Shown here: positions 1 to 64,000 of the stretch, piece by piece
How the letters are laid out: each line of letters starts with the position of its first letter
Numbering within the stretch: the stretch's first letter is position 1
Assembly: GCA_003246895.1 (NCBI GenBank)
Contig: QKCL01000067.1
Span: forward strand, 17,995-81,994
Reading direction: 5' to 3'
DNA: 64,000 nucleotides
DNA from: Spirochaetota bacterium
Lineage (GTDB): Bacteria; Spirochaetota; UBA4802; UBA5550
Notes under the pieces: generated by a model
Databases searched by the model: none
What the model was told of the DNA's origin: nothing
What the model saw: the letters and a program-made list of their open reading frames with translations, nothing else
Position numbers and translations under genes: made by a program

Positions 1-1
1 T

Positions 2-256
2 GCGGGGAAATCACTTGTTTCATACAATCCAGAAAGGGATTATGTTATTTCTTCCCTGGGCATTCTCACAAGTTTTAAAAGAAACGGCTATGCAATAATC
101 GGGAACGGATACAAGATACTGTACAAAAACGGCAAGAATCTCAATGATGCGCCATATGCTGTTTACGATGATGAGGATCATGCTGTAAAAAATATTGATC
201 CCTATAAAACAGTTGATCTTCTTCTGAAAACAAAAAAGGCGAAAAGTCTGTTTTAG
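2..256 (+). CDS. 3' end of a gene entering from the left edge (possibly a sulfatase/LTA-synthase-like C-terminus)
   Basis: Frame 2 is open from base 2 to TAG at 254-256 (AGKSLVSYNPERDYVISSLG...AKSLF) and is followed by a terminator. Product guess is weak. Confidence 0.5.
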   Translation, partial: AGKSLVSYNPERDYVISSLGILTSFKRNGYAIIGNGYKILYKNGKNLNDAPYAVYDDEDHAVKNIDPYKTVDLLLKTKKAKSLF

Positions 257-277
257 TAGTAGTTATATTTTTTTATT

Positions 278-310
278 AAAAAGTCCGGTTCTGATTTCCG
301 GACTTTTTTT
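278..310. terminator. Bidirectional intrinsic terminator
   Basis: AAAAAGTCCGG-N9-CCGGACTTTTT with A/T tracts on both sides, between convergent genes. Confidence 0.8.
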
Positions 311-424
311 ATTCGCGGCTATTTCAGAAAATCAGTACCTGCAATAATTTCAGATATAAATTCCTGTTCCCCGGTTTTCTGCCGGCAGTGGGTGTTTATA
401 GTAGAGTTTTTGAGAAGTCCCCCC

Positions 425-1222
425 TTATTTTTTTTCATGGTACTTTATGGCAAAAATCAGGGAATTGACTATTTTATCGTATTCCGGGATTTCATCAATT
501 TCTCCAAGCTCAAATGTAATCATGGGGTATTTTTTTTCAAATGATGCAGCATAGCTGCCCATGGAGCCTGGGGTTTCATATCCTATGTCATCTGAAATTG
601 AAAGTCCGCTTATGTCCGAAATTCTTTTTGCAAGTTCCTGTGGAACATTTTTATCCGGGTAGAGTTTGTTGAATGGCTGGTGCATCTGTATGATGAGAGC
701 CGGTTTGTATTTTTCTATGGCTTTCATGACAATCCTTGTTTCTGGTTCAGATGCGGGGCCCATTCCCGGATAGTTATATGTTTTTCTGTGCTCTGTTTTC
801 CATGTGGGAGAAGGGAAATTCCGGTTGATATCCACCTTCCTGGCATTTGTTCTGGACATGAGGTGCAGCCCGTCAGGATTGAGAAATGGTATGAGAACAA
901 CTCTTGTTCCGGGTAATTTTTTTTTCAGTTTCCGGAGCCTCTCCGCCAGCTTCACTACGGCCATGCCCCCGGACGGCTCATCGCCGTGAATTCCCCCGAT
1001 GATGAGAACCGTTTTTTCCCCTTTCCCGAAAATTTTATAGTACACAGGCTGTCTCCATCGTGATCTGCCTGTAATTCTCCATTTCATGGAGGAGAAGGCC
1101 AGCCTGTTGTATGTTTTCAGAACCGAGGCATGTATGCGCTTATATTTATTAAATGATACCGGGAATACAGCAAGGGGAATAAGGATAAGTGCAAGTGCAA
1201 ATATATTACAGGGTTTTCTCAT
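425..1222 (-). CDS. M14-family zinc carboxypeptidase, MpaA-like murein peptide amidase, exported
   Basis: GGIHGDE, NPDG, RTNARKVDINRNFP, SEPET and HQP motifs; hydrophobic N-terminus. Confidence 0.8.
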   Translation of the reverse strand: MRKPCNIFALALILIPLAVFPVSFNKYKRIHASVLKTYNRLAFSSMKWRITGRSRWRQPVYYKIFGKGEKTVLIIGGIHGDEPSGGMAVVKLAERLRKLKKKLPGTRVVLIPFLNPDGLHLMSRTNARKVDINRNFPSPTWKTEHRKTYNYPGMGPASEPETRIVMKAIEKYKPALIIQMHQPFNKLYPDKNVPQELAKRISDISGLSISDDIGYETPGSMGSYAASFEKKYPMITFELGEIDEIPEYDKIVNSLIFAIKYHEKK

Positions 1223-1381
1223 TAAAACATTACCTCAGTTACAGGGCTTTAAGCTGTTTGAGTCATATTCTATCTGCGGCATAGGTCAATTAAAAGAGTT
1301 GTACGGTTTTGAATTTTTTTATTTACATAATATTCCCTTAAATAAAAATCACCATGAGAATCATTTTACAGGAGTTTAATC

Positions 1382-1906
1382 ATGGAAGAACTTGGCGCAG
1401 TGAGAATATATAATGATCTGGTAAGCAAACTGGACACATATGCAAAGGGACTTGTTAAAAAATACGAGGGAAGCATGAAGTGCAGCAGGGGCGGCTGTAC
1501 AGAGTGCTGCACCGTGGAGGAGATCTATCCCGTAGAGGCCTATGCAATACTTGCTCCCGTTATGCAGGGGAAAATCGATGTATCGGACCTTCCGGAAGTA
1601 GAGGACAGGGAGCCTGGAAAGTGTGTGTTTCTGAAAAACAGTGAATGTTCAATTTATGATGCAAGGCCCATAGAGTGCAGAATCATGGGGTATCCGGGGA
1701 AACTTGAGAATGAAATCAGGTACTGTGAAAAGAATTTTATTGAAAAACCGGAGTTTGAAGACTGTGACCTGATTGATTCTGCGAATGTTGATGCATCGCT
1801 TGAGTCTATAAATATGCTTTTTATCGAGGAGACAGAGCAGGGGGTCTTCGGAGAAGGAAAAGTTTCTCTTGAAAATCTTCTTGGTTCAATCAAGAATCTG
1901 CCTTAA
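1382..1906 (+). CDS. YkgJ/UPF0153-family cysteine-cluster protein
   Basis: CSRGGCTECC, CVFL, CSIYDARPIECR motifs. Confidence 0.8.
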   Translation: MEELGAVRIYNDLVSKLDTYAKGLVKKYEGSMKCSRGGCTECCTVEEIYPVEAYAILAPVMQGKIDVSDLPEVEDREPGKCVFLKNSECSIYDARPIECRIMGYPGKLENEIRYCEKNFIEKPEFEDCDLIDSANVDASLESINMLFIEETEQGVFGEGKVSLENLLGSIKNLP

Positions 1907-2834
1907 TCCTCATTGGCTTGCTGAATAATAGTTTACCGCGGTACTGGCTGAGCAGAAGGCCTGTGATTATGAGCATGCATGCTAAAATCTGGTTTCTGTT
2001 CAGAACCTCATTTAGAAAGAACCATCCCCAGAACAGTGAAAAAACCGGTATCAGGTTTATGTAGGCGGCTCCCTTTGCCGCCTTTACTTTGCCTATTCCG
2101 TAGTTGTATAGTCCATATGCCGCAACAGACACAAAGAGTCCCATGTATAGTATGGCTCCAAAGGCTTCTGCGCTGAAGGCCCCGGGAAGAGCCCCTTTTT
2201 TAAATATAATAATCGGCAAAAAAAACAGTGCGCCTGTCAGGGACTGGAACATTGTGAGAAAGAGAGGGTTATATCTGGGGCTGAGAACTCTCAGGGTAAT
2301 GGTGTAGCCCGTTGCGCAGACCATGGCCAGGAATTCAAAGAAATTTCCAAGTACCGGATTGGGGAAAGATGACCCGGTTTCGCTGAACAGTCCCAGTAAT
2401 GCCGCGCCGGCTGATGCGGCAACAAATCCGGTTATGGTCAGGGGAGAAAGGCTCTCCTTCAATATAAATGCGGCAGTAACTGCAACAAGCAGAGGCAGCA
2501 TGGCAGTTATTATTGCGGCCTGGGATGATGCCGTATTCTGGAGAGCCATGGATTCAAAGATGAAGTAAAGGCACGGCTCAAAGAGTGACATCAGTATAAG
2601 GAGAAATATATCTCCTCTTCTTCGGATGTTGCCTGTGAACATTTTTTTTGCAAAGGGGAGAAGTATTATAAAAGCTGCCGTGAGCCTGCAGAAAATTACA
2701 AACGAAGGGTCATAAATGTTAAAGGAAAATTTCAGGGCAACAAAGGATGTTGACCATAGTATCATGGCCATGATGAGTGCCAGGCTTGCGCGGTTTGCTG
2801 TCTTTATCACTGTTTTCTCCCACTGAAGGTCCAC
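1890..2834 (-). CDS. DMT/EamA-family transporter
   Basis: About 10 hydrophobic helices in two EamA repeats (ILWSTSF, LFEPCLYF, NLIPVF). Confidence 0.85.
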   Translation of the reverse strand: MDLQWEKTVIKTANRASLALIMAMILWSTSFVALKFSFNIYDPSFVIFCRLTAAFIILLPFAKKMFTGNIRRRGDIFLLILMSLFEPCLYFIFESMALQNTASSQAAIITAMLPLLVAVTAAFILKESLSPLTITGFVAASAGAALLGLFSETGSSFPNPVLGNFFEFLAMVCATGYTITLRVLSPRYNPLFLTMFQSLTGALFFLPIIIFKKGALPGAFSAEAFGAILYMGLFVSVAAYGLYNYGIGKVKAAKGAAYINLIPVFSLFWGWFFLNEVLNRNQILACMLIITGLLLSQYRGKLLFSKPMRIKADS

Positions 2835-3040
2835 TTGTTTTTATGTTGTCAATATTTTCAAGGTTAAATCGTGCTCTGTCTGTTTATTTGGTGTTTTTTT
2901 ATTGTAATTGGATTTCAAATTGTTTATTATAATTCTGCTTAATTTCTGCTCCTTTGCCGACTGTTAAAAATATATTGACAGTGTCGAAGTTGCCAGTATG
3001 AAAGTTTAAATATTTTTAAATGAATAGAGAGGGTGACCCT

Positions 3041-4003
3041 ATGGTTAGTTATAAGGATCTTGGTCTGGTTAACTCCAGAGAGCTGTTTAAAAAAGCTGTA
3101 AACGGCGGTTATGCCATTCCGGCATATAACTTTAACAACATGGAACAGCTGCAGGCAATTATTCAGGCCTGTGTGGAGACAAAATCTCCGGTAATCCTGC
3201 AGGTTTCTGCCGGGGCGAGGAAGTATGCAAATCAGACACTTCTCCGGTACATGGCTGAAGGAGCTGTTGCATACGCAAAAGAACTCGGCTTTGAGATTCC
3301 AATTGTGCTCCACCTTGACCATGGGGATTCATTGGACCTGTGCAAAAGCTGTATTGAAACTGGATTCTCATCGGTAATGATAGACGGGTCACACCACTCA
3401 TATGAAGACAATGTGCGCCTGACAAAGGAAGTTGTTGAGTATGCTCATAAATATGATGTTACAGTTGAGGGAGAACTGGGAGTTCTTGCCGGAGTGGAGG
3501 ATGAAGTTTCTGCGGATAAGCATGTTTTTACACAGCCCGATGAGGTGGAGGACTTTGTTAACAGAACCGGAGTGGACAGCCTGGCGATTGCAATCGGCAC
3601 ATCCCATGGTGCCTATAAGTTCAAGCCGGGTTCTGACCCGAAGATCAGACTGGATATACTTTCTGAAATTGAAAAAAGAATTCCAGGATTCCCCATAGTT
3701 CTTCATGGTTCATCATCTGTTCCGCAGGATCTGGTAGCGATTATAAACAGCAATGGAGGAAAACTTGATGATGCAATAGGTATACCCGAAGAACAGCTGA
3801 GACTCGCATCAAAATCCGCAGTGTGCAAGATCAACATTGACTCTGACGGAAGGCTTGCCATGACAGCAGCCGTAAGAAAGGTTCTTGCAGAAAATCCGGG
3901 TGAATTTGACCCAAGAAAATATCTCGGGCCTGCCAGGGATTCACTTAAGGCCCTTTATATGCATAAAAACAGCAATGTGCTAGGGTCAAGCGGGAAGGCC
4001 TGA
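3041..4003 (+). CDS. fba: Class II fructose-1,6-bisphosphate aldolase
   Basis: HLDHG, SVMIDGS, VEGELG, AIGTSHG, VLHGSS, KINID motifs; ATG 3041 after GAGGG. Confidence 0.95.
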   Translation: MVSYKDLGLVNSRELFKKAVNGGYAIPAYNFNNMEQLQAIIQACVETKSPVILQVSAGARKYANQTLLRYMAEGAVAYAKELGFEIPIVLHLDHGDSLDLCKSCIETGFSSVMIDGSHHSYEDNVRLTKEVVEYAHKYDVTVEGELGVLAGVEDEVSADKHVFTQPDEVEDFVNRTGVDSLAIAIGTSHGAYKFKPGSDPKIRLDILSEIEKRIPGFPIVLHGSSSVPQDLVAIINSNGGKLDDAIGIPEEQLRLASKSAVCKINIDSDGRLAMTAAVRKVLAENPGEFDPRKYLGPARDSLKALYMHKNSNVLGSSGKA

Positions 4004-4020
4004 TAGGGCCGGAGGTTAAT

Positions 4021-4479
4021 ATGAAAAGATTACTGCTAATTGCGGCATTGATACTGTCTGTAACAAACCTTTACAGTCAGGATCTAAATAAAAATAACAG
4101 CGACCTGAAACTGGAGATCATAGGTTCTGTAAGTGCATCCAATCTTTATCTGAGCTATCTTACAATAGGTGTAATTGCAGATTCATATACAAAAAAGGTC
4201 TATGATAATCAGAGGACTGTGAGTTTTGTAAAGGCTGCTGTGGTTCAGGCGGGCCTGCAGAAAAAGACACTTGAGAAACTGATTCAGGCCAATGAAGTTT
4301 CAGGAAGTGATCTTGAGGCGGTCAAAAAAATGGTTGATTGTTATTCTCTTCTGGCAGATGAAGGGAATTACTTTATTGATTATATAAATACCAAGAGTAA
4401 AGATTCCCTGAGAAATTATGACGGCAAAAGGAAAGAAGCCTGGGCTCTCATATCTCAGATAATGGGAATTGGAAAATGA
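4021..4479 (+). CDS. Exported helical protein of unknown function
   Basis: GGAGG RBS, signal-peptide-like N-terminus, 152 aa. Confidence 0.7.
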   Translation: MKRLLLIAALILSVTNLYSQDLNKNNSDLKLEIIGSVSASNLYLSYLTIGVIADSYTKKVYDNQRTVSFVKAAVVQAGLQKKTLEKLIQANEVSGSDLEAVKKMVDCYSLLADEGNYFIDYINTKSKDSLRNYDGKRKEAWALISQIMGIGK

Positions 4480-5152
4480 CAGGGATGGCTGGATGTTCGA
4501 TATCAGAGAGTATTATGGGAGCGGCAGAGGGGATGAATATCACCTCGATCATGGAATTTTTGAAATAGACAATGATATAATCGAAGACATCGAACATCTT
4601 CTTGTTCAGCGTGTGGGGTCGCATTATCTTCTTGATGTTTACAAAATAAACAGGCATCAGATCGATATCATATATCCTTCTTTGGGTTATGACGGCCCCC
4701 GGTCGCTTATGCTTACTCCCGACAGGGTAAGGTTTCTCCTTTCACTTTATCCTGAGAAACAGGAGCTTGAAAAAATCAATAAACTGGTTATCAGGCCTAG
4801 GTATGTTGAGTCCGGTGAAATAGAACTGGCATCGCTGTACCATAAAAAAAAGAGGGTACTTGTGCTGTATCTTTCTCATCCTTTCTCCAGTGATTTTAAT
4901 GACAAAAGGCGTGATGACAGTTTTGTGTCTCTTGGACTGGAACATCTCATGAACGACAAGGTAATTGGTGATTCAATAGGTGCCAGCAGAACAGCCGGAG
5001 GGAAGCCTCTTCTCTGGTCGATTATATCATCAATTGATCCTGAAGGGGATGGAGAAATGGACAAGTTTCTGGTGCGCAGGAAAGACGTAGATCCTGCTGT
5101 CTTCCGGGCACTGAGTGATATCTCCTATCATTACGGAAATAACGGATATTAA
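4469..5152 (+). CDS. Hypothetical protein
   Basis: 227-aa ORF overlapping both neighbours in operon-like fashion; no motif recognised. Confidence 0.65.
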   Translation: MENDRDGWMFDIREYYGSGRGDEYHLDHGIFEIDNDIIEDIEHLLVQRVGSHYLLDVYKINRHQIDIIYPSLGYDGPRSLMLTPDRVRFLLSLYPEKQELEKINKLVIRPRYVESGEIELASLYHKKKRVLVLYLSHPFSSDFNDKRRDDSFVSLGLEHLMNDKVIGDSIGASRTAGGKPLLWSIISSIDPEGDGEMDKFLVRRKDVDPAVFRALSDISYHYGNNGY

Positions 5153-5153
5153 A

Positions 5154-5942
5154 ATGGTTAACTATCATAATCATACAGTTTTCTGCGGTCATGCAACCGG
5201 AGAGCTGTTTCAGTATATAGACAGGGCTATTGAGCTTGGGATAACTGAAATCGGTTTTTCAGATCATGCACCAATGCCGGAAGGCCTCAGGGAGGGGATC
5301 TCCATGAAGCCTGAGGAGGCTGAAGAATACATCGCATCTGTTCTTGGAGAGCAGAAAAAGTACGGAGGCAGAATTCAGGTCAGGCTCGGCTTTGAGGTAG
5401 ACTTTCCGCTTTTTGATACATTCAACAGGGATTACTTTGCCGATGAAAGAATAGATTTCCTTATAGGGTCATGTCACTTCATTGACGGATGGCCTTTTGA
5501 TCATCCTGATTTTGTTGATGAATTTTCACGAAGAGATATTGATGAGGTTTATGCCGGATACTTTGATATATTGGGAGATCTGGTTGACTCAGGGTTCTTT
5601 GATATTCTCGGGCACATGGATCTTGTGAAAAAATTCGGTCACCGTTCACGGAAAGATATGACCGCAAATGTGAGAAAACTGGCAAAGAAAATTTCTTCAT
5701 CAGGAATGGCTGCGGAGATAAACACTTCGGGGCTGATTAAACCGGTTGGTGAAATATATCCTTCTGAAGAAATTATTAAAATTCTTTTTGAGGAGAATGT
5801 CCCCGTTACTCTCGGTTCAGATTCGCACACTCCGGAATCTGTGGGTTATGGATTTGAAAGTGCCGTGGAAATTATGAGAAAGGCGGGGTACCGCAAGGTT
5901 TCAGGATTTCTGAAAAGAAAGAGGTACGACCTGCCTCTTTGA
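5154..5942 (+). CDS. hisJ: Histidinol-phosphatase, HisJ-type PHP family
   Basis: NYHNHT, GFSDHAP, GFEVD, IGSCH, LGHMDL, EINTSG, LGSDSH; likely ATG 5154. Confidence 0.8.
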   Translation: MVNYHNHTVFCGHATGELFQYIDRAIELGITEIGFSDHAPMPEGLREGISMKPEEAEEYIASVLGEQKKYGGRIQVRLGFEVDFPLFDTFNRDYFADERIDFLIGSCHFIDGWPFDHPDFVDEFSRRDIDEVYAGYFDILGDLVDSGFFDILGHMDLVKKFGHRSRKDMTANVRKLAKKISSSGMAAEINTSGLIKPVGEIYPSEEIIKILFEENVPVTLGSDSHTPESVGYGFESAVEIMRKAGYRKVSGFLKRKRYDLPL

Positions 5943-6944
5943 TTATTCCACGTTGAGCATGCGGTAAATCTTTCTTCCTTCGTATTCGCCGTATTCAGGA
6001 AATTTGTCCGTGAATTCTTCGGGCCTGTACTTCAAAACATTCTCCGTTAAGTTTATTGATCCGGATTTTGCATAGTTGCTGCTGAGATGGTATATTGAAT
6101 TTATTGAATCTGATATGATTTTTCCGGTCTGCCCTCTGTCGTGATATGTTGTGCTTCCTATATGAAATGAAATTTTATATGATAAAAGTATGTCGTAATC
6201 GAATTCCTCGAAACTTGTGATTTTTCTGTTAAGGAGGAGTTCAAAGGCCGTGAATATGGCAGGGCACTTTTTCCCGTCGAAGGGGAACAGAAACAGTGCC
6301 GTCATGTCGTTCCACATCCATATCCTGCCGCCAACCGGGGAGAATGTTTTCTCCAGGAAATCATGAAGCTCCCTTGAAAATATCTCCACACTTTTTCCAA
6401 GAAACCGCTTCTTTATGTCTGACTTGTTGTCAAGTTCAATCATCATGAATGTAAAGATGTAGTCATTTCCGCTTTTTACTGAAGTCCAGTCCGAGCCGGA
6501 GAGTTCATATCCCTGCATTTCTTCAAGGGCCTTTTGGTCAGTGGTTTCTGTTTCTGACTGTGACTCAATAAAAAACTGTGAGCCGTAATCAAAGACATTT
6601 TTTATTCTCTGGGGAGTCATGCAGTCCTTTATGATAGACTTGCCGGCGAAATCACTTGCTCCTTCATGAAAAAAATATGCCGGATCAACGTGGTTTTCAC
6701 GTGACATTATTATCCCGAAAATTCTTTCAGATGATGAGAGAATCCTGATGTTCTTTTTTATTGCAGCATCTGTCATGCCGGTAAAATCAGCATAGACCAG
6801 GTCCTCCCTTTTTATGCATGATATGCCCTTTTTAAGGTTATTTACAGGGGCTATTTCCAGTGTAAATGATTTTGATTTTTCAATTTTACTGAACCATTCC
6901 TGTGCATTTTTATTGTCGCTGAATACAATTATCCTCATTGCCAT
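5943..6944 (-). CDS. Receiver-like N-terminus plus degenerate class III nucleotidyl-cyclase-like domain
   Basis: VYAD and GASDFAGK (REC-like); FMMIELD, GGRIWMWND, ISFHIG, SDSIN (cyclase-like). Confidence 0.55.
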   Translation of the reverse strand: MAMRIIVFSDNKNAQEWFSKIEKSKSFTLEIAPVNNLKKGISCIKREDLVYADFTGMTDAAIKKNIRILSSSERIFGIIMSRENHVDPAYFFHEGASDFAGKSIIKDCMTPQRIKNVFDYGSQFFIESQSETETTDQKALEEMQGYELSGSDWTSVKSGNDYIFTFMMIELDNKSDIKKRFLGKSVEIFSRELHDFLEKTFSPVGGRIWMWNDMTALFLFPFDGKKCPAIFTAFELLLNRKITSFEEFDYDILLSYKISFHIGSTTYHDRGQTGKIISDSINSIYHLSSNYAKSGSINLTENVLKYRPEEFTDKFPEYGEYEGRKIYRMLNVE

Positions 6945-6952
6945 GGCCTCTG

Positions 6953-7891
6953 TTATTTTGTTCTTTCCCAGTTTACACTGTAGCTGTAGTAGGTCTTGCT
7001 GCTCTCTCCCCTTGTGGGGCTGAACTGGTCGAGCATGTGTTTTCCGAAAACAGTCATGGCCATGTCGCTTACTGTGAGCGTGTTGGGCTTTGTGTAATTT
7101 GCTTCTATATTTACTACTTTTTTTACAAGGTCCACAGACTTTAAATCCTCTTCATTGTTCACGTATTCCATTATTCCGGAATGCACCGCGATGCGTACTT
7201 CAAGGGGTTTGTTCAGGCGGCAGTTGGTATGGTTGTATACAAAGAGCCTGTTTATAATGTCCATGCCTGCTAATGATGCATAGAGATTTTTGTTGGAGAA
7301 AAAGAATGCAATCAGTCCGCCATCTCCTTCCCAGCTCCATATGCGTCCTTCCCTTTTGTCAGTGGCATCCTGTACGATTTTGCGAAGATCAGTATATGTC
7401 TTTTTGATTATTTCCTCAGGGTATTCTCTTACCAGTTTTGAATTGCCAACAATATCCAGCCTCAGGAGAGCGAAGGTGTGTTCTTCTCCCGGAAGAATCG
7501 TTCCCCAGTTTTTTGTGCGCCGGATTCCGGAATCTTCGACAAAGACCCTGTTTGTCTGGTCGTATATAATACCCATGTTTTTTAATTCAATAATTACCGG
7601 TCTGAGATGTTTTACCGGATAGTTTTTTCCCATGTAGCCGGATGTGTGAATGTCGACCAGTGTCTGAATGAGTTTTAGAAACAGACCCTCCTTGCGGGCA
7701 TCTCTGACAAACTGTTTGGCGGCAACTGCCCGGGGTATGTTAATTGTGTTTGATATGCCTGTCTGTCTGTGGAAGTCATAATTGTGGATTGTTTGTTCAG
7801 CAATGAACTGAATCATGTGGAGGTCAAGAGACTCCGCAATTGCCTTCGTGACAAGAGAAACCATGTTTGTTGAGATCTGCATTCTAATCAC
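6953..7891 (-). CDS. Adenylate/guanylate cyclase-domain (class III) protein
   Basis: LLRLDIVGNS, WEGDGG, VRIAVHSG motifs. Confidence 0.75.
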   Translation of the reverse strand: MIRMQISTNMVSLVTKAIAESLDLHMIQFIAEQTIHNYDFHRQTGISNTINIPRAVAAKQFVRDARKEGLFLKLIQTLVDIHTSGYMGKNYPVKHLRPVIIELKNMGIIYDQTNRVFVEDSGIRRTKNWGTILPGEEHTFALLRLDIVGNSKLVREYPEEIIKKTYTDLRKIVQDATDKREGRIWSWEGDGGLIAFFFSNKNLYASLAGMDIINRLFVYNHTNCRLNKPLEVRIAVHSGIMEYVNNEEDLKSVDLVKKVVNIEANYTKPNTLTVSDMAMTVFGKHMLDQFSPTRGESSKTYYSYSVNWERTK

Positions 7892-8042
7892 CGTTGAGTT
7901 TTTTTTGTTAAAAAGACTTTATTGAAGAGTATTTGTCAAGAATGAATCGCTTTTTGTGAAGCTCCAGTATGGTGTTTGAAAAGTAATGGACAATCCTGAA
8001 GTAAGAAATATACTTTGAAAAACTGTTTTTCAGGAGAGCATA

Positions 8043-9017
8043 ATGCAGTGCAGAAACTGTTCCGGAAACGACTTCAGGGAAACTTCAACCGGCAATTATA
8101 AGTGCCAGTATTGCGGTACCCTTTACTATGAGGAGAAAAGAAAAAGTCCACGGACAGTCACGGTTGCTCCCCAAAGAATAAACCGCAGGTTTATAATTAT
8201 TTCATCCGTAGTTCTGGCTGCCGCGGTTGCTGTTATACTCCCCCTGACTCTTGTAGACAAAAATAAAAGGGAAAACGAAAGAGACGACTTTGTTTCAAAA
8301 AACACCTGGCAGAAGGATATTGAAAGGAATTCCATTCCAAGGGAAGATTTTGAGGTTAAAAGAGATAATGAATCAGCAGGCCGCTATGAATCTGTAAGAG
8401 AGGATTATAAAGAAAGTCTTCCATCACCGCAGGGAAAAATTGTCTCAACCGGCCCCATAAGGGATTCCATCGGAAATATATATTTTCTCTGTATTGTTGA
8501 AAATAACGGCAGTGTTTCACTGAGACAGCCTCTGGTAACAGTGAGACTCTTTTCGAAGTCTGGAGAGAAGCTGGATACGGGGAAAGGGTATGCCTTTAAG
8601 AATGTATTAAATCCGGGGGAAAGGACGCCTGTTTATATTTTGATAAAAGACTATCCCAAATATGAAAGCTACAAGGCCGAGTACTCTCCTGAAAAACCAT
8701 ATGTGATACCTCCTGGAGGTATAGTGGACAAAAAATTCAGTGCCGGAATCTCTGATGTAAAAATGAACAAAGGGGACTTCGGTTCCTCATATAAAGTATC
8801 GGGCAGAATAAAAAATACTTCCGGGAAAGCCGGTTCCTATGTGAAGGTAGGGGTGGTCCTGTATGATAAAATTAATTCAGTTATCGGTTATGGCACTGCA
8901 TATACCGGAGAAAGAATTCTGAAGCCCGGGGATGCAGATAATTTTAAAATATATATTACAACAGTAAACGGAATTCCGGATCATTATGACCTTTATTATG
9001 ATGCCATGGAAAATTAA
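8043..9017 (+). CDS. Zinc-ribbon, TM anchor and two FxLYD-like Ig-fold domains
   Basis: CRNC..CQYCG; one TM helix; repeats GIVENNG/GRIKNTSG..V..LF/LYD..LNPGE/LKPGD. Confidence 0.65.
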   Translation: MQCRNCSGNDFRETSTGNYKCQYCGTLYYEEKRKSPRTVTVAPQRINRRFIIISSVVLAAAVAVILPLTLVDKNKRENERDDFVSKNTWQKDIERNSIPREDFEVKRDNESAGRYESVREDYKESLPSPQGKIVSTGPIRDSIGNIYFLCIVENNGSVSLRQPLVTVRLFSKSGEKLDTGKGYAFKNVLNPGERTPVYILIKDYPKYESYKAEYSPEKPYVIPPGGIVDKKFSAGISDVKMNKGDFGSSYKVSGRIKNTSGKAGSYVKVGVVLYDKINSVIGYGTAYTGERILKPGDADNFKIYITTVNGIPDHYDLYYDAMEN

Positions 9018-9058
9018 AAGATGGGGCTCTCCCCATCTTTTAATGTGACCGTTGTGTG

Positions 9059-9970
9059 CTACTGCTTCTTGTTGAAATTTTTTATGTCCGGCTTGACGCC
9101 TTTAATGTCCGGTTTATTGAATCCTTTTACGGCGTTTTTTGCCTCATCCTTCTTCGCCTGTGTATCAGCCTTTATGGCATCAGATTTCAGTTTTGTCTCT
9201 TCTTTTATCTTTTCAACGTTTTCTTTATCCTTCGTTTTCTGATCCTGAACCATCTGCCTGTTTTTATCCTTCTGGTCGGAAACCTGCTGTCTTATCTCAT
9301 CTCTCTGCTTTTCAAATTTATCCCTGATGTCTTTCTGGATATCCTTTATCTCGTCCCTTATTTTTCGGATGCGTTCAATGTTTTCCTCTTTCAGGTCGTT
9401 TACCGACAGGCTGTTGTTTTCTCCTAAAACTGCTTCCTTTCCGGCTCTGACTTCAACGGGTGTGCCGGAAGTGTCACCGGCCTTTCTTACTGCTACAACA
9501 CCTTCAATACATGAGATTTTTCCCTTGCCCCTGTTCTCATCAACCATGAATTCCGTACCCCGTACGCCTGCAGTAACTGTCGGTGTTGAAACTCTGTACC
9601 TTTCTCCCTGTTTGAGTTTTCTGCTAACTCTGGAAAAAAGCTGACCTTTTTCAACATAGAATTCCATTATTTCATTGTTGCTGTTTATCTCTTTTGTGAG
9701 TTTTTTCATACTTACTGAACTGTTTCCCAGTACACGGATGACACTGCTGCCGAAATAAATGTCTGCCAGGGATTTTGAACCTGTCTCAATGACCATGCTT
9801 TCCTTTACTATTAGTCCTGTCATGGCCGGTATTTTCTTGCCGTTTTCAATAACTGATACCTTTCCGCTTATGAAATTTATTATACCGTTGTTTGGAATTG
9901 TCTTTTCGTTTTTGCTGCATGAGTTTAAGACAATCAAAAAAAAGAAAACCGCAAATAATGCTTTTTTCAT
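9059..9970 (-). CDS. FecR-domain lipoprotein with C-terminal coiled coil
   Basis: Lipobox LNSC; ETGSKS, VSTPTVTAGVRGTEF, EGVVAV; charged helical tail. Confidence 0.8.
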   Translation of the reverse strand: MKKALFAVFFFLIVLNSCSKNEKTIPNNGIINFISGKVSVIENGKKIPAMTGLIVKESMVIETGSKSLADIYFGSSVIRVLGNSSVSMKKLTKEINSNNEIMEFYVEKGQLFSRVSRKLKQGERYRVSTPTVTAGVRGTEFMVDENRGKGKISCIEGVVAVRKAGDTSGTPVEVRAGKEAVLGENNSLSVNDLKEENIERIRKIRDEIKDIQKDIRDKFEKQRDEIRQQVSDQKDKNRQMVQDQKTKDKENVEKIKEETKLKSDAIKADTQAKKDEAKNAVKGFNKPDIKGVKPDIKNFNKKQ

Positions 9971-10291
9971 AAAACCCTCCGTATTTATTTGCTCTATAAT
10001 ACATATTGGTTATTCAGACTTCAAGCATAATATGCAATAATTTTGCCGGAATAAAGTCAGCCGAGAAAAGGCTGTTCTTTAATTAAAGTATGGAATACTG
10101 ATTACCGTATTTTTGTTGCATTATTTTCAGGACGTAACAGAGAATGTGAAGATAAGGCCAGTTTTTTTTAAACTCCGGAACCTCTCGCTTTAATCCAGGG
10201 TCATATATATTGCTGGTTTTAGAAAAATTCTCTGCTGAAAAACCGGCAGAGAATGTTGATATTTTATTTATATTGAGGGAGAGTATCGGTC

Positions 10292-11584
10292 ATGTCTGAA
10301 ACAAGATTCCCTTTGCCGGTTTTTTTTATGCTGGTTCTATTTTTTCTTTCCATTCTGCCGGTTTCAGGGCAGGAAAAATTAATCTATACCTGGTCTGAAT
10401 GTGTTACTGCAGCTATGAGGAATAATGCTGAACTCTTGTCTTACAGAGAGGGTGTTGTGCAGAAAAAAGCGCAATACGGCATAACCAGGTCATCCATTCT
10501 GCCCCAGATCAGTGCGGGTGTTTCCGGAGAAAAAAATCTGAAAAAAAATTCATCGGAAAGTACATCTGAAAAAAATTATTCCTACAGTCTCCAGGCGAAG
10601 CAGCTTCTCTTTGACGGGTTTAAGTCCCGTTATGACCTGAAGGGTGCGGATGCTGATATAAAAGAATCAGAAAACAGCTATCTTGTCATGTCCGTTTCAG
10701 TGAGGTTCGAACTGAGAAAGGCATTTGTTACACTGTACAAAAATCAGTCCATGCTTGAAATACGTGAAGAAATTCTTAAAAGAAGAAAGCATGTAATGGA
10801 ACTTGTTAAAATGAAGTACAATGCAGGAACAGAGCACAGGGGATCCTATTATTCCTCCAGGGCTGATTATGTTCAGGCAGAGGCTGATCTGAAAAGTGCC
10901 AGGAGGGATCTGAATCTTGCAAGGGTTAGTCTCTTTTCTCTAATGGGGAAGGAGAATCCTCCGGAGTATTCAGTGAAAGGGGACTTCGGCCCTAAGGGGT
11001 CCTATAAAAAAAAGCCAGATTTTGGTGTGCTTGTCCTGAAGCATCCTTCCATGGTGAAATACCGGTATGCTGTAAAGTCAGCTGAATACGCCATGGAATC
11101 TGCGAAGCTCTCCTTCTCTCCGAAGCTTTATGGAAATGCATCTGTTGGCAGGTCCGGTGAAAAACTTGATAATATGACCGAGACATGGTCTCTGGGTTTT
11201 GAAATAACAGCGCCGCTCTTTGAAGGCGGAGAAACATGGTACGGCTATAAGAAAGCGGAATCTGTATATAGACAGGCTCTGCAGGATGAAAAGAACGGCA
11301 GAGCCGGACTGTTAACCGCAATGGAAGAGGCATGGAATACACTTATGGACAGCATAGACGATGTTGAGGTGAAGAAGGCTTCGCTGCTTGCAGCGCAGGA
11401 GAGATCCAGAATCGGAGAGAAACAGTACTCGATCGGGACTCTCACATTTGACAACTGGACAATTATAGAAAGCAATCTGGTAAGTGCTGAAAAGTCGTAT
11501 CTTGAATCAAGTGCGGCCGCTCTAACCGCAGAGGCCCAATGGATACAGTCAACAGGAGGAACCCTCGATTATGAAATCAGGTAA
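10292..11584 (+). CDS. tolC: TolC-family outer-membrane efflux protein
   Basis: Signal peptide; ILPQISAG, QLLFDGFK, PLFEGG repeats; adjacent to MacAB-like genes. Confidence 0.85.
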   Translation: MSETRFPLPVFFMLVLFFLSILPVSGQEKLIYTWSECVTAAMRNNAELLSYREGVVQKKAQYGITRSSILPQISAGVSGEKNLKKNSSESTSEKNYSYSLQAKQLLFDGFKSRYDLKGADADIKESENSYLVMSVSVRFELRKAFVTLYKNQSMLEIREEILKRRKHVMELVKMKYNAGTEHRGSYYSSRADYVQAEADLKSARRDLNLARVSLFSLMGKENPPEYSVKGDFGPKGSYKKKPDFGVLVLKHPSMVKYRYAVKSAEYAMESAKLSFSPKLYGNASVGRSGEKLDNMTETWSLGFEITAPLFEGGETWYGYKKAESVYRQALQDEKNGRAGLLTAMEEAWNTLMDSIDDVEVKKASLLAAQERSRIGEKQYSIGTLTFDNWTIIESNLVSAEKSYLESSAAALTAEAQWIQSTGGTLDYEIR

Positions 11585-12560
11585 GAAGAAATTTTTTGTA
11601 ATAATATTTATTTTGATGGCAGCAGCAGGCGCTTATTTCGGATTTTCATTCTTTGCACCGAAGAAACCTCAAGTCTCTGTCAAAGAGGTCAGGCCCATTG
11701 TGTCATCGATCAGGCTGACCGTATCCACAACCGGAACTGTTCTGCCCAGGAACCGTCTGGAGCTCAAACCATCTGTTGCAGGAAGAATCGAAAAGATCAT
11801 GGTCCATGAGGGGGATAAAGTCAGATCAGGGCAGATACTCGCGCTCATGAGCTCCACTGAACGTGCGGCCCTCATTGATGCGGCAAAACTTCAGGGTAAG
11901 GATTCACTTAAATACTGGGAGAGCGCCTACAAACCCATTCCAATAGTTGCGCCCATCTCGGGCACGGTTATTGTCCGCTCAGTTGAGCCTGGCCAGAGGG
12001 TAACCACCACTGATGATATACTTGTTATCTCCGACAGACTTATTGTTAAAGCCCAGGTCGATGAAACTGATATTGGAAAGGTTAAGAACGGCCAGATAGC
12101 ATATATCACACTGGATTCCCATCAGGATATAATCGTTCCGGGTAGAGTTACTCATATCTATTATGAGTCCACAACTGTAAGCAATGTAACTGTATACTAT
12201 GTAGTAATTACTCCCGACAGTGTCCCTGCAGAGTTCAGGTCAGGTATGAGTGCAACAGTTGAAATTGTGGAAAAAGAGGAAAAGGGGGTTCTTCTTGTGC
12301 CGAGTGAAGCCATTGTCTATGAGGGTGGCAAAAAAATAGTACTTCTTTCTAAGGGGAGGGGAAATCCTCCTGAAAGGCGAGAAATAAAGACCGGTGCTGA
12401 AAATAACGGTAAGGTTCAGGTCATAAGTGGTATTACTTCAGGGGATGTGCTCATAATTATGACAAAGAACGGGGTGGAGTCAAAGAGTGGCGGATCAAAG
12501 AATCCATTCATGCCTGAACGTCCAAAAAGAAAAGGAGGAGCCGGTGGACCCCCTAATTAA
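11571..12560 (+). CDS. macA: MacA-like periplasmic adaptor
   Basis: TM anchor; GRIEKIMVHEGDKV, IVAPISGTVI, VDETDIGKV, GMSATVEI. Confidence 0.85.
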   Translation: MKSGKKKFFVIIFILMAAAGAYFGFSFFAPKKPQVSVKEVRPIVSSIRLTVSTTGTVLPRNRLELKPSVAGRIEKIMVHEGDKVRSGQILALMSSTERAALIDAAKLQGKDSLKYWESAYKPIPIVAPISGTVIVRSVEPGQRVTTTDDILVISDRLIVKAQVDETDIGKVKNGQIAYITLDSHQDIIVPGRVTHIYYESTTVSNVTVYYVVITPDSVPAEFRSGMSATVEIVEKEEKGVLLVPSEAIVYEGGKKIVLLSKGRGNPPERREIKTGAENNGKVQVISGITSGDVLIIMTKNGVESKSGGSKNPFMPERPKRKGGAGGPPN

Positions 12561-14523
12561 GCTTGAGAATATAACCAAAACATATATGATGGGCAAAACC
12601 GAGGTTACTGCCCTGAAAAATGTTTCGCTCACCATAGAGGCTGGAGAGTTTACAGCAATCATGGGACCTTCCGGTTCGGGCAAATCTACTATGCTGAATA
12701 TGCTCGGATTCCTTGATACTCCTTCAGAAGGGAAATATCATGTGATGGGAAAGGATGTTACAGGTCTTGGTGAGGATGAGTTGTCTATACTCCGCAATCA
12801 CATTGCAGGATTTGTGTTTCAGCAGTTTCAGCTTCTGGCTAAGCATTCTGCTTCAGATAATGTACTTCTTCCATCGCTTTATGCAGGTAAGAAGGATATG
12901 AAGGATTCTGCTGCGGAGAAACTGAAATGGGTTGGACTTGGTCACAGAGTTGAACATTATCCCAATGAACTTTCCGGAGGAGAACAGCAGAGGGTTGCAA
13001 TTGCCAGGTCAATGATAAACGAGCCGCTCATTATTTTTGCCGATGAGCCCACAGGAAACCTCGACACAAAGAGTGAAGAGGAGATAATGGCAATTTTGAA
13101 AGATCTCAATTCTCAGGGAAAAACCATTATTATGGTTACTCATGAGAATGAGGTGGCGGCACATGCAGATCGCATAATAAGAATGAAGGACGGGGAGATA
13201 ATCTCCGACCAGAGAAAAAATAAAAAGAAGAAAACGAAACATATTCTGGAAGATTCAGATTATGATAAAATAAACAGTGCACTCGAGAAACAGACCGCTT
13301 CTTTTGGAAGGGCTGAATTCTTCGACTACATCTTTCAGGCTGTGGGCGCACTGTTCTCTCATAAACTCAGGGCATTCCTTTCTATACTGGGTATTCTAAT
13401 AGGTGTGGCATCAGTTATCTCCATGCTTGCAATCGGTCAAGGGGCAACCGCTTCGATAGAGGAGAACCTTTCGAAACTTGGAACCAATGTTCTCATGGTA
13501 AGGCCCGGGTTCAGGAGGCATGGAGGAGTTGCTCTTCAGCAGGGGGCGGGAAGCAGACTAAGTATTGAGGATGCCGAAGCTTTTCGTGAAATAAACGGTG
13601 TGAAACGGGTCAGCCCGGGAGTAAATGAGAGGGCACAGGTTATATACGGAGATAAAAACTATAATACCCAGGTTGCAGGGACTGGTGTTGATTACGCGGA
13701 GATGAAGGCGTCTGTTCCTGTTTCTGGACGGTTCTTTACGGAGGGTGAAAACCGGGCAAGGCAGAGGGTTGCGATTCTGGGGAATACTGTTGTAAAAAAT
13801 CTTTTCGGAAGTGAAAACCCTGTAGGCAAGAAGGTAAGAATAAACAAGGTTAGTTTTACTGTTATCGGAACGCTGCCGGTTAAGGGAGCTGCCATGATGA
13901 GGGACAGGGATGACCTCATTGTCATACCCATAAGAACAGCCATGTACAGGCTAATGGGGAAGACTTTTATCGATGAGATAAATGTTGAGGCAACATCAGC
14001 TGATATTACAGATACTCTCGGTGATGATATTCTGGCTCTTCTTAAAAAGAGGCATAGAGTGAGCAATGGAAAGGAGAGCCTCTTTGAGGTCATGGATTTT
14101 TCAGAGATGAGAAAGGCCATGATGAAGACTACAGGCACTATGGGAATGCTTCTCGGAGCAGTTGCCGCCATCTCTCTTATTGTGGGAGGTGTGGGTGTAA
14201 TGAATATCATGCTTGTGTCTGTCAAGGAAAGAACAAAGGAAATTGGTCTGCGTAAGGCCATAGGAGCCAGGCGCAAGGATATTCTTCTTCAGTTTCTTGT
14301 AGAGGCTGTGATTATGACTTTTGCCGGAGGAGTTGCCGGTATTCTTCTGGGTGTATCCATATCCATGGGCTTTACTTTTTTCGCAGGCTGGGCAGTGCAG
14401 ATATCTCCCACAGCTGTATTCGGGGTGTCGATGTTCTCTGTAATAATAGGGGTAACCTTCGGGCTCTGGCCTGCAGTTCTTGCTTCCAGATTAAGTCCAA
14501 TAGAGGCACTGAGATATGAGTAG
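12544..14523 (+). CDS. macB: MacB-type ABC transporter (ATPase fused to FtsX-type permease)
   Basis: Walker [32 protein letters not shown]; [24 protein letters not shown]; likely GTG 12544 after GGAGG. Confidence 0.92.
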
Positions 14524-14529
14524 AAATGG

Positions 14530-14569
14530 ATGCCGTTAGAGCCGCTGCATACAGCGGCTCTAACGGCAT
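14530..14569. repeat. Perfect 18-bp inverted repeat with 4-nt loop
   Basis: ATGCCGTTAGAGCCGCTG-CATA-CAGCGGCTCTAACGGCAT, just after the macB stop. Confidence 0.85.
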
Positions 14570-14727
14570 GGAAAAATATTATTGTTTTTGCTGCTGTTCT
14601 TGCTTTATTTTATGGGGTGACTCTCTTTTTAATAAATAGAAAAAAATCCTTTTAGGGTAAACATTTTTGCTGTAATGTTTACTTAATTGCTCAGTGGTTC
14701 TGTTATTGAGGCAATTATGGAGGATCG

Positions 14728-15846
14728 ATGTTTTTCCAGTGTAAAAAAATTTTTATCATAATACTAACTCTGTTTGCATCCTTATTTATGGGATGTGATG
14801 ATGGAGGGAATGGTAGAATAAATGATTCCAGTATACTCTTTAATGATAAAATTATTGAGAATGATGATTTTTTTGCAGGTTCCCACTGGAATGACCCTCA
14901 TGTTCTCCATGATGGAACACAGTTTGTCATGTTTGCTTCATCTGATATATCATGGAACGGATATGTTCAAATCTACAGGCTGGTATCATCTGACGGTAAA
15001 AACTGGTCCATTACAAATTCCGGGAACCCGGTTTTTGAAAAAGCTGCATCGGGATGGGACAGTCATTGTGTTGAGACTCCGGCTGTTGTGTATTACGGCG
15101 GCCAGTATCACATGTTCTATACAGGGTATGATGTGGCATATGATTATACTTCCAGTGACGGAAACGGATCCGGTGACGGGGATACACTTTACGATGATGA
15201 TACTGCTTCCAAGCATTTCAGAATAGGCCATGCAACCTCTCCAGACGGCATAACATGGACAAGGGATTCCTCAAATCCCATTGTTTTTCCCACGGACCCA
15301 TATGTTGTACCCAATCTTGATTTTAACCAGTCTGTAGTAGGTGAACCTGCACCTGTTGTCTTTAACGGGAAAATCTACCTTTATTTCACTGCTGTCGGGG
15401 CATCAATTGATGTAGGCACAACATGGCAGACCATAGGACTCGTTGTCTATGACGGCACAAACTGGGATGCTCCGAGACGGGTTCTTACCCCTGACCTGTT
15501 GATTTATCCAAGAAGCAGCGGAGATGAGTATATCGGGTATTCAACCCCCAATGCAGCTGTAATAGACGGTAAGGTTCACCTTTTTTTTGATGTTGTCTTA
15601 AATTCACCATGGACACAGGTAAAAATCCATCATGCAGTTTCGTCAGACGGTGAGTCCGGGTGGATTCAGGATTCCGGGGCTCTTCTTCAGAGAAGTGACT
15701 ACTACTGGACCGAATCTGAGATCAGGAGCCCGTCCGTTCTTGTTTACGGGGGTAACCTATATCTCTATTTTGCGGGTCATTACTACGATGGCTCTGTTCC
15801 AAATCTCTCCATAGGCCTGAAGGTTTATGAGGGAACTTCCCTCTAG
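14728..15846 (+). CDS. Lipoprotein with five-bladed beta-propeller glycoside-hydrolase-like fold (GH32/43/130-like)
   Basis: Lipobox FMGC; repeated blades WNDPHV, VETPAVV, VGEPAPV, YSTPNAA, IRSPSVL; SxDG.W turns. Confidence 0.65.
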   Translation: MFFQCKKIFIIILTLFASLFMGCDDGGNGRINDSSILFNDKIIENDDFFAGSHWNDPHVLHDGTQFVMFASSDISWNGYVQIYRLVSSDGKNWSITNSGNPVFEKAASGWDSHCVETPAVVYYGGQYHMFYTGYDVAYDYTSSDGNGSGDGDTLYDDDTASKHFRIGHATSPDGITWTRDSSNPIVFPTDPYVVPNLDFNQSVVGEPAPVVFNGKIYLYFTAVGASIDVGTTWQTIGLVVYDGTNWDAPRRVLTPDLLIYPRSSGDEYIGYSTPNAAVIDGKVHLFFDVVLNSPWTQVKIHHAVSSDGESGWIQDSGALLQRSDYYWTESEIRSPSVLVYGGNLYLYFAGHYYDGSVPNLSIGLKVYEGTSL

Positions 15847-15943
15847 GTGAACCGGATAATCCGGTCTCTTGGGGCCGGTTCTCTTTAATCTCCTTCAAAA
15901 AACAGAATTTAACATTTTTTCATGTATCTTTTCACGCAAAGGC

Positions 15944-15980
15944 TTGACAAATAATTAATGTCTACTAAATTGATAGTATT
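15944..15980 (+). promoter_or_regulatory. Sigma70 promoter overlapped by a candidate Rrf2 operator
   Basis: TTGACA (15944) N16 TAAATT (15966); palindrome TACTA-N6-TAGTA (15963-15978). Confidence 0.55.
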
Positions 15981-15988
15981 AGTAGTAA

Positions 15989-17302
<1,314 letters not shown>

Positions 17303-17749
17303 ATGAAGTTTTCCACCAGAGCGCGTTACGGACTGAGGCTCATGCTTTACCTTGCTGTACATTCAAAGGGCAGCCCGGTTTTGCTGAAGGAGATAGCAAA
17401 GCGCGAAGATATATCTGAAAAGTACCTTGGACAGATCATTATTCCCTTTAAGGCAAGAGGCCTTGTCGCAACAAAAAGGGGGGCCCAGGGCGGGTATCTT
17501 CTGGGGAGAGACCCATCCGAAATACTCATAAGGGAGATAATTGAGACCCAGGACGGGGAGCTTGCACTGGTGGAGTGCCTCGGACAGGGAGGGGGCTGCA
17601 GCCGTACAACTGAATGTATTACCAGGGAACTCTGGAATGAGATGAATGTGATGATCAGCGGTTTTCTTGAAGGGTATACCCTCAGGGATCTTGCTGATAA
17701 ATATGAACAGAAAATTTCAGGCAGTGCAGTAAATGATTATACAATTTAA
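17303..17749 (+). CDS. Rrf2-family regulator (IscR/CymR-like)
   Basis: MKFSTRARYGLR, KRGAQGGY, three Cys (CLGQGGGCSRTTEC). Confidence 0.9.
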   Translation: MKFSTRARYGLRLMLYLAVHSKGSPVLLKEIAKREDISEKYLGQIIIPFKARGLVATKRGAQGGYLLGRDPSEILIREIIETQDGELALVECLGQGGGCSRTTECITRELWNEMNVMISGFLEGYTLRDLADKYEQKISGSAVNDYTI

Positions 17750-17843
17750 TTAGTTTGAGTCGTTACTGTTAAATTATTGGCAATAAGAAGCAGAAGGAAT
17801 TAAAAAAACTTGAAGGACCAGGGGGATTGAGAATACTGGAATT

Positions 17844-18578
17844 ATGGACGATTTTGTAAAAAACAGTCATAATTACTTTGAAATTGCCGGATATTCTGCA
17901 GAAAACTACAAAATTGGAGTTTCTGCAAGGGCCTGTTCAAGTGGTTTTACCGGCTCTGCCGGGCCGGTTGAAAGCAAGGCAAGGGACAGGGAAATCCTCA
18001 GGGAAATTACAGGTTTTCCGGGTGAAAGAATCATTATGCTTGATCAGGTTCACGGGGATGAGATACTCACTGTAGATTCCGTTCCGGAAACTGAAAGTGA
18101 AGTCTACGGCTCAGGTGACGGACTCATAACGTCTCTGAAAAATGTGGTTCTGGTTATCAGAACAGCTGACTGTGTTCCGGTTATCATTGCCGATGAAAAA
18201 AACCGGGTTCTGGGAGCCGTACACTCCGGCTGGAGAAGCACACGGGAGAATATTACCGGAAAGTGCATAGAAAAGATGAAGTCTCTTTACTCATCTGATC
18301 CTGGAAAGCTTAAAGTCTTTATTCTGCCGTCCATAGGGCCTGCGCAGTATGAAGTGAGCGAGGATGTTGCTGTCTTTTTCCCTGAAGACAGGCTCGAAAG
18401 GGATGGAAAAATTTATGTTGATCTATGGTCCAATATTGAAAGGTCAGCTTCGGAAGCCGGAGTGAAGCCTGAGAATATAGTAAATTTCCGTATCTGCAAC
18501 AGAACTGAACATGAAGAGTTCTTTTCACACAGATACGGAGATATTGGAAGAAATTTGAATTTTGCATATATGTGCTGA
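17844..18578 (+). CDS. pgeF: YfiH/PgeF-family protein
   Basis: QVHG, GDGLIT, TADCVPV, HSGWR, PSIGP..YEV, FFSHR. Confidence 0.88.
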   Translation: MDDFVKNSHNYFEIAGYSAENYKIGVSARACSSGFTGSAGPVESKARDREILREITGFPGERIIMLDQVHGDEILTVDSVPETESEVYGSGDGLITSLKNVVLVIRTADCVPVIIADEKNRVLGAVHSGWRSTRENITGKCIEKMKSLYSSDPGKLKVFILPSIGPAQYEVSEDVAVFFPEDRLERDGKIYVDLWSNIERSASEAGVKPENIVNFRICNRTEHEEFFSHRYGDIGRNLNFAYMC

Positions 18579-18609
18579 GTTTTAGATATTTTATGCCGGA
18601 GGTGGTAAT

Positions 18610-19443
18610 ATGTGGGATTATACTGACAAGGTGAAGGATCTTTACACGAATCCTGTTAATGTGGGAAAGATGGAGGATGCAAACGGCGTGGGTCACGTTG
18701 GAAGCGTCGTATGCGGTGATGCGCTTACTCTATATATAAAAGTTGAGGACGGAATTATAAAGGATGCAAGTTTTGAAACTTTCGGGTGCGGAAGTGCCAT
18801 TGCTTCATCTTCAGCCCTCACTGAGATGATCAAGGGAAAGACCGTTGAGGAAGCCGAGAAGATAACAAATGCAGACATAGTTGAGTTCCTCGGAGGCCTT
18901 CCGGAGCAGAAAATTCACTGTTCTGTCATGGGTTCAGAGGCGCTGATAAACGCAATTGCCGATTACAGGGGAGAGAAGCCTCCTGTTGAAGATGAGCCAG
19001 AGGGGCAGATAATCTGCTTCTGCAAGAATATAACCGATGTGGATCTCAGAAAGGCAATTCGGGAGCACAACATCAAAGATGTTGATACCCTCATGGAAGT
19101 GACAGAGGCGGGAAGTGTATGCGGAAGCTGTATCCCCAGAATGGAGGATATTCTTGAGGAGGAGCTTGCAAAACCCTGTGAAGAAAATGTATGTGAAGAA
19201 GGAGCCATGACCAATCTCCAGAAGATTCATAAAATTGAAGACGTCATAAACAGGATCATACGTCCTGGGCTTAAACGTGACGGAGGGGATGTTGAACTTG
19301 TCGATGTTCAGGGGGACGATGTAGTCGTCAAACTCCACGGAGCCTGTTCCACATGCGTATCGGCCTTTGCAACACTGCAGCATTTTGTCCAGGAAGAGCT
19401 CAGAAAAAATGTTTCAGAGAAGATTAACGTTAAACATATATAG
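18610..19443 (+). CDS. nifU: Three-domain NifU Fe-S scaffold
   Basis: CGDAL, FGCGSAIASSS, KIHCS; central CFC..CGSC; C-terminal DGGD..GACSTC. Confidence 0.92.
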   Translation: MWDYTDKVKDLYTNPVNVGKMEDANGVGHVGSVVCGDALTLYIKVEDGIIKDASFETFGCGSAIASSSALTEMIKGKTVEEAEKITNADIVEFLGGLPEQKIHCSVMGSEALINAIADYRGEKPPVEDEPEGQIICFCKNITDVDLRKAIREHNIKDVDTLMEVTEAGSVCGSCIPRMEDILEEELAKPCEENVCEEGAMTNLQKIHKIEDVINRIIRPGLKRDGGDVELVDVQGDDVVVKLHGACSTCVSAFATLQHFVQEELRKNVSEKINVKHI

Positions 19444-19452
19444 GAAGATCTT

Positions 19453-20640
19453 ATGACAAAGCATGTTTATCTTGACAATAACGCAACAACCATGGTGGCT
19501 CCCGAGGCACTCGAAGCAATGCTTCCTTTTTATAAGGAGAGGTACGGTAATGCTTCCAGCATGTATTCCTTTGGAGGCCTCGTGGCAAAGGATCTTGACG
19601 CGGCCCGTCACAGGGTTGCGGAACTTCTTGGCGCAGAATTTGACTATGAAATAACATTTACCGGATGCGCCACAGAGAGTGACAACATGGCAGTCAGGGG
19701 GCTGCTCTCCTATTACAGGAATAAAAAACATATAATAACATCCACAGTTGAACACCCTGCAATAATAAGTCTGTGCAGGCAGCTTGAAAAGGAAGGGTAC
19801 AGGGTAACATATGTGCCTGTTGATAAAAACGGTGTGGTGGATGTAAATTACCTGAAGGAGTCTGTGGATGATGATACAGCCCTTGTCTCCATTATGCACG
19901 CCAACAATGAAACGGGTGTGATTATGCCTGTTGAGGAGATCGGCGCTTTCCTTAAGGAGAAAAAGATCCCTTTTCACGTGGACGGCGTACAGGCCGCGGG
20001 GAAAATTCCGGTTGATGTAAACAAGATAAACTGTGACCTCTATTCCATCTCTGCCCATAAATTTCACGGCCCCAAGGGGGTCGGCGCACTCTATGTGAGA
20101 AAGGGAACCAGAATGAGGCCACTAATGATCGGCGGGCATCAGGAAAAGGGCAGACGGCCCGGGACTGAAAATGTTGCCGGAATAGTCGGTATGGGTGTTG
20201 CTGCAAAAATGGCAGTGGAAAACCTTGAAAAAGAATCCTCCCTTGCAGCCCTGAGAGACAGATTGCAGAAGGGAATTCTTGAAAGAGTGAAGACCGCATC
20301 CGTAAACGGAGGAGATGTTCTGCGGACTCCGAATACAACCAATATATCATTTGAGTTCATTGAAGGAGAATCAATTCTTCTTTACCTGGACCAGAAGGGG
20401 ATCTATGTATCCACCGGTTCCGCATGCTCAACAGGTTCGCTGGAACCTTCACATGTTCTCAGGGCCATGGATCTTCCTTTCTCGAAGATTCACGGGTCAA
20501 TAAGGTTCAGTCTCAGCAGGTATACCACTGAAGAGGAAGTTGACTATGTCCTTCAGGAGCTTCCAGGTGTTATTCAGACACTTCTTGAGATTTCACCCTT
20601 CTGGGATAATGAGAAGGGTGAAGGCAAAATTATGGAGTAG
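19453..20640 (+). CDS. nifS: Cysteine desulfurase
   Basis: YLDNNATT, ANNETG, SAHKFHGPKG, STGSACS. Confidence 0.93.
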   Translation: MTKHVYLDNNATTMVAPEALEAMLPFYKERYGNASSMYSFGGLVAKDLDAARHRVAELLGAEFDYEITFTGCATESDNMAVRGLLSYYRNKKHIITSTVEHPAIISLCRQLEKEGYRVTYVPVDKNGVVDVNYLKESVDDDTALVSIMHANNETGVIMPVEEIGAFLKEKKIPFHVDGVQAAGKIPVDVNKINCDLYSISAHKFHGPKGVGALYVRKGTRMRPLMIGGHQEKGRRPGTENVAGIVGMGVAAKMAVENLEKESSLAALRDRLQKGILERVKTASVNGGDVLRTPNTTNISFEFIEGESILLYLDQKGIYVSTGSACSTGSLEPSHVLRAMDLPFSKIHGSIRFSLSRYTTEEEVDYVLQELPGVIQTLLEISPFWDNEKGEGKIME

Positions 20641-20643
20641 GGG

Positions 20644-21390
20644 ATGGTGAATTTTTATTCTGCCATTGCTGAATGGTATGACAGTATCTTTCCACTGTCT
20701 CCCGAAGAGGTAAGTTTTATTCTGAAGGAGATTTCTGAATCAGGATCTGAAAATGTTCTGGATATGGGCTGTGCAACGGGCTCTCTTTCAATGGAAATTG
20801 CAAAGGCCGGATATTCGGTCACAGCCTTTGACCTTAACAGCGAAATGATAGGGAAAGCCTTCGAAAAAACTGAATCCACGGGACATGTAAAGAGCCCGGT
20901 TTTTCTTGAGGCCGATATGAGGCACCTGAAGAGAAATTTCCCTGAGGATTCTTTCGGTTTTGCCTGTTCTCTTGGCAACACTCTCCCCCATCTTACTGAA
21001 GAATCGGACATTGAACTTTTTTTTAAGGGCATAGCCCATGTTTTAAGGCCCGGCGGCCGTTTTGTTCTCCAGATTCTCAACTACGATTATATACTGAAGC
21101 AGGGGCTTGAATGCCTGCCTGTTATTGATAACGGTGCTGTCCGTTTTGAAAGGTACTATGACTTTCTCGATGACGGCCTCATCGCATTCAACACCGTTCT
21201 CACTGTTAAAGGTGATAGTGAAAGAGTTGTTAATAATTCTGTTAGACTCAAACCCATGGGGCTTCATGAGGTAATGAAGCGTTTAGTCGATGCAGGTTTT
21301 CAGGTTTGCGGCACATACTCAGGTTATGGGGGAGAGCCCCCTGCAGACAGAAGCCTCCCGCTAATAGTTACTGCAGTCAGAAAAGACTGA
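20644..21390 (+). CDS. Class I SAM-dependent methyltransferase
   Basis: VLDMGCATG, LGNTLPH, LRPGG. Confidence 0.85.
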   Translation: MVNFYSAIAEWYDSIFPLSPEEVSFILKEISESGSENVLDMGCATGSLSMEIAKAGYSVTAFDLNSEMIGKAFEKTESTGHVKSPVFLEADMRHLKRNFPEDSFGFACSLGNTLPHLTEESDIELFFKGIAHVLRPGGRFVLQILNYDYILKQGLECLPVIDNGAVRFERYYDFLDDGLIAFNTVLTVKGDSERVVNNSVRLKPMGLHEVMKRLVDAGFQVCGTYSGYGGEPPADRSLPLIVTAVRKD

Positions 21391-21398
21391 CCTGCTGC

Positions 21399-21749
21399 CT
21401 ATTCTCCCTGATTTTCCTTGCCTATTTTTTCAATGTCATCCCTGATCTTTTTGCATTTTTCTTCCGCGGCCACAACCTTGTCCATTATATCCTTGATGGA
21501 CTGATCAGCATAGATATCCTTTTTCTCCTTGTAGAGGTCATGTGTTTTGTCACCAAGGTCAGAGAGGAGATCCTGCAGTCTTCTGTGTTCAATGAAAAGG
21601 TCTTTTTTCAGCTGAACATATGTGACGCCTTCACGGCCCTTCACTGCTGCTGTTTCGGCTCCTTCCTTTATTCCTTCCGCAGCAATATTTAATCCCTTTA
21701 TTACCATTTCCTTTACTTCATTCCAGTATCCCATTGCATCCTCCGTCAT
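21399..21749 (-). CDS. Small helical hypothetical protein
   Basis: 116-aa ORF with GGAGG RBS; coiled-coil character. Confidence 0.7.
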   Translation of the reverse strand: MTEDAMGYWNEVKEMVIKGLNIAAEGIKEGAETAAVKGREGVTYVQLKKDLFIEHRRLQDLLSDLGDKTHDLYKEKKDIYADQSIKDIMDKVVAAEEKCKKIRDDIEKIGKENQGE

Positions 21750-21961
21750 AAATTAATGTACATATAATATAACAAAAAAAATGGGGGAGTAAAAGAAAAA
21801 AACAGGTCCGGGGAAGGTTTGATACGGTGAATTCTCTTTAATAGTGTGTTGGCGGGCAGTGAACTCTCCTGCATGAGCCCTATGGAAAAGTGGTTGATAA
21901 ACCTGCCTTTTCGGTCAAAGATGACCAGATTCGGTACAGTATAAAAACAGGTGAGGTTGTG

Positions 21962-23263
21962 ATGTTTAACAGTGAAATTGAGACAATGTCTGAAAGTAAG
22001 ATGAAGGAGCTTCAGCTTGAAAGACTTAAATGGTCCATCAGGCATGCCTATGATAACGTTCCTCATTACAGGAAGACTTTTGATGACGCAGGATTTAATC
22101 CTGACCAGTTTAAAACACTGGATGATATGAGAAGAGTGCCATTTCTTACAAAACAGGATATGAGGGATGCCTATCCCTACGGACTTTTCGCGGTTCCTCT
22201 CAGCAAGGTTGTTAGAGTACATGCTTCATCCGGTACCACTGGTAACGCAACCGTTGTGGGATATACAAAGAATGATGTTGAGGTTTTTTCCGAGGTTGTT
22301 GCAAGAAGTCTTGCCTGCTACGGAGTAACTGAGAATGATATTGTCCAGAACGCATACGGATACGGTCTTTTTACAGGGGGCCTGGGGGCCCATTACGGAG
22401 CTGAAAAAATAGGGGCAATAACAGTGCCCATTTCCGGCGGAAATACTCCAAGACAGATTATGATCATGAAAGATTTCGGGTCAACAGTTCTCTGTTCGAC
22501 TCCTTCATATGCCCTTAATATAGCTGATTATATAGAGTCTAACATGCCGGATTTTGATATGAGTTCTCTTAAACTGAAAATCGCTGTCATGGGTGCCGAG
22601 CCCTGGACTGAGGAGATGAGGCAGCAGATTGAGAAACGCCTGAATGTTGATGCTTTTGATATTTACGGACTCAGCGAGGTTATAGGGCCGGGGGTATCTG
22701 CGGAATGTACAGAGAAGAGCGGCCTTCATGTTTTTGAAGATCATTTCTATGTTGAGATTATAGATCCGGACACGGGAGAGATTCTTCCTGAAGGTTCCGA
22801 GGGGGAGATAGTATATACTTCCCTGACCAAGGAGGCTTTCCCCACGATCAGATACAGATCCAAGGATATTACAAGGCTTTATCATGACAGCTGCAGGTGC
22901 GGAAGAACACTTGTTAAAATGGATAAGGTCACAGGAAGAACAGATGATATGCTTATTATCAGGGGAGTAAATGTATTCCCGTCACAGATAGAGTCTGTGC
23001 TTATGCAGGAGGAGGGCACAGAGCCGCATTATCAGATCATAGTTGACCGCAAGGGAACCATGGATGAGATAGAGGTAATGGTGGAGGTCAATGAAAAGGT
23101 CTTCTCCGATGAGATAAAGGTCCTTGATTCACTTGCAAAGAGTCTTGCCCACAGAGTCAAGAGTACTCTCGGCATTACTGCGAAAATCAAGCTTGTTGAG
23201 CCCAAGTCTATACCTAGAAGTGAAGGCAAGGCTGTGCGTGTTATAGATAACAGAAAAAAATAG
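21962..23263 (+). CDS. paaK: Phenylacetate-CoA ligase family
   Basis: [43 protein letters not shown]. Confidence 0.9.
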
Positions 23264-23273
23264 GGGGGATAAT

Positions 23274-23711
23274 ATGAACGTTACTCAGATTTCAGCATTT
23301 GTTGAAAATAAACCGGGCCATATTGCCGGTGTCCTGAAGGTGCTGGCAGACAACAATATAAATATCATTACACTTACTGTTGCCGATACTGCAGACTTCG
23401 GGGTGCTCAGGATGATTCTTGATAAACCTGAGCTTGCAAAGGCAAAACTCAGTGAAAACAGTATTACATGCAGTGTTACAGATGTTCTTGCCATCGAAAT
23501 AGATGATACTCCGGGAGCTCTTTTAAAAGCACTTGAGGCATTTTCAAATCTTGAGCTTAACATTGAGTACATGTATGCCTTCACACAGAAGATTCATGAT
23601 AATGCCGTAATGATTTTCAGGTTTGAGGATATTGAGAAAGCAAAAAAAGCCCTTGTTGAAAAGGGCTGTAGAATAATAAGAAATATTGACATAATTGGAG
23701 AAGATAAATGA
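23274..23711 (+). CDS. Tandem ACT-domain protein
   Basis: QISAFVENKPG, DFGVLRMI, DTPGAL, NIEYMYAF. Confidence 0.88.
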   Translation: MNVTQISAFVENKPGHIAGVLKVLADNNINIITLTVADTADFGVLRMILDKPELAKAKLSENSITCSVTDVLAIEIDDTPGALLKALEAFSNLELNIEYMYAFTQKIHDNAVMIFRFEDIEKAKKALVEKGCRIIRNIDIIGEDK

Positions 23712-25264
23712 CCAGTAAAGTTATGTTGGGAAACGAAGCTATCGCACGTGGAGCATGGGAAGCGGGATGCCACGTTGCTGCGGGATATCCCGGAACTCCC
23801 AGTACTGAGATACTGGAAACCATTGCTGCTGATTACAGAGACATAAAGGCTCAGTGGTCCCCCAATGAGAAGGTGGCTCTCGAGGTTGCAGCAGGAGCAT
23901 CAATTGCCGGAGCAAGGTCTCTTTCCACAATGAAACATGTGGGGCTCAATGTTGCGGCGGACCCTCTTTTTACTTTTTCATACACAGGGGTAAACGGCGG
24001 ATTTGTAATAATAAATGCCGATGATCCGGGAGCATGGAGTTCCCAGAATGAGCAGGATAACCGTCACTATGCAAGGGCGGCAAAACTTCCCATGCTTGAG
24101 CCTTCATCTCCTGCTGAGGCCAGGGAATTCACAAAGAAGGCATTTGAAATTTCGGAGAAATTTGACAGGACCGTTATTGTAAGGATAACTACAAGGATCG
24201 CCCATTCTCAGGGGATTGTGGAGTTAGGCGACAGGGAAAATGTACCTGTTAAGGATTTCGTGAGAGATCCTAAAAAATATGTCATGATTCCGGCTCACGC
24301 AAGGCCGAAGCACAAAAAGATTGAAGAACAGCAGGCTGAGATAATGGATTATTCCTGTACTTCAGGTCTGAACAGAATCGAGTGGGGCGGTAAGAAACGC
24401 GGTATAATAACAAACGGTATCGCCTATCAGTATGTTAAAGAGGTTTGTCCTGATGATTCTGTTTTAAAGATCGGAATGGTCTGGCCTCTGCCCGAGAAAC
24501 TCATCAATGAGTTTGCGGCAGGTGTTGAGGAGCTTTACGTGGTTGAGGAACTTGACCCGTTTATTGAAGATTATGTCAAGGCAATGGGATACGAGGTCAA
24601 GGGAAAGGATATTATTCCTTTATGTGGAGAACTCACTCCTGAAATTGTTGATGAGGCACTGAATGGAAACAAAACTGTGAAGGCTGTTCCTGAGTATGCA
24701 GGAGATCTTCCAGGCCGGCCTCCTGGACTCTGCAAGGGATGCCCCCATGCCTTTGTTTTCGATGTAATAAAGAAACTGGATCTTAATGTTAACGGCGATA
24801 TCGGATGTTATACTCTTGGAGTCCTTCCTCCCTATTCGGCAATGCACACACAGGGATGTATGGGAGCCAGTATCGGTATGCATCTTGGAATGGAGAAGGC
24901 TCATGGGCCTGAGATGGCAGCTAAATCTGTAGCTGTTATCGGCGACTCAACATTTATCCATTCGGGTATCACTCCTCTGATCGACCTTGTCTACAATAAA
25001 GGAACCGGTACAGTTATTATTATGGATAACAGAACCACTGCCATGACCGGTCATCAGGAGAACCCCGCCACCGGCAAGACCCTTATGGGAGAGGAAACAT
25101 TCGAACTCGACCTTGAGGCAATCTGTAAAGCTGTGGGTGTAAAGAGAGTGAGGGTAATTGATCCCAAGGATAAGGATGAGCTTGAGAAAGTCCTTTCAGA
25201 GGAGATTTCCACAAGAGAACCTTCTGTTATAATAACAAAGAGAAAGTGTATACTTAAGAGGTGA
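23708..25264 (+). CDS. iorA: Indolepyruvate ferredoxin oxidoreductase alpha subunit
   Basis: GYPGTPSTE, NEKVA, MKHVGLNVA, LCKGCPH, GDIGCY, GDSTF. Confidence 0.92.
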   Translation: MTSKVMLGNEAIARGAWEAGCHVAAGYPGTPSTEILETIAADYRDIKAQWSPNEKVALEVAAGASIAGARSLSTMKHVGLNVAADPLFTFSYTGVNGGFVIINADDPGAWSSQNEQDNRHYARAAKLPMLEPSSPAEAREFTKKAFEISEKFDRTVIVRITTRIAHSQGIVELGDRENVPVKDFVRDPKKYVMIPAHARPKHKKIEEQQAEIMDYSCTSGLNRIEWGGKKRGIITNGIAYQYVKEVCPDDSVLKIGMVWPLPEKLINEFAAGVEELYVVEELDPFIEDYVKAMGYEVKGKDIIPLCGELTPEIVDEALNGNKTVKAVPEYAGDLPGRPPGLCKGCPHAFVFDVIKKLDLNVNGDIGCYTLGVLPPYSAMHTQGCMGASIGMHLGMEKAHGPEMAAKSVAVIGDSTFIHSGITPLIDLVYNKGTGTVIIMDNRTTAMTGHQENPATGKTLMGEETFELDLEAICKAVGVKRVRVIDPKDKDELEKVLSEEISTREPSVIITKRKCILKR

Positions 25265-25272
25265 GTAGATCG

Positions 25273-25842
25273 ATGAAGAGTGTAATATTTAACGGTGTTG
25301 GAGGCCAGGGAGTTATACTGGCAAGCAAGGTCCTCATGGAAGTTGCAATGAAAAACGGATATGATGTCAAGGAATCCGAAGTCCACGGTATGGCTCAGCG
25401 CGGCGGAAGTGTGGAGTGTAATGTCCGTTTCGGAGAGAAGGTCTATTCTCCTCTTATTCAGAAAGGGAAAGCGGATTTTATTGTGAGCTTTGAACTTTTA
25501 GAGTCAATGAGAAAGACAGATTATCTGAACGATGATACAGTTCTCCTTGTCAACAGGGAACAGATAAATCCTGCACCTGTTGAGATAGGTGTTATGGAGT
25601 ATCCCTCTGATATTGAAGAGTGGCTGGAGAAGAACGTAAAAAATGTCAAGATACTTGATACAAAGGATGCTCTCATCGGAGCCGGTACAAAGAAGGCGCT
25701 GAATATAGTAATGCTGGGAAGTCTTTCAAAGTATCTGGAATTCGAACTTTCAGACTGGGAAGATGCCATTAAAGGTCTTGTAAAGGAACAGTTTGTTGAG
25801 CAGAACATTAAAGCTTTTAATCTTGGAAGAGCTCTTGTGTAG
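25273..25842 (+). CDS. iorB: Indolepyruvate ferredoxin oxidoreductase beta subunit
   Basis: GVGGQG, EVHGMAQRGGSV, NIVMLG, NIKAFNLG. Confidence 0.92.
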   Translation: MKSVIFNGVGGQGVILASKVLMEVAMKNGYDVKESEVHGMAQRGGSVECNVRFGEKVYSPLIQKGKADFIVSFELLESMRKTDYLNDDTVLLVNREQINPAPVEIGVMEYPSDIEEWLEKNVKNVKILDTKDALIGAGTKKALNIVMLGSLSKYLEFELSDWEDAIKGLVKEQFVEQNIKAFNLGRALV

Positions 25843-25856
25843 ATAATGCAGAGTCG

Positions 25857-25915
25857 GTCCCCGTTAAGGGGGCCGTGCAAATCAGTAAGGGGGCGTTCTG
25901 CCCCTTGCTTCTCTT
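25857..25915 (+). terminator. Two GC-rich hairpins after iorB (probable terminator)
   Basis: GGTCCCC-GTTAA-GGGGGCC and AAGGGGGC-GTTCT-GCCCCTT followed by a pyrimidine run. Confidence 0.5.
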
Positions 25916-26045
25916 CCTGTAAAACTTTGCCTTCTTACCAGTACTGAACAGATTGAACATCCCCCTGAAACATTCAGAGTTTTCGAAAACTTTTTTCAAT
26001 TATCTCCCTTAAAGTATAGAATCAGTTAATCAGATTTTCAGTAAT

Positions 26046-26402
26046 GTCAAATCGACACATCATTGCATCAAATCGACGCGCCATTTGGTTAAATTGATGC
26101 TCCGCTGGGTCAAATCGACATTCCCGAGAGTTAAAACGACACTCAAGAGTATTAAATCGATACTCCAGACCATAAAACTTACTCTCCAGAGTATAAAATC
26201 GATGCTCACGACCTTAAAGTTTATGCTCCGGACCATGAATCTTATACTCTCGACCATGAATCTTATGCTCTCGACCATGAAATTTATTCAACGGACCATG
26301 AAGTTTATGCTCCAGACCATGAAATTTATACAACGGACCATGAATCTGATGCTCCCGACCATGAAATTTATACAAAGGACCATAAAGTTTATGCTTACGC
26401 TC
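26046..26402. repeat. Tandem array of 17 degenerate 21-bp units
   Basis: Units such as ATGAATCTTATGCTCTCGACC and ATGAAATTTATTCAACGGACC in exact 21-bp register from 26046 to 26402. Confidence 0.9.
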
Positions 26403-26419
26403 AATGTTTCAACATAGTT

Positions 26420-27919
26420 TTGGGTGTGTCAGGGGTGTGTCAGAGAAACTGTGTAAATATTCAGTGGGGGACGATAATAATATTACTGGAGGTTTTCCGG
26501 AAGACCTGGGCCGGAGCAGCACTAGCTGGAGCAGCCGGGTCAGTAGCAGGTGGCATAAAGATGGGCGGAATGTATCTGTCAATGAAGAACCGTATAGGAA
26601 GATTCGCAACCGGCATACAGAATGATTTTAATGATTTTACAGATGATATGGGCAGGGCAGGAAGTGCAGTGGCATCAGCAGCCAGCACTGCATGGAAAGG
26701 AATAACAAGTGCAGAAAGTGCAGCGTGGACAGGTGTAAAGAATTTCGGACAGAGTGTTAAGAACAAGGTTGCATACGGAGTTTATGGTACAGATACAGAT
26801 TCTGATGTATTAAATGCAAAATTCCAGGAAATGTGGAACTCAGATGCAGTAAGTAAGGTAGTAACGGGTTATGGTGCATCTTCAATGAGTTATGGTAAAT
26901 ATCTTGAAACTAATCTGAAAATTACTACAGACAGTAATGGTAATACGGTACTTGCAACTAAAAAAGCAACAGCCTTTGGAGATAGAGAAAATGAAGATGA
27001 TACTTCGGGCATGAGTGAACAACAATTTGAAGAAGCTGATTCAAAACAATCATTTTTAGGAAAGTTCTTTCACAATAAAACAATAATGTGGAAAAATGCA
27101 TGGAGTACAACAGTCCGAGCATCAGAAGAGGGGCTTTCTGGATATGAAAATATAACTGAACGAGAGTTATTCGGTAATGATAGTAGTGGAGAGGCAGCTT
27201 TTGATAAAGTTGTGGGTAGTCTTAAAGACAGTCTTTTGCAAGAAGCCAAGGGTGACTACATGGATAAGGTTCTCAATTCATGGGAAAGTACAGGTGGTTT
27301 TTTAAATGGTGACAATTTGTTGCAAGCAGCAGCATTAGGAGGAGCATATCTTTACTTTAGTGAAGGTGCAGGTTATACTCATACATTCAAAAATGGAATA
27401 ATTGCAGGTGGAGAATTTGGCTGGGACAACAGTGACCCTAAAAATAACTGTTCAGGAAAGGTAATTATTGGCGGTGAAAATAGCGATGTAACAGCTAAGG
27501 CTACATTTGAAGCTGGAAAGGAAATGGATAATGATTCTGGAAAAATTAATAACCGATTTGATAGTAATGTTGAAATTCAGACAAAAGATTTTGGTGGTAA
27601 ATATGAATTTGAAATTGATACAAGTAAAAATAGCACTACAATAACCAACTCATTGTCTGGCAAGTACCAGATTAATAAAAATATCAGTATCTATGGAGGG
27701 GGAAGTTATTCCAGCCAGTCTGATGGTTCAAATTCATGGAATATAAATTCGGGATGGCAATATAGCGGTCAATACAGAGTCAATGCTGACATTGGTTTTG
27801 GTAAAAATTACAATAATAGCAATGAATATTCTTTGAAGTGGAGTTTTAGTACAAAAATAAATATTTTCGGAGATAAAAAGACAGTAGATAAATTAAAAAA
27901 GATAGGAAAAAATAATTAA
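26420..27919 (+). CDS. Headless polymorphic-toxin-like protein (Gly/Ala-rich helices, then a beta-rich C-terminal domain)
   Basis: First ~25 codons read through the IS-like end; then AGAALAGAAGSVAGG and AGSAVASAASTAW; AT-rich C-terminus of alternating beta strands; followed by a MORN gene. Confidence 0.55.
   Translation: MGVSGVCQRNCVNIQWGTIIILLEVFRKTWAGAALAGAAGSVAGGIKMGGMYLSMKNRIGRFATGIQNDFNDFTDDMGRAGSAVASAASTAWKGITSAESAAWTGVKNFGQSVKNKVAYGVYGTDTDSDVLNAKFQEMWNSDAVSKVVTGYGASSMSYGKYLETNLKITTDSNGNTVLATKKATAFGDRENEDDTSGMSEQQFEEADSKQSFLGKFFHNKTIMWKNAWSTTVRASEEGLSGYENITERELFGNDSSGEAAFDKVVGSLKDSLLQEAKGDYMDKVLNSWESTGGFLNGDNLLQAAALGGAYLYFSEGAGYTHTFKNGIIAGGEFGWDNSDPKNNCSGKVIIGGENSDVTAKATFEAGKEMDNDSGKINNRFDSNVEIQTKDFGGKYEFEIDTSKNSTTITNSLSGKYQINKNISIYGGGSYSSQSDGSNSWNINSGWQYSGQYRVNADIGFGKNYNNSNEYSLKWSFSTKINIFGDKKTVDKLKKIGKNN
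26433..26460 (+). mobile_element. Isolated IS256-family-like terminal inverted repeat, no transposase
   Basis: GGGTGTGTCAGAGAAACTGTGTAAAT fits the GGGnnTGTCAG..TGTGT pattern I recall for IS256-family ends; its first 11 bp are tandemly duplicated at 26422-26432. Confidence 0.55.
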
Positions 27920-27960
27920 TAAGGTTTAGCGTAATTTAAATATTATAAGGATTAAAGAAA

Positions 27961-28692
27961 ATGAAAATTGCAGTGAATATTCTATTTAGCGTAATGTTTT
28001 TAGTTTCAAGTATTAGCTATGCGAAAGAAAACTATGTTCAGGATATGAAATACAGAGGTGGCAAGTATACCGGAGAAGTGAAGAATGGCCTGCCGCAGGG
28101 GAGGGGGACATTTATAGATAATGATGGCAAATATGAAGGTGAATTTTATAAAGGCAATTTTCAGGGGAAGGGTAAGATTTTTTTTAAAAATGGAAGCACT
28201 TATGAAGGTGAGTTTAAGAATGATAAAAAAGATGGAAAAGGTGTATTTATATGGATAGAGAATGGTAAATTTTCAATGAAATATATTGGTCAATATAAAA
28301 ATGAATATAGGCATGGCAAAGGTATGTATATAATGGCCAATGGTGTAAAATATGAAGGTGAGTTTAAGAATGGGAAAGAACATGGGAAAGGTATCTATAT
28401 ATGGGAAAATGGGGAGAAATATGAAGGCGAGTATAAGAATGGAAAGAGACATGGTAAAGGAATTTATTATTGGCCATCAGGGAAAAAATATGTTGGTGAA
28501 TATTTTAATGGAGCAAGGCATGGGAATGGTACAGAAATATTGCCTGATGGGAAAAAATTTGTTGGACACTTTGAAAATGGCAGAGCTACCGGTTATGGAA
28601 CCATGTATGATAAAAATGGTAAAATACTTGCCCAGGGTTATTGGAGAAATTATAAATATATAGGGAAAGAAAAACCGAAAGATTTAGAGTAA
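27961..28692 (+). CDS. Exported MORN-repeat protein (candidate immunity protein)
   Basis: Signal peptide; about 7-8 repeats of YEGEFKNGK.HGKG.Y.W.NG. Confidence 0.88.
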   Translation: MKIAVNILFSVMFLVSSISYAKENYVQDMKYRGGKYTGEVKNGLPQGRGTFIDNDGKYEGEFYKGNFQGKGKIFFKNGSTYEGEFKNDKKDGKGVFIWIENGKFSMKYIGQYKNEYRHGKGMYIMANGVKYEGEFKNGKEHGKGIYIWENGEKYEGEYKNGKRHGKGIYYWPSGKKYVGEYFNGARHGNGTEILPDGKKFVGHFENGRATGYGTMYDKNGKILAQGYWRNYKYIGKEKPKDLE

Positions 28693-28737
28693 TTCTATTT
28701 TTTAGGAATTAATTGAAATAAATAAAGGAAACCCTCA

Positions 28738-29160
28738 ATGATTAAGAAAAAAGTAGATATAAAAACAGAAACAAACACAGAGGCACCAACCATACCAGAA
28801 GTGTACAGCAACGCAGTGCTAACAAACATGACACCATACGAGTTTGAAATAACCCTTGGACTTGGAAGCAGCAACTACGAGGGTGTTAAACCTGTGGTTA
28901 ATGTGAGAATGAGCCCTCAGTTTGCCAAAGGCCGACCCATCACTTCCTGTGATGTGGTCGGCATCAACCTCATCGCTTTCTCAGGATGAGATGATGCAAA
29001 GCCGTTACAGGATGTAACAATTGGTTTTGCCTGAGAACGTGAGTTCAGCAACCTGCTTCAACAGAACGTAAAGATGTTTGAAGAGAGGTTCCGGTATATG
29101 AGGAGTAGATGCTTGTTTTACGGAACAAGTTCTTTGAAAACAGTTCAGGATTACACCAAG
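28738..29160 (+). pseudogene. DUF3467-like gene interrupted by a 111-nt insertion
   Basis: PEVYSNA..TPYEFEITL..VNVRMSPQFAK (to 28929) resumes in frame at 29041 as EFSNLLQQNVKMFEERF; the insert carries two in-frame TGA codons. Confidence 0.7.
28930..29040. mobile_element. 111-nt structured insertion (MITE/REP-like, or RNA element)
   Basis: Almost fully paired; see findings. Confidence 0.6.
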
Positions 29161-29251
29161 CCGATTTAACACGAGGTTGAATCGGATGTTGCCGAGGACA
29201 AGCATGGATGCGTCCGCAGGCAGAAATAATATTTTTATGAAACAGTAAGGC

Positions 29252-29321
29252 AAGCCGACCCAGGGCGTCTGACTGGTCGGCTTTTTTGTGCAGCTTTTTG
29301 GGTCGTTGCCAAAAAGCTGCA
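29252..29321 (+). terminator. Terminator-like hairpin with U-tract, then a perfect 13-bp hairpin
   Basis: AAGCCGAC..GTCGGCTTTTTT; TGCAGCTTTTTGG-N7-CCAAAAAGCTGCA. Confidence 0.7.
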
Positions 29322-29423
29322 GAACGAATATAGAAATATTCAGAATTGATATAATTGAATGAAAATCAGAATTTGTCTTAAATAGTTCCTGATAAAAAAG
29401 ATTAAATTAAAATTTAAAAAGTT

Positions 29424-29662
29424 ACATGCAACATCGCGTGAGTGATGGAGCCGATATGCCGAAGGCATACAAGGCGAGAGCGCGACCCGCCGGGAAACAA
29501 ACCAGTTTGAGAGAAACAAGAGAATGAAGGTACTCATTCCAGGTGCGCAGACATTGTGCGCTTAAACAATTGGGAAAGGGACACGCCCAACCTTTACTCA
29601 GGTCTGCAGGTCGTCGATTCTATTTTGCCACTTCCTGTGGCAGAATCGACATCAACCTCATC
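29424..29662. ncRNA. Candidate structured non-coding element of unknown class
   Basis: GC-rich non-coding block with at least six consecutive stems, right after AT-rich DNA. Confidence 0.4.
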
Positions 29663-29666
29663 CTGA

Positions 29667-30347
29667 TATAGCTATGTAGATTTAGAGTCCCAGTGGCTAA
29701 ACAGAAACATAGAAGAGGTCTTTGAAAAGAACGGATTCTTTGAGGAACATACAGAGGTAGAGTTCGACCGGCTTGGCAGGAAGTTCGGAGAGTATTGCCA
29801 GTACTGGATGGCCGGGGAAGCCCTGAAAGCCGGAGCCTTCTACAGTAAGCCCATTTTCCCCAATGGACCGAATATGTTTCAGACAGCGGCCATAGCAGCG
29901 AGTTTATCTGGGCAGGCATGGCTTGCAGAGGCAATAAGTGTAGCAACAAGCGCAATACAGGTAGCAGACGGGACTATGTCGTGGAAGCAGGCAGCATTTC
30001 AGGTTGGAGTAAGTGTGGCAACATCTGCAATAGGTGCAGGAGCAGCCGGCTTTGAGAGCAAGGCCATGCAGAACGCATCAAGTATGATGTTTAGAAAGAT
30101 GCTTGGCAGTGACGAGAAGATGAGCTGGGCCACAGTGGCAAATACAGACCCCATAGGTTAAATGGCCAGTAAGTTTTTCAATGGATTTGTAACACCTGCG
30201 AAGATATCACCGGAAATATATTTTACACTATCGACAGGAACAAGAGATTTCTCACTTTCCTTCGACATGACAGGGGAACCATACTATGCGCCCGCCTTCA
30301 ACATTGAAGCCGACAGGCATGGATGCCTTATGCAAAATTATTCATAA
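29667..30347 (+). pseudogene. Internal fragment of a large Ala/Gly-rich toxin-like protein
   Basis: Frame open from 29667 without a start; TAA at 30159-30161; same frame continues MASKFFNGFVT. Confidence 0.5.
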
Positions 30348-30835
30348 CATCCTGTTATGCTTTTTGCAGGCAGTCATCGTGTCTGCACTGTCGCCGATTT
30401 CAGGATGAAAAAGAGGCGGCTGGCACGGCCGAATCATTTATATTATCCACCTGAAAATTTAATTACTGAATTCCTGACCTGTAATTTTCTGTAAATAGGG
30501 ATATCCTTTGGTTCTGATAAAGGTTATTGTGCCCCTTTTCAGGGCTGGGGGTTCTCCTTAACTGTGTCATTAACTTTATGAAATTCCTACGAAACAAGGT
30601 AAATATCATATATTTACATATGAAATTTGGGGGTACTAGAAGAACTGATAGACTGTGCAGCGTCTGACTCTGAGCTTAAAGATCAAAAAATGCAAAGATA
30701 AAAAATCTCAGCAAACATTAAGTGCAAAAAAAAGTTGATTTTTTGCCCAAATTGCTTTTAATATATGAATGCAAAAGTTATGTGAAATTACATGCCCGAC
30801 TGAGTCCATGTATCCATCACATCTAAGAGGTAATC

Positions 30836-32440
30836 ATGCTTAAAAGAATTAAATTTTTATCTGTTTTAATATTCCTTATAATTTCATTTGCGAATTGCTC
30901 AAAGCAACAGAACGTCAATTTTATATTTATTACCGGCAGTAAAGTAAAACTGATGAGTGAACCATCGTCAAAATCAAAAAGACTGCAATATGTTAAATGT
31001 AATGAAATAATTAGCCATATTGAAGAAGTTAAGGTTGATAATGACCGCTGGTTTAAAGTTAAAATAGGAAAGTTAACAGGTTATATTGAAAACAGCAGAG
31101 AAGATAAGGAGGAGATTTCTGTATTCTATAAAAACGTATCAAAAGAATGCGGTGTCGCTCTGACCGATCCCGTAGAAGTTTACAGTATTCTTAATGCAAC
31201 GACTGCCCCATTATTTAAAATAAATAGAGGTAATTATTTTTATATTGAAGCCCAGGAAGGTGATGGAGATAGCTGGTTATATATAAAAACACAAAGCGGA
31301 AAAACAGGCTTCATCCTTGGTTCTCAAATTCTGAGAGGTGATTTAAAAGCTGTTCAGACCATAAGTAAAAGTAAACTTGAAAAAGTCGATGCATGGGTTC
31401 AGGTATCTGTTGATAAGCCCAAATTCTTAAATATTCCCGGCCCTTCGGGTAGGTTGGTAACAAAGAAAGATCCGGCCAAATGTACTCACAGGCTGGAACT
31501 GTATCCGAAGAAAAATGGATTTGCTCCTGTATCCGAAAAAATTTCAATTAATGGTATCAACTATTTTCATGTAGAAAGGATGTTTAGTTCGGGTTGTGGT
31601 TGTGAAGGTGGGATAAATGCATGGATATCTGAAAAAGATGTACTGTTTATTCCTGACTTTTTTGCATATTCCCTGAAACAGAATCAAACACATCTTGATA
31701 AGAATTTATTGGAACTCCTGAATAGAGAAATAGCAGGTAATTTAAACGCTGCTACAGTGAATATAAAGAAAGTGAATCTGGGTGAAATAATGCCCGAGGC
31801 AGAATTTTTTAAGGTTCGTTGTGAAAAGGGTGATCAGACTGCATTTGGAGATTCTGATACAGTTGCTTATAATTATTTTCTGGTCGCTAAAAGGAATAAT
31901 AAATATTTAGTTCTCCATTCAATGAAAGTATCTGATATTGATAAAGATGACTGTATGAATTCTTCTCAAACCCGTAATTACTGGAATGAAGAGTTGTCTT
32001 ATCTGATAATAAGAGACATTGATCAGGATAATAAGTTTGAATTGATTCAGCTTGACTCAGGGGAGGCTGATTTAAGTTTTATTGTTTATCGCTTTGTTGA
32101 TGGCAAATATAAAAAAATAATTCAGTTTGGAGTTGGTGGTTTAAGATGTGTTGCGTTTGATGATATTCGTAAAATGGATTTCAGACACATAGTGTTCTTT
32201 AAAAACTGTTACGGACCAAAGGGGAAGAAAACAGAATGGATGCCTGTAGTCAAACTTGATCGTCCTCCATTTGACAAAAAATATGAAAATAATGAAATTC
32301 GTGTCCTGGAATTCAAAGACGGTGAATATGTGGAAATAGATGCTGATGGTTCTGGTCTTGATTTCAAGAAGTCATACAATGAATCCCTGCCATGTACGGA
32401 TTGTCCGAATACTGAAAATTTTGCATGTAAAGCTAAATGA
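30836..32440 (+). CDS. Lipoprotein with SH3b-like domains
   Basis: Lipobox FANC; DRWFKVKIGKLTGYI and SWLYIKTQSGKTGFI repeats; AGAGG RBS. Confidence 0.65.
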   Translation: MLKRIKFLSVLIFLIISFANCSKQQNVNFIFITGSKVKLMSEPSSKSKRLQYVKCNEIISHIEEVKVDNDRWFKVKIGKLTGYIENSREDKEEISVFYKNVSKECGVALTDPVEVYSILNATTAPLFKINRGNYFYIEAQEGDGDSWLYIKTQSGKTGFILGSQILRGDLKAVQTISKSKLEKVDAWVQVSVDKPKFLNIPGPSGRLVTKKDPAKCTHRLELYPKKNGFAPVSEKISINGINYFHVERMFSSGCGCEGGINAWISEKDVLFIPDFFAYSLKQNQTHLDKNLLELLNREIAGNLNAATVNIKKVNLGEIMPEAEFFKVRCEKGDQTAFGDSDTVAYNYFLVAKRNNKYLVLHSMKVSDIDKDDCMNSSQTRNYWNEELSYLIIRDIDQDNKFELIQLDSGEADLSFIVYRFVDGKYKKIIQFGVGGLRCVAFDDIRKMDFRHIVFFKNCYGPKGKKTEWMPVVKLDRPPFDKKYENNEIRVLEFKDGEYVEIDADGSGLDFKKSYNESLPCTDCPNTENFACKAK

Positions 32441-32791
32441 TTCTTGAAGTTATAATGATATCGTTTAGCTTGCGGAGTTTTCTCTGTATCTCAACAGAAC
32501 ATTTTAATTACTGAATTCCGGTGACTGAATATTCTGCAATAACTGTATTGCTTTATCAGTAGATTTTACCATGAAACTAAGACGAAACAATAGAAAAAAA
32601 ATTCTTAAATCCATTAGTGTTAATGCAGTTTTTTATCCTGTCCACCTGTGGCAGTTCTTTGTTTTTTAATCGGGACAGGATACTGTCATTGCATAATCTA
32701 TATTTCTTAAACCTCCTTCAAAAATAACTTGGTTTTTTTATCTCATATGAAAATTATGACTCCTGTTGTAGAATAAACCGGATGGTGATAT

Positions 32792-33286
32792 ATGGAGTTT
32801 TCAATTAATTTCACAATAGCTGCTGTGGTTATCTTTGTTGGTACCATGGTCGTATTTTCCTATATTTTCAAGACAACCGATCTTGAAAATATAGATCTGC
32901 TGCCTGGAGAGGAAATACTTTTTGAGGAAAAAGGTGTGAAGGTTGAACATGGCGGAGTAATAAAGGGGGCAGTGTTTTTAAACTGCCTTGTAAGAGTGAC
33001 AAACATGAGGCTTATCATTGCACAAAAAGGAATCTTCAGAGAATCTTATTTCATAAGACATGTCATCGATTATTCTGTTCCTGAAAATTCTGCCGATAAA
33101 AGCAAGAAAAATTATTTTTCAGCTGTTGTAGACAGGGAAAGGATACGCCTTGAGGATGAACCCGGAAAGAAGGGCAGAACTTTTGTGATCGTTGAAATAC
33201 CATATTCCTCGGGAATGAGCGGTCAGTATATAAGATTTATCACTTCACGGGTAGATGAATTTAAAAATCAGTTTATATACGGGTGA
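32792..33286 (+). CDS. Membrane-anchored hypothetical protein (PH/GRAM-like)
   Basis: N-terminal TM helix; LLPGEEILFEE, VRVTNMRLIIAQ. Confidence 0.6.
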   Translation: MEFSINFTIAAVVIFVGTMVVFSYIFKTTDLENIDLLPGEEILFEEKGVKVEHGGVIKGAVFLNCLVRVTNMRLIIAQKGIFRESYFIRHVIDYSVPENSADKSKKNYFSAVVDRERIRLEDEPGKKGRTFVIVEIPYSSGMSGQYIRFITSRVDEFKNQFIYG

Positions 33287-33308
33287 GGCATAACCCCACC
33301 CGTATATA
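33274..33308. terminator. 12-bp hairpin between convergent genes
   Basis: TATATACGGGTG-N11-CACCCGTATATA. Confidence 0.65.
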
Positions 33309-33310
33309 CG

Positions 33311-34894
33311 TTATACTCCTTCAGAAGTTTCAGGTTTGATCCTTTTTCCTCCTGTTTTTTTCATGAATTCGATCTTGTTCAGTGCGTCGACGAATGAATG
33401 TACTCCTGCAACTGAAATATCTATACTCATTCCGCTGCCGAATACCTTAAGAACGCTCCCTTCGTATTCCTCTTCAACGATGGATGATACTTCACAAAGT
33501 GCATCGGATCCGCCTGTAATTGCGACAAGATTGAATGCCTTGAGACGTGCCTTTGTTCCGGTAATTTTTTTAACTGCATTGATTCCTGCATCAACGCCGC
33601 CGTTTCCATGGGCTACTTCAAATACCTCTTCATCATTCTGGTCGTGGTCCTTCAGTGTAACCATGGACATGGGGGGGGAGAACATGCCGGTTGAAATCTG
33701 TATGTTCTCAACACTGTATCTCCAGTCCTGCTCCTTCTTGTGAAGAACTTCGCCTGTTATGGCAAGAAGGTCTTCGTCAAAGATCTCCTTCTTTCTGTCC
33801 GCGATTGATTTGAACTTTTCAAAGAAAGCGTCAATTTTTGACTCTTCAATTTCATGGCCCAGTTCCTTGAGTCTTGTAAGTACCGCGTGACGACCGGAGT
33901 GCTTTCCAAGAACAAGTTTTGATTTCTGAATTCCAACATCTTCAGGCTTCATTATTTCATATGTCTGGGCGTTCTTCAGTACTCCGTCCTGGTGGATTCC
34001 CGATTCATGGGCGAATGCGTTTTCTCCTACAATAGCCTTGTTTGGCTGAACAGATACACCGGTAATATTTGTCAAAAGCTTGCTTGCAGGCACAATCTGT
34101 CTTGTGTCGATATCTGTATAGACATTGAAGATGTCGCTTCTTGTCTTTATTGCCATTGCGAATTCTTCGATTGCGGTGTTCCCGGCTCTTTCCCCGATAC
34201 CGTTTATTGTACACTCAACCTGTCTTGCTCCTGCCTGTACTGCGGCAATTGCATTTGCACCTGCAAGTCCAAGGTCATTGTGGCAGTGTACAGAGATTAT
34301 TGCTTTATCTATGTTTTTTACATTGCCCTTTATATATCTGATAAGGTCGTAGAATTCATTTGGAACCGTGTATCCCACTGTGTCAGGAATGTTCAGTGTG
34401 GTTGCACCTGCTTCAATGACTGCTGAAAGCATTTCGCAGAGGTATTTCCAGTCGCTTCGTGTGGCATCCATGGGGGAGAATTCAACATTCTTTGTGAAGC
34501 TTTTTGCCTGTGTAACCGCTTTAACTGCTTCTTTCAGTACTTCATCTCTTGTCTTTTTAAGCTGATATTCAATATGAATGTCTGAACTTGAAATGAATGT
34601 ATGTATTCTTGGATTCACGGCCTTTTCAAGAGCGCGTCCGGCTGCTTCGATATCCTTTGTGTTTGCCCTTGCAAGCCCGGCAACCTGTGCCTTTTTTATT
34701 TTCTGTGCAATGAGTTCTGTTGCTTCAAAATCTCCGTCTGAAATTACCGGAAATCCGGCTTCTATTATATCTACTCCAAGTCTTTCAAGCTGCTCGGCAA
34801 TAAGGATCTTTTCCTCCATGTTCATTGAAAAACCGGGGGCCTGTTCTCCATCCCTTAGGGTTGTGTCGAATATAAATATTTTTTCCTTGTTCAT
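33311..34894 (-). CDS. leuA: 2-isopropylmalate synthase
   Basis: DTTLRDGEQ, PDTVGY, HCHNDLG, HESGIHQDG, GKHSG; C-terminal regulatory domain GNGGVDA. Confidence 0.95.
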   Translation of the reverse strand: MNKEKIFIFDTTLRDGEQAPGFSMNMEEKILIAEQLERLGVDIIEAGFPVISDGDFEATELIAQKIKKAQVAGLARANTKDIEAAGRALEKAVNPRIHTFISSSDIHIEYQLKKTRDEVLKEAVKAVTQAKSFTKNVEFSPMDATRSDWKYLCEMLSAVIEAGATTLNIPDTVGYTVPNEFYDLIRYIKGNVKNIDKAIISVHCHNDLGLAGANAIAAVQAGARQVECTINGIGERAGNTAIEEFAMAIKTRSDIFNVYTDIDTRQIVPASKLLTNITGVSVQPNKAIVGENAFAHESGIHQDGVLKNAQTYEIMKPEDVGIQKSKLVLGKHSGRHAVLTRLKELGHEIEESKIDAFFEKFKSIADRKKEIFDEDLLAITGEVLHKKEQDWRYSVENIQISTGMFSPPMSMVTLKDHDQNDEEVFEVAHGNGGVDAGINAVKKITGTKARLKAFNLVAITGGSDALCEVSSIVEEEYEGSVLKVFGSGMSIDISVAGVHSFVDALNKIEFMKKTGGKRIKPETSEGV

Positions 34895-35005
34895 AATGAT
34901 GCTCCTGTTATTATTGAATGTTCGGTTTTATGGTAAATAGATTACGAGACTAAACGGGAAAATCATCCCTGCACCTCCCAGTGGGTTTACCCACATCCAG
35001 AATGT

Positions 35006-35043
35006 AAAAAAAAAGCCGTCACTTTTTTTCGTGACGGCTTTTT
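35006..35043 (-). terminator. Attenuator terminator in the leuA leader
   Basis: Minus strand AAAAGCCGTCAC-GAAAAAAA-GTGACGGCTTTTTTTTT. Confidence 0.85.
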
Positions 35044-35067
35044 CTATTATCAGTTTAAAAAAAGGCA

Positions 35068-35151
35068 TCACGAAACCGGACCAGCTTTGAGCAGGTTGAG
35101 AAAGAGGAGACCGAGTAGTAAGTTTGCTATGTCAAATCTTTCTGTTTTCAT
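35068..35151 (-). CDS. leuL: Leu-rich leader peptide (27 aa) of the leuA attenuator
   Basis: MKTERFDIANLLLGLLFLNLLKAGPVS; 8 Leu in 11 codons; AAGGA RBS; stop overlaps the antiterminator arm. Confidence 0.8.
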   Translation of the reverse strand: MKTERFDIANLLLGLLFLNLLKAGPVS

Positions 35152-35198
35152 AATTTCCTTTTGAGATTTCTTATTAAATGATTTTATCTCTGTCAATA

Positions 35199-36893
35199 TT
35201 AAATTTTAAATTTTTTAAATTTTCTTGCAAAATGTTTTTTGAAAATTTTCATTCCCAGCTCGTTCTGGTGTTCAATTATCTCGTTGAGAATCCCTTCTGT
35301 TGTGAGTGGGTTGATTGTAATTGCCCTGAGTATGACGCAATTCTGGTAAAAGTACTTGGGGATGTCAAACATTGTCCTTGAAACAAAGCTTTCATCCTCT
35401 TCCCTGATTGACTTATGCAGCTCTATGTTGAGATCGTTGAGGACAATATTCATTTTTTCCAGCTCCTCTGCGTCCTTTTCGACTTCTTTGCCGCATTCAC
35501 CATTTGCCCATGCTGAAGAAACTCTATCCCTTAAAACTTTGATTTTTTCATGAACTTCCTTTGGAATAAAACGGTAGTTGAAAATAAAAAGTTCAGGTTC
35601 GTTCATGGCTTCAAAATTATCATGTTCAACTATGATTTTTTTCAGGGAAGATGTAAGCTCAAAGGCATGATCGAAAATGAGCTTGAAACCGTTTCTGCCT
35701 ATTATCTTTATTGTAGCCCATGCCTTGAGTGATGAAAAAGGTCTGGATCCTTCAACTGAAAACCTTCCGATATCAAATGAATCTTTTCGGATGATATAAT
35801 TTGAGGTATGCATGAGATGTTTGGCATCGGAACCGTCTCTGAAGTATATCATTCCAAGGGACGGGGGGGCATATAGAAGTTTGTGAGCGTCTATTGTAAC
35901 GGAGTCGGATTTTTCAATGCCCTTGAACATGTCTCTGTACTTGTCGACCAGCAGCAGCGATCCTCCCCATGCTGCATCAACATGGAAATGTGCGCCATAT
36001 TTGTCTGCAATGCGTCCTATTTCTTCCAGGTCATCTATGTTTCCTGTTTCTGTCGTTCCCGCAATGCCGACAATTGCAATAATTTTGGTTCTTGGACCTC
36101 CGGCCATGTTGGCTTTTTCAATTTCATCGCATCTTGCTTCGAGAATCTTTGTGTCCATCTTGTTGTTTGAGTCAATTGGAATTTTGATTACATTATTGCC
36201 GCCTATTCCGAGTATCCTTCCAACCTTATCCAGAGAATAATGGCCTCTTTTGGAAACAAAAATAACGGACCGGTCGTAGCCGTAGTGCTTGTATGCCTCA
36301 TGTATCCCCTCAAATCTTACACCTCCGAAGTCCTTTGTTTCCGGAAACGCCTTGTTTCGTGCAACGAGGAGGGCTGTGAGGTTTGCCATAGTGCCGTCAA
36401 CTACCATATTTCCTAGGGCTATATCTTTGCTTTGAATATTTTTTTTGTAAAACTTGTTCGGCAGCTGATATATGAGTCTGTGCATCCATGCTATAAATTC
36501 CCTTTCGAGGAAAGTTGACGCCTTTGCTGTTTCGATTTTTACCTGATTCTGATTGAGTGCAGCTATGATCATTTCAAGAAGGATAATGAAATAGGGGATT
36601 GCACTGGTCATGTGGCCGATATAATAGGGGTTGCCCACTTTTACAGAGTGTGCAATTACCTTTGTTTTTATCTCATACAGCACCTCTGTAAGTCTCTGGG
36701 GCTTTGACGGCATCTCAGTATTTGAAAATATCTTTTCAAGGTCTCCAAGCTGGATGGAGCTGTGAATACCGCCCTTTTCAGTAAAAAAACTGTGAAGAAG
36801 GTCCAGTAATTCATTTCCAAACTCATGAAACTTATCCGCCGAATTGGGCATTATGAAAAGTTTCTTGATATGTTCCATGTTTGTGGGGGTCAT
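35199..36893 (-). CDS. panP: Group II PLP-dependent decarboxylase, PanP-like aspartate 1-decarboxylase
   Basis: YIGHMTSAIPYF, NQNQVKIETAKA, GTTETGNID, HVDAAWGG, DAHK, GSRP. Confidence 0.78.
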   Translation of the reverse strand: MTPTNMEHIKKLFIMPNSADKFHEFGNELLDLLHSFFTEKGGIHSSIQLGDLEKIFSNTEMPSKPQRLTEVLYEIKTKVIAHSVKVGNPYYIGHMTSAIPYFIILLEMIIAALNQNQVKIETAKASTFLEREFIAWMHRLIYQLPNKFYKKNIQSKDIALGNMVVDGTMANLTALLVARNKAFPETKDFGGVRFEGIHEAYKHYGYDRSVIFVSKRGHYSLDKVGRILGIGGNNVIKIPIDSNNKMDTKILEARCDEIEKANMAGGPRTKIIAIVGIAGTTETGNIDDLEEIGRIADKYGAHFHVDAAWGGSLLLVDKYRDMFKGIEKSDSVTIDAHKLLYAPPSLGMIYFRDGSDAKHLMHTSNYIIRKDSFDIGRFSVEGSRPFSSLKAWATIKIIGRNGFKLIFDHAFELTSSLKKIIVEHDNFEAMNEPELFIFNYRFIPKEVHEKIKVLRDRVSSAWANGECGKEVEKDAEELEKMNIVLNDLNIELHKSIREEDESFVSRTMFDIPKYFYQNCVILRAITINPLTTEGILNEIIEHQNELGMKIFKKHFARKFKKFKI

Positions 36894-37104
36894 TCTTTTT
36901 CCCCTTCTATAAAATTTGATACCGGAAATATCTCTAAACCGGAAGTTAAAGTCAGATAATTGAATGGTTTCATTTTTTCAAGGTTTTTTTTCAAATACAG
37001 TCATTATAGTAATTTTAGAGCTCTCCGTAAAAAATACTAAATAATCAACGCTATCATGACGATAACATGATCAAGGCGTATAATACTCCAGTTAGGAAAC
37101 CCGA

Positions 37105-37419
37105 ATGAATTATATTGCAGATAAAGTAAAGATATGGAAGTTCCCCAGGGATATAAGCTTTGAAAGTGTTCCGGGATATCTCAATTCATTTGTGCCTAAG
37201 TCTGAATACGGGAAAGTTGTCTTCGATATGAAAGAGACCGAGACCTTTCATGCTTCATTTGTAGGTTTTCTGCTTCATGTGAAGAGTGTTTCTGAAAGGA
37301 ACGGCACTGCCTTCGATGTGCTGTTTTCGGAAAGGGCTGCCAGAACCATAAGAATGATGGGGCTGTTTTCACATTTCTGCATATCCCGTTCAGACGAACG
37401 TAACGAACTGTCAGCCTGA
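37105..37419 (+). CDS. STAS-domain protein
   Basis: VVFDMKETETFHASFVGFLL resembles the STAS DLSxVxFIDSxGL box. Confidence 0.6.
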   Translation: MNYIADKVKIWKFPRDISFESVPGYLNSFVPKSEYGKVVFDMKETETFHASFVGFLLHVKSVSERNGTAFDVLFSERAARTIRMMGLFSHFCISRSDERNELSA

Positions 37420-37444
37420 TTTTTTATTTAAAAATTAAAAATAA

Positions 37445-37473
37445 TTGACACAGCCGGGCTTTCGGGATAGTTT
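37445..37473 (+). promoter_or_regulatory. Sigma70 promoter
   Basis: TTGACA-N17-TAGTTT. Confidence 0.6.
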
Positions 37474-37508
37474 ACAAACTTCTAAAATTCTAACAGATAG
37501 GGTTTGCC

Positions 37509-37796
37509 ATGCTTTTTTCTGAATGCCAGATTGATACAGCAACAGAGGTGCTGAAATCGATTTCTCATCCAATAAGACTGAAAATACTCTGTTTTCTCCT
37601 TGAGGGAGAGAAAAATGTTGGTGAGATTGAACAAAAGTTCGGGTCAACCATTTCAAATATCTCACAGCATCTCACTGTATTAAGAAAAGCAGATATTATT
37701 TCCAGAAGAAAGGATGCCAATTTCATGTTCTACAGTCTTAAGGACAAGAATATTATAGCATTAATGGAAACCATGAAAAAACTCTTCTGCCAGTAG
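37509..37796 (+). CDS. ArsR/SmtB-family regulator
   Basis: LKSISHPIRLKIL, NISQHLTVLR, MFYSL. Confidence 0.9.
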   Translation: MLFSECQIDTATEVLKSISHPIRLKILCFLLEGEKNVGEIEQKFGSTISNISQHLTVLRKADIISRRKDANFMFYSLKDKNIIALMETMKKLFCQ

Positions 37797-39431
37797 ATGT
37801 TCAGCTTTAGAAGAACATCTTTTTTATTTCTTGCCTTAATCATATTCTACAGTAACAGCTATTCACAATCTTCAAAGATTATTTTGAAGGGGCTTCGTAT
37901 ATTCAGCCAGCCGGAGATTTCCAGAATTCTTGGATTAAACCTCAATGATACCGGCATCTCCAATGTCCGGATAACAATTTACAAAATAAAGAGTTTTTAT
38001 CTCAAAAACGGATATCCACTCATTGAGGTGTATAATCTTGCCAGCAGGGATGACAATATCCATCTGTTTATTGATGAAGGAAGGCTTGGGAGGATTGTTG
38101 TCACCGGGCTCAATTCATATTATGCCCTGAAGGTAAAACAGGTGCTCCGTTTCCCGGGCAATGTTTATAATCAGGATGTACTTGATAATAACAGTGAGAT
38201 GATTAAGGAGAATTTTCTAACAGCCGAGGTGTCCTATGAACTTGTCAAGGTCAAGGATTACAGCGGCAATTTTTTTCAGCTCGATGAACATCTCAAGAGT
38301 ATAGATATAATGAATTTTGAACTGGTGCGAATATTTGATGATTACCCTCCTGCCTATAATCTCTATATTCATGTAAAGAAACGCGATGGTTTTCTCAAGG
38401 GAAGAAATGAAGGGGGAGACAGTTCCTGGGGAATGGGACTCAGAATTGGGTTTCCTTCTGAATTAAAGCCCAGGGTATATTATAAAAAGAGAAATCTGCT
38501 GTTTCAGGAGGACCGGCTTGATGCAGAAATCTCAGCAGGGCTTGATGCAGGGCTTGACAGCCTGCTTGCTGTTCCCCCGGAGCTGAAGTTTAATCCGCCG
38601 GAATACACTTTTTCGCGCTTTACAGTTGATTACAGCATACCCCCTGGAATGGGTAAGCATTTTTCTCCGGTTTATAAATCTGATGTATACCATTCAAAAA
38701 GTTCCAGGGAGGATATCGGCCTTGAAACATACAGGTACTTAAAGGTGAATGAGATTCTGGCTCCGGGTGTTAATTTTTTGGGTAAATTTAATCTATATAC
38801 CGGTTTCGGTTATGAATTTATCGTTTTCCACGAAAATACCTATGAAGATTTTTCTGAGGAGTATGGCGCGGATGAGAAGATGAGTCATTATCCATATTTA
38901 GAGGCTCAGGTAAGTTTCGACCCGTTTTCCTGGTTTATAGGACTAAGAAAGTCCATGGATTTTTCCCTGAAATACCAGGAATTCTTTAAAAAAATAAAAT
39001 CCCGGGAATTTGAGGCAACGGGACTTGTGGAGAAGGAGTTTAAAAACCTCAGTATTCTATCCTTTAAATTCAGGGGAAATTTCATGTTCCTTGATGTGCC
39101 TTTCTATCATCAGAGTGATGTCAGCAGTGATTATTTTAAGGGTTTTACAGGTAAAGGGTTTTATTCCAGTAAACAGCTTTCATTATCTTCGGAATACAGG
39201 TTCTCCGTTTATCAGGATTATATTTACAGCGGGTTTTTTGTGGATTATACAGTATTTGAAGCCTATGGAGAAGAGATTTACGGCAACAAACGGGGAATTG
39301 TAGCAGGTACTCTGCTGAGAGTTCTTTTCTATGACCAGTTTGAATTCGGGCTTTACTGGGGTATGGACAGGCTCTTTCCTGACAGGGAATCCCAGTGGAA
39401 TCTGAAGATGAATCTTTCAAAGAAGTGGTGA
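37797..39431 (+). CDS. POTRA-like domain outer-membrane beta-barrel protein
   Basis: Signal peptide; FYLKNGYP and IDEGRLGRIVVTG (POTRA-like); aromatic beta strands; terminal W. Confidence 0.55.
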   Translation: MFSFRRTSFLFLALIIFYSNSYSQSSKIILKGLRIFSQPEISRILGLNLNDTGISNVRITIYKIKSFYLKNGYPLIEVYNLASRDDNIHLFIDEGRLGRIVVTGLNSYYALKVKQVLRFPGNVYNQDVLDNNSEMIKENFLTAEVSYELVKVKDYSGNFFQLDEHLKSIDIMNFELVRIFDDYPPAYNLYIHVKKRDGFLKGRNEGGDSSWGMGLRIGFPSELKPRVYYKKRNLLFQEDRLDAEISAGLDAGLDSLLAVPPELKFNPPEYTFSRFTVDYSIPPGMGKHFSPVYKSDVYHSKSSREDIGLETYRYLKVNEILAPGVNFLGKFNLYTGFGYEFIVFHENTYEDFSEEYGADEKMSHYPYLEAQVSFDPFSWFIGLRKSMDFSLKYQEFFKKIKSREFEATGLVEKEFKNLSILSFKFRGNFMFLDVPFYHQSDVSSDYFKGFTGKGFYSSKQLSLSSEYRFSVYQDYIYSGFFVDYTVFEAYGEEIYGNKRGIVAGTLLRVLFYDQFEFGLYWGMDRLFPDRESQWNLKMNLSKKW

Positions 39432-40238
39432 TCAGTGTGCTTCGATTATTCTGTTTGTCATGAAACATCTTTCGCTGTCGCGGAGAAAACAGTGTGCCAG
39501 TATATAATCTTTCTTTCCGTACCTGATAAACTCTTTCGGCAGTATCTGTCTCATGGTAATATTTCCGTCTGAGTCAATGTATTTAATCATTACTTCCTTT
39601 CCGATTGAAATATTCGGTACAAGATTAAATCCTTTTGCCTTTTCAATCTTTATCCCCGGTTTCACCGGTTCTCCATGAAAATCAAGCAGGTCCCTGAACA
39701 GGTTATCCGGGCCAAAATTTCTGTCTTCAAGTATTTTTATAAAGACATGCATGCAAGCAATGGCATCATCAAGTGCCCTGTGGTTCTGAATTTCAAGGTC
39801 CAGGTGTTTTGCAAGTGTGCCGAGTTTATGGTTCGGAAGGCAGCAGAAATGTTTTTTTGCCATTCTGACCGTATCTAAAGCAGAAAGCCCCTTCAGGTTT
39901 ATGTTATTTTTTCTGAATATACTTTCAATGAAAGAAAGGTCAAATCTTGGATTCTGTATAATGAGCACGCTGCCCTCAATGAAACGCGAGAAATCTGAAA
40001 GAAGATCCTCTATTTTTGGGCACCCCATTACCATTCTGTCTGTTATGCCATGGATTTTGATTACATTTTCAGGAATTTTGACTTCCGGATCCACCAGTGT
40101 ATGAAAACGGTCTGTTTCACCATTCAGGCTGAATTTGACTACACCTATTTCCACAATACGGTTATATGCCGGATTTACGCCAGTGGTTTCCAGGTCAAGT
40201 GCACAAAATTCTATGTCCTTAAGCTTTTTGAGAGACAT
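39432..40238 (-). CDS. DEDDh 3'-5' exonuclease with C-terminal WYL-like domain
   Basis: LDLETTG, QNPRFD, DT, HRALDD; IKYIDSDGNITMRQILP..AHCFLR.ERCF..RI. Confidence 0.82.
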   Translation of the reverse strand: MSLKKLKDIEFCALDLETTGVNPAYNRIVEIGVVKFSLNGETDRFHTLVDPEVKIPENVIKIHGITDRMVMGCPKIEDLLSDFSRFIEGSVLIIQNPRFDLSFIESIFRKNNINLKGLSALDTVRMAKKHFCCLPNHKLGTLAKHLDLEIQNHRALDDAIACMHVFIKILEDRNFGPDNLFRDLLDFHGEPVKPGIKIEKAKGFNLVPNISIGKEVMIKYIDSDGNITMRQILPKEFIRYGKKDYILAHCFLRDSERCFMTNRIIEAH

Positions 40239-40240
40239 TT

Positions 40241-41167
40241 TTAATTAAAATTTCCTATTATTTTTACTTCTGTTTCAAGAGAAATGCTGAATTTGTCCAT
40301 GACACATTTCTTCACATGGTTTATCAGATTAAAAACATCTGAAGATGTTGCATTTTCTTTGTTTATTATGAAATTTGTATGCTTTTCCGATACCATTGCC
40401 CCCCCAATGGTGTAGCCCTTAAGGCCGCAGTCATTGACAAGCTTCCATGCAGAATGCCCCTCGGGATTTTTAAACACAGAACCTGCAGAAGGGAACTCCA
40501 TTGGGTGTTTGCTCCATCTGTCCTTTATTATTTCATCAATTTCTTTCCCAATGGCTGCAGTTTCTGCTGAGGCAGGAAGTTCAAAAAATCCCCCCAGTAT
40601 AATGGACTTTTCAGGGATGTTCATTTTTCTGTAATTTGAATCCTCTTTTGATATTTCAATATCTTCAATTTCATAATCGGAGTTAACTATCCTTATTTTT
40701 TTCAGAATATCAATGAAACAGCCCATAAATGTTCCAGCATTCATGAATATTCCTCCTCCAACGGATCCGGGAACGCCGGCTGTAAAGCTTACTCCGCCAT
40801 AACCGAGTCTGAGAGCTTCAGAAATGAAATTTTCTTTGCTCATGAATGCGCTTGCATAGAGCAGGTTCTCTTTTTTTTCGAGTTTTTTACCTTCTTTCGA
40901 GATTTTTATTACTGCATAATCTAGTCCCTCATCGCTTATGAGGAGATTCGATCCTCCCCCAATAATGAGAAAATCTGTTTTCAGTTCATGAAGAGTTCTG
41001 AGAATTTCAGGTAATGATTCCTCTTCATCGGGTTCGATGAAAATAGATGCCCTGCCGCCTGTTCTGAATGTTGTATGTTCCGAAAGCGGGACATCAAATC
41101 TTACGGTTGATATTTTTCCCAAAGTGTTTAACAGGATATTTTTTAGCTCTGAATTTAATGACATCAT
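40241..41167 (-). CDS. murB: UDP-N-acetylenolpyruvoylglucosamine reductase
   Basis: HTTFRTGG, GGGSNLL, PGSVGGGIFMNAG, PSAGSVFKNP, KHTNF, LETEV. Confidence 0.95.
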   Translation of the reverse strand: MMSLNSELKNILLNTLGKISTVRFDVPLSEHTTFRTGGRASIFIEPDEEESLPEILRTLHELKTDFLIIGGGSNLLISDEGLDYAVIKISKEGKKLEKKENLLYASAFMSKENFISEALRLGYGGVSFTAGVPGSVGGGIFMNAGTFMGCFIDILKKIRIVNSDYEIEDIEISKEDSNYRKMNIPEKSIILGGFFELPASAETAAIGKEIDEIIKDRWSKHPMEFPSAGSVFKNPEGHSAWKLVNDCGLKGYTIGGAMVSEKHTNFIINKENATSSDVFNLINHVKKCVMDKFSISLETEVKIIGNFN

Positions 41168-41189
41168 CTTTCCTTAAATAAAACCTATT

Positions 41190-41218
41190 AAACTAGGAAT
41201 TCTCTAATGACCTGTCAA
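41190..41218 (-). promoter_or_regulatory. Sigma70 promoter of murB
   Basis: Minus strand TTGACA-N17-TAGTTT. Confidence 0.6.
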
Positions 41219-41522
41219 TAAATTTGTCTCTATTTTTTTATAAAAGAGGTCCCCCCGGGGATTTCCCGTCAGGGGGGATCAAAGAGGAAGCAAAAATGTT
41301 AAGTCATATAGGTAATCAGGTTTACCTTACGTATTAAGTAACAGTTAACTCTATTAAGATAATGAAAAAAACCGGAAAAAAATTTTTTTAAGGAAAAAAA
41401 GAGAAAAATTTTTATATATGAACCTGGGGCTATTGTAACTGCAGATATTTATTATTTGTAATATTCCTTAATTGCCGATAAATAAAGAGATCTATTATAA
41501 TAGCAATTAAATCGAAAATACC

Positions 41523-42008
41523 ATGAAAAAAGAGATAAAGCACCAGATCCCTGATATAACCGAATTTACCGATGAAAACGGGAAAAAGTGGGTCCAGACA
41601 TCAACAGACGACCTCTTTGCAATGAACGAACTCAATGAGATACTCGGTAAAATTGAGAAGGAGAGGGACAGTGACGGCATATTTCTGGCCAGAATTGACT
41701 TTCAGAAGGTTGACAAGGAATTCTATGAAGCAGCCGTTGATCTGCAGAAACGGCTTGTAAAACAGACTGACTTAATGAAAAAATATGTTGAAGAGTCCGG
41801 CAGAATAATGGACCGGAAGAACAGAAAGCTCAGGGAACTTATTGAATATATAAAGAAACTGCATATGGTGCTTGCCTACCTCAATGAGAATCCTGACGAA
41901 ACGGGCAGCCTGGACCTTTCAAAACTCAGCATAACCATTTCCGAGGGCAAACCTGAATATATTTCTGAATACGAAAATGTTGAAGAGATGGTGCTGGAGA
42001 GTGAATAG
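41523..42008 (+). CDS. Hypothetical coiled-coil protein
   Basis: 161-aa ORF; no motif recognised. Confidence 0.65.
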   Translation: MKKEIKHQIPDITEFTDENGKKWVQTSTDDLFAMNELNEILGKIEKERDSDGIFLARIDFQKVDKEFYEAAVDLQKRLVKQTDLMKKYVEESGRIMDRKNRKLRELIEYIKKLHMVLAYLNENPDETGSLDLSKLSITISEGKPEYISEYENVEEMVLESE

Positions 42009-42086
42009 TCCTTTTGCCCTCTAAAAATTGTTGACACAGACATGAATTGGTCTGGTATTAATGTTTCATCATAGTTGGAGGCTGAT

Positions 42087-43511
42087 GTGACATTAAAAAT
42101 TTACAATACAATGACCCGGACCCTTGAAGAGTTTATCCCCGGCGGAGTAAAGAGGGATAAAATAGAAGATTATGCGCCTGTTTCAATCTACTCCTGCGGC
42201 CCCACAGTTTACAGCTATGCCCATATAGGAAACTTCAGAACATTTGTTTTTAATGATTTTTTCAGAAGATACCTGGAATTCAGGGGGTACAAACTCAATC
42301 AGTCCATGAATATAACCGATGTGGATGACAAAACCATTGCCGGAGCAAACAGGGATGGAGTTACTCTCGGAGAATATACCGGGAAATATACCGGCATATT
42401 CTTTGAGGATCTGAAAAGCCTGAATATTGAAGAAGTTGAGCATTACCCAAGGGCAACAGAGTCCATTGATTCCATGATAGACATTCTTGAAAAAATAAAC
42501 AGCAAAGGACTTCTCTATGAAAAGGAGGGGTCTCTCTACTTCAGTATTTCAAAGTACGGTGATTATGGCCGCCTTTCCAGGGTTGATGCAAGGGAGATAA
42601 AGTCCGGTGCCAGATATGACGCAGACGAGTATGAAAAGGATGATGTCAGGGATTTTGCATTATGGAAGGCATCAAAGAAAGACGAACCTTCATGGGAAAC
42701 TCCCTTCGGCAGCGGACGTCCCGGCTGGCATATTGAGTGTTCCGCGATGATCCGTAAAATATATAACTCCACGATCGATGTTCATACCGGCGGAGTAGAC
42801 CTTATATTTCCGCACCACGAGAATGAGATTGCGCAGAGCGAGGCCGCATACGGTGAAAAATTTTCAAGGTACTGGATTCATGTAGAACATCTTCTTGTTA
42901 ATGGTTCCAAAATGTCAAAATCTGCAGGGAATTTTTATACTTTAAGAGACCTCATCGAAAAGGGGTTCTCTGCAAGGTCTATCCGTTTTCTGCTCCTCAC
43001 GGCCCATTACAGGAAACAGCTTAACTTTACGCTTGATGGACTTAAACAGGCGGAGCAGGCGCTTGAACGCATTGATAATTTCATTGTCAGATTAAACGAT
43101 GTAAAAAATTTTTCCTGCGAAAATAATGCTGATTCAGTTATTGAAAATTTCATGGAGTCTTTTACTGATACCGTTGATGCAGACCTGAATATTTCCGGGG
43201 GAATCGGAGTATTCTTTGATTTTATTACAAAATTAAATTCACTAATAGATGAAAACAGACTTTCACTGAATGATATCGATAGTATAAACAGCACTCTGGA
43301 ACTGGCGGATTCTGTTTTTGGATTTATCTATATGGATAAACAGGAGTTACAGGTTGATGAGGAGATGATAAATGCCCTTGTGCAGGAGAGAAATGATGCC
43401 AAGGCTTCAAAAAATTTTGCCAGGGCCGATGAAATAAGGGATACTCTCATAGATATGGGGATTGTTCTTGAGGATACAAAGGATGGGACAAGATGGAAAA
43501 TAAAGAAGTAA
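42087..43511 (+). CDS. cysS: Cysteine--tRNA ligase
   Basis: CGPTVY..AHIGN, GRPGWHIEC, HHENE, KMSKS; GTG 42087 after GGAGG. Confidence 0.96.
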   Translation: MTLKIYNTMTRTLEEFIPGGVKRDKIEDYAPVSIYSCGPTVYSYAHIGNFRTFVFNDFFRRYLEFRGYKLNQSMNITDVDDKTIAGANRDGVTLGEYTGKYTGIFFEDLKSLNIEEVEHYPRATESIDSMIDILEKINSKGLLYEKEGSLYFSISKYGDYGRLSRVDAREIKSGARYDADEYEKDDVRDFALWKASKKDEPSWETPFGSGRPGWHIECSAMIRKIYNSTIDVHTGGVDLIFPHHENEIAQSEAAYGEKFSRYWIHVEHLLVNGSKMSKSAGNFYTLRDLIEKGFSARSIRFLLLTAHYRKQLNFTLDGLKQAEQALERIDNFIVRLNDVKNFSCENNADSVIENFMESFTDTVDADLNISGGIGVFFDFITKLNSLIDENRLSLNDIDSINSTLELADSVFGFIYMDKQELQVDEEMINALVQERNDAKASKNFARADEIRDTLIDMGIVLEDTKDGTRWKIKK

Positions 43512-44230
43512 TATGCGGGAGAAACCCTGTATATGAATACCTTAAGTCCATGGACGGGAACATGCCCGGTACAGAACTTTTTTTTGCCTCAAATGCCCAT
43601 GGAAAAATTATATCTGATATAAGGGATCTTGCCCGAAATAGAGGAGTGAAGGTTTCCGAAAGGGACAGGGAGTTTTTTGCAAAATACAGTTCCGGGGCAA
43701 ACGCTCAGGGCGTTGTCTTATTTGCTCCGGTTAAAGAAAAAAAAATGGACCTTGATGAAACCATGGACAGGCTTGTGAGTGAAAACGGGGTCATGGTTGT
43801 GCTGGATCAGATAACTGATCCTCATAATCTGGGTTCAATAATAAGGTCCGCCGAGGCTCTCGGGTGTGATACCATTGTCCTGCCCAAGGCAAACTCCGCT
43901 GACGTAAATGAGGTTGTGAGAAAAACCTCGGCAGGAGCAACTGCATATGTTGATATTCACAGGGTCAGCAATCTTTCCAGATTTATTGATGATGCCAAGG
44001 AGAAGGGATTTTGGGTCGTGGGTACAAGTGATCACGGCACTACGGAAATATCCAAACTTAAAGAGATCAGGCCTGTGTGCATAATAATAGGCAGTGAGGG
44101 CAAGGGGATGCGCAGGCTCACCGAGGAAAAATGCGACTATGTCGTGACCATTCCGCTCAGGGGCCGGGTTTCGTCTCTGAATGCTTCTGTGGCCGCAGGA
44201 ATTGTTCTGTATGAAGCTACGAAAAGTTAA
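43493..44230 (+). CDS. rlmB: 23S rRNA Gm2251 2'-O-methyltransferase
   Basis: GRNPV, DPHNLGSIIRSA, GSEGKG, SLNASVA; follows cysS. Confidence 0.88.
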   Translation: MENKEVICGRNPVYEYLKSMDGNMPGTELFFASNAHGKIISDIRDLARNRGVKVSERDREFFAKYSSGANAQGVVLFAPVKEKKMDLDETMDRLVSENGVMVVLDQITDPHNLGSIIRSAEALGCDTIVLPKANSADVNEVVRKTSAGATAYVDIHRVSNLSRFIDDAKEKGFWVVGTSDHGTTEISKLKEIRPVCIIIGSEGKGMRRLTEEKCDYVVTIPLRGRVSSLNASVAAGIVLYEATKS

Positions 44231-44912
44231 CTTTTTTTTTATTCTGTTTTTGTTGTCCGCAGGATTCCGTCTGCCGGGACATTGTCTTCAGAATTCTGCT
44301 GCAGGGAATGTTGACTTTATAAATGTGCATAATGGGCAGATTCTTGTAAGTGTTACGGATGAGAGTTCTCTCTATTCTCTGGCTGTAGGTGATTTTGTGC
44401 ATGTTCTTGCCGGCAACAGGGAAATACATTTTATTATTACCGAGAAAACAGGGCATTATTTCAGATGCAGACTGTACAAAGCAGAAGGAAACATTCTGCG
44501 AACAGTCACTGAAGGGCAGAAGGTGTATAACTCTCCGGCACTGAACAATAAAAGAAAATACTATGATCTCAGGAATACAATGTCGGAACTGGCCGGCATA
44601 TATGAAAAATTCATATATGGGATAGGGACGTCTGAAAATCCGCAAGTCATTGCGGATGAGATAAACAGATTTTCAGATAAACTTGAAAAAATCATTCCGG
44701 TAATTGAACACATCTATGGTCAGTACCCTGAACTGAAAAATATTAAGTCTGTTCCAGATGAATTAAGGGAAGTTTTTTCAAGAATGAAAAAACTTGAGTC
44801 ACTGCTTGGTGAAGCTTTTTATAAGATCAGGCTATACGGTGAGAATGGGGATATAAAAAAAGCGGCTGCCAGACTCGATATTCTTATTCGCAGAATTACC
44901 GGCAAGAAGTGA
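44211..44912 (+). CDS. Exported hypothetical protein
   Basis: Likely ATG 44211 with a signal peptide; beta N-half and helical C-half. Confidence 0.6.
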   Translation: MKLRKVNFFFILFLLSAGFRLPGHCLQNSAAGNVDFINVHNGQILVSVTDESSLYSLAVGDFVHVLAGNREIHFIITEKTGHYFRCRLYKAEGNILRTVTEGQKVYNSPALNNKRKYYDLRNTMSELAGIYEKFIYGIGTSENPQVIADEINRFSDKLEKIIPVIEHIYGQYPELKNIKSVPDELREVFSRMKKLESLLGEAFYKIRLYGENGDIKKAAARLDILIRRITGKK

Positions 44913-44935
44913 CCATAGTCCGTAATTTTAAAACC

Positions 44936-44964
44936 TTGACAAGTCCAGTGCAGTGCTGTAGGAT
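44936..44964 (+). promoter_or_regulatory. Sigma70 promoter of the two-component cluster
   Basis: TTGACA-N17-TAGGAT. Confidence 0.6.
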
Positions 44965-44997
44965 TTCATATCACTATGGTTTTTAAAGTACTTTAGC

Positions 44998-46416
44998 ATG
45001 AAGAACAGAAAAATACTAATTGTAGAGGATCAGCTTATCATAGCCCTTGACCTGAAGAACAGTCTTGAGGGATTGGGATATGAGGTCCTTGAAATTGTCA
45101 ATACAGGAGAGGACTGTATTGAATATGTAAATAAAATCCGGCCTGATCTGGTTCTCATGGATATAATGCTCCCGGGAAAGCTGGATGGTATTGCAACAGC
45201 GGCTTACCTGTCTGATGAACTTAAAAACCCCGTACCTGTCATATATCTCACAGCACATTCCGATGAAAAATCCGTAGAAAGAGCAAATCTCACATCTCCC
45301 TACGGGTATATAGTTAAGCCCATAGAAGACAAGGAACTCTATACAACTATAGAGATTGCCCTGAATCGGTTCGAACTTGATATGGAGATAAAGTCCAGGG
45401 AGAAAAAATTCAGGACACTTTTTGAGGAATCCATAGATCCGATTTTTACTGCCGATGAGAACGGAATTATCGGAGATGTAAACGGAGCTATGTCAAAACT
45501 CTTCGATATTGAAAGGGATGGTCTCATTGGCAGGGAACTGTCGGATCTTTTTGAGGACATTGTCATGTACTATAAAATTATTAGTCATGCCGATGCAAAT
45601 GGATCTGTGAGAGATTTTGAAACCAAAATGATCGGCAGGGATTCAAGGAGACTGGATGTAATAATTTCACTTAAAAGATATGATGATTCCTGGGAAGGTG
45701 TCACCGGATATCAGGGAATATTGCGTGATATATCTGAACAGAAGAAATACATTCATCAAATTATTGAATCCCAGAGGGAGTTGAGAAATCTTACAGCTCA
45801 TATTGAGTCATTGAGAGAAAAAGAGCGTACAGACATCTCTCGTGAAATTCATGATGTCCTTGGTCAGTCTCTTACCGCTCTGAGAATTGACCTTTCATGG
45901 TTGAAGAAGAGAATAAGCAAGGATGATGTTGAACAGGTTGACAAAATAGAGATTATGGACAACCTCATTAATGAAATAATAATTACAGTACGCAGATTGT
46001 CTGCAAGCCTTCGGCCTGGAATACTGGATGATCTTGGTCTGAGTGCAGCAATAGAATGGCAGATAGATGAGTTCAGGAAGAGGACCGGATACAGATGTTC
46101 TGTGGAAACAGACGAACTCGTTGATCTATCTGAAGAAAAAGCGGTTGCCTGTTTCAGGATACTGCAGGAATCATTGAATAATGTTGTCAAACATGCAGGA
46201 GCTACATCTGTAAATGTATCCCTTAAGAGAAAGTGCGGGGTAGTTGAAATGGTTATTTCTGATAACGGGAAAGGAATTTCGGTGGATGGCAAAGGGAAAA
46301 AAGGTTCCTACGGCATAATTGGCATGCGTGAAAGGGTTCAGTCCTTGAAGGGAAATCTTACTGTAGATGGAGAACCCGGCTCAGGAACAGTTGTGACTGT
46401 GCAGATTCCATCTTAG
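44998..46416 (+). CDS. Hybrid sensor kinase REC-PAS-HisKA_3-HATPase
   Basis: VEDQ..LMDI..KP; ISREIHDVLGQ; LRPGILDDLGL; QESLNNVVKHA; DNGKG. Confidence 0.9.
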   Translation: MKNRKILIVEDQLIIALDLKNSLEGLGYEVLEIVNTGEDCIEYVNKIRPDLVLMDIMLPGKLDGIATAAYLSDELKNPVPVIYLTAHSDEKSVERANLTSPYGYIVKPIEDKELYTTIEIALNRFELDMEIKSREKKFRTLFEESIDPIFTADENGIIGDVNGAMSKLFDIERDGLIGRELSDLFEDIVMYYKIISHADANGSVRDFETKMIGRDSRRLDVIISLKRYDDSWEGVTGYQGILRDISEQKKYIHQIIESQRELRNLTAHIESLREKERTDISREIHDVLGQSLTALRIDLSWLKKRISKDDVEQVDKIEIMDNLINEIIITVRRLSASLRPGILDDLGLSAAIEWQIDEFRKRTGYRCSVETDELVDLSEEKAVACFRILQESLNNVVKHAGATSVNVSLKRKCGVVEMVISDNGKGISVDGKGKKGSYGIIGMRERVQSLKGNLTVDGEPGSGTVVTVQIPS

Positions 46417-46429
46417 CGGAGGAGTTTTA

Positions 46430-47065
46430 ATGATACGGATTGTAATTGCCGATGACCATGAGATAGTCAGGGCAGGGATGAAACAGATTATAAGTGATGA
46501 TGAGGATCTGGAGGTTGCAGGGGAAGCTGAGTCCGGAGAAAAGCTTATTGAGCTGTTCAAGAAAAATGAATATGATGTTGTTCTTCTTGATTTGAAGATG
46601 TCGGGAATGAGCGGGCTTGATACCCTTAAACACCTTAAACTGATTAAACCCAAAATTCCTGTCATTGTACTGAGTATGCATTCTGAAGATCAGTATGCTG
46701 TCAGGACAATAAAGGCCGGCGCAAGCGGCTATCTGACAAAGGAAACTGCAGCAGAGAATCTGGTTAATGCCATAAAGAAAGTTGTTAAAGGCGGAAAATA
46801 TATCAGTCCTGCTTTCGCAGAAACACTTGCAGAAAGCATTGCCGGAGGAGTGTCGCTTAGTCCCCATGAATGCCTAACGGACCGTGAGTATGAGGTTCTC
46901 TGTATGATCGCATCAGGAAAGACTGTTACAGAAATAGCGTCAGAGCTTTTTTTAAGTGTAAAGACAATAAGTACCTACCGTCAGAGGCTTCTTGATAAGA
47001 TGCATATGAAAACAAATGCGGATCTTACAAGGTATGCAATAAAAAACAATCTTCTCGAGTTTTGA
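46430..47065 (+). CDS. NarL/UvrY-family response regulator
   Basis: ADDHEIVR, LDLKM, YLTK; LTDREYEV..LSVKTISTYR. Confidence 0.93.
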   Translation: MIRIVIADDHEIVRAGMKQIISDDEDLEVAGEAESGEKLIELFKKNEYDVVLLDLKMSGMSGLDTLKHLKLIKPKIPVIVLSMHSEDQYAVRTIKAGASGYLTKETAAENLVNAIKKVVKGGKYISPAFAETLAESIAGGVSLSPHECLTDREYEVLCMIASGKTVTEIASELFLSVKTISTYRQRLLDKMHMKTNADLTRYAIKNNLLEF

Positions 47066-47215
47066 TGAATTTGTAGGACATTGTCTTACGGATTCATCGG
47101 TAAATATTACCGTAAAACTTACTTCAAGTTACCGAAATTTTTAGAACAATTCCCATGTAATAATATCTTTTGTCCGATTGAGTTTTTTTTCAGTCTGTGA
47201 TAATCCTGTTTCAGG

Positions 47216-47584
47216 ATGAATGAAATGAAAGTGCTAATAGTTGATGACAGCTCGAAAATCAGGTACAGGTTGATGAGTCTTCTGTCTTCGCTTGATAATG
47301 TTGATGTTGTCGGTTTTTCCGGTGAAGAAGATATTGAAGAGATAAACAGTGTTAATCCCGATTTTATTGTGCTGGATATCAATCTCGTTGGCAAGAGCGG
47401 TGTTGAAATTCTGAAATCTGTAAAGAGAACAATGCCGGATGTTCAGGTTGCGATGCTCACCAATCATTTCGATTCATTCTATAGCAGATTGTGCAAGAAT
47501 TGCGGTGCAGACTATTTTTTTGATAAATCAATGGATTTTGATCTGCTTGCAACTCTGATAAAAGAAAAAGAAAAAATGCATTAA
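47216..47584 (+). CDS. Single-domain response regulator
   Basis: IVDDS, LDINL, MLTN, FFDKS. Confidence 0.85.
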   Translation: MNEMKVLIVDDSSKIRYRLMSLLSSLDNVDVVGFSGEEDIEEINSVNPDFIVLDINLVGKSGVEILKSVKRTMPDVQVAMLTNHFDSFYSRLCKNCGADYFFDKSMDFDLLATLIKEKEKMH

Positions 47585-47599
47585 TATCTGGAGGAGTTT

Positions 47600-47863
47600 A
47601 TGAGACAACATGAGTTTACCCAAATTATGGAAAACGAAGCTTATTCAGATTTTTTCAGGAGAGTACGAAGTATTGGATGCAATGATGCAGAGCTTGTCTT
47701 TGATTTTAACAAGCAGAAAAATATTGATCCGGGTGTTATAAAGGTAATATGCATAGCGCAGCGGTTTGCCATGCTCGATAACAAGAAGGTTATATTTAAA
47801 GGCATTCCAGAGGAGACCAAGAAACTCCTTGAAAGCAAAACAAATGTAGCGGTTGCATTTTAG
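47600..47863 (+). CDS. Small STAS-like protein
   Basis: GGAGG RBS; LVFDFNKQKNIDPGVI resembles the STAS core. Confidence 0.5.
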   Translation: MRQHEFTQIMENEAYSDFFRRVRSIGCNDAELVFDFNKQKNIDPGVIKVICIAQRFAMLDNKKVIFKGIPEETKKLLESKTNVAVAF

Positions 47864-47916
47864 GATATACTATCACTGTTCATTTTTATTGACAGAAATA
47901 TAAAAATGTATTTTAA

Positions 47917-49860
47917 TTGATCCGGTGGAAATGGACAGTGAAACAGCATAAAAAACATAAACTATTTATCATTCTTTTCCTTTTGGTTTTTATTACCATA
48001 TTTTTTTGTATTTGCCATGTCTTTCAGTCAAAACCTGATGGAGCCATGGAGATATTTTATGGATTTCTGAATAACGATGTCTGCAGTTTCTCCATAACAG
48101 ATTTTTTCTATATTCCTGTAATCCTTGCGGCGTTCTGGTATAAAATAAATGTTTTCTGGGTAGTTCTCTATCTTTCCGGACTGTTCTTTTCTATTCACCT
48201 TTTCAAGGGGCAGTACTATCTTCTTGTTGATGACTTTGTAAGATTCTTTTATCTTCTTGCATGCGGCTTCGGTGTTGCCTATCTCAGCGATAATCTCCAT
48301 AAAATAATAAGGTATAAGAGGTATAAAAATATAATTTCATCTCTCCAGCAGCCTGTTATAATTGTTGATAAGGGGAATGAAATTACCATGAAGAATGTTA
48401 TGTTCTCAAGTGTTTTCGGACATGACTGCAATGAACTTGAAGCTCTTAAAAAAAATCTGGATGAAAAAACACAGTCTTATTTTGAAAGCCTTGTCAAAAA
48501 GACTTTTGCTGGAGAAGCAGGAAATATTTTTGTTTATCTGTCAGACCGTGCTGGTGATACAAAATTTTTTGAAATAAATTTTTATCCTCTTTATGAGAAT
48601 AGAAGGATTGAGTACATCGTTCTGAATTTCAGGGACCAGACAGAAAAAAAGACCGCAGAAACGGAACTTCAGTTGTCCGTAGAAAAGCAGAAAGTTATTA
48701 TAGATATCCTTGAATTGCTTAATAATAATCAGTCTGAACCGAATATTATTGAAATAATTCTGAATCTTATACGCAAGGATACAGGTATAGGGCTGCTTGG
48801 GCTGCGTTTAACGGAAGATGTTGCATGCTATGTCAGCGATAGTGAAGTTTTTGATGAGGGTTTTATAAGTAATCTTACGGCTAATTGCTGGCTTTTCAGT
48901 CATGATTCACGGGAAGTGGATCTCTGTTCAGGTGGTATTTGTGAAAAAATACTGAAGGACTATGTTGAAGAAAGGGATGGGGAGTCACTTTCTTTTATGT
49001 GCAATGATTTATCAGGGCTAAGTCATGGAGGAGAGGACCACATTTGTAAAATTCAGGGGCATTCAATACAATCCATACTCCTTGTTCCCCTGAAAATTGA
49101 AAAAAGACATATTGGTTTCATTTTTTCTGTGGATCAGAATGTAAATGCCTATTCGCCCGATACGCTGGAGCTTCTGGAAACCATTGCTCCGAGCATAAGT
49201 ATTGCTCTGACGAGGATGAAAAATGAGAAGGAACTTAAACAGTCGATTGAGGAAAAAGAACTTCTTTTGAAAGAGGTCCACCACCGGGTAAAGAACAATA
49301 TGCAGATTATTTCCAGTCTCATAAGCCTTCAGGCTACAAGATATGATGATTTTGCAGTACGGGATGCTTTAGTCGATTGTCAGAACAGGGTCAAAACCAT
49401 GGCACTTGTTCATGAGAAGATTTATAAATCCAGTAATTTTGAGTATATAGACATAGCCTCATATATAGAAGGACTTGTGAGGCTCCTGATGAGTTCATAT
49501 AAAATTTCAACTGATCTCATAAAGATTAAAATGGATGTTTCGAGAAATAATGTAAATATCAACACTGCAATCCCTCTTGCTCAGATGATAAATGAACTTG
49601 TGACAAACTGCTTTAAACATGCCTTTCCAAATGGTGCCGGAGGTCAGCTTGATATTATTATGTTTAAGGATGAAAATTCACGATTTGTGCTGAAAATATC
49701 TGATACCGGTCCCGGACTTGGTAAAGAGGTTTCTTTTCCTGAAGGGGGCAGTCTGGGGTTCCAGCTAATATCTGCGCTGACCAAACAGCTCAGAGGTGAG
49801 GTTACCATAACAAGTGAAGCTGGTGCGACTTTTCTTATATCCTTTCCTGCAGAATGCTGA
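47917..49860 (+). CDS. Membrane PAS/GAF sensor kinase, HisKA_2 type
   Basis: N-terminal TMs; LKEVHHRVKNNMQII, NELVTNCFKHAF, DTGPG, SLGFQLI. Confidence 0.88.
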   Translation: MIRWKWTVKQHKKHKLFIILFLLVFITIFFCICHVFQSKPDGAMEIFYGFLNNDVCSFSITDFFYIPVILAAFWYKINVFWVVLYLSGLFFSIHLFKGQYYLLVDDFVRFFYLLACGFGVAYLSDNLHKIIRYKRYKNIISSLQQPVIIVDKGNEITMKNVMFSSVFGHDCNELEALKKNLDEKTQSYFESLVKKTFAGEAGNIFVYLSDRAGDTKFFEINFYPLYENRRIEYIVLNFRDQTEKKTAETELQLSVEKQKVIIDILELLNNNQSEPNIIEIILNLIRKDTGIGLLGLRLTEDVACYVSDSEVFDEGFISNLTANCWLFSHDSREVDLCSGGICEKILKDYVEERDGESLSFMCNDLSGLSHGGEDHICKIQGHSIQSILLVPLKIEKRHIGFIFSVDQNVNAYSPDTLELLETIAPSISIALTRMKNEKELKQSIEEKELLLKEVHHRVKNNMQIISSLISLQATRYDDFAVRDALVDCQNRVKTMALVHEKIYKSSNFEYIDIASYIEGLVRLLMSSYKISTDLIKIKMDVSRNNVNINTAIPLAQMINELVTNCFKHAFPNGAGGQLDIIMFKDENSRFVLKISDTGPGLGKEVSFPEGGSLGFQLISALTKQLRGEVTITSEAGATFLISFPAEC

Positions 49861-50033
49861 ATTCAATGGTTTTTACTCCGTTTCTTTATTTTTTCTTCAT
49901 AAAAAAACAGATTCATTTGTAAAAAAAATAAAATGGTGAGTTCTTTTGATTTTGTTATATCTGAAGCTGTTTGAACGCCATTTTTTGTTCCAATGAGGTA
50001 CGTGACAAAAGTTATAATTAAAGGTGGTTTTAG

Positions 50034-50459
50034 TTGAAAGAGAGAATACTGTTTCTTTGTACAGGTAATTCGTGCAGAAGCCAGATGGCTGAGGGTTTTG
50101 GGAGAGTTATGCTGGGGCATAACTTTGAAGTTTATTCAGCCGGTATTGAAAAACACGGGCTGAACCCCTATGCTGTGAGGGTAATGGCCGAAGCGGGGAT
50201 TGATATAAGTAAGCATGTAAGCAAGAAAATTAATGAACTTCCTGTTAGTGATTTTGATTATGTCATAACTGTCTGCGGCCATGCAAATGAAACGTGCCCG
50301 TTTTTCCCTGCAAAGACTGCTCTTATACATCGTGGTTTTGATGATCCTCCGAAGCTGACAGAAAATATTGAAGATGAAGAGGAAAGACTGAATATTTACA
50401 GAAGGGTCAGGAATGAAATAAGAGATTATATTAAATCCATAGTTGATAACGGTTTTTGA
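50034..50459 (+). CDS. arsC: Arsenate reductase / LMW-PTP family
   Basis: CTGNSCRSQMAEG, TVCG..TCP, FDDP. Confidence 0.88.
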   Translation: MKERILFLCTGNSCRSQMAEGFGRVMLGHNFEVYSAGIEKHGLNPYAVRVMAEAGIDISKHVSKKINELPVSDFDYVITVCGHANETCPFFPAKTALIHRGFDDPPKLTENIEDEEERLNIYRRVRNEIRDYIKSIVDNGF

Positions 50460-50540
50460 TGGAAAGAGGGAGGAAAAACTCGGAAAATTTATTGCAGTAA
50501 TCTACTGCTCATTTTAAATGTATATTAATGTTTTGGTATA

Positions 50541-51437
50541 TTGGAGAATTTATTGCAGGCTAGAAAAGATTCCGTTAAACTTTCATATATAGAAGGGTGG
50601 ATGGCTATTGTTGTAAACATACTGCTCTTTATTCTGAAATACTGGGCAGGAATCATGACAGGTTCTCTGGCTATTGTTGCCGATGCATGGCATACTCTTT
50701 CTGATTCATTTACGTCCCTTGTCGTAATTCTGGGAGCAAGGGCTTCTGTTAAACCTCCCGACAAGGAGCATCCATTTGGCCATGGCAGGTCCGAACTTAT
50801 TGCATCTGTGGTAATTGCCGTGATCCTGGCCGTGGTTGCGCTTGATTTTGTAATTGATGCTGTCCGCAGATTCTCATCCAAAGAGACTGTTTCATACGGT
50901 CCTGTAGCAGTATGGGTTACGGGAGTCTCTGTGGTTGTGAAGGAGATGCTGGCATGGTTCGCTTTCTGGGCAGCCAGGAAGGCCTCTTCTCCTTCATTAA
51001 AAGCTGATGCGTGGCATCATAGAAGTGATGCTTTGTCTTCTCTGGTCATTCTTGCTGGAATTATCTGGGGAAGTTATTTCTGGTGGATAGACAGTTTTAT
51101 GGCCCTGGTTGTTTCGGGAATGCTTTTTTATGCATCATACAGAATATTCAAGGAGACATTTGATCCGCTCATCGGAGACGCTCCCTGCGCTGAACTAACA
51201 TCTTCCATAAAAAAAATAATAACGGAAACATCAAATATAGCACTTTCCCCACATCATTTTCATGTTCATAAATATGGTGCACATATGGAACTTACATTTC
51301 ATCTGACATTCCCCGGGGACATGTCTCTTCATGATGCTCATTCGATTACTACAGATGTTGAAAAAAAAATAAAAGATCAGACCGGAATTCATGCAACCAT
51401 ACACATGGAGCCTGATGATAAATTTTGGAAAAGCTGA
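50541..51437 (+). CDS. Cation diffusion facilitator transporter
   Basis: DAWHTLSD, HPFGHGR, ADAWHHRSD, HMEP. Confidence 0.9.
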   Translation: MENLLQARKDSVKLSYIEGWMAIVVNILLFILKYWAGIMTGSLAIVADAWHTLSDSFTSLVVILGARASVKPPDKEHPFGHGRSELIASVVIAVILAVVALDFVIDAVRRFSSKETVSYGPVAVWVTGVSVVVKEMLAWFAFWAARKASSPSLKADAWHHRSDALSSLVILAGIIWGSYFWWIDSFMALVVSGMLFYASYRIFKETFDPLIGDAPCAELTSSIKKIITETSNIALSPHHFHVHKYGAHMELTFHLTFPGDMSLHDAHSITTDVEKKIKDQTGIHATIHMEPDDKFWKS

Positions 51438-52363
51438 GTAAAACTGCACCATTTGTGATCCTTGACGGCGGGCTGGCCACTGAACTTGAACTGGCAGGTC
51501 ATGTTCTGTCCAGTAAACTCTGGTCCGCAAAAATAATCTGGGATTCTCCGTCTTCAATAAGAAACATTCATCTGGCATATTTACGGGCCGGAGCCGATAT
51601 CATTACTACATCGTCTTATCAGGCGTCAATACCGGGATTGATGAAGTTCGGGTACAGTCATTCAAAGTCATGCGACATTGTTAAAAGAAGCGTTGAGCTT
51701 GCCGTTGAATCAAGGGAAGCCTTTTACCGTGAGTGCAGCGGGGAGACGCTGAACAGATATATAGCCGGATCCGCTGGGCCCTACGGGGCATATCTTGCTG
51801 ATGGATCGGAGTACACTGGAACTTATAATCTCACGGAAAGAGAGTATGCTGATTTTCACAGGGAAAGAGTGGACCTGCTCATCGAAAGCGGTGTTGACAT
51901 TATTGCTTTCGAGACATTTCCGCGTATTGATGAAGCTGAAGCGGTATTCGGGGTTATGACAAAATATTACCCCGATTTTCCATTCTGGATTTCCTTTGTA
52001 ACACACGATGGTCTCAATACCGCTGCCGGGGACAGCCTTGCGGGCTTGTGGGAGAAATTTGGACGTGGCGGAAACTTCCTTGGAATAGGAATGAACTGCA
52101 GCCATCCTTCCCTTGTCGAAAAATTTGCCTGCACTGTGGGGGCGAGGAGTAACAAGTTTATTATTGCATATCCCAACTCGGGAGAGGGATTTGATGTAGA
52201 AAGCGGATCCTGGACAGGAACCATGGATTTAAGCCTTTTCCGAAACAGTATAAAAAACTGGGTCAGTGCCGGAGTAAATATAATCGGCGGATGCTGCAGA
52301 ACCGGCCCGGAAACAATTTCACTTATTTCTGAGGCAAGAGGAGATATGAAATTCCTCCAATGA
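51425..52363 (+). CDS. mmuM: Homocysteine S-methyltransferase
   Basis: LDGGLATELE, SSYQAS, GPYGAYLADGSEYTG, FET, MNC, YPNSGE, GGCCRT. Confidence 0.9.
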   Translation: MEKLSKTAPFVILDGGLATELELAGHVLSSKLWSAKIIWDSPSSIRNIHLAYLRAGADIITTSSYQASIPGLMKFGYSHSKSCDIVKRSVELAVESREAFYRECSGETLNRYIAGSAGPYGAYLADGSEYTGTYNLTEREYADFHRERVDLLIESGVDIIAFETFPRIDEAEAVFGVMTKYYPDFPFWISFVTHDGLNTAAGDSLAGLWEKFGRGGNFLGIGMNCSHPSLVEKFACTVGARSNKFIIAYPNSGEGFDVESGSWTGTMDLSLFRNSIKNWVSAGVNIIGGCCRTGPETISLISEARGDMKFLQ

Positions 52364-53169
52364 ATATAATCGGAATAAGTGATATCGGGGACAAAAGGAT
52401 TGATAGCTACCGGAATCTCAGGGACAGGGATCTGAAGAGGGAGGGGCTTATTATTACCGAGGGCAGGCTTCTCTTTGAAAGGCTGGCGAACAGCATTCAT
52501 AAAATTCAATCGGTTCTCTGTTCATCAAAATTTTTTAAAAATACTGAAATAACTGTTCCATCTGACGTTCCTGTTTATGTAGGAGATGAATCCCTCATTG
52601 AGCAGATAGCCGGTTTTAATTTTCACCGGGGGATACTCGCCATATCGGAAAGGCCGTCAATGCCCGGGGCATATGAACTCGAACAAGCGATTTCTTTTAG
52701 AGATTCTGTTTCAATGGTGATCTGTCCAAGCGCCGGAAACAGTGAAAATCTTGGCGTTCTTATAAGAACCTCAGTGGCACTGGGAGTTGATTTTCTTGTA
52801 ATAGGTCCTGAAAGCTGCGACCCATATACCAGAATCGCCCTCAGGGCAGGTATGGGAGCTCAGTTCGGATATCCTATTTACCTTGTTCATGAATTATGCC
52901 CCTTTATTGAAAAGATGAGGATTAAATACGGCCTTAGAGTTTACGCCACTGTACTTTCCGGTGAAGCCGTTGATCTTGAGTATGTAAATTTTGACATCAG
53001 GAGTGCACTTCTTTTTGGAAATGAATATGATGGAATAGATGAGGAATTCTATAAATTATTTGATCATGAAATAACTATTCCGATGAAAAACAATACAGAT
53101 TCTTTAAATCTTTCAGTTTCTGCCGGTATATTTATCTATAAAATGACTGAAAAACGTGAAAAGAAATAA
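52360..53169 (+). CDS. TrmH/SpoU-family RNA methyltransferase
   Basis: ENLGVLIR, FGNEYDG, DSLNLSVSAGI. Confidence 0.88.
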   Translation: MNIIGISDIGDKRIDSYRNLRDRDLKREGLIITEGRLLFERLANSIHKIQSVLCSSKFFKNTEITVPSDVPVYVGDESLIEQIAGFNFHRGILAISERPSMPGAYELEQAISFRDSVSMVICPSAGNSENLGVLIRTSVALGVDFLVIGPESCDPYTRIALRAGMGAQFGYPIYLVHELCPFIEKMRIKYGLRVYATVLSGEAVDLEYVNFDIRSALLFGNEYDGIDEEFYKLFDHEITIPMKNNTDSLNLSVSAGIFIYKMTEKREKK

Positions 53170-53344
53170 TTTTGCGCTCGTTTTTCAATAAAAGATCAGT
53201 TTTTTTGTAGTTTTATTGTTACAAAAATGTTAACTATAGGCTAAGTTCGTTAAAAAATCATACATTAATTTGACATATTTTTTTGGATATATTTCATAAA
53301 ACAAATATGTAATTTATTTATAACAATAAATCAGGAGACTATTC

Positions 53345-55513
53345 ATGAAACAGGCAGATCATATTGGATATGCGAAGCTCGTAGAGCCGGGTGAAACATG
53401 TAAAAGACCACCGGCATCAGAGTATTTTGGTTCAAAAACATTTAATAAAGTAGTAATGAAGGAAAAACTTCCCCAATCAATTCTTGCAAAACTTGAATCC
53501 TGCATAGATGAAGGGGCTAAACTTGACCTTGAAACAGCAAATGTTGTTGCACATGCCATGAAAGAGTGGGCACTTGAAAACGGTGCTACTCACTATGCAC
53601 ACTGGTTCCAGCCAATGACAGGCGCAACTGCTGAAAAACATGACTCATTCATTGAATTTTCAGGAGAGCATACAGTTATTGAAAGATTTTCAGGAGAGCA
53701 GCTTGTTCAGAGTGAGCCTGATGCATCAAGTTTTCCAAGCGGCGGAATCAGGGCTACATTCGAGGCCAGAGGATATACAGCATGGGATATGTCAAGTCCT
53801 GCATTCCTGAGACAAAACGGTAAAGGTATTACTCTTACAATTCCTTCTGCTTTCATATCTTATACAGGTGAGGCTCTTGATAAAAAGACTCCTCTTCTGA
53901 GATCAATCAAGGCAGTTAGCAAAAGCACTCTTAAAATGCTTAAACTTCTTGGAAATGATACATCCAAAAAAGTATATTCAAACGTCGGTCCAGAGCAGGA
54001 GTACTTCCTCATTGACAGAAGATACTATTCAAGAAGACAGGACCTTGTCCTTACAGGAAGAACTCTTTTAGGTGCTGCTCCGGCAAAAGGACAGGAACTT
54101 GATGACCAGTACTTTGGATCAATCAAGGAAAGAATCCAGAGCTGCATGCATGATCTTGATGTAGAGCTACATAAATTCGGCATACCTGCAAAAACAAGAC
54201 ACAATGAGGTTGCTCCAAGCCAGTTCGAAATCGCTCCTATTTTTGAAGACGCGAACATTGGTGTTGACCATAACCAGCTCCTTCTTGACAATCTTAGAAA
54301 AGTAGCAAGAAGACACGACCTTGTTGCACTTACTCATGAAAAACCATTTGCGCGTGTTAACGGTAACGGTAAACACCTGAACTGGTCAATTTCTACAGAT
54401 GATGGAATAAACCTTCTTAAGCCAGGTAAAACACCGGCTGAGAATATACAGTTCCTTGTATTCCTTATTTCTGTTATTAAAGGTGTCAACCAAAACGCTG
54501 ACATTTTAAGATCAACTGTAGCTACTGCTGGAAATGACCATAGACTAGGTGCAAATGAAGCTCCTCCTGCAATTATTTCAATTTTCCTTGGAGACCAGCT
54601 TTCTGCAATTATTGATTCAATTGAAAAAGGCGAGGTTCATAAAGCTTCTGATGCAGAAATCATTGATCTTGGAATTTCTTCTCTTCCTGTTCTGAGCAAG
54701 GATAATACAGACAGAAACAGAACTTCTCCATTTGCATTTACAGGAAATAAATTCGAGTTCAGAGCAGTTGGTTCTTCTCAGTCTATTTCTTTCCCTGCAA
54801 CTGTTCTTAACACAATTGTTGCAGAAGCTATCGATGAAGTAACTGCTTCTATCGAATCCAAAAATTCAGGAGATCTCAGAAAAGCAATCTTCGAAGTACT
54901 TCAGGCAGAGATCAAGGCTAACAAGGCTGTTCTTTTCTCAGGAGACAACTACACTGAAGCATGGCACAAAGAGGCTGAAAAAAGAGGTCTTCCTAACTTT
55001 AAATCTACACCGGAAGCTCTTAAAGCTCTTAACACAGATAAGGCTAAAGCCCTTTTCTCAAAATACGGAGTACTTTCCGAAGTTGAGCTTCATTCAAGAT
55101 ACGAGATCAAACTTGAAACTTATGCTACAAGACTTAAAATTGAAACAAAAGCTTTCATCGATATGGTTTCCTGTCAGGTTCTTCCTGCAGGTTATGGATA
55201 CCAGAAAGCTCTTGCTGATTCAATAAAGGCTGCTTCCGAGTATGCTCCTGCAGATGCACTTGCACCGCAGAAAGAACTTCTTTCTGATCTTGCAGGTAAA
55301 ATCGGCTGCATTCAGGCTGGTCTTGCAGGACTTAAAGATGCTCTTGCCAAAGCCGGAGACGTTGAAGATGCACTCGCAGCTGCAGAATTCTACTGCAACA
55401 CTGTGAAATCTAAAATGGATGAAGTCAGAGAAGTTGTTGATTCAATTGAAGGATTGGTTGACAATGAACTATGGTCGCTTCCTAAATACTGGGAAATGCT
55501 TTTCGTTAACTAG
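53345..55513 (+). CDS. glnA: Glutamine synthetase type III
   Basis: EPDASSFPSGG, GPEQEYF, HNEVAP, GKHLNWS, RLGANEAPP, DRNRTSPFAF, FEFR. Confidence 0.95.
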   Translation: MKQADHIGYAKLVEPGETCKRPPASEYFGSKTFNKVVMKEKLPQSILAKLESCIDEGAKLDLETANVVAHAMKEWALENGATHYAHWFQPMTGATAEKHDSFIEFSGEHTVIERFSGEQLVQSEPDASSFPSGGIRATFEARGYTAWDMSSPAFLRQNGKGITLTIPSAFISYTGEALDKKTPLLRSIKAVSKSTLKMLKLLGNDTSKKVYSNVGPEQEYFLIDRRYYSRRQDLVLTGRTLLGAAPAKGQELDDQYFGSIKERIQSCMHDLDVELHKFGIPAKTRHNEVAPSQFEIAPIFEDANIGVDHNQLLLDNLRKVARRHDLVALTHEKPFARVNGNGKHLNWSISTDDGINLLKPGKTPAENIQFLVFLISVIKGVNQNADILRSTVATAGNDHRLGANEAPPAIISIFLGDQLSAIIDSIEKGEVHKASDAEIIDLGISSLPVLSKDNTDRNRTSPFAFTGNKFEFRAVGSSQSISFPATVLNTIVAEAIDEVTASIESKNSGDLRKAIFEVLQAEIKANKAVLFSGDNYTEAWHKEAEKRGLPNFKSTPEALKALNTDKAKALFSKYGVLSEVELHSRYEIKLETYATRLKIETKAFIDMVSCQVLPAGYGYQKALADSIKAASEYAPADALAPQKELLSDLAGKIGCIQAGLAGLKDALAKAGDVEDALAAAEFYCNTVKSKMDEVREVVDSIEGLVDNELWSLPKYWEMLFVN

Positions 55514-55539
55514 TAAAAGAATTATCTCTTTATATATTG

Positions 55540-55569
55540 AAACGCCCGGCATTGCCGGGCGTTTTTTTG
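55540..55569 (+). terminator. Intrinsic terminator
   Basis: AAACGCCCGGC-ATT-GCCGGGCGTTTTTTT. Confidence 0.9.
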
Positions 55570-55686
55570 TGTCAGCCATTAAGAATTTTTATCTCAGACA
55601 TAAAATTTCTGTGTGTTGGTTTTCCTTTTATTCATCATCATTGAACTTTGTAAAAACCTTTACCAGTTTTTTGGATGGGATTTTTC

Positions 55687-56994
55687 CTATTTAATGTACT
55701 TAAAGTTTCTCCTCTTTCTGTCAATGAGCTGAACCCTGTGAAATTTTTTTTCATTTGTGAACTTTTCAGCAAGAGTATCTGCTAACTGAAGGCATCTTTC
55801 ACATGCGTCATAGGGAAGCTCTATCCCCGCAGAAAGACTGTTCCGGTTCGATGAACTTTCTATGACATAAAGTCCGGAACACTTCGAACAGGTGTATATC
55901 TCCTCCTTTCTTGTTTCCTGTATTCCGTCTGTATCGTAGTAGATGTTCCTGCTTGCCATGTGAACACTGTCTTTGCGAGGCCCTGCATTCTTTTTTGCAC
56001 TGAAGTAGTCTGCCACTATGATGTCGCATAATCCTGAAATGTATTCAGTCACTTCTCCGGACTGCCGGTATTTTGATTCTGTGAATCCCGGTTCCTTCAC
56101 ATGCGAATAGTCCAGTCCTGCCATGGCCAGTATTATTCCGAGGTTTACATAGGGGAGAGCTCCCTGTATCGAATATCCCCCCTCGAGTACGGCAATGTGA
56201 GGTTTAAGCATATCGTTGAGTTTTGCATAGCCCATTGCGCTGAAATTCATGTTTGTTATGGGGTCGGAATAGTGATTATCCTGTCCCGCAGAATTTATGA
56301 TGATTTCAGGTTTGAAATCATCGAGTATGGGCATTACTACATGTTCCATTGCATAGAGGAAGCCTTCATCTGAAGTGTTTGGGGGAAGTGGGATGTTTAC
56401 GGTTTTTCCGGGGGCGCCTGGTCCGCCGGTTTCGTCAATGTGACCTGACCCGGGGTAGAGTGTCCGCCCGTCCTGGTGGAGGGAAATGAAAAGTACATCC
56501 GGGTCATTCCAGAAGATGTCCTGTGTGCCGTCTCCGTGGTGGCAGTCTGTATCAACTATGGCGATTTTTTTAATGCCGTAGTTGCTCCTGATGTACTCAA
56601 CCATTACCGCTTCATTGTTTATGTTGCAGAATCCTCTGTTCCCGTGAACCGTCTTCATTGCGTGATGCCCCGGAGGCCTGACCAGGGCAAAGGATCTGTC
56701 AACCTCTCCTTCAAGAACAGCCTTTGCCGCCCTTATTGCCCCGCCTGCAGATACAAGGTGTGATTCCGTGGTAACGCTTTCGACATCGGGAAAGCAGAAG
56801 TGACATTTCATGATGTCTTCATTTGATGCAACAAGAGGCCTGAGCTCAGTCATGCAGTCAAGGTCAAATATTCCCTCTTCCATCAACTGGTCATGGGTGT
56901 ATAGAAGCCTCTCTTCCCGTTCAGGGTGTGTGGGAGATATTGCCCAGTCGTATGCAGGAAAGAAGATGAGTCCCAGTTTCTTTTTAGTTTTCAT
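55687..56994 (-). CDS. Histone-deacetylase-family amidohydrolase
   Basis: HPE, RPPGHHA, GFC, DTDCHHGDGT, YPGSG, GQD, LEGGY. Confidence 0.9.
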   Translation of the reverse strand: MKTKKKLGLIFFPAYDWAISPTHPEREERLLYTHDQLMEEGIFDLDCMTELRPLVASNEDIMKCHFCFPDVESVTTESHLVSAGGAIRAAKAVLEGEVDRSFALVRPPGHHAMKTVHGNRGFCNINNEAVMVEYIRSNYGIKKIAIVDTDCHHGDGTQDIFWNDPDVLFISLHQDGRTLYPGSGHIDETGGPGAPGKTVNIPLPPNTSDEGFLYAMEHVVMPILDDFKPEIIINSAGQDNHYSDPITNMNFSAMGYAKLNDMLKPHIAVLEGGYSIQGALPYVNLGIILAMAGLDYSHVKEPGFTESKYRQSGEVTEYISGLCDIIVADYFSAKKNAGPRKDSVHMASRNIYYDTDGIQETRKEEIYTCSKCSGLYVIESSSNRNSLSAGIELPYDACERCLQLADTLAEKFTNEKKFHRVQLIDRKRRNFKYIK

Positions 56995-58658
56995 TCAGCC
57001 CCTCTCTTTTCCAGTGTTCTGCTGAGCCCCGGTTTAATCTGGCATTTGAGCCGCAGATCATATCCGGAACTGTAATAGCCTTTTATCATTTTGAAACTGG
57101 TTCTTTCTGTTATTTCGAGGTCATCATAGTTTATTCTGATGTTTTCTGTTTTAAGGTGTTCTTTCAGGTGCTGGAGAATATCCGTTTCGGCGTCTCCCAT
57201 TGAATATTCTGAATTTATCTCTTTCTCTATGTTCAGTTCAGGGATGCTCATGTATCCCGATGTGGTATCGGCAAAAAGTGAACACTGGATTGTTGTTTTG
57301 CAAAGGGCAGCTCCGACGGCGTTGGCCACTTCGTGATGCTCGGGTATAATAACTTCGTAGTTCTTTTTGAGTATTTCGCCGAAGAATCCTGCGGGTGCGC
57401 CGATTATAAATACAGTATCAGCCGAGATGGTATAGTTTTCGATTACTTCGTGAACCGTGTACAGTGGTCTTGAATTTGTTTCATCTATGAGTGATGTTAT
57501 CTCTCGTGAAATTTTTTCACATGCACCTTCTGCTATCCGGGCGGCTGTGACTTCCGGAGTATCTCCAAGTTCAGCTGCCATTTTTATTATGGCTTCTGCT
57601 GATTTTCTCTTATCTCCAAGTTCTGCAATTCCGAGAAATACAAATGCATCAATCACTGTAGGTGAAGGACCTCCAAGGCAGAGGGGGGCACCCTTTCTTT
57701 CAGGGCCGATTTTTATTGTACCGTTTTCGATTCGCACAAAGGAATCTCCGCCAATGCCGATTGACCTGCTCAGAAGAGACCTCACTGATGTGAGTTTCCC
57801 GTTTATCTTTGCTCCGTCCTTTTCTATTAGGGGGATGCCCTCAACGAAAAGTGAGATGTCTGTAGTTGTTCCGCCTATGTCCAGAAGCACGGAAGTTTTC
57901 AGCGTCGAATGCAGAGCCATGATCCCCATGATACTGGCGGACGGGCCCGAAAGAACAGACTCAACAGGCCTTGTTCTTGAGTATCTGAGGGGAATGGTGC
58001 CTCCATCCGCTTTAAGTATGTTTATCTCGCATTTGATTCCGAGTTTCTCAGTGTTTGAAATTACGGAATCCGAAAATGAATTAAAGGCTCTCCAGACTGC
58101 TGAATTATAATATGCAGTATTGATTCTTCTTGGAAAATTCAGTGAACCGGAAGTTATATGTCCCGGTGTAATGAAGTCGCAGAGGCTGCTGCATTGTTCG
58201 GCGGTTTCATCTTCAAGCAAAGAGTTTCTGGTTGAAAATTTTGATACAACGGCCATTGTTTTTATTCCGGATTCAGAGATGTTCCTTTTAACCTTTTCAA
58301 GTTCCTCATTGGAGAGCTGTTCAGTGATCTCCCCTCTGTGGTCTATGGAGCCTTTTAAAATAAAGAAATACTCATCAATCAGGTGGTTGTTGGGATTGGC
58401 TCCAGGCCCCGGAATTATGACGGTGGCGGTTTTTTCAACTGTGTTTTCAATTATTGCATTTGTGGTTATTGTTGTGCTGAGGTTTATCTTTTTTATTGAG
58501 GATAGATCAATCCCCTCTGTGAGTTCCGCCAGAGAAAGGGAAATTGTGTCGGACAGGTCGTGTTTTCGGGTAAGGGTCTTGTTCTTTTTAACAATACCTG
58601 TGCTGTCTATAAGTACAGCATCAGTATGGGTTCCTCCTACATCTATACCGATTATCAT
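56991..58658 (-). CDS. Hydantoinase/oxoprolinase-family protein
   Basis: GIDVGGTHTD, SGPSAS, DIGGTTTDI, GIGGDS, VANAVGA. Confidence 0.88.
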   Translation of the reverse strand: MIIGIDVGGTHTDAVLIDSTGIVKKNKTLTRKHDLSDTISLSLAELTEGIDLSSIKKINLSTTITTNAIIENTVEKTATVIIPGPGANPNNHLIDEYFFILKGSIDHRGEITEQLSNEELEKVKRNISESGIKTMAVVSKFSTRNSLLEDETAEQCSSLCDFITPGHITSGSLNFPRRINTAYYNSAVWRAFNSFSDSVISNTEKLGIKCEINILKADGGTIPLRYSRTRPVESVLSGPSASIMGIMALHSTLKTSVLLDIGGTTTDISLFVEGIPLIEKDGAKINGKLTSVRSLLSRSIGIGGDSFVRIENGTIKIGPERKGAPLCLGGPSPTVIDAFVFLGIAELGDKRKSAEAIIKMAAELGDTPEVTAARIAEGACEKISREITSLIDETNSRPLYTVHEVIENYTISADTVFIIGAPAGFFGEILKKNYEVIIPEHHEVANAVGAALCKTTIQCSLFADTTSGYMSIPELNIEKEINSEYSMGDAETDILQHLKEHLKTENIRINYDDLEITERTSFKMIKGYYSSGYDLRLKCQIKPGLSRTLEKRGAE

Positions 58659-59806
58659 TCCTGACTCCTTTCTGTTTTTTTCTTTGAAGAAGCATTCCGT
58701 TTGAAAATTTTATCCAGAAGCGTTGTGGTTTTATGTGCGTAAAAGTTCTGTAAAACTGTGAATTGTCTGCATAGTCCTGAATATTTTTTTATAAGTGACT
58801 GTTTTGCTGTCGTGTCTGCTTTAATATTATGGGATGTTCCATTTACTGCCTCAGGTTTACCTTTCCCGGCAAAGGGTCTGATTATATCGTCATTATTTTC
58901 ATAAAGTCCGGGGCTTTCAAAATCGGATTTGTTTTTTTCAGTTATTTCAGAGTTAAGAAAAATAATACTGTTTATCTTCATGTATTTATTTTTAATTTCT
59001 TTTCTTGAAAACTTTTTAAGAATATCTGTTCTTATCTTTGGGGCTTCTTTTACGGATTTTTCAGGGGTCTTTGCAGCTATTTTAATACTTCTGGTCTCTG
59101 TACCCTTGATTTTTATATGTTTCCGGCTGGCAACTGAAATTATCTCGGCATCTTCATGGGCTTTCTCCAGAGATGCTATAAACATCTTTTCATTCTGTTT
59201 GGTCATCATAAATCTTTTTATTAGGAGAGGGTTTTCATCGATGTATCCCGCTTTGCCGGGCTTTACTGTAAACGCATATTTATATCCTGCCTTTCTGATT
59301 TCCCTGAATGCCTCAGGGCAGTATGCTCCGTATGGGTATACAAATGCTTCAATTTTGATTTTTAGTCTCTCCTCCAGTATTTTTTTTGACAGATGAATTT
59401 CTCTTTTGAATAGGTATTCTGAGGCATTGAACTGTTTGCTGTTGAGAAACCTGTGGTTGAATCCGTGAGCAGCGATTGTGCAGCCTTCATTTTTTAGTTC
59501 TTCCAGCTGTTTCCATGTGAGGGCATAGCTTGTCCTTCCTGTCGCTGCGGGATAAATCGCAAGAAGAGGCTTTATGCCCAAAGGTTTCATTATTTCGAAG
59601 TAGGTGCGGTAAACACTTCTGTTTCCGTCATCCACAGTGATGAGGATATTCCGGGAGCCTTTGAATCTGTTCTTTCTATAGTCTTCGTATGAAATAAACT
59701 TGTATCCGGCCCCTTTAAGGGCCAGAAGGTGTGATTTGAGTTTTGCAGGAGAAAAAGATATACTGTCCTTTCTGTCCAGAAAGGCATGGTAGCACAGTAT
59801 ATACAC
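58655..59806 (-). CDS. Polysaccharide deacetylase (CE4) with Lys-rich tail
   Basis: LCYH, ITVDDG, AAHGFNH, FVYPYG. Confidence 0.82.
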   Translation of the reverse strand: MYILCYHAFLDRKDSISFSPAKLKSHLLALKGAGYKFISYEDYRKNRFKGSRNILITVDDGNRSVYRTYFEIMKPLGIKPLLAIYPAATGRTSYALTWKQLEELKNEGCTIAAHGFNHRFLNSKQFNASEYLFKREIHLSKKILEERLKIKIEAFVYPYGAYCPEAFREIRKAGYKYAFTVKPGKAGYIDENPLLIKRFMMTKQNEKMFIASLEKAHEDAEIISVASRKHIKIKGTETRSIKIAAKTPEKSVKEAPKIRTDILKKFSRKEIKNKYMKINSIIFLNSEITEKNKSDFESPGLYENNDDIIRPFAGKGKPEAVNGTSHNIKADTTAKQSLIKKYSGLCRQFTVLQNFYAHKTTTLLDKIFKRNASSKKKTERSQE

Positions 59807-59871
59807 TGAAGGCTTTGATGCGGCCGATGCAGACGAAAACCAGGCAGCGAATACTGTAATAAATATTACTG

Positions 59872-60450
59872 CTAGTTTCCTGATTCTGACTCCTCTGCCT
59901 CTTCAGCCTGTCTTCGTTTTTCTTCAAGTTTATTTTTTGCCCTTGCTGAAATCTGTTTTTTAAGATCATCAAGGTTCATGACTGTTGAAGGGTGGGCCCT
60001 CATCATGGAGCTTTCGAATATTGAAACAAAGAATTTTGTTTCCGGAATAAGATATTTTTCCAGGTAAATATAGTTGTCCCAGTCCTTGTTCTTTTTGAAT
60101 TCATCAAGATATAAGAGCGAAGTTGCCTCCACTTCATATGCTTTTTTGTATACTCCAAGGCAATCCTCGGGTTTGTAAGCTTTCAGGCTCTGTACAAGCA
60201 TATTCTGCCGTGAACTGTATTCGGAAGGAGAGAACTTGCCTGCTGCGTAAAAATAGTTCAGGTCTATTTTTGAGTCATAACCTCTTCGGAAATCGATGGA
60301 AAGCGCAATGTTGTCAATAATCTCGATTTCTTTTTGTTTATAGTATCTGTTTTCAACGTATGAGAGTGAACTCAGTGAACTGCATCCCGGGAGGAAGATT
60401 AGTAATGTCAAAATACACGGTAGTATGCGAAAAATCATTTTGTACTCCAT
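59872..60450 (-). CDS. Lipoprotein of unknown function
   Basis: Lipobox LPGC. Confidence 0.7.
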   Translation of the reverse strand: MEYKMIFRILPCILTLLIFLPGCSSLSSLSYVENRYYKQKEIEIIDNIALSIDFRRGYDSKIDLNYFYAAGKFSPSEYSSRQNMLVQSLKAYKPEDCLGVYKKAYEVEATSLLYLDEFKKNKDWDNYIYLEKYLIPETKFFVSIFESSMMRAHPSTVMNLDDLKKQISARAKNKLEEKRRQAEEAEESESGN

Positions 60451-61490
60451 TAACTCAGAAAACTGTTTCTGATAATTGAATTGTTCTTAATATCTCTATT
60501 AACTCTTTTTCCCAGAATTTCGTCAAGCATATTGACCGGTATGCCTGTCCCGGGTCTTTGAAATTTTAATTTATCTGCCGTAAGCAGTTCTCCTTTCTTT
60601 ATATCTGTTGAAGCAAATATGCTCCTTCTTGCAGCTCTGGCTACATCATCTTCTCTTGAAGGTTTATATATCTCTCCGTCACCGAGCCTTTCTATGACGT
60701 CATTTACAGTAACTGTCATCTTCCTGAATTGTGCAGGTGTTACGGATACCGCATAATCAGGGCACTCATGACTCTCATTCAGTATAAAGTGTTTTTCAAA
60801 TATCATTGATCCCAATGATGCTGCAATTATCGGGTTGATAATTGAGCTGCTATGGTCGGAGAGTCCCACTTCAAGGTTAAAGGCCGACCTTAGTGAGGAT
60901 ATTCTTCCCAGGTTTGCCTCCCTGCCGTCTGTGGGGTAGAGGGAAACACAATGCATCAGGGAAATATCAGTGCCGGTTCCTGAAAAAATTCCTACAGCAT
61001 TCCTGATTTCATTTTCGTTGCTCATTCCAGTGGAGATAATAACGGGTTTCCCTGTTTTTGCCATTGCATTAAGGAGAGGGACATTGGTTATTTCTCCTGA
61101 TGCGACTTTGAGAATATCAACACCCATATTCATCAGGAGATCAAGGGATTCAATGTCAAAGGGGGCAGAAAAGAAAATAACTCCTTCCGATTCTGCGACA
61201 GATTTAAGGTGCCTCAGGTCTTTCTCCTTCAGTATGAACTGCTTCAGGAAGTCTATTATGGAAGTATCGGGAACTGTATCCGAGTCATTTTCAAGCAGAT
61301 CCTTTGTAAAAACCGAATTCATCAGTTCCGGTATGAAGGTCTGGAATTTTACAGCATGTGCTCCTGCTCCTGCCGATTCTATGATCATTTTTTCTGCAAC
61401 GGAGACATCTCCATTGTGGTTTAGGCCAATCTCTGAAATGAAAAAAGGTCTCTTTTTTTCTCCGTTATCTGTATCAGTAAAATAACTCAT
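60450..61490 (-). CDS. N-acetylneuraminate-synthase family (NeuB/PseI/LegI) with SAF domain
   Basis: SEIGLNHNGD, KFQTF, SAPFD, KVASGE, ISTGM, HCVSLYP, GLSDH, EKHF, RRS, RPGTG. Confidence 0.9.
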   Translation of the reverse strand: MSYFTDTDNGEKKRPFFISEIGLNHNGDVSVAEKMIIESAGAGAHAVKFQTFIPELMNSVFTKDLLENDSDTVPDTSIIDFLKQFILKEKDLRHLKSVAESEGVIFFSAPFDIESLDLLMNMGVDILKVASGEITNVPLLNAMAKTGKPVIISTGMSNENEIRNAVGIFSGTGTDISLMHCVSLYPTDGREANLGRISSLRSAFNLEVGLSDHSSSIINPIIAASLGSMIFEKHFILNESHECPDYAVSVTPAQFRKMTVTVNDVIERLGDGEIYKPSREDDVARAARRSIFASTDIKKGELLTADKLKFQRPGTGIPVNMLDEILGKRVNRDIKNNSIIRNSFLS

Positions 61491-61607
61491 TCTGGATGTG
61501 CTCCTTGGGTGGTTCTTTGTTTTCTATATAATTCTATCGGAAATTCAAGAATTTTTTATTGCATATTTCTTTCAGAAGGTTAAAGTCATATGTAACAGGA
61601 GGCATTC

Positions 61608-63098
61608 ATGGCTGGTAAAAAGTTTATACTTTCAATGGATCTGGGCACTACCGGAAACAGGGTCTACTGTTTTGATGAAAGGGGGAATCCCCTGTCCAGT
61701 GCTTATCGTGAATTCAGGCAGATTTTTCCAAAGCCCGGATGGGTGGAGCATGACCCTGTAGAGATATGGGAATCTGTACTTTCTCTTGCCTACATGGCCA
61801 TTAGGGAAGGGGGCCTTCAGCGAAAAGATGTTTTGTCCATCGGGATCACAAATCAGAGAGAAACAACGGTAATATGGGATTCTCTTACGGGAAAGCCGGT
61901 TTATAATGCCATTGTCTGGCAATGCAGGAGAACATCACAGATATGTGATCTGATCAAGTCCCATGGATATGAAAAAAGGATAAGGGATATCACTGGCCTT
62001 GTTGTGGATCCTTATTTTTCAGCGACCAAAATAAAATGGATCCTTGAAAATTGTGAAGCAGCCGGAGCTCTTGTGCCGTCTGGCAGGTTGAGATTCGGGA
62101 CAATTGATACATGGATTCTCTGGAATCTTACGGGAGGAGATTCTCATCTGACGGATTTTACCAATGCCTCAAGAACCATGCTTTATGATATAAGAAAAAA
62201 AACATGGTCAGACGAAATATGTGACTATCTGAAGATACCGCGTGAAATACTGCCCGGTGTTCAGGAATCTGCAAGTGTTTTCGGCAGAACGCGCGGAGTC
62301 GGGGTTTTCGATGACGGCGTTATTATAGGCGGAATGGCCGGTGATCAGCAGGCTGCAATGGCCGGTCAGGGGAGAGTCAATAAGGGGGATATAAAGAATA
62401 CCTACGGCACAGGGAGTTTTATTCTTTTAAATACCGGGGATGATTTTCTCCTTTCTGATAACGGCCTTTTGACAACACTTTCTCCAGATGACAAGGGAGG
62501 AGATTCTTATGCTCTTGAGGGATCTGTTTTTGTTACCGGTGCAGTAATCCAGTGGCTCAGGGATGAAATGAAATTTTTCGGTACCGCCGGTGATTCTGAA
62601 GAGATGGCCAGATCTGTGGATGTTCAGGACGAGATAGTATTTGTTCCGGCCTTTGTCGGGATGGGGGCTCCATACTGGGACATGAATGCCAGAGGTGCAA
62701 TTTTCGGTCTCACAAGGGATACAACCCAGGCGCAGATTGCCAGGGCTGCCCTTAAGTCAATTGCGCTTCAGTCCAGAGACGTGATTAAGGTAATGGTTGA
62801 AGAGACCGGAGTAATGATAGATAAACTCAGGGTTGACGGCGGTGCGACAGATAATGGCTTCCTCATGCAGTATCAGGCTGATATTCTGAATATCCCTGTT
62901 TCTGTTCCGGTTCACAGGGAGTCAACCGCACTGGGGGCGGCGTATCTGGCTGGTATCACATCGGGAATTTATTCCACAATTAGTGAGGTGTCATGCCTTA
63001 ACGGTGAGGTTAAGCTTTATCTTCCGGATATGGCGGAATTTGAACGGGAGAGGGAAATTAATTTGTGGACAAGGACTGTAAAAAAATTGATTAATTAA
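61608..63098 (+). CDS. glpK: Glycerol kinase
   Basis: DLGTTG, PGWVEHDP, TNQRET, GDQQAA, KNTYGTG, LEGSVF, VDGGA. Confidence 0.93.
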   Translation: MAGKKFILSMDLGTTGNRVYCFDERGNPLSSAYREFRQIFPKPGWVEHDPVEIWESVLSLAYMAIREGGLQRKDVLSIGITNQRETTVIWDSLTGKPVYNAIVWQCRRTSQICDLIKSHGYEKRIRDITGLVVDPYFSATKIKWILENCEAAGALVPSGRLRFGTIDTWILWNLTGGDSHLTDFTNASRTMLYDIRKKTWSDEICDYLKIPREILPGVQESASVFGRTRGVGVFDDGVIIGGMAGDQQAAMAGQGRVNKGDIKNTYGTGSFILLNTGDDFLLSDNGLLTTLSPDDKGGDSYALEGSVFVTGAVIQWLRDEMKFFGTAGDSEEMARSVDVQDEIVFVPAFVGMGAPYWDMNARGAIFGLTRDTTQAQIARAALKSIALQSRDVIKVMVEETGVMIDKLRVDGGATDNGFLMQYQADILNIPVSVPVHRESTALGAAYLAGITSGIYSTISEVSCLNGEVKLYLPDMAEFEREREINLWTRTVKKLIN

Positions 63099-63143
63099 AA
63101 ATATTTATGTATTATTGTTTATAAACGTTATACGGAGGATGAA

Positions 63144-63341
63144 ATGGCAAAGCCTTTATTGGGTGAAATGCTTGTAGAAAATGGAGTTATAACAAGGGAA
63201 CAGATGGATCAGGCTCTTGAAATTCAGGAGAGAGATGGCGGACTGATTGGAATAATTCTTGTCTCAGAGGGTATTATAAACGAACAGACACTTGTTGAGT
63301 ATCTTGCATTGCAGGCAAAAATTGTAACTAATTCAGAGTAG
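63144..63341 (+). CDS. Stand-alone MshEN/T2SSE-N-like small protein
   Basis: Two 24-aa motifs, LLGEMLVENGVITREQMDQALEIQ and LIGIILVSEGIINEQTLVEYLALQ; GGAGG RBS. Confidence 0.75.
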   Translation: MAKPLLGEMLVENGVITREQMDQALEIQERDGGLIGIILVSEGIINEQTLVEYLALQAKIVTNSE

Positions 63342-63353
63342 TATTATAAAGTT

Positions 63354-63375
63354 TGAGGAGGGGGGCCCCTCCTCA
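63354..63375. terminator. Hairpin between convergent genes
   Basis: TGAGGAGGG-GGGC-CCCTCCTCA. Confidence 0.6.
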
Positions 63376-63388
63376 GTATTGTTTTAGG

Positions 63389-64000
63389 TTATATTTCAAA
63401 TAACCAGTTGTTTCTGTCCTCAACATCGCCTTTCTGAATTCCTGTGAGCTCATTGTAGAGTGATTTTATTACAGGGCCGGCCTCTTCTCCATTGCCGAAT
63501 GTGTAGTCCGTACCATTGTAGTGGATCAGGTTTACCGGAGTAACTACTGCGGCAGTTCCTACGGCTCCGACTTCATCAAAACCCGACAGTTCCTTAACCT
63601 CAACATTCCTTTTTTCCACAGTCATTCCTTTCTGTTCTGCAATGATGGAAAGACTGTCGTTTGTGATGCTTTTGAGAATGCTTTCTGAAGAGGGAGTTAT
63701 ATATGTATTGTCTTTTATTGCAATGAAGTTTGATGTGCTGAATTCATCAATGTAATTATTCTCTTTCGGGTCAAGATGAAGCACTACAGGGTACCCTTTC
63801 TTTTTACCGTACTGTGCACCGGCCAGACCTGCTGCATAGTTTCCGCCTACTTTACAATCTCCCACACCATGGGGGGCAGCTCTGTCAAAATCTGTTACAA
63901 TAAGTGCGTTAACCGGGCTTAAGCCGCCTTTGTAGTATGGGCCGACAGGTGTAACAAATATCAGAAAGATGTATTCCTCTGCAGGTCCCAGCCCGACTTT
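63389..64000 (-). CDS. ilvE: Branched-chain amino-acid aminotransferase, 5'-truncated by the window edge
   Basis: Frame open to 64000: GPYY, DRAAP.G.G..KVGGNY, DE..TSN, SILKSIT, GTAAV. Confidence 0.88.
   Translation of the reverse strand, partial: KVGLGPAEEYIFLIFVTPVGPYYKGGLSPVNALIVTDFDRAAPHGVGDCKVGGNYAAGLAGAQYGKKKGYPVVLHLDPKENNYIDEFSTSNFIAIKDNTYITPSSESILKSITNDSLSIIAEQKGMTVEKRNVEVKELSGFDEVGAVGTAAVVTPVNLIHYNGTDYTFGNGEEAGPVIKSLYNELTGIQKGDVEDRNNWLFEI

Follow-up and report, generated by a model that had tools for sequence, protein, structure and literature searches.

A decayed locus of a putative polymorphic toxin/immunity family in an uncultured spirochaete

Introduction

Orphan CdiA-CT/CdiI and Rhs-CT/RhsI modules carry a conserved demarcation followed by unrelated C-termini, each with its own small downstream gene, an AT-rich tip and immunity gene, and startless 5′-truncated copies downstream of or apart from the full gene. 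In Bacillus subtilis, the LXG toxin YwqJ is paired with YwqK, an antitoxin built of MORN_2 repeats, and YwqK-type MORN_2 proteins are annotated as antitoxins. Here we analyse a stretch of 64,000 nucleotides (the window) from an uncultured spirochaete and find that the interval between iorB and a conserved gene, orf164, is probably a degraded locus of a polymorphic (putative) toxin/immunity family outside Pfam, NCBIfam and PADLOC. This kind of system is already known; the family itself is new and previously undescribed, with members known so far from uncultured Leptospirales-like Spirochaetota and a single Lentisphaera MAG. It shares all of the above features with orphan CdiA and Rhs modules and, unlike them, uses a new junction motif and commonly ends its unit with a third conserved gene, DUF3467. 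The analysis adds a family of putative toxins wholly missed by current domain libraries, hosted by a poorly studied uncultured clade that is common in digesters and sediments.

Results

A truncated toxin-like unit between iorB and orf164

The interval contains the following genes, gene fragments and tandem repeats.

26046–26400, + strand: tandem array of about 17 × 21 bp (TRF and repeat finder)
26420–27919, + strand: orf499, a 5′-truncated toxin-like gene of 499 codons (junction HMM and parent alignment)
26422–26443, + strand: 11-bp × 2 tandem, GGGTGTGTCAG × 2 (TRF)
27961–28692, + strand: MORN-repeat protein gene (Pfam MORN, 5e-45)
28738–29100, + strand: split DUF3467 gene, third gene of the unit (28738–28929 plus 29041 to about 29100)
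29673–30347, + strand: pseudogenised remnant of the following toxin-family gene (aligned to L102/L104 by tblastn and blastp)
30836–32440, + strand: AT-rich lipoprotein gene with an SH3_3 domain (Pfam)
32792–33286, + strand: orf164, conserved right flank (homologues in L003 and L010)

The window holds one unit whose toxin-like gene lacks its 5′ part and start codon and whose MORN gene is intact, with the order orf499, MORN, DUF3467 preserved as in relatives. The orf499 frame is open from 26156 and its earliest ATG, GTG or TTG is a TTG at 26420, in agreement with the headless toxin-like ORF of the initial annotation. Residues encoded at 26501–26590 match parent residues 217–246, the junction motif spans 26741–26836 and the shared module reaches 27004, after which the C-terminus (27005–27919) is unique, beta-rich and AT-rich. 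GC falls from 0.478 to 0.345 inside orf499; the conserved part has 48% GC and the variable tip plus MORN gene 34%, and earlier hand counts of 12/60 and 31/60 G+C proved exact. Upstream, the 21-bp array (also noted initially) has super-periods of 42 and 84 bp and translates to DHExYxx heptads in frame with orf499, with a codon score of +0.24 in that frame, no start codon and stops in its older 5′ units; no similar array occurs in any fetched locus. The GGGTGTGTCAG repeat had been taken for an IS256-like end, a reading that gained no support: the repeat is a plain 11-bp × 2 tandem and no IS feature was found. The suspicion that this tandem and 26450–26500 encode, in another frame, the relatives’ pre-toxin motif LNRD..SQYNTKD..GGF was likewise unsupported by tblastn, blastn and MAFFT, and we dropped it.

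Database searches place orf499 in near isolation. Among 1.84 billion representatives its sole relative is the protein P0002, at 47% over 83 aa only (E 4e-20), and word-indexed protein searches with orf499 retrieve only itself. Neither Pfam, NCBIfam, PADLOC nor PDB returned an orf499 match, PDB sequence searches with orf499, P0002 and the L089 ORF were empty, and the AlphaFold model of orf499 is unusable (pLDDT 35).

The MORN gene identified initially encodes a protein with an N-terminal signal peptide, making it a candidate periplasmic immunity protein, and L083 and L109 have signal-peptide MORN_2 proteins at the equivalent place. As in YwqJ/YwqK, a MORN-type protein lies directly 3′ of a variable C-terminus in the window, L083 and L109; unlike in that pair, the family's MORN proteins carry signal peptides, and LXG is missing from the protein encoded upstream. 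The intact MORN gene may have been kept because it shields the cell from kin still producing the toxin. Plain short spacers separate orf499 from MORN and MORN from DUF3467, contradicting the earlier description of every gene as bounded by a repeat or palindrome.

The DUF3467 gene is indeed split, being interrupted by exactly 111 nt (28930–29040). Homology to six relatives ends at 28930/28931 and picks up again at 29053, and the final approximately 10 codons diverge from homologues. Rejoined without the insertion, the protein scores 29.4 bits against PF11950, above the Pfam cut-off of 25, and its N-terminal part alone scores 13.2 bits. DUF3467 is multi-copy in related MAGs, with 5 loci within one MAG, and is not exclusive to toxin loci, since L093, L098–L101, L106 and L108 have it without a toxin-like neighbour. 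Its recurrence in the toxin-like unit provides a first contextual clue for a family without a known role.

A second fragment of the same gene family

The second toxin-like fragment is a remnant of a gene whose fuller parents, a possibility raised by the initial annotation, were found in related MAGs (L102/L104, and an ORF of at least 1,799 aa in L105 that reaches the edge of the fetched locus). Positions 29673–30044 correspond to parent residues 43–166, an internal part of the protein, at 65% identity (E 3e-54 against L102/L104); parent residues of about 167–289 are missing, a deletion of about 123 residues, and 30069–30182 aligns with parent residues of about 290–326. A lysine codon of the parents has become TAA at 30159–30161, and homology ends after about 30190. 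Codon usage remains coding-like (+0.33), and a protein database search with the fragment gave zero matches. The N-terminus of orf499 has no direct similarity to this fragment and aligns to a different part of the parents, inside the very segment that the fragment is missing; by these parent alignments, the two toxin-like fragments of the window are members of a single family of large modular proteins.

With a deletion and a stop codon, the second fragment is a pseudogene and not a usable cassette. The locus appears decayed, rather than a maintained silent cassette depot as had been proposed, and as a wreck it has small direct biological weight. The sequence just upstream, 29420–29600, had been called a structured block but is only weakly structured (z = −2.0). 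Positions 29430–29600 are weakly similar to L102/L104, including one compensated hairpin. They may act as a leader 5′ of the next gene, although in L105, to which the window fragment is related transitively through L102, the corresponding protein region lies inside the long ORF.

A junction motif precedes unrelated C-termini in relatives

In relatives, the unit consists of a junction with a variable C-terminus, a small signal-peptide or membrane protein and often DUF3467. The junction motif approximates xS/TxxN(W/L)(I/V)xYxEFxTxDSxxVxxxK(Y/F)(L/Q)E, and C-termini beyond it are unrelated. A junction HMM recovered nine ORFs from seven sources (orf499, P0002, two each in L083 and L089, and one each in L097, L102 and L096), and none of their C-termini align with one another. 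A two-sequence junction profile used in a protein search and a junction scan of genome contigs returned nothing. The small genes that follow the C-termini are of MORN, MORN_2, LRR, SH3 and multi-span membrane types and are candidate immunity genes from their position and type. In L097, a 438-aa ORF is followed by a 180-aa membrane protein and DUF3467, and in L105 the long ORF precedes a 180-aa protein and DUF3467. L096 encodes a 306-aa protein, a 281-aa protein with five membrane segments, DUF3467 and an orphan starting at the junction; L089 has a main gene, an LRR signal-peptide protein and an orphan; and L083 has a Peptidase_M23 tip with a signal-peptide protein, then P0002 with a MORN_2 protein. 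MORN_2 and SH3 proteins lie upstream of DUF3467 in L109 and L107, respectively. Junction motif, immunity gene and DUF3467 together form a grammar for finding further loci.

This organization suggests that the C-termini act as toxins and that the genes after them encode the matching immunity proteins. Peptidase_M23, in L083 only, is the known enzymatic domain among the tips; the orf499, P0002 and L097 tips have no recognised toxin domain, and searches for Rhs, CdiA and other known toxin domains came back empty. L105, the only long parent, has no Pfam match, and no secretion or delivery domain was identified in it. Searches for FHA, VENN, YD/Rhs, PAAR and LXG signatures were negative: FHA repeats and PT-VENN gave no Pfam or NCBIfam match, whether in window ORFs or in the L083, L088 and L089 pre-toxin regions, and there was no match to YD repeats or to the end of a DPxGL-type core. 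The same pre-toxin regions resemble FHA/CdiA, a likeness that no family match backs and that we keep as a resemblance only. The earlier comparison with toxin-tip/immunity modules is partly supported, by the conserved junction, the unrelated C-termini and the immunity-like genes, with toxicity putative.

On either side of the variable tip and its putative immunity gene is a conserved coding sequence, the junction on one and DUF3467 on the other. Such a layout suggests ordinary homologous recombination, in which exchange between these two sequences would swap tips and immunity genes. The surrounding interval is itself variable, as had been anticipated. In L003 and L010, a homologue of orf164 (37–39% identity, same orientation) lies about 8 kb downstream of iorB, and the genes in between are wholly different from those of the window.

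Structured hairpin repeats at breakpoints

The interval also contains the following palindromic elements.

28930–29040, + strand: 111-nt inserted element (insertion limits; fold z = −5.3; covariance model matches on both strands)
29252–29324, + strand: twin hairpins, one terminator-like with a T-run (29252–29288), then a perfect hairpin (29286–29324) (sequence reading; inverted repeat I9)
29613–29666, + strand: second copy of the hairpin module and tail (covariance model, 49.9 bits over 29593–29725)
30332–30386, + strand: third hairpin module, ACAUCCUGU loop and tail TCATCGTG, overlapping the end of the second fragment

The 111-nt element holds a bulged hairpin closed by a CUUCCUG loop, the tail CATCAACCTCATC and a second, AGGAU-loop hairpin that repeats this module in inverted orientation; it terminates in TGAGAACGT. 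The module at 29613–29666 lies precisely at the point from which the second fragment is homologous to its parents. The portion of its covariance match past 29673 is probably spurious, because the coding sequence there is conserved in relatives without the element, and we did not retain 29593–29725 as a full element. Both the twin hairpins and the GGA hairpins noted initially were recovered, the latter as UCCU- or AGGA-loop hairpins at 28930, 29005, 29613 and 30332. A perfect-stem scan of all 64 kb, whose regular expression overlooked the hairpin at 29005, caught 28938, 29626 and 30343 plus just one other site, 54736.

These palindromes are a real structured repeat family in which 10 of 13 stem pairs covary. 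Like REP/BIME/REPIN elements and MITEs, they are short, structured, mostly intergenic and gene-oriented, and include one inverted doublet, one gene-splitting insertion and, in L013, larger copies with 27-bp terminal inverted repeats. Unlike those elements, their stems vary between copies of one genome and the loop and 3′ tail stay constant. At the 111-nt insertion (28930/29040), the target duplication and terminal inverted repeats expected of MITEs are not seen. REP/RAYT or IS200/IS605-derived elements go with many near-identical copies per genome and an HUH (Y1) transposase gene; the window has three to four divergent copies, and no such gene is on record in its covered parts. The Bacillaceae-1 RNA (RF01690) is similar in its UCCU-loop bulged hairpin and second UCCUG segment, and its whole 67-nt model aligned, with scores of 24.8–27.8 bits that fall under the 35-bit gathering threshold. 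The reverse strand carries AGGA loops, which have also been noted for Bacillaceae-1 and CsrA sites (PMC4333381). A motif scan found no CsrA gene in the window. Unlike Bacillaceae-1, the window motif belongs to another phylum and is tied to repeats and insertions; a structured repeat with such clear covariation may illuminate the unexplained Bacillaceae-1 motif. Rfam gave zero matches at gathering level in the whole window, and promoter- and terminator-like sites showed no enrichment.

Alternative explanations

The mosaic could be an assembly chimera of the metagenome bin, as contigs from an independent assembly (Logan) break at the array and at hairpins, including the third module (30332–30386), and leave 26219–26365 and 28992–29236 uncovered. 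We consider this extremely improbable: four Logan contigs (16.6–26.2, 26.37–28.99, 29.24–30.38 and 30.36–40.5 kb), all 100% identical to the window over everything they cover, overlap or abut in window order, with continuous runs from iorB into the array, from the array into orf499 and from the second fragment into the lipoprotein gene. The family could instead comprise variable surface or adhesin-type proteins, for example of phase or antigenic variation, with the small downstream proteins as partners or chaperones and the window copies silent or decayed. The lack of a detected toxin domain in orf499, P0002, L097 and L105, the beta-rich, barrel-like alternation in the orf499 C-terminus and an L105 segment, and the glycine-zipper and repeat regions of the parents, typical of envelope proteins, all fit this explanation. 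It is nonetheless unlikely, as one tip is an M23 peptidase and the downstream genes, of unrelated MORN, LRR, SH3 and multi-span membrane families, change with the C-terminus, which fits cognate immunity rather than a common chaperone.

For the hairpins, the initial annotation had suggested a possible part in shuffling, and as integron-like attC sites, or REP/IS200-type sites with an HUH enzyme elsewhere, they might have built the island by cassette recombination. Within 1.5 kb, three to four modules are grouped at breakpoints, one insertion is a REPIN-like inverted doublet, stems covary around a fixed loop and tail as expected for a recognised hairpin, and in L086 three full copies set apart accessory cassettes, a sulfatase-modifying-enzyme-like gene and a VapBC pair. 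However, across the 163 kb surrounding 24 DUF3467/toxin loci in relatives the covariance model finds zero copies, L085 copies lie between core genes (metH side), and the orf499–MORN–DUF3467 unit has none at its bounds. Reading the elements revealed no attC core (RYYYAAC...GTTRRRY), the annotated parts of the window contain no integrase, and, as first observed, no transposase or recombinase family is recorded in the approximately three-quarters of the window covered by annotated contigs. We therefore judge cassette recombination at these hairpins very unlikely; missing from relatives’ toxin loci, they look like secondary insertions at breakpoints and not shuffling machinery. In the favoured reading they are probably a mobile or recombinogenic structured repeat that arrived later and marks three of the breakpoints. 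It is quite unlikely that the hairpins, with their covarying stems and fixed CUUCCUG/CAGGAUG loops and 3′ tails, are functional elements rather than junk repeats, either sites at which a trans-acting single-stranded-DNA enzyme cuts and rejoins toxin loci or RNAs, for example CsrA-type sponges or anti-Shine–Dalgarno hairpins, silencing adjoining fragments, and, separately, that junction and DUF3467 define a dedicated three-gene exchange unit in which DUF3467 is active.

A repeat-flanked lipoprotein gene

Direct repeats at 30458–30494 and 32503–32539 (17 nt exact, 37 nt at 76%) flank the lipoprotein gene, as the initial annotation had described. Its product shares 26% identity (E 2e-6) with the SH3 signal-peptide protein encoded ahead of DUF3467 in L107, and the gene is possibly a leftover immunity-type gene.

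A replaced segment downstream of a conserved operon

The source genome is that of an uncultured Spirochaetota from a Leptospirales-like clade, and its iorB gene shares at most 78% identity with iorB of 80 loci from related metagenome-assembled genomes (MAGs). The paaK-ACT-iorA-iorB operon (21890-25842) is kept in all 80 loci, with no conservation downstream of iorB. A homologue of orf164 is retained in two relatives (L003 and L010). There, the space between iorB and orf164 is taken up by another block of 7.7 kb, with two acyl-CoA-synthetase-like genes, a panE-like gene and a gene for a membrane protein, all absent from the window. As the iorB-orf164 interval of these relatives holds other genes, the corresponding interval in the window represents a replaced segment, or island, with the following features:

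26420-27919, orf499, a 5'-truncated toxin-like gene
26741-26836, the junction, a conserved motif after which C-termini ('tips') are unrelated
27961-28692, MORN gene, a candidate immunity gene
28738-29100, DUF3467 gene, split by an inserted element
29673-30182, second fragment, a toxin-family pseudogene piece
30458-30494 and 32503-32539, direct repeats bracketing a 2-kb AT-rich lipoprotein segment (76% identity over 37 nt, including a 17-nt exact match)

The direct repeats may be the insertion footprint of the lipoprotein segment. The lipoprotein gene (SH3_3) may be a remnant of an immunity gene, although the parts that the lipoprotein has in common with a protein from related locus L107 are limited to the signal peptide and SH3 domain. 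A perfect hairpin of 16 pairs at 33274-33308, between the convergent genes orf164 and leuA, is probably their shared terminator.

That this mosaic is a chimera is unlikely, given that four independently assembled contigs (Logan, SRR7216773) match the window at 100% identity (up to 26218; 26366-28991; 29237-30383; 30361-40536) and break solely within a tandem array and at hairpins. Repeat analysis confirmed this 21-bp array of about 17 units, which resembles no array in any other fetched locus. The array translates as DHExYxx heptads in the same frame as orf499 with gene-like codon usage, and this frame holds no start codon from the stop at 26153 to the TTG at 26420. GC content is 48% in the first 340 nt of orf499 versus 34% in the rest of orf499 and the MORN gene, and is 48% in the second fragment and 34% in the lipoprotein gene, around a window mean of 41%. 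The initial annotation had described this interval largely correctly, with exact hand counts of GC; the 'IS256-like end' it had marked amounts to only an 11-bp doublet and was rejected.

Two remnants of a family of large modular proteins

A search of 1.84 billion representative proteins gave one relative for orf499, P0002, with 47% identity over only 83 residues. P0002 lies on metagenome contig L083 behind an M23-peptidase ORF and a signal-peptide protein, is directly followed by a signal-peptide MORN_2 protein, and has a frame that runs open upstream without a start. Sequence upstream of P0002, used as a lead, identified loci L088 and L089. In L089, a main gene is followed by an LRR signal-peptide protein and an orphan starting at the same junction motif, and a junction-motif HMM matched orf499, P0002, both ORFs in L083, both in L089, L097, L102 and a new orphan ending L096. 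In L088 (466-2278), an insertion sequence of the IS3 family (rve integrase core) breaks the 3' end of a family member.

Scanning with the repaired, insertion-free DUF3467 protein as query found 24 loci and was decisive. The ORF downstream of DUF3467 in L102 and L104 shares 65% identity (E 3e-54) with the fragment, which lacks about 123 residues of this parent and has a lysine codon replaced by TAA; beyond about 30190 the homology ends. In L105, the L102-type region lies inside (residues 886-983) an ORF of 1799 aa or more. Residues KTWAGAAL...MKN of orf499 align within the parent segment missing from the fragment (79% DNA identity over 43 nt) and are followed by AW.GVK-type repeats up to the junction. 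The two pieces thus derive from two members of a single family of large, modular proteins and do not overlap. The strongest candidate for a full-length family member is the L105 ORF (6-5405), which has no Pfam match and precedes a DUF6585 protein and DUF3467. This ORF also has a beta-rich G/S-alternating segment recalling the orf499 C-terminus.

A conserved unit order around DUF3467

A small membrane or signal-peptide protein directly precedes DUF3467 in eight related loci (L095, L096, L097, L102, L103, L105, L107 and L109), and its type varies: MORN_2 in L109, SH3_3 in L107, DUF6585 in L105 and multi-span in the others. Upstream of the small gene, all of these loci except L102, whose contig begins at that gene, carry a family member or the C-terminal part of one. 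The window has the same order, orf499-MORN-DUF3467-next family member. Homology and context support the central proposal of the initial annotation, that the island holds orphan toxin/immunity modules; judged from sequence, the locus is a predicted polymorphic toxin/immunity variant of known general type, the family itself being new and here decayed. DUF3467 occurs in multiple copies in single MAGs with 80-83% DNA identity between species, and the relatives' loci are interspersed with toxin-antitoxin pairs, IS3 elements and one nuclease gene. The junction and DUF3467 are predicted to act as homology arms around a variable tip/immunity pair.

In L104, an IS3-type element lies between DUF3467 and the next family member. 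In the window (29041-29178), the DUF3467 frame no longer follows its homologues past EERF: where all of them end in ...FGEIKVFK, it continues for 26 further codons, and the gene may carry a second lesion, a frameshift near 29092.

A structured repeat family at the island breakpoints

Hairpin elements mark three breakpoints, one within DUF3467 and one at each edge (5' and 3') of the second fragment. The full element spans about 110 nt and comprises an optional first hairpin, a bulged hairpin with loop CACUUCCUGUG, a tail CAUCAACCUCAUC, the motif yUGAGAACGyG, and a small hairpin with closing stem; the insertion in DUF3467 is exactly 111 nt (fold z = -5.3). Pairing in the main hairpin reaches 95% over 14 matches, with compensatory changes in 10 of 13 pairs, values attained in 0 of 500 shuffles (slid controls paired 24-36%), although these figures favour the model because the alignment was fitted to it. 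Nine instances folded singly gave the same architecture with differing stems. A ACAUCCUGU-loop variant occurs at 30332-30386, on the minus strand within the DUF3467 insertion, and in L061, L013 and L086. Against Rfam Bacillaceae-1, every copy scores 25-28 bits, under the 35-bit threshold of that family; likeness of that motif's reverse strand to CsrA sites has been noted (PMC4333381).

In exact-pattern scans, one Leptospirales MAG (L082) and four metagenome contigs proved to carry the hairpin-plus-tail motif. No element was found in 163 kb of relatives' DUF3467/toxin loci, and outside toxin loci the elements lie between core genes. Our reading is therefore that a separate family of structured repeats invaded the window locus and that the elements are not the system's own machinery; the earlier suggestion that a hairpin-recognising enzyme shuffles the modules is unsupported.

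Three near-identical full copies lie between accessory cassettes in L086 (520-3260), each preceded by an additional inverted module; they part a sulfatase-modifying-enzyme-like gene from a VapB/VapC pair similar to the VapBC adjoining DUF3467 in L096. L013 carries two 187-nt copies (16094-16365 and 19253-19484; 94% identity) of a larger element that includes the ACAUCCUGU hairpin, inverted around a two-gene segment, the former with 27-bp terminal inverted repeats. Inverted repeats of the GTCATTGCGAG...CTCGCAATGAC type, which is short and widespread, were noted at L061 (1387-1565) and L085 (5960-6068); in L061 they bracket the hairpin module. In L082 (2223-2507), the element and about 100 nt of AT-rich sequence are flanked by a pair of 38-bp direct repeats in which the 3' end of a cupin gene is duplicated, an arrangement that looks like an att-type or slippage duplication.

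Follow-up and report, generated by a model that had tools for sequence, protein, structure and literature searches.

Two nested copies of a hairpin-forming repeat module in a decaying DUF3467 gene of a Spirochaetota bacterium

The 64,000-nt stretch of Spirochaetota DNA analysed here (the window) carries an interrupted gene of the DUF3467 family. The flanking genes are ordinary chromosomal and metabolic ones: they encode a phenylacetate-CoA-ligase-like enzyme, an ACT protein, indolepyruvate oxidoreductase-like subunits, a MORN-repeat protein, an SH3 protein and LeuA. In this lineage, DUF3467 genes are preceded by a conserved gene pair (window 26420-28692; positions 3-2450 of contig L142; positions 3-1436 of contig L143), which consists of a large Gly-rich protein without a Pfam domain, 499 aa long in the window copy, and a protein of about 200-240 aa that carries MORN repeats in the window. 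The open reading frame at 28738-28989 comprises 64 DUF3467-like residues, followed by 19 residues read from an insert and a TGA codon. The features of the locus are listed in Table 1.

Deleting the insert in silico joins ...VNVRMSPQFAK directly to EFSNLLQQNVKMFEERF..., and the joined protein matches Pfam PF11950 with a score of 33.2 bits (E 5e-8), above the curated cut-off of 25, versus 13.2 bits for the N-terminal half and 12.4 bits for the unedited reading frame. Relatives of this protein were found at 22 loci in MAGs of Leptospirales and other Spirochaetota, as well as among dozens of database proteins. The majority are intact, with an ungapped ...RMSPQFAKEF... (more than 20 homologues are uninterrupted); a few are truncated or frameshifted. 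The closest empty allele lies on a JGI contig (L142, protein P0001; 94% identity at the amino acid level, 88% at the nucleotide level) and aligns with window positions 28737-28931 and 29041-29091, one G being common to both segments; nucleotide similarity to the uninterrupted homologues likewise ends at 28930/28931. Because the two segments of the L142 alignment overlap by this single G, the length of the insert can be set at exactly 111 nt; it keeps the frame, and its position is ambiguous by 1 nt. The initial annotation, which had described a DUF3467 gene split cleanly by a 111-nt in-frame insert, is therefore borne out by both the Pfam scores and the empty allele.

The same holds for its suggestion of a small DNA element without terminal inverted repeats or target duplication: relative to L142, no duplication longer than 1 nt is present at the insertion site, and a comparison of the two ends of the insert (GGCCGACC... 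and ...GAGAACGT) revealed no mutual inverted repeat. The insert is strongly folded (-46.9 kcal/mol, z = -5.0), none of 200 shuffled sequences being as good. It holds two in-frame TGA codons (28987 and 29032), which end translation after 83 residues, and TTTGCC occurs in frame at 28921 and again at 29026, all as first described. An independent Logan assembly (L025, SRR7216773) has an identical left junction and its contig stops inside the insert, a behaviour that is typical of assemblies at repeats.

Table 1. Features of the DUF3467 locus and its downstream region (window coordinates; R1 is the covariance model of the module)
Feature	Position	Strand	Sequence or evidence
DUF3467 pseudogene, 5' part (codons 1-64, ...RMSPQFAK)	28738..28929	+	Pfam PF11950; L142 2481-2674 at 88% nucleotide identity; homologues
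Outer module, 3' part	28930..28973	-	On the minus strand: (G)ATGAGGTTGATG, then stem GCCGACC/GGTCGGC around hairpin CATCAC-AGGAA-GTGATG
Inner module (56 nt, 1-nt C ambiguity)	28974..29029	+	R1 58.6 bits, E 5e-11, over 28971-29032; alignment
Outer module, 5' part (ACGTTCTCAGG on the minus strand)	29030..29040	-	Joined to 28973, recreates ACGTTCTCAGGATGAGGTTGATGCC
DUF3467 pseudogene, continuation (EFSNLLQQNVKMFEERF)	29041..29091	+	Aligns with L142 2674-2724 and homologues
Aberrant 3' end of pseudogene	29092..29169	+	Native ..GEIKVFK..stop missing; alignments with L142 and homologues
Separate single module, 570 nt downstream	29611..29676	-	R1 46.3 bits, E 2e-8
Two likely module remnants	30332..30431	.	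CATAACAGGATGTTATG on minus strand, TTTCAGGATGAAA on plus strand; hairpin scan and R1; weak evidence

A pattern search of 185,579 genomes for two small hairpins (CTCAGGATGAG ... ACAGGATGT) retrieved two things: CsrB-type RNAs of gamma-proteobacteria and a multicopy element in Spirochaetota MAGs, whose consensus is ACCCGCGTTCTCAGGATGAGGTTGATGCCAACGCAGGCACAGGATGTGCCGAATGCGTTGGCCC. This module starts with an invariant 5' box, CGTTCTCAGGATGAGGTTGATG, that carries a hairpin CTCA-GGA-TGAG (P2), and continues with P3, an 8-bp stem of free sequence. P3 encloses a second hairpin (P3a), ACA-GGA-NGT, with the loop CAGGANG; in other words, a covarying stem surrounds a ACAGGANGT hairpin. Among 45 aligned copies, compensatory changes were found in 10 of the 18 pairs of the model, namely seven of the eight pairs of P3 and three of the six pairs of P3a. 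The proportion of paired cells in these copies is 95.9%, versus 84% in shuffles and 24-39% when the partners were slid. We built a covariance model (R1) from 18 copies, window excluded, and ran it on the 64-kb window with filters off.

Members of the family are nearly all intergenic and occur in both orientations, several of them at contig ends, and one MAG (DAONAJ...) contains at least 10 loci with the exact module core. When metagenomes were scanned with the 17-mer TCAGGATGAGGTTGATG, the matches listed were mostly chance matches, with at least about 12 family members among them. In one variant (L160:257-329), an unrelated hairpin (CATCCCGATTTCATCGGGA) replaces the inner GGA hairpin, the box and the outer stem being kept. 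Rfam searches of the locus (E up to 10), of the whole window and of ten family loci returned no family at threshold, the sole resemblance being a weak one to Bacillaceae-1 on the opposite strand. No match was obtained for the first hairpin of the insert in an exact search of the 185,579 genomes, for the module in viral contigs, plasmids and phages, or for the module sequence in the literature searched. The family thus appears to be undescribed, and belongs among the small interspersed palindromic repeats of bacteria.

Comparison of the insert with this family shows that it is not the single 111-nt unit that had been assumed but two hairpin-forming repeat modules of about 55 nt, one inside the other. 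The inner module reads CGCTTTCTCAGGATGAG-ATGATG, followed by the stem GCAAAGCC/GGTTTTGC around GTTACA-GGA-TGTAAC; this last structure had been pointed out in the initial annotation, and it is real, being supported by compensatory changes among the 45 family members. The inner module lies in the GGA loop of the first hairpin (P2) of the outer module, in the opposite orientation. Accordingly, the insert read on the minus strand consists of ACGTTCTCAGG, 56 nt of inner module, and ATGAGGTTGATGCCGACCACATCACAGGAAGTGATGGGTCGGCC. Once joined, the outer pieces give ACGTTCTCAGGATGAGGTTGATGCC..., which holds the entire invariant family box CGTTCTCAGGATGAGGTTGATG and continues with its own P3 and P3a (the segment first described as a hairpin at 28931-28962, which together with ATCAACCTCAT makes up the 3' part of the outer module). 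The box of the outer module is exact after removal of the inner one, and that of the inner module matches at 19 of 22 positions (two substitutions and one deletion).

The scores obtained for the outer module are in keeping with this arrangement. R1 scored the minus strand of 28929-28999 at 26.6 bits, and when the inner module was taken out in silico, a split family-HMM match (18.1 + 3.8 bits) became a contiguous one of 37.1 bits. The nested architecture also accounts for other features of the insert. Both in-frame TGA codons derive from the conserved box (GGA TGA G) and its reverse complement, the second TTTGCC is the 3' strand of P3 of the inner module, and the 111-nt total keeps the frame by chance. 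As for the pseudoknot initially proposed, its pairings (TTCTCAGG with CCTGAGAA, and ATCAACCTCATC with GATGAG..TGAT) are the complementarity that two inverted copies necessarily display, and do not speak for a pseudoknot under selection.

The insert is not the only lesion of the gene. Right after FEERF (29091), the window gene diverges from all homologues: its frame runs into unrelated sequence (RYMRSRCLFYGTSSLKTVQDYTKPI, then a stop), and similarity to L142 returns only within the 3' UTR sequence of the latter (AACAGGTTCTTTGAAAA). Compared to L142, the window lacks about 85 nt that comprise the native C-terminus, the stop codon and the start of the 3' UTR. When a native-like -GI end was appended to the joined protein, its Pfam score rose to 36.6 bits. 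The window gene is, on this evidence, a pseudogene, an already decaying copy. DUF3467 genes are multicopy in these MAGs (five loci in CAZBFP), and other truncated or frameshifted copies exist. In L143, which comes from the same metagenome as L142, a DUF3467 copy with a 10-nt deletion is broken at the same left junction (GCCAAAG^, the caret marking the junction). There follow about 60 nt of degenerate sequence that resembles the outer module alone, has no R1 score, and ends in ...AACGT^GA. This degenerate copy, unscored as it is by the model, suggests that the outer insertion is the older of the two and the inner one a later event. L144 contains an N-terminally truncated DUF3467 pseudogene with a module at a different site (76.5 bits). 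There is no general link between DUF3467 and the module, since 22 other DUF3467 loci are devoid of modules.

The surrounding 2 kb of the window are similarly eroded. The separate single module, whose box shows three mismatches among its first six positions, sits exactly at the 5' edge of the similarity to a gene encoding a Gly-rich protein in L010 and L012 (tblastx start 29676). The window version of this gene (29676-30161) lacks about 110 internal residues and the normal start; it looks like a second eroded gene beside a module. Further downstream, R1 gave weak scores of 19.1 bits (30332-30368, minus strand) and 11.1 bits (30390-30431, plus strand); the corresponding CAGGATG hairpins, CATAACAGGATGTTATG and TTTCAGGATGAAA, might derive from two modules that once formed an inverted pair of greater age. 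Two consecutive strong hairpins are also found downstream of the pseudogene, at 29248-29325: the first (AAGCCGACC...GGTCGGCTTTTTT) looks like a terminator, and the second is GCAGCTTTTTGG...CCAAAAAGCTGC. The first of them has GCCGACCCA in common with the stem of the outer module, probably by chance.

The explanation that we favour, with a probability of roughly 70%, is that the insert represents selfish repeat DNA within a gene that is decaying, made of nested modules of a Spirochaetota-wide interspersed family. The outer module lies on the minus strand and separates codons 64 and 65 of a DUF3467 paralogue, and the inner module lies on the plus strand in the GGA loop of the outer module's hairpin; the outer one would have inserted first and the inner one would have arrived later. 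The module would be non-autonomous: because it cannot encode anything, an enzyme encoded elsewhere would have to move it, possibly as a folded single strand.

The hairpin loops of the module call for consideration of another explanation, according to which it is mainly a functional RNA, i.e. a two-site CsrA (Rsm) binding cassette of untranslated regions or small RNAs, its dispersal being secondary; the copies present at the locus might then change the expression of downstream genes. Both loops, CAGGA(N)G on short stems and about 28 nt apart, correspond to the repeat unit of CsrB; the loops are invariant whereas the stems covary, and some copies lie directly upstream of start codons (L032, L073). 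Moreover, the two-hairpin pattern that retrieves the module also retrieves true CsrB/RsmB RNAs (Rfam RF00018), from Psychromonas and Tolumonas, whose hairpin loops bear CAGGA(U/C/A)G. These CsrB/RsmB RNAs (L054, L061 and L050) score 71-77 bits with RF00018, and L054 and L061 each contain two adjacent copies. The CsrA of Leptospira recognizes GGA presented in hairpin loops, and homologues of csrB or csrC are not known in this genus (PMC8668096).

We nevertheless regard a primarily RNA-level function as unlikely. Each module offers only two sites, with no defined promoter or terminator, and none of the Csr/Rsm models of Rfam matches the modules. The orientation of the copies with respect to flanking genes is unbiased, with 17 co-directional and 10 opposed (p = 0.25). 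No strand is favoured within the stems either: with 9 G-T wobble pairs against 11 C-A/A-C mismatches, the former are not in excess. Finally, the copies of the window lie in opposite orientations within a dead gene. The invariant CAGGATG loops could reflect selection for RNA function instead of transposition; their conservation would be accounted for just as well by a protein that recognizes the hairpins in DNA form. With regard to orientation, a bias of about 18 to 4 counted by eye had been noticed at an earlier stage, and was dropped when the systematic count gave the above figures.

Returning to the module as selfish repeat DNA, its insertion behaviour can be examined at three kinds of target for which an empty counterpart is known: the DUF3467 coding sequence (L142), the P2 loop of another module (family consensus) and a REP-like element of related MAGs, CCCCC-TAAAT-CCCCC-GGA-GGGGG-AC. 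The latter is empty in L088, L094, L237, L239 and L291 and filled in L077, L099, L259 and others, where it reads CCCCCTAAATCC^GCGTTC...GCGTTTG^CCCCGGAGGGGGAC; the module is the only difference between filled and empty copies. All three kinds of target display no terminal inverted repeat and an overlap or duplication of at most one base (C). In the orientation of the module, the sites are AACTC^TTTGG, CTCATC^CTGAG and AAATCC^CCCGG, and all that they have in common is an (A/C)TC no more than 1 nt away from the 5' junction, as seen in three site types whose junctions are ambiguous by 1 nt. The filled host elements could have spread as composites instead of arising by repeated insertion. The REP-like element (CCCCCTAAATCCCCCGGAGGGGGAC) is frequent in related MAGs (L088:3304, L094:1489, L237:1651, L239:8945, L291:125 and others), with and without the module, and often forms inverted pairs about 25-30 nt apart, like REPINs. 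At 41251-41288, the window contains CCCCCCGGGGATTTCCCGTCAGGGGGG, the reverse complement of which resembles the host element in the form CCCCC-TRAAT-CCCCC-GGN-GGGGG-AC.

The best analogy for an enzyme that would move the module is provided by the HUH/Y1 transposases of the IS200/IS605 TnpA or RAYT type, which need hairpins, make no duplication and insert beside a short motif. Such a mover is suggested by three features: hairpin structure is selected for along with an invariant box, inverted repeats and duplications are absent, and insertion takes place in loops or unpaired C-runs. By this analogy, the enzyme could belong to the HUH/Y1 class, an assignment that we consider somewhat less likely than not. 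No transposase was found between paired modules, where only ordinary genes are present (a small multihaem-like lipoprotein in L094, a lipoprotein and an ACT protein in L088), nor among the neighbours of the module in the window, which are metabolic genes; L244 has a truncated module only. A 130-aa IS200-like Y1 transposase with an HIH motif is encoded at L195:3466-3858 (minus strand), beside a type I methylase gene and 2.1 kb from a module. It is the sole one among the loci examined, as searched with an approximate IS200 TnpA query, and the hairpins that flank it are unrelated to the module.

The main alternative for mobilization is a serine (DEDD) recombinase of the IS110/IS1111 type, because a single C is shared by both junctions and IS1111-type elements are known to target REP hairpins. 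The shared C, observed for both insertions of the window and for those in the host elements, resembles a recombination core, and such enzymes likewise generate no inverted repeats, a shared core base being the most that they leave. Nonetheless, no gene of this type was seen near any module, and 55 nt is very small for carrying donor sites. Movement of the module by this route, or by recombination between dispersed copies, appears rather improbable.

Comparison with known repeat families places the module close to several of them without equating it to any. Like REP/REPIN sequences, which are mobilized by RAYT (REP-associated tyrosine transposases), it is short, palindromic, mostly intergenic, present many times per genome in both orientations, and free of terminal inverted repeats and target duplication; it shares with them covarying stems and a conserved short box, and in related MAGs it lives within a REP-like element that occurs as inverted pairs. 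It differs from them as a two-hairpin unit of about 55 nt that has its own invariant 22-nt box and no GTAG-type REP head, and no RAYT gene could be linked to it. Furthermore, the nested doublet of the window is not a recurring mobile unit: searching the 185,579 genomes for the doublet-junction pattern gave only one match, in an unrelated Marinobacter gene. With the IS200/IS605-derived PATEs (palindrome-associated transposable elements) it shares the lack of inverted repeats and duplication, the hairpins near both ends and possibly insertion beside a short motif. The module is much smaller than described PATEs, however, the CAGGA(N)G loop is all that its two hairpins have in common, and no cognate TnpA with matching ends was found for it.

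Bacterial MITEs (Correia/NEMIS, ERIC, RUP, BOX) are likewise non-autonomous folding repeats of 50-150 nt that are often co-transcribed, but they are bounded by terminal inverted repeats and, in most cases, by a target duplication of TA or more, and the insert has neither. Rickettsia palindromic elements (RPEs) offer a parallel in one respect, as they are palindromic repeats of about 100 nt found in frame within conserved coding sequences. RPEs contain no stop codon, and their host proteins work with the element translated as an additional peptide segment; by contrast, the insert of the window contains the two TGA codons mentioned above, and its host gene is decaying.

An insert that keeps the frame, folds strongly and can be taken out scarlessly could in principle be removed or skipped during expression as a mini-intron, a self-cleaving RNA or a site of translational bypass, so that full-length DUF3467 protein would still be made, a possibility raised in the initial annotation with reference to the repeated in-frame TTTGCC. 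Several observations make this highly improbable. The Rfam search (to E 10) returned no intron or ribozyme family, only weak and unrelated chance matches, and the structure is already accounted for by two nested inverted repeat units. As for bypass, a landing at 29026-29031 would run straight into a TGA, and no codon pair matches across 28929/29041. In addition, the gene carries its second lesion: it has no native C-terminus or stop, and with the 3' end lost it is a pseudogene, so that removal of the insert at the RNA level is unneeded. The sister copies that bear a module have frameshifts and deletions, and nearly all other family members are intergenic. Equally improbable is an assembly chimera or one-off rearrangement, which the metagenomic source, the frequent misjoining at repeats and the Logan contig that stops within the insert might bring to mind, given that both junctions are base-exact with respect to the empty allele, that the left junction recurs in the independent assembly and in L143, and that the nested structure is internally consistent.

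A bolder proposal, to which we give a low probability, is that the module is a mobile cassette with a pair of high-affinity CsrA-type GGA hairpins, which would add to or soak up the spirochaete CsrA regulon, and/or the substrate of an undescribed enzyme acting on hairpin loops, into which it would insert folded single-stranded DNA. If it were true, a CsrA cassette would be spreading into untranslated regions, REP-like elements and other modules in spirochaetes, a phylum without an established Csr-type RNA antagonist.

A clean, in-frame and highly paired insert, as found here, needs no splicing or bypass: it is explained by a gene that is dead and holds a stack of two selfish repeats, and pseudogene is the proper annotation for loci of this kind. 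There is nothing unusual about the locus as such, and the family is of mild interest on account of its size, the fact that it inserts into hairpins, and loops that resemble those bound by CsrA. Now that 45 members, a covariance model and empty sites for three kinds of target are known, the module constitutes a small and tractable substrate for asking which enzyme moves hairpin elements without inverted repeats or target duplications, and it also permits testing whether perfectly conserved CsrA-like loops act.

Follow-up and report, generated by a model that had tools for sequence, protein, structure and literature searches.

Twin hairpins of a spirochaete contig belong to a family of ~57-nt two-hairpin elements, probably mobile

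The twin hairpins found within a 64-kb stretch of spirochaete DNA (hereafter the window, meaning the whole of the analysed stretch) represent an undescribed family of ~57-nt two-hairpin elements in uncultured spirochaetes. The copies are probably a miniature, non-autonomous insertion element of ~56-58 nt, carried by uncultured Spirochaetota. Mobility is deduced from filled-versus-empty comparisons at two loci, DUF3467 and pckG, and the reality of the family from three copies in metagenome-assembled genomes (MAGs) and 60 in metagenomes, from the covariation of the hairpin HP1 and from the recovery of the four window copies by the covariance model R1. Searches of the literature gave no description of the element in spirochaetes.

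Copies in the window

The model R1 was built from 41 copies of other organisms, with no window sequence included. Over the 64-kb window it yielded four matches, all of which fall inside 1.5 kb, and none in the other 62 kb. The cluster is arranged as follows.

28738-28929, plus strand: portion of the DUF3467 gene that precedes the insertion (5' part, M...VRMSPQFAK), from the ORF list
28930-29040, plus strand: composite insertion in DUF3467, 111 nt, consisting of w1a and the nested, inverted w1b
28931-28974, plus strand: 5' part of w1a, with HP1 at 28931-28962, a UUCCU loop and a bulged U, then ATCAACCTCATC
28975-29030, minus strand: w1b, a complete nested unit matched by R1, inverted relative to w1a
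29031-29040, plus strand: 3' end of the w1a tail, CTGAGAACGT, the same as the continuation in L002-L004 and in the 60 metagenome copies
29041-29097, plus strand: EFSNLLQQNVKMFEERF, the 3' part of DUF3467, after which the frame shifts by ~10 nt relative to locus L079
29613-29666, plus strand: w2, with HP1 at 29613-29650 plus ATCAACCTCATCCTGA
29667-30161, plus strand: orphan toxin-like fragment between w2 and w3, its frame starting at 29667
30332-30390, plus strand: w3, a variant copy (R1 match 30327-30382, 18.2 bits, E 0.009)

The initial annotation had described two copies of a hairpin with an identical adjoining 12-mer, and its sequences agree with ours: w1a (copy 1, 28931-28974) reads GCCGACC-CATCAC-TTCCT-GTGATG-T-GGTCGGC-ATCAACCTCATC, and w2 (copy 2, 29613-29662) reads GTCGATTC-TATTTT-GCCAC-TTCCT-GTGGC-A-GAATCGAC-ATCAACCTCATC. 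Both were retrieved by R1 (E ~1e-8 and 1e-10), w1a at 28926-28997 on the plus strand with 41 bits (E 2e-8) and w2 at 29608-29674 on the plus strand with 49.9 bits (E 1e-10). The 12-mer ATCAACCTCATC and the apex CACTTCCTGTG occur exactly twice each in the window, and the predicted folds are far more stable than those of shuffled sequences (z = -4.9 around copy 1 and z = -3.1 around copy 2). The tail of w2 departs from the consensus after CCTGA, i.e. past 29666.

The count of two was nevertheless too low. A covariance-model search for additional copies, as had been proposed, brought the number in the window to four by adding w1b and w3, and pattern scans located 63 relatives elsewhere. The top-scoring match in the window is w1b (29035-28973, minus strand, 53 bits, E 2e-11), which reads GCAAAACC-AATT-GTTAC-ATCCT-GTAAC-GGCTTTGC-ATCAT-CTCATCCTGAGAAAGC. 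Its site is the AUC^CUG loop of the second hairpin of w1a, exactly between ...CCTCATC and CTGAGAACGT, and the CTGAGAACGT of w1a is found 56 nt further on than in its relatives, at 29031-29040. Taking out the 56 nt of w1b restores the canonical w1a tail, ATCAACCTCATC joined directly to CTGAGAACGT. The fourth copy, w3, has the HP1 sequence GCAAAA-TTATTC-ATAAC-ATCCT-GTTAT-GC-TTTTTGC and a different tail, AGGCAGTCATCGTGTCTGCACTG; a tail of this type, AGGCAGTCATCGTGYCTGCACTG, also occurs in the copies of loci L034 and L057 and thus marks a second subfamily.

Anatomy of the unit and covariation

Two alignments place the length of the unit at ~57 nt (56-58 nt), its exact ends being ambiguous by one G. 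HP1 comprises an 8-bp outer stem, a 5' internal loop of 4-5 nt (AUUC or UUUC), a 5-bp inner stem, an apex loop N-UCCU in which the first base may be A, U, G or C, and a 1-nt 3' bulge, U. It is followed by a linker, (C)AUCAA, by the mini-hairpin CCUC-AUCCU-GAG and by the terminal AACGY, the second loop being AUCCU in 60 copies. The conserved tail therefore extends beyond the 12-mer, as ATCAACCTCATC-YTGAGAACGY in general and ATCAACCTCATC-CTGAGAACGY in the window form.

The proposal that selection acts on pairing is borne out by 41 distinct copies, in which 97.4% of the HP1 cells are paired, eight pairs are changed on both sides and 0 of 500 shuffles reach the observed covariation. In controls with slid partners pairing drops to 25-42%. 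At least nine different outer stems of HP1 were encountered. G.U and A.C mismatches are equally frequent (9 and 9), so that pairing shows no preference for one transcribed strand. The outer C-run and G-run flanks were also inspected for covariation, and these columns barely vary and gave no resolvable signal; in the long forms, the flank GGGGRUGAGGG is complementary to the unit's own CCUCAUCC, which a pure target-flank model leaves unaccounted for.

The DUF3467 insertion

Copy 1 had been described as starting at the breakpoint of the DUF3467 gene, and the PF11950 match is indeed restored by removing 111 nt: the two halves joined across the junction give a single match of 33.2 bits, versus 12 for the interrupted ORF. 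The 111-nt insertion is in frame and carries two stop codons, and its ends are ambiguous by one G. The empty counterpart is provided by locus L079, which codes for an intact protein (P0001) with 94% identity to the DUF3467 product of the window; at its site, GCAAAG^GAGTTC, the sequence ...CAGTTTGCAAAG is followed by GAGTTCAGC... with nothing between. The left junction recurs in L001, an independent Logan contig. Locus L080, which is paralogous or related, bears a decayed copy at the same point of DUF3467, followed by a deletion, and another copy lies beside a truncated DUF3467 at L081, on the same contig as L043. The insertion of w1a inactivated DUF3467, and the second loop of w1a was afterwards entered by w1b in inverted orientation.

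A functional tie between the element and DUF3467 was considered and rejected, since the 70 kb around four other DUF3467 genes carry 0 copies. The association reflects a hypervariable locus and not function.

The pckG site, further events and target preference

The second empty site concerns locus L059, where a unit lies 12 nt past pckG. A relative, represented by three assemblies (L089, L090 and L091), aligns across the L059 junction over 246 nt with 90% identity and is devoid of exactly the stretch CCAACGC...GAGAACGC, the core from the HP1 foot, its terminator CCCCCCC-AGA-GGGGGG-CUUUU being intact. As read on the element strand, the L059 unit is placed within a G run. The C-run and G-run flanks of the commonest subtype form a separate repeated hairpin, seen empty in L059 and L089 as AAGTCCCCCTCCGGGGGATTTAGGGGGG. 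When the joined flanks of all copies were compared with the collected loci, the only further empty site was that of L059 against L089, L090 and L091; the two clean empty sites, DUF3467 and pckG, both come from metagenome or MAG assemblies.

Other loci record more complex events. At L045, two units occupy one host GC hairpin, one per strand, each in the G run of its own strand. Loci L048 and L063 have a common unit with a nested two-hairpin insert (~56 nt) inside HP1, and share the same core allele with different outer flanks.

Across 44 distinct copies, which span several unrelated flank classes, the base at -1 is G in every case and that at -2 is A or G in 43; downstream, +1 is likewise G in all 44 and +2 is G in 39. 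Any target duplication amounts to at most 1 nt (G) at the three resolved junctions. The unit inserts alone, as a block and with no cargo; its orientation is fixed, and the insertion point falls between G residues within a run of purines (RRG^GG). GC-rich terminator hairpins at the ends of genes are often hit, and the loops of other copies are also entered. The AUCCU loop of w1b matches its own target, CAG^GAU, perfectly, and such pairing between loop and target may take place, judging from the few events at hand.

Distribution of the family

An exact-pattern scan, which covered one genome per species, retrieved the same hairpin and 12-mer in two MAGs of uncultured Leptospirales and in one of Spirochaetota. 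A match in Acidobacteriota (L005) was dismissed as chance, being in a coding region and devoid of the hairpin. In metagenomes, a pattern covering the loop and the tail recovered 60 copies in 54 loci, derived mainly from anaerobic digesters, activated sludge and sediments, and the homologous copies outside the window thereby number 63 (60 from metagenomes and three from MAGs). The PEPCK gene adjoining a copy of the commonest subtype shows 80-86% identity to proteins named 'Spirochaetes bacterium', and all subtypes seen so far are on this basis spirochaetal.

Copy density appears low over the DNA covered, with four copies in the single 1.5-kb cluster of the window; at least three contigs of one sample, similar in coverage, carry one copy each. 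An origin from phages or plasmids has no support: among viral contigs the strict pattern gave 0 matches and a loose pattern 19, all of them chance matches in coding sequence, and blastn gave no match to plasmids or phages.

Genomic context

Copies occur in all four arrangements relative to the neighbouring genes, and often, where two genes converge, just beyond the stop codon of one of them. No protein family recurs among the neighbours, other than at one locus that was sampled twice and in the form of common SDRs. A riboswitch or 5' leader was rejected on these grounds, as copies are found in each of the four orientations without any gene recurring downstream of them. Pfam assignments of 150 neighbouring ORFs contained no transposase, integrase or nuclease family common to at least two members. 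Likewise, phmmer gave no Y1/HUH match among the six-frame ORFs of the window and related loci (~600 kb), a result, obtained with IS200 TnpA and the E. coli RAYT as queries, that counts only as a lead. The expectation that copies would sit at insertion boundaries or near an HUH enzyme or recombinase is thus upheld in its first part, by the empty sites at DUF3467 and pckG, but not in its second, for which the window and ~600 kb offered no candidate.

The four-copy cluster itself sits in a decayed polymorphic-toxin-like locus. Over 133 aa, the orphan fragment at 29667-30161 is 41% identical to an internal part (residues 2477-2608) of a >3500-aa protein, which at locus L088 stands ahead of a 135-aa gene and a DUF3467 gene. 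An ORF of 61 aa also lies between w2 and w3. Copy 2 had been placed just before a TGA that bounds the toxin-like fragment; the UGA of w2 (29664-66) does open the reading frame of the fragment, but it is the element's own conserved CCUGAG that supplies it.

Relation to known motifs and elements

At the gathering level, Rfam (Rfam 15; window and L002-L005) gave no match apart from a tRNA, and a search by E value added only Bacillaceae-1, below its threshold. Among known motifs, the closest are Bacillaceae-1 and Desulfotalea-1, which Weinberg et al. (2010) described as being of unknown function, probably trans-acting RNAs, and present in many contexts. The scores of Bacillaceae-1 (RF01690) were 27.8 (29602-29669), 19.2 (28978-29040, minus strand) and 21.7 (L003), against a gathering score of 35, and its full model length aligns in the matches of 27.8 and 21.7 bits. 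Both Bacillaceae-1 and the unit have two hairpins, of which the first carries an inner stem, gccaC-RUCCU-Guggc, enclosed by an outer stem that has an internal loop on its 5' side, and the second bears an aUCCU loop; the RUCCU loop is present in the unit. For Bacillaceae-1 the strand is uncertain, and in reverse complement the motif resembles CsrA sites. The unit differs in its host, which is Spirochaetota and not Bacillaceae, in scoring under the gathering score, in a second hairpin of only 3-4 bp and in a tail that is a fixed 22-mer, and no insertion polymorphism has been reported for Bacillaceae-1. Published examples of Desulfotalea-1, when compared by eye, have the layout of the unit: an outer stem, an inner stem closed by a G/AUCCA loop, AUCA as the linker, and CCUC-AUCCC-UGAGGG as the second hairpin. 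Desulfotalea-1, however, has its hosts in Proteobacteria and Desulfitobacterium, has UCCA or UCCC loops and often lies beside rRNA operons; according to the supplement of Weinberg et al. (2010) it is dispersed, with roughly 10-20 copies per genome, and the motif is not in Rfam.

In its behaviour, the unit approaches non-autonomous mobile elements. REPs and REPINs are similarly short and imperfectly palindromic, lie at gene ends, often where two genes converge, and are non-autonomous, without target duplication and at times in inverted pairs, while their enzyme (RAYT, a Y1 HUH protein) is encoded elsewhere in a single copy. The unit, by contrast, has no GTAG, its left flanks are RRG and it starts with GCC or GCA; its density appears low in the window and the other loci covered, whereas REPs reach tens to hundreds of copies; it has a conserved tail of 22 nt with a second hairpin; and a coding gene is interrupted by one copy. 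The window and the loci searched contained no RAYT gene flanked by repeats. With IS200/IS605 elements and PATEs the unit shares strand-specific insertion next to a short target, the lack of duplication and hairpins as the recognisable feature, yet it does not consist of a distinct left and a distinct right end with cargo between them, and the hairpin foot stands at its very end. In IS608, the hairpin is offset by roughly 19 nt from the end. No TnpA or TnpB was found within the 64-kb window or related loci. Integron attC sites are also structured, with co-varying stems and bulged bases, and mark the junctions of gene cassettes, but HP1 measures only ~37 nt, without conserved RYYYAAC or GTTRRRY boxes, the unit inserts without a cassette and no IntI was found; the window stems GCCGACC, GTCGATTC, GCAAAACC and GCAGGCTC are without AAC/GTT. 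As regards the CsrA-sequestering sRNAs (CsrB/RsmZ), the antisense strand of the unit has two AGGAU loops, but G.U and A.C mismatches are balanced (9:9) and no conserved promoter was seen. The unit therefore combines the architecture of Bacillaceae-1 and Desulfotalea-1 with the behaviour of REP/PATE-like non-autonomous elements, and matches none of these groups in full.

Competing explanations

In the strongest competitor of the miniature insertion element, the copies would form a structured non-coding RNA that serves the cell, as proposed for Bacillaceae-1, a view that can coexist with mobility and that we judge unlikely. On the sense strand, the UCCU loops and the AUCAACCUC tail would pair with Shine-Dalgarno sequences or mimic the 16S 3' end, and the tail appears to resemble the 16S terminus AUCACCUCC. 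On the antisense strand, two C-AGGAU-G loops would bind a dimeric protein such as CsrA, and the loops, CACAGGAUGUG and CUCAGGAUGAG, have the look of putative CsrA sites; a homodimeric protein was suggested to bind the RUCCU loops (Weinberg 2010), and the reverse complement of Bacillaceae-1 was found to match the CsrA motif (Gardner and Eldai 2015). The maintenance of both sequence and covarying structure, the full-length matches to RF01690 below threshold, and the 3' UTR position of many copies, some of them followed by U runs, all fit such an RNA, of which the window copies would be duplicated or decayed gene copies. Neither strand is favoured by the mismatches, however, no conserved promoter is seen and all orientations occur; one copy breaks an ORF and one breaks another copy, empty orthologous sites exist, and no copy attains any Rfam gathering score.

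It was also considered that copies 1 and 2 could be the left and right subterminal hairpins of one ~730-bp element of the IS200/IS605 or REP/RAYT type whose transposase was lost, in keeping with two similar hairpins in direct orientation, the identical adjacent 12-mer and the lack of a long target duplication. This is highly improbable, as DUF3467 resumes at 29041, 111 nt past the break, and not after 29662, and the intervening 29041-29612 is host DNA, made up of the remainder of DUF3467, sequence conserved in L079 and a terminator; moreover, a single 57-nt unit inserts alone at pckG, and no Y1/HUH match was obtained. Each copy is a whole unit, and the reading of the pair as two ends has to be abandoned. 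Of the kinship with IS200/IS605 or REP systems put forward in the initial annotation, mobility and a duplication of at most 1 nt survive, but the two ends do not; GTAG is absent, and the window and ~600 kb of related loci gave no HUH/Y1 enzyme. Sites for a site-specific recombinase, attC- or dif-like, that bound exchangeable cassettes are somewhat less implausible than the two-ends model and still very unlikely. The cassettes would here be the orphan toxin fragment and the small ORF between w2 and w3, and at L057 the genes between three copies, and it is true that w2 and w3 flank the toxin-like fragment and the 61-aa ORF, that at L057 an FGE-like gene and a PIN toxin gene are interspersed with the copies, and that L026 and L027 are alike in the DNA upstream of the copy and different downstream of it. 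This last difference could nonetheless come from assembly joins at the repeat; units insert without cargo, the attC R''/R' boxes (AAC/GTT) are missing from the stems of the window and of Leptospirales, and no integrase family is enriched among the 150 neighbouring ORFs. Chance resemblance or an assembly artefact, for which only the short length of the motif could speak, is hardly credible in view of the E values of 1e-8 to 1e-11 with an independent model, the same junction in an independent assembly and the 63 homologous copies elsewhere.

Proposed mechanism and implications

Under the preferred explanation, a miniature mobile element, an enzyme encoded in trans would recognise the folded, single-stranded HP1 together with the conserved tail, and would handle them much as HUH/Y1 transposases handle the ends of IS200/IS605 elements and REPs on single-stranded DNA. 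Choice of the purine-rich target may be aided by the UCCU loops, whose sequence is complementary to AGGA/GGGG. A mobile single-stranded DNA hairpin is, by analogy, our best mechanistic guess; an HUH-type mechanism specifically is a tentative and rather doubtful possibility. Counterpoints to the mobile element are that neither the window nor ~600 kb of loci yielded a transposase or recombinase and that copy density in the loci covered is low, unlike in classical REPs. A further one is the strong conservation of the 22-nt tail between lineages with PEPCK only 78-90% identical, which could instead reflect a cellular RNA function.

A bolder proposal, which we think improbable in its entirety, would regard the units as the smallest autonomous-looking insertion modules of bacteria (~57 nt), in which the loops and the CCUC tail pair with the purine target for strand-specific insertion, and would regard Bacillaceae-1 and Desulfotalea-1 as the same mobile DNA in other phyla and not as regulatory RNAs. 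The present analysis offers a testable explanation for these two long-standing orphan RNA motifs. Two curious copies have been expanded into a defined family that has its own working covariance model, resolved ends, a preferred target and proof of movement from two empty sites. The family points to an enzyme acting on 57-nt hairpin units in spirochaetes. The elements disrupt genes, as with DUF3467 here, and remodel terminators, and they are repeats at which metagenome assemblies split or mis-join.

A minor feature of the same region is a terminator-like hairpin, GCCGACCCAGGGCGTCTGACTGGTCGGC, with a T run (T6) at 29254-29290 on the plus strand, which model R1 did not detect. The initial annotation had pointed out that the hairpin at 29254-29281 has its GCCGACCCA..TGGTCGGC stem in common with copy 1, and this is correct: 9+8 nt of the hairpin recur in the outer stem of the w1a HP1, which lies ~290 nt upstream of it.

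Lesions and gene order at the DUF3467 locus

The DUF3467 gene of the window is interrupted by the 111-nt insertion that contains copy 1 and the nested, inverted w1b, and comparison with L079, where the gene is 94% identical and intact and the insertion site is empty, shows that its frame is also shifted after FEERF by the loss of ~10 nt (GGAGAGATTC in L079; window 29085-29125 vs L079 2715-2760). This second, frame-shifting lesion makes the window gene a pseudogene twice over.

The order of the genes is recurrent: a large or giant protein is followed by a small variable protein, DUF3467, and then either orphan fragments or toxin-antitoxin genes. The layout is found in the window (26420-30347) and in L079, L080, L087 and L088, and looks like that of a polymorphic-toxin locus, the conserved end of which is marked by DUF3467. 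The contig of L080, which holds a decayed DUF3467 copy, also carries a tmRNA gene (5977-6330, minus strand; RF00023, 180 bits).

Downstream of DUF3467, a non-coding stretch, GTTCTTTGAAAAYAGTTCAG, is kept in both the window (29130-29150) and L079 (2832-2852), and two strong hairpins lie side by side at window 29254-29324.

Features of the window locus
27961-28692: small variable protein, a MORN-repeat protein
29254-29281: first hairpin, with T6 directly after it and a stem common to the copy 1 hairpin
29286-29324: second hairpin, a 16-bp near-perfect palindrome

Landing site and multi-copy loci of the unit

Distinct from the unit is a short, repeated GC hairpin, AAGTCCCCCTCCGGGGGATTTAGGGGGG, which recurs between loci: it is present in L059 (235-262, minus strand), where a unit lies downstream of pckG, and in its relative without the unit, L089 (5873-5902). 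This repeat is a preferred landing site of the ~57-nt unit.

Elsewhere, L037 carries a tandem pair of units (1682-1905) spaced 159 nt apart. L057 has three units (567-3227), and an inverted variant copy lies ahead of every one of them. They alternate with two genes, one FGE/sulfatase-modifying-like and the other for a PIN (VapC-like) toxin, in an arrangement which resembles a cassette array.

Other features of the window

A 21-nt unit, encoding 7-aa repeats, is present in ~14 tandem copies at window 26100-26395; the repeats extend into a long ORF (26156/26420-27919) for which no match was found in Pfam. Further upstream, an operon (21890-25842) codes for a phenylacetate-CoA-ligase-like enzyme, an ACT-domain protein and the alpha and beta subunits of an indolepyruvate/pyruvate:ferredoxin oxidoreductase, and looks like ordinary metabolism.

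Follow-up and report, generated by a model that had tools for sequence, protein, structure and literature searches.

Clustered GGA/TCC-loop palindromes in a spirochaete contig are probably copies of a dispersed mobile hairpin repeat

The window, a 64-kb stretch of DNA from an uncultured spirochaete, contains a cluster of small palindromes with GGA or TCC in their loops. The most probable reading is that these palindromes are the loops of an undescribed, non-autonomous, dispersed hairpin repeat (REP/MITE-like) of an uncultured Leptospirales-like clade and that the cluster is a pile-up of its copies. At least four copies lie within 1.5 kb of the window, in both orientations, and the insertion of two of them inactivated a DUF3467 gene. 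An earlier note had offered both a CsrA sponge RNA and a DNA-level, REP-like family as explanations. The second is supported by copies that are numerous in many MAGs, intergenic, indifferent to strand, and truncated or nested and by the comparison of a filled with an empty site.

We confirmed the palindromes at 28938, 28979, 29004, 29202, 29626, 29658, 30315, 30343, 30398, and 32674, as well as the 15/17 identity between 29197-29213 and 30312-30328 and the 10-bp inverted repeat at 32634/32673. The 64 kb contains 20 GGA/TCC loops closed by a perfect stem of 5 bp or more, and 8 of these 20 fell in 28900-30450, where 0.48 were expected. When stems down to 4 bp were admitted, the same 1,551 nt held 8 GGA/TCC hairpins, whereas no interval in 100 shuffles held more than 6; the clustering therefore exceeds chance. 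The palindromes are not independent units, however: those at 28938, 28979, 29004, 29626, 29658, and 30343 all derive from the two loops of a single repeat, present in four copies.

The core unit of this repeat, about 55 to 64 nt, is a bulged hairpin followed by the tail CAUCAACCUCAUCCUGAGAACG. The hairpin has an outer stem (P2a), a U-rich bulge on its 5' side, an inner stem (P2b), and the loop C-N-UCCUG, and the tail holds a mini-hairpin of 4 bp (CUCA-UCC-UGAG). Subfamily-specific complementary arms flank the core in most genomes, giving units of 95 to 150 nt; perfectly complementary flanks of at least 6 nt were present in 49 of the 81 copies elsewhere, versus 24% in shuffles, and are lacking in the window copies. 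The structure is kept through compensatory changes, and the stems covary: double changes were seen in 12 of 17 pairs, the observed covariation was reached by 0 of 500 shuffles, and paired cells amounted to 88.6%, versus 32 to 37% when the partners were slid. Read from the reverse strand, each of the two loops is CAGGA-N-G, and N is the sole variable position (A43/C5/G8/U8 on the forward strand). This is more conservation than a hairpin alone would call for and could reflect an RNA- or protein-binding function. The folding energies of sense and antisense differed by a mean of 0.15 kcal/mol (P = 0.28), that is, without strand asymmetry. Additionally, some hairpin tips are inverted with respect to the tail (GATGAAATC versus GATTTCATC), a signature of events at the DNA level.

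When the 64 kb was searched with a covariance model of the repeat (CM R1), four copies were found, all in 28928-30383 and in both orientations, with nothing further at an E value of <0.5. The 5' part of plus-strand copy A+ (28930-28974) comprises hairpin P2 (GGCCGACC-CAUCAC-UUCC-UGUGAUG-UGGUCGGC) plus CATCAACCTCATC; the model hit spans 28928-28998 (34.9 bits, E = 2e-10), and loop and tail match exactly. Copy A- (28975-29030, minus strand) sits inside the mini-hairpin loop of A+, with CTCATC on one side and CTGAG on the other; it is a complete 56-nt unit (hit 29033-28972, 49.7 bits, E = 1e-15) and supplies the plus-strand GGA loops at 28979 and 29004. The end of the A+ 3' tail (CTGAGAACGT) follows at 29031-29040 on the plus strand. 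Copy B+ (29610-29675, plus strand; 51.2 bits, E = 3e-16) has a P2 with the outer stem GUCGAUUCU/AGAAUCGAC and the tip GCCAC-UUCC-UGUGGC, plus CATCAACCTCATCCTGA, and accounts for the palindromes at 29626 and 29658. Copy C+ (30329-30383, plus strand; 18.6 bits, E = 1.4e-4), to which the palindrome at 30343 belongs, is partial: only the P2 hairpin (GCAAAA...CAUAAC-AUCC-UGUUAUG...UUUUGC) is left, and the tail is gone.

Beyond these four copies, up to three possible relics, all on the minus strand, were recognized only by eye. Candidate relic F- (29165-29215) contains the palindrome at 29202 as a GCAUCCAUGC tip and then AUUCAACCUCGUG; its positions 29173-29193 are 71% complementary to copy B, with no significant model hit. 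Candidate relic E- (30285-30335), with GGCAUCCAUGCCUGUCGGCUUCAA and the palindrome at 30315, is 15/17 identical to F- and stands head-to-head with C+. Head-to-head doublets of this kind are also present in loci L033 and L075. Candidate relic D- (30395-30440), which is weak, has a tail-like UCAUCCUGAAAUCG and the palindrome at 30398, of which the model aligns the mini-hairpin only (7.2 bits, E = 1.6). Neither the inverted repeat at 32634/32673 nor the 32674 palindrome was picked up by the model.

Insertion of the repeat is recorded in a DUF3467 pseudogene at 28738-29169 on the plus strand. Its translation is interrupted by a 111-nt insertion with two in-frame TGA codons and by a frameshift after ...EERF, and a Pfam match to DUF3467 (33.2 bits) appears only once the 111 nt are removed. 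Intact homologues have 92 amino acids and read ...SPQFAKEFSNLL.... One of them, a 94%-identical homologue in locus L044, provides the empty site: the 5' part of A+ is missing from it, and a clean 111-nt gap lies at exactly 28930-29040. The insertion consists of two nested copies, 55 nt (A+) and 56 nt (A-), and it inactivated the gene. In this comparison of one filled and one empty site (window versus L044), the junctions are clean (CAGTTTGCAAAG|GAGTTCAGC), and there is no target duplication of more than 1 nt. A deletion in the L044 lineage is unlikely because all 85 other DUF3467 homologues found also lack the 111 nt. The two inferred target sites, AAA|GAG and CAG|GAT, with left flanks ...CCAAA| and ...CTCAG|, share no clear motif. 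Recoding of TGA in the DUF3467 frame was considered and rejected, as nearby genes terminate with TGA and the homologue is without all 111 nt.

Outside the window, the 20-nt tail was found in 42 genome loci, where about 2 were expected, and the hairpin accompanies it in 40 of the 42. Since the tail itself was the query for these collections, its conservation is in part an effect of ascertainment. The 40 hairpin-bearing loci come from at least 13 Spirochaetota/Leptospirales MAGs, with up to 8 in a MAG, and copy number looks modest, about 10 per MAG with the exact tail. A further 74 metagenome contigs carry the repeat. By crude longest-ORF gene calls, 71 of 81 unique copies are intergenic, and each of the four gene-orientation classes is represented (19/17/12/11). 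Outside the window, too, there are copies that are nested, truncated, or head-to-head, and many copies sit at contig ends. The repeat is non-autonomous, in that no recurrent gene family adjoins its copies: all-against-all clustering of 767 ORFs from 41 loci (up to 8 kb) gave no family that extended beyond 3 loci. Where inverted copies enclose a segment, it codes for a cytochrome-like protein (L027) or RHS fragments (L073) and for no transposase. No match to the tail or core was found in viral contigs, plasmids, or phages, and we did not find the element described in the literature on spirochaetes.

These observations suggest that copies would be mobilized in trans, by an enzyme whose gene lies elsewhere and which recognizes the folded hairpin and tail. 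Because there is no target duplication and because structure rather than stem sequence is conserved, the reaction would most likely use single-stranded DNA and be of the HUH/Y1 type, REP/RAYT- or IS200/IS605-like. The cluster would then be an insertion pile-up of decaying copies in dispensable, pseudogenized DNA and not a dedicated RNA gene. The unit that moved in the window lacks the arms of 49 of the 81 copies elsewhere, and the true mobile unit is therefore uncertain.

The earlier note had proposed a sponge RNA of about 350 nt, GGA rich from 28930 on and ending at a U-tailed hairpin at 29252-29287, a reading that is not supported. The U-tailed hairpin is present on the plus strand (stem GCCGACCCA/TGGTCGGC; -18.4 kcal/mol by folding), and a consensus terminator scan missed it because its loop exceeds 8 nt. 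It is the DUF3467 gene's own terminator, and the stretch is the 3' part of the pseudogene and its terminator; the outer stem of copy A+ has the same sequence as the terminator stem, and only two such hairpins occur in the 64 kb, with 0 expected. The stretch 28930-29290 is not GGA rich either (8 GGA, versus an average of 7.2 ± 3.6 in 361-nt intervals), has only two plus-strand CAGGANG motifs, shows no promoter-like site at its start, and is no stand-alone gene with its own promoter and terminator. Its two or three plus-strand GGA hairpins come from a minus-strand copy nested in a plus-strand copy. RsmY/Z and CsrB carry about 7 to 22 GGA sites on a single transcript strand, most of them within hairpin loops.

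That the loops resemble CsrA sites does stand. The CsrB repeat consensus is CAGGA(U/A/C)G, and since both reverse-strand loops read CAGGA-N-G, transcribed copies might bind CsrA. We regard it as unlikely that the mobile element carries two CsrB-type hairpins such that each transposition would plant a site for CsrA, or for another GGA/UCC-loop factor, in a new transcript, and that by extension Bacillaceae-1 would be such mobile DNA rather than a conventional sRNA gene. Rather unlikely, too, is that the reverse strand is itself a CsrA module, whose two hairpins (C-AGGAN-G), about 28 nt apart, would fit one CsrA dimer, so that transcribed copies, single or clustered, would titrate or recruit CsrA. 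Consistent with a module, the GGA sense prevailed between codirectional genes by 10 to 2 among the first 40 copies, but this bias was gone at 81 copies (19 versus 12). Against it, the window copies lie in both orientations, the P2b loop is swapped for a GNRA-like or other tip in about 12% of copies, which persist, and copies do not overlap ribosome-binding sites. The conserved unit has no internal promoter and no conserved promoter or terminator bounding it. A regular-expression search for csrA had no match in the 64 kb or the loci and is uninformative here. The one Rfam family that scores, Bacillaceae-1, adds to the case for a module, as its reverse complement has been suggested, as an untested idea, to be a CsrA-binding sRNA (PMC4333381).

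At gathering thresholds, Rfam searches of the window and 15 loci returned nothing except tRNAs. Under permissive settings, Bacillaceae-1 (RF01690; Weinberg et al. 2010, PMC2864571) alone scored, at 19 to 30 bits against a threshold of 35 (27.8 for copy B+; 19.2, on the minus strand, for copy A-; 23.9 to 29.9 for copies in other genomes), with no TwoAYGGAY, ribozymes, or riboswitches. Each match aligns with the RUCCU-loop strand of the model, and in the Rfam-model and family alignments the repeat has the two hairpins with RUCCU terminal loops. It is nevertheless very unlikely that the repeat is a UCC-strand RNA acting in trans or in cis, a Bacillaceae-1-like sRNA with two UCCU loops and a CCUC tail that would imitate an anti-Shine-Dalgarno sequence, base pairing with purine-rich ribosome-binding sites or, as a switch, with its own G-rich arms. 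The 3' arm GG(A/G)UGAGG is indeed complementary to the tail CCUCAUCC, and some copies (L002 and L033) directly precede a ribosome-binding site that has the same sense. However, every score is below the gathering threshold, the copies follow no orientation rule, and wobble pairs show no strand asymmetry; the arms are absent from the window copies; and insertion into coding sequence, nesting, and truncation are not the behavior of an sRNA gene.

Integron-type attC sites, marking cassette boundaries, are a more improbable identity still. They would match palindromes that are imperfect and keep their structure while the stem sequence varies, and metagenome contig L090 has three same-orientation units between short cassettes, including a PIN-type toxin-antitoxin pair. 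The R''/R' core sites of attC read RYYYAAC ... GTTRRRY, in arrays beside intI/attI, but by reading, the unit ends have no such core sites, and the tail GAGAAC/GTTCTC does not fit. Nearly all copies are single, in both orientations amid unrelated housekeeping genes (L090 alone is array-like), and no integrase lies near the window region. The hairpin-plus-tail shape had also led us to consider a hairpin following a DGR variable region and a group II intron fragment; these, like attC, were dropped because there is no nearby reverse transcriptase or integrase, there are no core sites, and the copies are dispersed. Chance palindromes within a GC-richer stretch are refuted, since although small GGA/TCC palindromes are frequent (54 in the 64 kb when stems of 4 bp or more are counted, versus 38 ± 6 in shuffles), the cluster of 8 exceeds the shuffle maximum, model E values reach 1e-10 to 1e-16, and more than 100 related copies lie outside the window.

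Taken together, these results remove a false lead, in that 28930-29290 is not a first spirochaete CsrA sponge, and show how a mobile repeat can mimic a regulatory RNA through conserved loops, covarying stems, and an adjacent terminator. What is new is a family of repeats, hitherto undescribed, from a clade of uncultured spirochaetes. Its demonstrated insertion unit is unusually small (55 to 56 nt), lacks inverted termini, and left the target unduplicated, all of which points to a hairpin-recognizing mobilization system. A concrete alternative hypothesis also arises for the Bacillaceae-1 motif, which has had no settled function since 2010 and no settled strand. The covariance model can be used to mask these repeats in MAG assembly, where many contigs break at them, and in the prediction of sRNAs and CsrA sites.

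Among known systems, CsrB, CsrC, and RsmX/Y/Z share with the reverse strand of the repeat the CAGGA-N-G pentaloops closed by C-G, two per unit; unlike those RNAs, the repeat has just these two sites in each unit, is dispersed as mobile copies in both directions, and has no dedicated promoter or terminator. Its architecture is also that of Bacillaceae-1, in which an outer stem and an internal loop on the 5' side lead to an inner stem capped by a C-(G/A)UCCU-G loop, and a short linker joins these to a second hairpin whose loop is C-AUCCU-G; it scores repeatedly on the same strand. However, these scores are subthreshold, the host is Spirochaetota and not Bacillaceae, and the second hairpin has shrunk to 4 bp within a longer conserved tail. 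The repeat described here is demonstrably an inserted, multicopy DNA element.

Among mobile elements, MITEs (Correia/NEMIS, RUP, and ERIC) are likewise structured units of 100 to 150 nt, and most copies elsewhere have complementary terminal arms; in contrast to MITEs, the window insertion lacks both a target-site duplication and terminal inverted repeats, and the conserved part is the core rather than the termini. As with Rickettsia palindromic elements, the repeat can land within coding sequence, but unlike those elements and MITEs it destroyed the reading frame there (two stops). REP/REPIN sequences, which are mobilized by RAYT (Y1 HUH), have GTAG or CGTC at the hairpin 5' foot, and a RAYT gene is typically flanked by REPs. 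The repeat resembles them in consisting of short, GC-rich, imperfect palindromes that are non-autonomous, mainly extragenic (71/81), present in more than 100 copies in all orientation classes, and often arranged as inverted doublets (A+/A- and C+/E- in the window; L033 and L075). It differs in its 22-nt conserved 3' tail and in its 5' foot, which lacks the tetranucleotide and is preceded by GG/AGG or arm sequence, and no RAYT-like gene was seen adjoining copies in the 41 loci (up to 8 kb). IS200/IS605-type elements insert, with no duplication, on the 3' side of a fixed tetra- or pentanucleotide. Unlike the PATEs derived from them, the repeat has only one main hairpin and, in the two events available, no conserved tetra- or pentanucleotide 5' of the insertion points, and no tnpA or tnpB was nearby; like PATEs, it has hairpin-defined ends, inserts without duplication, and conserves structure more than stem sequence.

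The earlier note had described small palindromes with GGA or TCC loops resembling CsrA sites, and all of them were found in the window. Also confirmed were the identity of 29197-29213 to 30312-30328 at 15 of 17 positions, an inverted repeat of 10 bp at 32634/32673, and, at 29252-29287, a hairpin with a U tail. The palindromes cluster beyond chance. Across the 64 kb, a perfect stem of ≥5 bp closes a loop with GGA or TCC 20 times, and 8 of these hairpins fall within 28900-30450 (0.48 expected); for stems of ≥4 bp, the 8 observed exceed the maximum of 6 per 1,551-nt window in 100 shuffles. The supposed GGA richness of 28930-29290 did not hold, since 8 GGA compare with an average of 7.2 ± 3.6 for same-size windows; its plus strand has just two CAGGANG motifs.

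Most of the palindromes are parts of a single repeat unit. Positions 28941-28974 and 29629-29662 share CACTTCCTGTG, followed by a stem differing in sequence and then by CATCAACCTCATC. As modelled, the consensus core of this repeat begins with a bulged hairpin, P2, made of an outer stem P2a (e.g., CCAACGC/GCGUUGG), a 5' bulge, (A/U)UUC, and an inner stem P2b (GGCAC/GUGCC) with the loop A-UCC-U. A linker (CAUCAAC), a mini-hairpin (CUCA-UCC-UGAG), and the end AACG(C/U) follow. Covariation in P2 is real: 12 of 17 pairs are changed on both sides (RNAalifold, pair counts), 88.6% of cells are paired compared to 32 to 37% with the partners slid, and none of 500 shuffles reached the observed score. The invariance of the tail, the conserved 3' part holding the mini-hairpin, is partly ascertainment in the collected sets because the tail itself served as a search query.

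A covariance model of the 64-nt core, run unfiltered over the whole window, gave four significant matches: B+ (29610-29675, plus strand, 51.2 bits), A- (29033-28972, minus strand, 49.7 bits), A+ (28928-28998, plus strand, 34.9 bits, interrupted), and C+ (30329-30383, plus strand, 18.6 bits, hairpin only). No further window match lay below E = 0.5. These copies account for the palindromes at 28938, 28979, 29004, 29626, 29658, and 30343; those at 29202, 30315, and 30398 resemble, by eye, the tip or tail left by additional, decayed copies on the minus strand (F-, E-, and D-, respectively). The 32634/32673 inverted repeat and the palindrome at 32674 gave no match to the model in the whole-window search. 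That inverted repeat, outside the repeat family, lies just past the second of two direct repeats (30458-30494/32503-32539 and 30578-30597/32571-32590, 76 to 80% identity) on both sides of an SH3-domain gene (30836-32440), where the sequences upstream of two successive genes seem to be duplicates.

Alignments at one gene show that the repeat unit is inserted DNA. A small open reading frame (ORF) at 28738-28989 runs on in frame through two TGA codons. Once 28930-29040 is taken out, the encoded protein matches Pfam DUF3467 over the full length (33.2 bits, threshold 25), and the unaltered ORF matches nothing. Across the junction, 85 homologues, mostly of 85 to 97 residues, read ...SPQFAKEFSNLL... 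uninterrupted, and alignment to the contig of the closest homologue (L044; 94% identity) leaves a clean 111-nt gap, CAGTTTGCAAAG|GAGTTCAGC, with no target duplication of >1 nt. The 111 nt consist of a 55-nt A+ whose mini-hairpin loop is interrupted, between CTCATC and CTGAG, by a nested, complete 56-nt A- in reverse orientation. The DUF3467 gene is a pseudogene because it is also frameshifted after ...EERF. The A+ outer stem (28931-28962) and the stem of the DUF3467 terminator (29254-29281), which lies 323 nt downstream, have the same sequence, GCCGACCCA...TGGTCGGC; such hairpins occur only at these two places in the 64-kb window (0 expected), and the orthologous terminator in the closest homologue's contig has a different stem. 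One explanation might be that the adjacent hairpins underwent gene conversion.

The surroundings in the window are ordinary metabolic and orphan genes, with no transposase or integrase among them. Between housekeeping genes, 26700-33300 is a low-GC (27 to 38%) stretch of orphan genes, broken by a segment of 46 to 51% GC (28.8-30.3 kb) where the repeat copies lie along with fragments of genes. Neither Pfam nor NCBIfam matches ORFs 29667-30161 and 30162-30347, which show only weak, repeat-like similarity to an ORF downstream of the closest DUF3467 homologue. A MORN-repeat protein gene lies at 27961-28692 (69-nt periodic DNA repeats, 7 MORN repeats, Pfam E value of 5e-45).

Queries of public genomes, first with the loop and tail together and later with just the 20-nt tail, yielded 42 loci compared to about 2 expected by chance, and 40 of them have the same hairpin upstream of the tail. 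The loci come from at least 13 metagenome-assembled genomes (MAGs) labelled Spirochaetota, Spirochaetes, or uncultured Leptospirales, with at most 8 loci per MAG. A metagenome scan added 74 contigs, and viral contigs, plasmids, and phages gave no match. Many copies stand at contig ends, as expected since repeats break assemblies. There are also tail-only and 5'-truncated copies (L027, L032, and L091), head-to-head doublets (L033 and L075), and tandem copies (L063).

In most genomes, the core is flanked by subfamily-specific arms, namely, AAG(C/T)CCCCCC ... GGGGGGCTT, CCCCCTCTCC-loop-GGGAGAGG ... GGGGGTGAGGGC, or CCTGCA ... TGCAGG. Perfectly complementary flanks of ≥6 nt border 49 of 81 copies, versus 24% of shuffled controls, and the tail CCTCATCC has complementarity to the 3' arm GG(A/G)TGAGG as well. 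Such arms are missing from the window copies; since A+ and A- inserted nonetheless, a hairpin and its tail seem to make up the smallest mobile unit. In about 12% of copies, a longer stem with a GAAA, AAAA, UUUC, or CGUA cap takes the place of the P2b tip. Two tip variants, GATGAAATC and GATTTCATC, are mutual reverse complements, and L033 also has a flipped tip, which points to events on DNA hairpins.

Several loci elsewhere have arrangements of their own. Contig L090 carries three ~190-nt units with the element in the same orientation (470-658, 2036-2224, and 3065-3253), separating a 310-amino-acid ORF and a PIN-like pair of 78 and 140 amino acids; the 200-nt sequences that follow units 2 and 3 have 98% identity to each other, and two readings fit the arrangement, a cassette-like array and a tandem duplication. 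On L001 (~2220-2520), ~40-nt direct repeats (tggtgaagtt(t/c)taaactagaac...) border a 240-nt element-holding segment. A weak match (23 bits) at L073 1752-1810, between two RHS/YD-repeat ORF fragments, is possibly a further insertion into a gene. In two MAGs (L030 4252-4308 and L034 883-946), a copy lies 70 to 115 nt upstream of apparent orthologues, on the opposite strand; these ORFs fall in one BLASTP cluster, and the L030 product starts MKINIIYEDNHLIAAEKPAGI and is RluA-like by eye. The copies differ in their loops, standard in one and GAAA-tipped in the other, and may represent an old shared insertion.

Taken together, these results show a multicopy, structure-conserving unit that inserts without duplication, nests in itself, and decays. 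By analogy with REP/RAYT and IS200/IS605, an enzyme that recognises hairpins and works on single-stranded DNA might mobilise it in trans, a mechanism that we propose only tentatively. The two inferred targets (AAA|GAG and CAG|GAT) share no clear motif. No recurring gene family lies beside the copies, which are therefore non-autonomous and not tied to a regulon.

Alternatively, transcribed copies might bind CsrA. Both loops, taken on the reverse strand, have the sequence CAGGA-N-G, in which N alone varies; this is the CsrB repeat consensus and a genuine argument for the idea. However, the copies follow no strand rule, those lacking the P2b loop persist, the context is a pseudogene, and the window has few sites per strand. 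Such binding is improbable, and a dedicated sponge RNA at this locus is far less probable still. With crude ORF calls, 71 of 81 non-redundant copies are intergenic, and every arrangement of the flanking genes occurs: the two genes lie on the strand opposite the copy (19) or on its own strand (12), converge (17), or diverge (11). A GGA-sense excess of 10 to 2 in the first 40 copies was not upheld in the set of 81, and hairpin folding energy did not differ between strands (mean, 0.15 kcal/mol; P = 0.28). The conserved unit is GC rich and holds no promoter-like part. These data give no hint that the element works as a strand-specific RNA.

Literature searches turned up no account of the element, and no Rfam family matched at threshold. 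The sole scoring family was Bacillaceae-1 (RF01690), repeatedly and on the same strand, at 19 to 30 bits against a threshold of 35; like the element, it has a two-hairpin design with RUCCU loops. The copies most like Bacillaceae-1 (up to 29.9 bits) are more divergent relatives (L044 3064-3127, L030 4080-4165, and L075 783-846), whose first loop is GUCCAUGG and in which a full second hairpin (GUAC-AUCC-UGUAC or AGCUAC-AUCC-UGUAGC) replaces the tail. Bacillaceae-1 was reported in 2010 as a probable small RNA (PMC2864571), and its reverse complement was suggested in 2015 as a CsrA binder, the strand being admittedly uncertain (PMC4333381); the CsrA idea of the earlier note thus has a published parallel. 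Unlike REPs, the note's other candidate, the element has no GTAG/CGTC; unlike classical MITEs, it makes no duplication, and its window copies have no inverted termini; and unlike attC sites, it has no core sites. Since it lacks defining features of all three, the element is best regarded as a small hairpin repeat that belongs to no named family.

Follow-up and report, generated by a model that had tools for sequence, protein, structure and literature searches.

The GC-rich non-coding block at 29424-29662 of the window, by which we mean the whole 64,000-nt stretch of spirochaete DNA analysed here, probably consists of two unrelated parts that abut one another: a single-copy gene leader (29424-29612) and, at the 3' end of the block, a copy of a mobile repeat, termed c2 (29613-29662). 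The original prediction had treated these 240 nt as one unknown non-coding RNA or as the end of an element. Our interpretation draws on four observations, namely a family of dispersed repeats, covariation in their hairpin, an insertion site seen both empty and filled, and homology of the leader to a second locus. A mobilising enzyme, transcription and any regulatory role are what we infer from them.

Copy c2 belongs to a dispersed family of palindromic repeats, in which the unit measures about 100-111 nt. Two direct repeats of the final hairpin of the block with CATCAACCTCATC lie at 28941-28974 and 29629-29662. These hairpin-plus-tail copies (direct repeat D15) are 688 nt apart, and their stems differ in sequence yet are complementary. 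A covariance model, R1, built from ten copies outside the window (alignment A4), finds exactly three copies in the 64 kb, all within 800 nt:

28931-28974, + strand: repeat copy c1, hairpin GCCGACC-CATCAC-TTCCT-GTGATG-T-GGTCGGC (28931-28962), then the tail ATCAACCTCATC; R1 match 28921-29001, + strand, 33.6 bits, E 4e-7
28975-29041, - strand: repeat copy c1inv, tail to tail with c1, reading on its own strand GCAAAACC-AATT-GTTAC-ATCCT-GTAAC-GGCTTTGC, then ATCATCTCATCCTGAGAAAG; R1 match 28930-29040, - strand, 29.8 bits, and blastn matches to the reverse strand of copies in L012, L005, L020 and L039
29613-29662, + strand: repeat copy c2, hairpin GTCGATTC-TATTTT-GCCAC-TTCCT-GTGGC-A-GAATCGAC (29613-29650), then the tail ATCAACCTCATC; R1 match 29604-29728, + strand, 47.7 bits, E 8e-11

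With eleven more on Leptospirales-type MAG and metagenome contigs, the copies total 14. Exact-pattern scans located four in two uncultured Leptospirales MAGs (two in L005, one each in L007 and L012) and six on metagenome contigs (L016, L020, L038 and three in L039); chance coding matches, which these scans also returned, were set apart from the true copies. R1 matches one copy in L064 with 69.5 bits. A scan of viral contigs for the repeat produced chance coding matches only. The copies have in common a core of 65-106 nt that is 81-99% identical, and their flanks are unrelated. Read from 5' to 3', the unit has first a long hairpin, whose outer stem varies, whose internal loop is U-rich and whose inner stem and loop, CAC-UUCCU-GUG, are conserved; next come a conserved single-stranded tail, CAUCAACCUCAUCC(UGAGAACG), and then either a second hairpin or a partner copy in inverted orientation. 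Hardly any variation is seen in the loop (UUCCU or AUCCU), the pairs that close it and the tail, and both UCCU loops are present in most copies; the second, AUCCU, is replaced by AUCUU in three of ten Leptospirales copies, so that the second GGA is lost on the opposite strand.

The terminal hairpin had been described as conserved, and it is. Among 13 copies the main hairpin shows covariation at 9 of its 13 base pairs. In this structural alignment, which was fitted to R1 and therefore favours the structure by construction, 94% of cells pair and ten pairs have changed on both sides, a count that none of 500 shuffles reaches and that slid controls approach with three at most. The raw sequences by themselves also show outer stems that are unrelated between copies yet complementary: GCAGGCTC/GAGCCTGC, GCCGGCC/GGCCGGC, GTCGATTC/GAATCGAC, GCCGACC/GGTCGGC and CAAACGC/GCGTTTG. 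In each of the ten Leptospirales copies the strand that carries UCCU folds better than its complement, and on that strand G-U pairs exceed A-C pairs by 5 to 2 in the hairpin and by 14 to 4 in the tail stem. Such an asymmetry would fit an RNA as well as a single-stranded DNA substrate that is strand-specific. The family appears to be a previously uncatalogued one of Spirochaetota-type genomes and is absent from Rfam.

How did the repeat reach its present places? The doublet formed by c1 and c1inv gives a direct view, as it interrupts a small gene of the DUF3467 family:

28738-28930, + strand: 5' part of the DUF3467-family gene (codons 1-64, up to ...MSPQFAK), recognised by Pfam DUF3467 and by homologues
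28931-29041, no strand assigned: insertion of the c1 and c1inv doublet, 111 nt, from the empty site in L062 against the filled window
29042-29095, + strand: 3' part of the DUF3467 gene, displaced and decaying, in the original frame; (E)FSNLLQQNVKMFEERF aligns to L062 EFSNLLQQNVKMFEERFGEIP...
29254-29287, + strand: native terminator-like hairpin of the DUF3467 gene, GCCGACC-13 nt-GGTCGGC plus TTTTTT

The ORF at 28738-28989 has 83 codons and is DUF3467-like only as far as residue 64; the Pfam match is partial, covering profile positions 17-70 of 92. In family searches with 23 and 69 homologues, all matches end at query residue 64-67, and the homologues extend 21-32 residues beyond that point (...MSPQFAKEFxxxLxxNVxxYEExFG...). 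The doublet supplies the split ORF with a foreign 19-residue tail and a stop codon, and the 111-nt insert folds at -47.2 kcal/mol (z -6.2). The closest homologue, DUF3467 protein P0025 of locus L062, is 92% identical. L062 is uninterrupted at the site (...TTTGCAAAG|GAGTTCAGC...), where the window holds 111 extra nucleotides; its sequence around the site reads ...CAGTTTGCAAAG|GAGTTCAGCAATCTTTTACAGCAGAATGTAAAGATGTTCGAAG..., and the window resumes ...AGTTCAGCAACCTGCTTCAACAGAACGTAAAGATGTTTGAAG... in the original frame. Because the site is uninterrupted in this close relative, the doublet is, on the comparison of the two loci, an insertion of DNA. Filled and empty site reveal no target duplication beyond one ambiguous nucleotide.

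Homology to L062 2681-2948 extends over the window sequence from 29042 to about 29290. Given this homology and the 111-nt insert, that sequence represents the displaced gene end, the 3' UTR and the native terminator. L062 has a hairpin at the position matching 29254-29287, and the terminator stem in the window is identical to the outer stem of c1. An intervening sequence of about 750 nt, with DUF3467 resuming at 29684, was considered and rejected: that frame belongs to a separate gene (homologue P0001), and the true resumption lies at 29041-29042.

Two more DUF3467 genes are interrupted by copies of the repeat. In L063 the interruption falls at the same position and consists of a decayed copy with a deletion, and in L064 a full consensus-type copy with the outer stem CAAACGC/GCGTTTG is present. 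Three other DUF3467 loci, L065-L067, are without the repeat and without the Gly/Ala-rich gene that lies downstream in the window; one DUF3467 homologue carries the name Spirochaetota. The assembly graph of the source metagenome is fragmented over 28991-29260, read depth rises about three-fold at 29171-29292, and alternative contigs, one of which departs at 29266, lead into other repeat copies. At a second locus of the same metagenome a c2-type stem, GTCGATTC...GAATCGAC, is joined to a c1inv-like half and the DUF3467 3' part. A clean pair of empty and filled sites thus documents insertion of the doublet, and the repeat recurrently interrupts one small gene family. The suggestion that the block might hold the end of an element was apt to the extent that its terminal hairpin belongs to a repeat that inserts into DNA.

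We propose that the repeat is a small, non-autonomous palindromic element, REPIN- or MITE-like, that would spread as DNA and insert without target duplication. It might be moved in trans by an enzyme that reads the single-stranded hairpin and tail, for example a Y1/HUH transposase of the RAYT/IS200 type. With REPs and REPINs it shares short palindromes, mostly intergenic, in both orientations and in many copies; inverted doublets that fold into long hairpins; the lack of target duplication; and a hairpin structure kept by compensatory change while the stem sequence varies, here over 14 copies in unrelated contexts. In the window c1 and c1inv stand tail to tail, and in L039 copies stand head to head with weak inverted partners. 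Orientation relative to neighbouring genes is mixed (sense in L007, L020, L039 and the window; antisense in L005, L016 and L012), and the neighbours include toxin-antitoxin, restriction-modification and ordinary metabolic genes. Unlike REPs and REPINs, the repeat is longer, its monomer measuring about 50 nt and its doublet 100-111 nt, and one copy lies inside a coding sequence. REPs typically flank their cognate RAYT (Y1 transposase) gene, whereas no RAYT or other transposase gene is found next to the copies or among the window ORFs scanned, those upstream of 40241. The tetranucleotide CGTC stands at the hairpin foot in c2 only, at the 5' foot (GGTCGTCGATTC); c1 and the Leptospirales consensus carry neither the GTAG nor the CGTC tag. 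The two REP super-families are defined by a GTAG or CGTC tag at the palindrome end (PMC3733652).

The ends of IS200/IS605 elements and PATEs offer a second parallel, with a strand-specific hairpin that has a bulged base, a conserved single-stranded tail and insertion without target duplication. The end hairpins of these insertion sequences are direct and flank the element, whereas the 111-nt unit has inverted hairpins; moreover, the scanned ORFs include no TnpA or TnpB, and the copies show no conserved target tetranucleotide. Bacterial MITEs such as Correia, ERIC, RUP and BOX are likewise non-coding insertions of about 100 nt with inverted repeats. MITEs fold as RNA when co-transcribed and can alter the expression of adjacent genes. 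Classical MITEs differ in having terminal inverted repeats that match a parent IS and short target duplications, and neither feature is seen in the spirochaete-type repeat: the filled site is longer than the empty one by exactly 111 nt, and the ambiguity is 1 nt at most. On these likenesses the repeat would be a newly recognised family of an already known kind of element. Two points weigh against a purely selfish palindrome. The unpaired loop and tail are conserved beyond what such an element needs, and the folding bias of the UCCU strand with its excess of G-U pairs also fits a function as RNA. We rank the mobile palindromic repeat first and an RNA module second, and the two readings are not exclusive.

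The case for an RNA starts from a likeness to Bacillaceae-1 (RF01690), the most interesting lead to come from the repeat family. Across the 64-kb window Rfam gives zero matches at gathering score, and a permissive scan of 28600-30400 gives only sub-threshold matches to this model. They score 27.8 bits at 29602-29669 and 19.2 bits at 28978-29040 (- strand), with 27.4 bits for L039, all below the gathering score of 35 bits. The earlier statement that the block matches no known class therefore stands at the gathering score and has to be amended for the final hairpin, which carries the 27.8-bit match. In both the repeat and Bacillaceae-1 an outer stem of 7-8 bp is followed by an asymmetric internal loop and a 5-bp inner stem closed by C-G with an xUCCU loop, and after a 3-nt linker comes a second short hairpin with an AUCCU loop. 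In contrast to Bacillaceae-1, the second hairpin of the Spirochaetota-type repeat has only 3-4 bp, and the repeat is found in Spirochaetota/Leptospirales-type metagenome bins, not in Bacillaceae. It also differs in its direct evidence of DNA insertion and in its inverted doublets, neither of which, to our knowledge, has been reported for Bacillaceae-1. The Bacillaceae-1 RNA motif is of unknown function (Weinberg et al. 2010, PMC2864571) and is counted among the abundant multi-copy families (PMC9029176).

It is a tentative but real possibility that the unit serves mainly as an RNA, a functional module distantly related to Bacillaceae-1, and that its dispersal is secondary. Read on the UCCU strand, loop (CUUCCUG) and tail (AACCUCAUCCU) look like the anti-Shine-Dalgarno end of 16S rRNA and might cover ribosome-binding sites or purine tracts; pairing with CCUCAUCC is open to the GGAGAGG tracts that lie on either side in the consensus copies. 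On the opposite strand, the loops CAGGAAG and CAGGAUG would be putative CsrA-type binding sites, and c1inv and the inverted copies of L039 read (G)UACAGGAUGUA(C), which we take to be close to the SELEX consensus for CsrA, RUACARGGAUGU. Sub-threshold RF01690 matches in three independent copies with the same layout speak for such a module, as do the nearly invariant loop and tail and the strand-asymmetric folding. Gardner and Eldai suggested CsrA as a ligand for the reverse complement of Bacillaceae-1, the strand being uncertain (PMC4333381), and Leptospira has CsrA (PMC8668096). Against a primary role as RNA stand the mixed orientation relative to neighbouring genes, the insertion that destroyed a coding sequence, the loss of the second GGA in three of ten Leptospirales copies (AUCUU) and scores that stay under the Rfam threshold.

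We turn from the mobile repeat to the other part of the block. Judged by its homology, 29424-29612 probably serves as 5' leader to the Gly/Ala-rich protein gene downstream. The features of this region are:

29347-29355, + strand: candidate extended -10 promoter consensus, TGATATAAT, read from the sequence in the AT-rich stretch
29426-29527, + strand: candidate small ORF of 33 codons, MQHRVSDGADMPKAYKARARPAGKQTSLRETRE, with an ungapped codon alignment to L050 MVMRICNGDKAREEFKPRARPWDGKQ
29541-29563, + strand: conserved leader hairpin AGGUGCGCA-GACAU-UGUGCGCUU, -11.1 kcal/mol, z -2.8
29570-29590, + strand: hairpin TTGGG-11 nt-CCCAA, weakly supported, GCCCAA being common to L050
29676-30161 (frame 29673-30161), + strand: gene for the Gly/Ala-rich protein, 66% identical to P0001

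The sole homologue found of the Gly/Ala-rich protein is P0001, of 169 aa, encoded on L050-L057, whose upstream regions are identical to one another; a profile search for further homologues returned P0001 again and nothing else. PHROGs and NCBIfam gave nothing informative on the proteins of the island. The GTG start of P0001 aligns with GTA at 29676-29678, the first canonical start in the window is the ATG at 29808, and no ribosome-binding site is found for the gene in the window, where c2 occupies that place. L050 is without a repeat copy between leader and start, and homology to it resumes at 29663, directly past c2. L050, at 66% protein identity, has diverged too far to serve as a clean empty site for c2 or to fix its left edge. 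Upstream, L050 is organised like the window: TATAAT stands in an AT-rich stretch, which gives way to a purine-rich, U-poor, GC-rich non-coding region. Local alignment pairs 29470-29590 with L050 1092-1216, about 120 nt with many indels, at a score of 40 against 23.0 +/- 3.5 for shuffles, none of 300 reaching it (z about 4.8). Read depth over the leader is single-copy. A two-hexamer promoter scan did not flag TGATATAAT at 29347-29355.

Within the leader, the hairpin at 29541-29563 has a counterpart at the aligned place in L050, AGGGACGCGG-GGCA-CCGCGUCCUU. The pairs A-U, G-U and G-C are identical, three inner pairs have changed on both sides (U-G to G-C, G-C to A-U, A-U to G-C) and one further pair on one side; this comparison, like the leader homology as a whole, is between two sequences, the window and L050. 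A compensatory change in the GGCG/CGCC stem (29473/29488) was also considered and dropped, the stems in the two loci being at non-aligned positions. The original prediction saw no credible plus-strand ORF in the block, which is unsafe: the first 63 nt from the ATG at 29426 align ungapped to an ATG-initiated ORF of 26 codons in L050. Both peptides have R-[VI]-x-[DN]-G, [YF]-K-x-RARP and GKQ, differences fall 9/7/15 by codon position, and five codons are synonymous against 0-1 in the other frames. No Shine-Dalgarno sequence precedes the 33-codon ORF, and its conservation between two sequences is a weak hint that it may be coding. The stems at 29432 and 29455 lie within it. The leader does not look like a CsrA sponge, GGA/AGGA being present four times in 29424-29609 against 4.2 expected.

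We regard it as unlikely that the leader has no function of its own and is spacer DNA in drift or what a decayed gene has left behind, its stems a by-product of GC-rich composition. The modest folding scores on both strands, the restriction of the L050 alignment to about 120 nt with many indels, and the apparently damaged state of the downstream gene, without start codon or ribosome-binding site, would agree with that. So would L062, which keeps the order of DUF3467 gene and Gly/Ala-rich gene with an unrelated spacer; its intergenic region, searched as a third leader homologue, has no similarity above shuffles. Arguing the other way are the significance of the L050 alignment (0/300 shuffles), the pairing of 29541-29563 kept through three double changes, and a position and composition kept though the genomes are far apart (66% protein identity). 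In the reading that we favour, the leader is probably transcribed from the AT-rich stretch just upstream; it carries the conserved hairpin and perhaps a short upstream ORF, which might act in cis on the downstream gene, for example by attenuation, stability or processing.

That all of 29424-29662 forms one novel structured RNA of about 240 nt, an sRNA or riboswitch-like leader with a single fold, is very improbable. The listed stems are all found where they had been placed, and the block does begin abruptly, directly after about 85 nt of AT-rich DNA. In favour of one RNA, the whole 239 nt fold on the + strand at -78.6 kcal/mol (z -3.5, 0/200 shuffles as good; - strand z -2.7), the purine-rich, U-poor composition is consistent with + strand transcription, the AT-rich stretch upstream is promoter-like, and L050 provides partial homology. 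Once the final hairpin is removed, however, 29424-29609 has a z of only -2.5 on the + strand (3/200 shuffles) and -1.9 on the - strand. Because the final hairpin by itself folds at -22.2 kcal/mol with z -5.5, against z -2.5 for the remaining 186 nt, the fold signal is concentrated at the 3' end of the block. The prediction of better folding than shuffled controls is thus borne out for the whole block and becomes a modest gain without the repeat. Comparative support falls on two stems, GGTGCGCA/TGTGCGC (29541-29563) and the final hairpin; the other stems show no covariation, and those numbered 1, 2 and 5, the first two at 29432 and 29455, are not kept in L050. Rfam gives no matches. The final hairpin is a multi-copy repeat found without the rest in 13 other places, and the rest is found without the hairpin in L050. 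This separate distribution of leader and repeat largely refutes a single RNA of about 240 nt.

Weakest of all, and extremely improbable, is the idea that the direct hairpins 28931-28974 and 29613-29662 are the ends of a non-autonomous IS200/IS605-type element of about 730 nt, with the inner block an omega-type guide RNA, an IS110 bridge RNA or a group II intron remnant: the direct hairpin-and-tail repeats 688 nt apart, the lack of target duplication and the bulged base and conserved 3' tail, which resemble IS608 ends, fit it, yet it is refuted by the L062 empty site, which limits the insertion to 111 nt (28931-29041), and 29042-29290 is native gene end and terminator. Nor are TnpA, TnpB, IscB, IS110, reverse-transcriptase or other transposase genes found nearby among the ORFs scanned; the flanking ORFs have no TnpB/IscB Pfam domains, and Rfam gives no match to IS605-orfB, HEARO or group I/II intron models with E up to 10; the omega, bridge and intron domain I candidates raised at the outset find no support. 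Group I/II intron remnants also fail on boundaries, which, read from the sequence, do not fit GUGYG...AY. A template/variable repeat pair of a DGR (no similarity upstream of the hairpins, no reverse transcriptase nearby), a hammerhead or other self-cleaving ribozyme (cores misfit by eye, no Rfam match) and an integron attC site (CATCAAC/GTTGATG misfit the R'' RYYYAAC and R' GTTRRRY cores by eye on both consensus strands) were likewise set aside.

What are the implications of a mobile repeat lying against a gene leader? A false call is averted, as stems that resembled one new RNA resolve into a leader and a repeat. In the window one doublet has split the DUF3467 gene, and c2 separates the leader from the following coding sequence, at the very place where that gene lacks its ribosome-binding site and start codon. 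The leader hairpin and the possible small ORF are of local interest. For an orphan motif the likeness offers a lead: Bacillaceae-1 may be mobile, a palindromic element in place of a small RNA or in addition to one. As a long shot, we speculate that the Bacillaceae-1-type double-UCCU hairpin may mark widespread mobile single-strand hairpin elements, served by an HUH-type enzyme, that deliver a translation-rewiring RNA module in the form of an anti-Shine-Dalgarno or CsrA-site pair. If that were true, c2 at the downstream ribosome-binding site would be a regulatory insertion and not damage.

The outer stem of c1 (28931-28962), the window copy of the dispersed palindromic hairpin repeat that, with its inverted partner, interrupts the DUF3467 gene, is formed by GCCGACCCA...TGGTCGGC, and this stem is the same as that of the gene's own terminator hairpin (29254-29281), with identity over 9 and 8 bases. 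The terminator hairpin lies 320 nt downstream of c1, and the difference between the two structures is confined to their interior. An alternative metagenome contig departs from the terminator at 29266 and continues into another copy of the repeat. Taken together, the shared stem and the contig that leaves at 29266 suggest that the hairpin repeat interacts with, or copies, pre-existing hairpins.

In two homologues of the window's DUF3467 protein, P0008 and P0012, similarity stops directly after MSPQ and the proteins end in unrelated basic tails; judged from sequence, these may represent further interruptions of DUF3467 family genes at the same spot. The contig of the second interrupted DUF3467 gene (L063) also carries a tmRNA gene on the minus strand (5977-6330; Rfam 180.6 bits). 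In the window, the DUF3467 gene is immediately preceded by a gene for a 243-residue protein with seven MORN repeats (27961-28692; Pfam E 5e-45), and one or two unannotated genes are found immediately upstream at other DUF3467 loci too. Further upstream, a 21-nt unit, direct-repeat family D1, occurs head to tail at least 11 times over 26100-26395 within an ORF (26085-26417), so that the encoded protein contains a 7-residue repeat; its sole Pfam match is weak and of coiled-coil type.

Outside the window, on the metagenome contig L039, three copies of the hairpin repeat within 3.4 kb have between them a PIN toxin–antitoxin pair and a 310-residue protein with an FGE-sulfatase fold (1087-2019; Pfam E 3e-22), a layout that is cassette-like; no integrase or reverse transcriptase is present on this contig. 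On L007, from a Leptospirales MAG, a segment of ~250 nt holding the repeat copy is flanked by a 41-nt direct repeat (2220-2260 and 2469-2509; 93% identical), and tandem repeats of ~178-nt period form an array at 3873-4506, 1.5 kb away.

The Gly/Ala-rich protein gene downstream of c2, another window copy of the repeat, has GTA in place of the GTG start of its homologue P0001, and no in-frame ATG, GTG or TTG occurs across 45 codons (29676-29808). These start-less codons are nevertheless conserved at the protein level, and the gene could be a recent pseudogene, have an unusual start or contain a one-base sequencing error. The same P0001 gene is found on eight short contigs (L050-L057) from eight samples; a divergent upstream ORF on L050 (292-819) has no match in Pfam. 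Several of the contigs start at one of two common points, 292 or 370 nt upstream of the gene, and two of the eight diverge ~45-60 nt past the stop codon, which suggests that the genome in question has more than one copy of the P0001 gene together with part of the leader.
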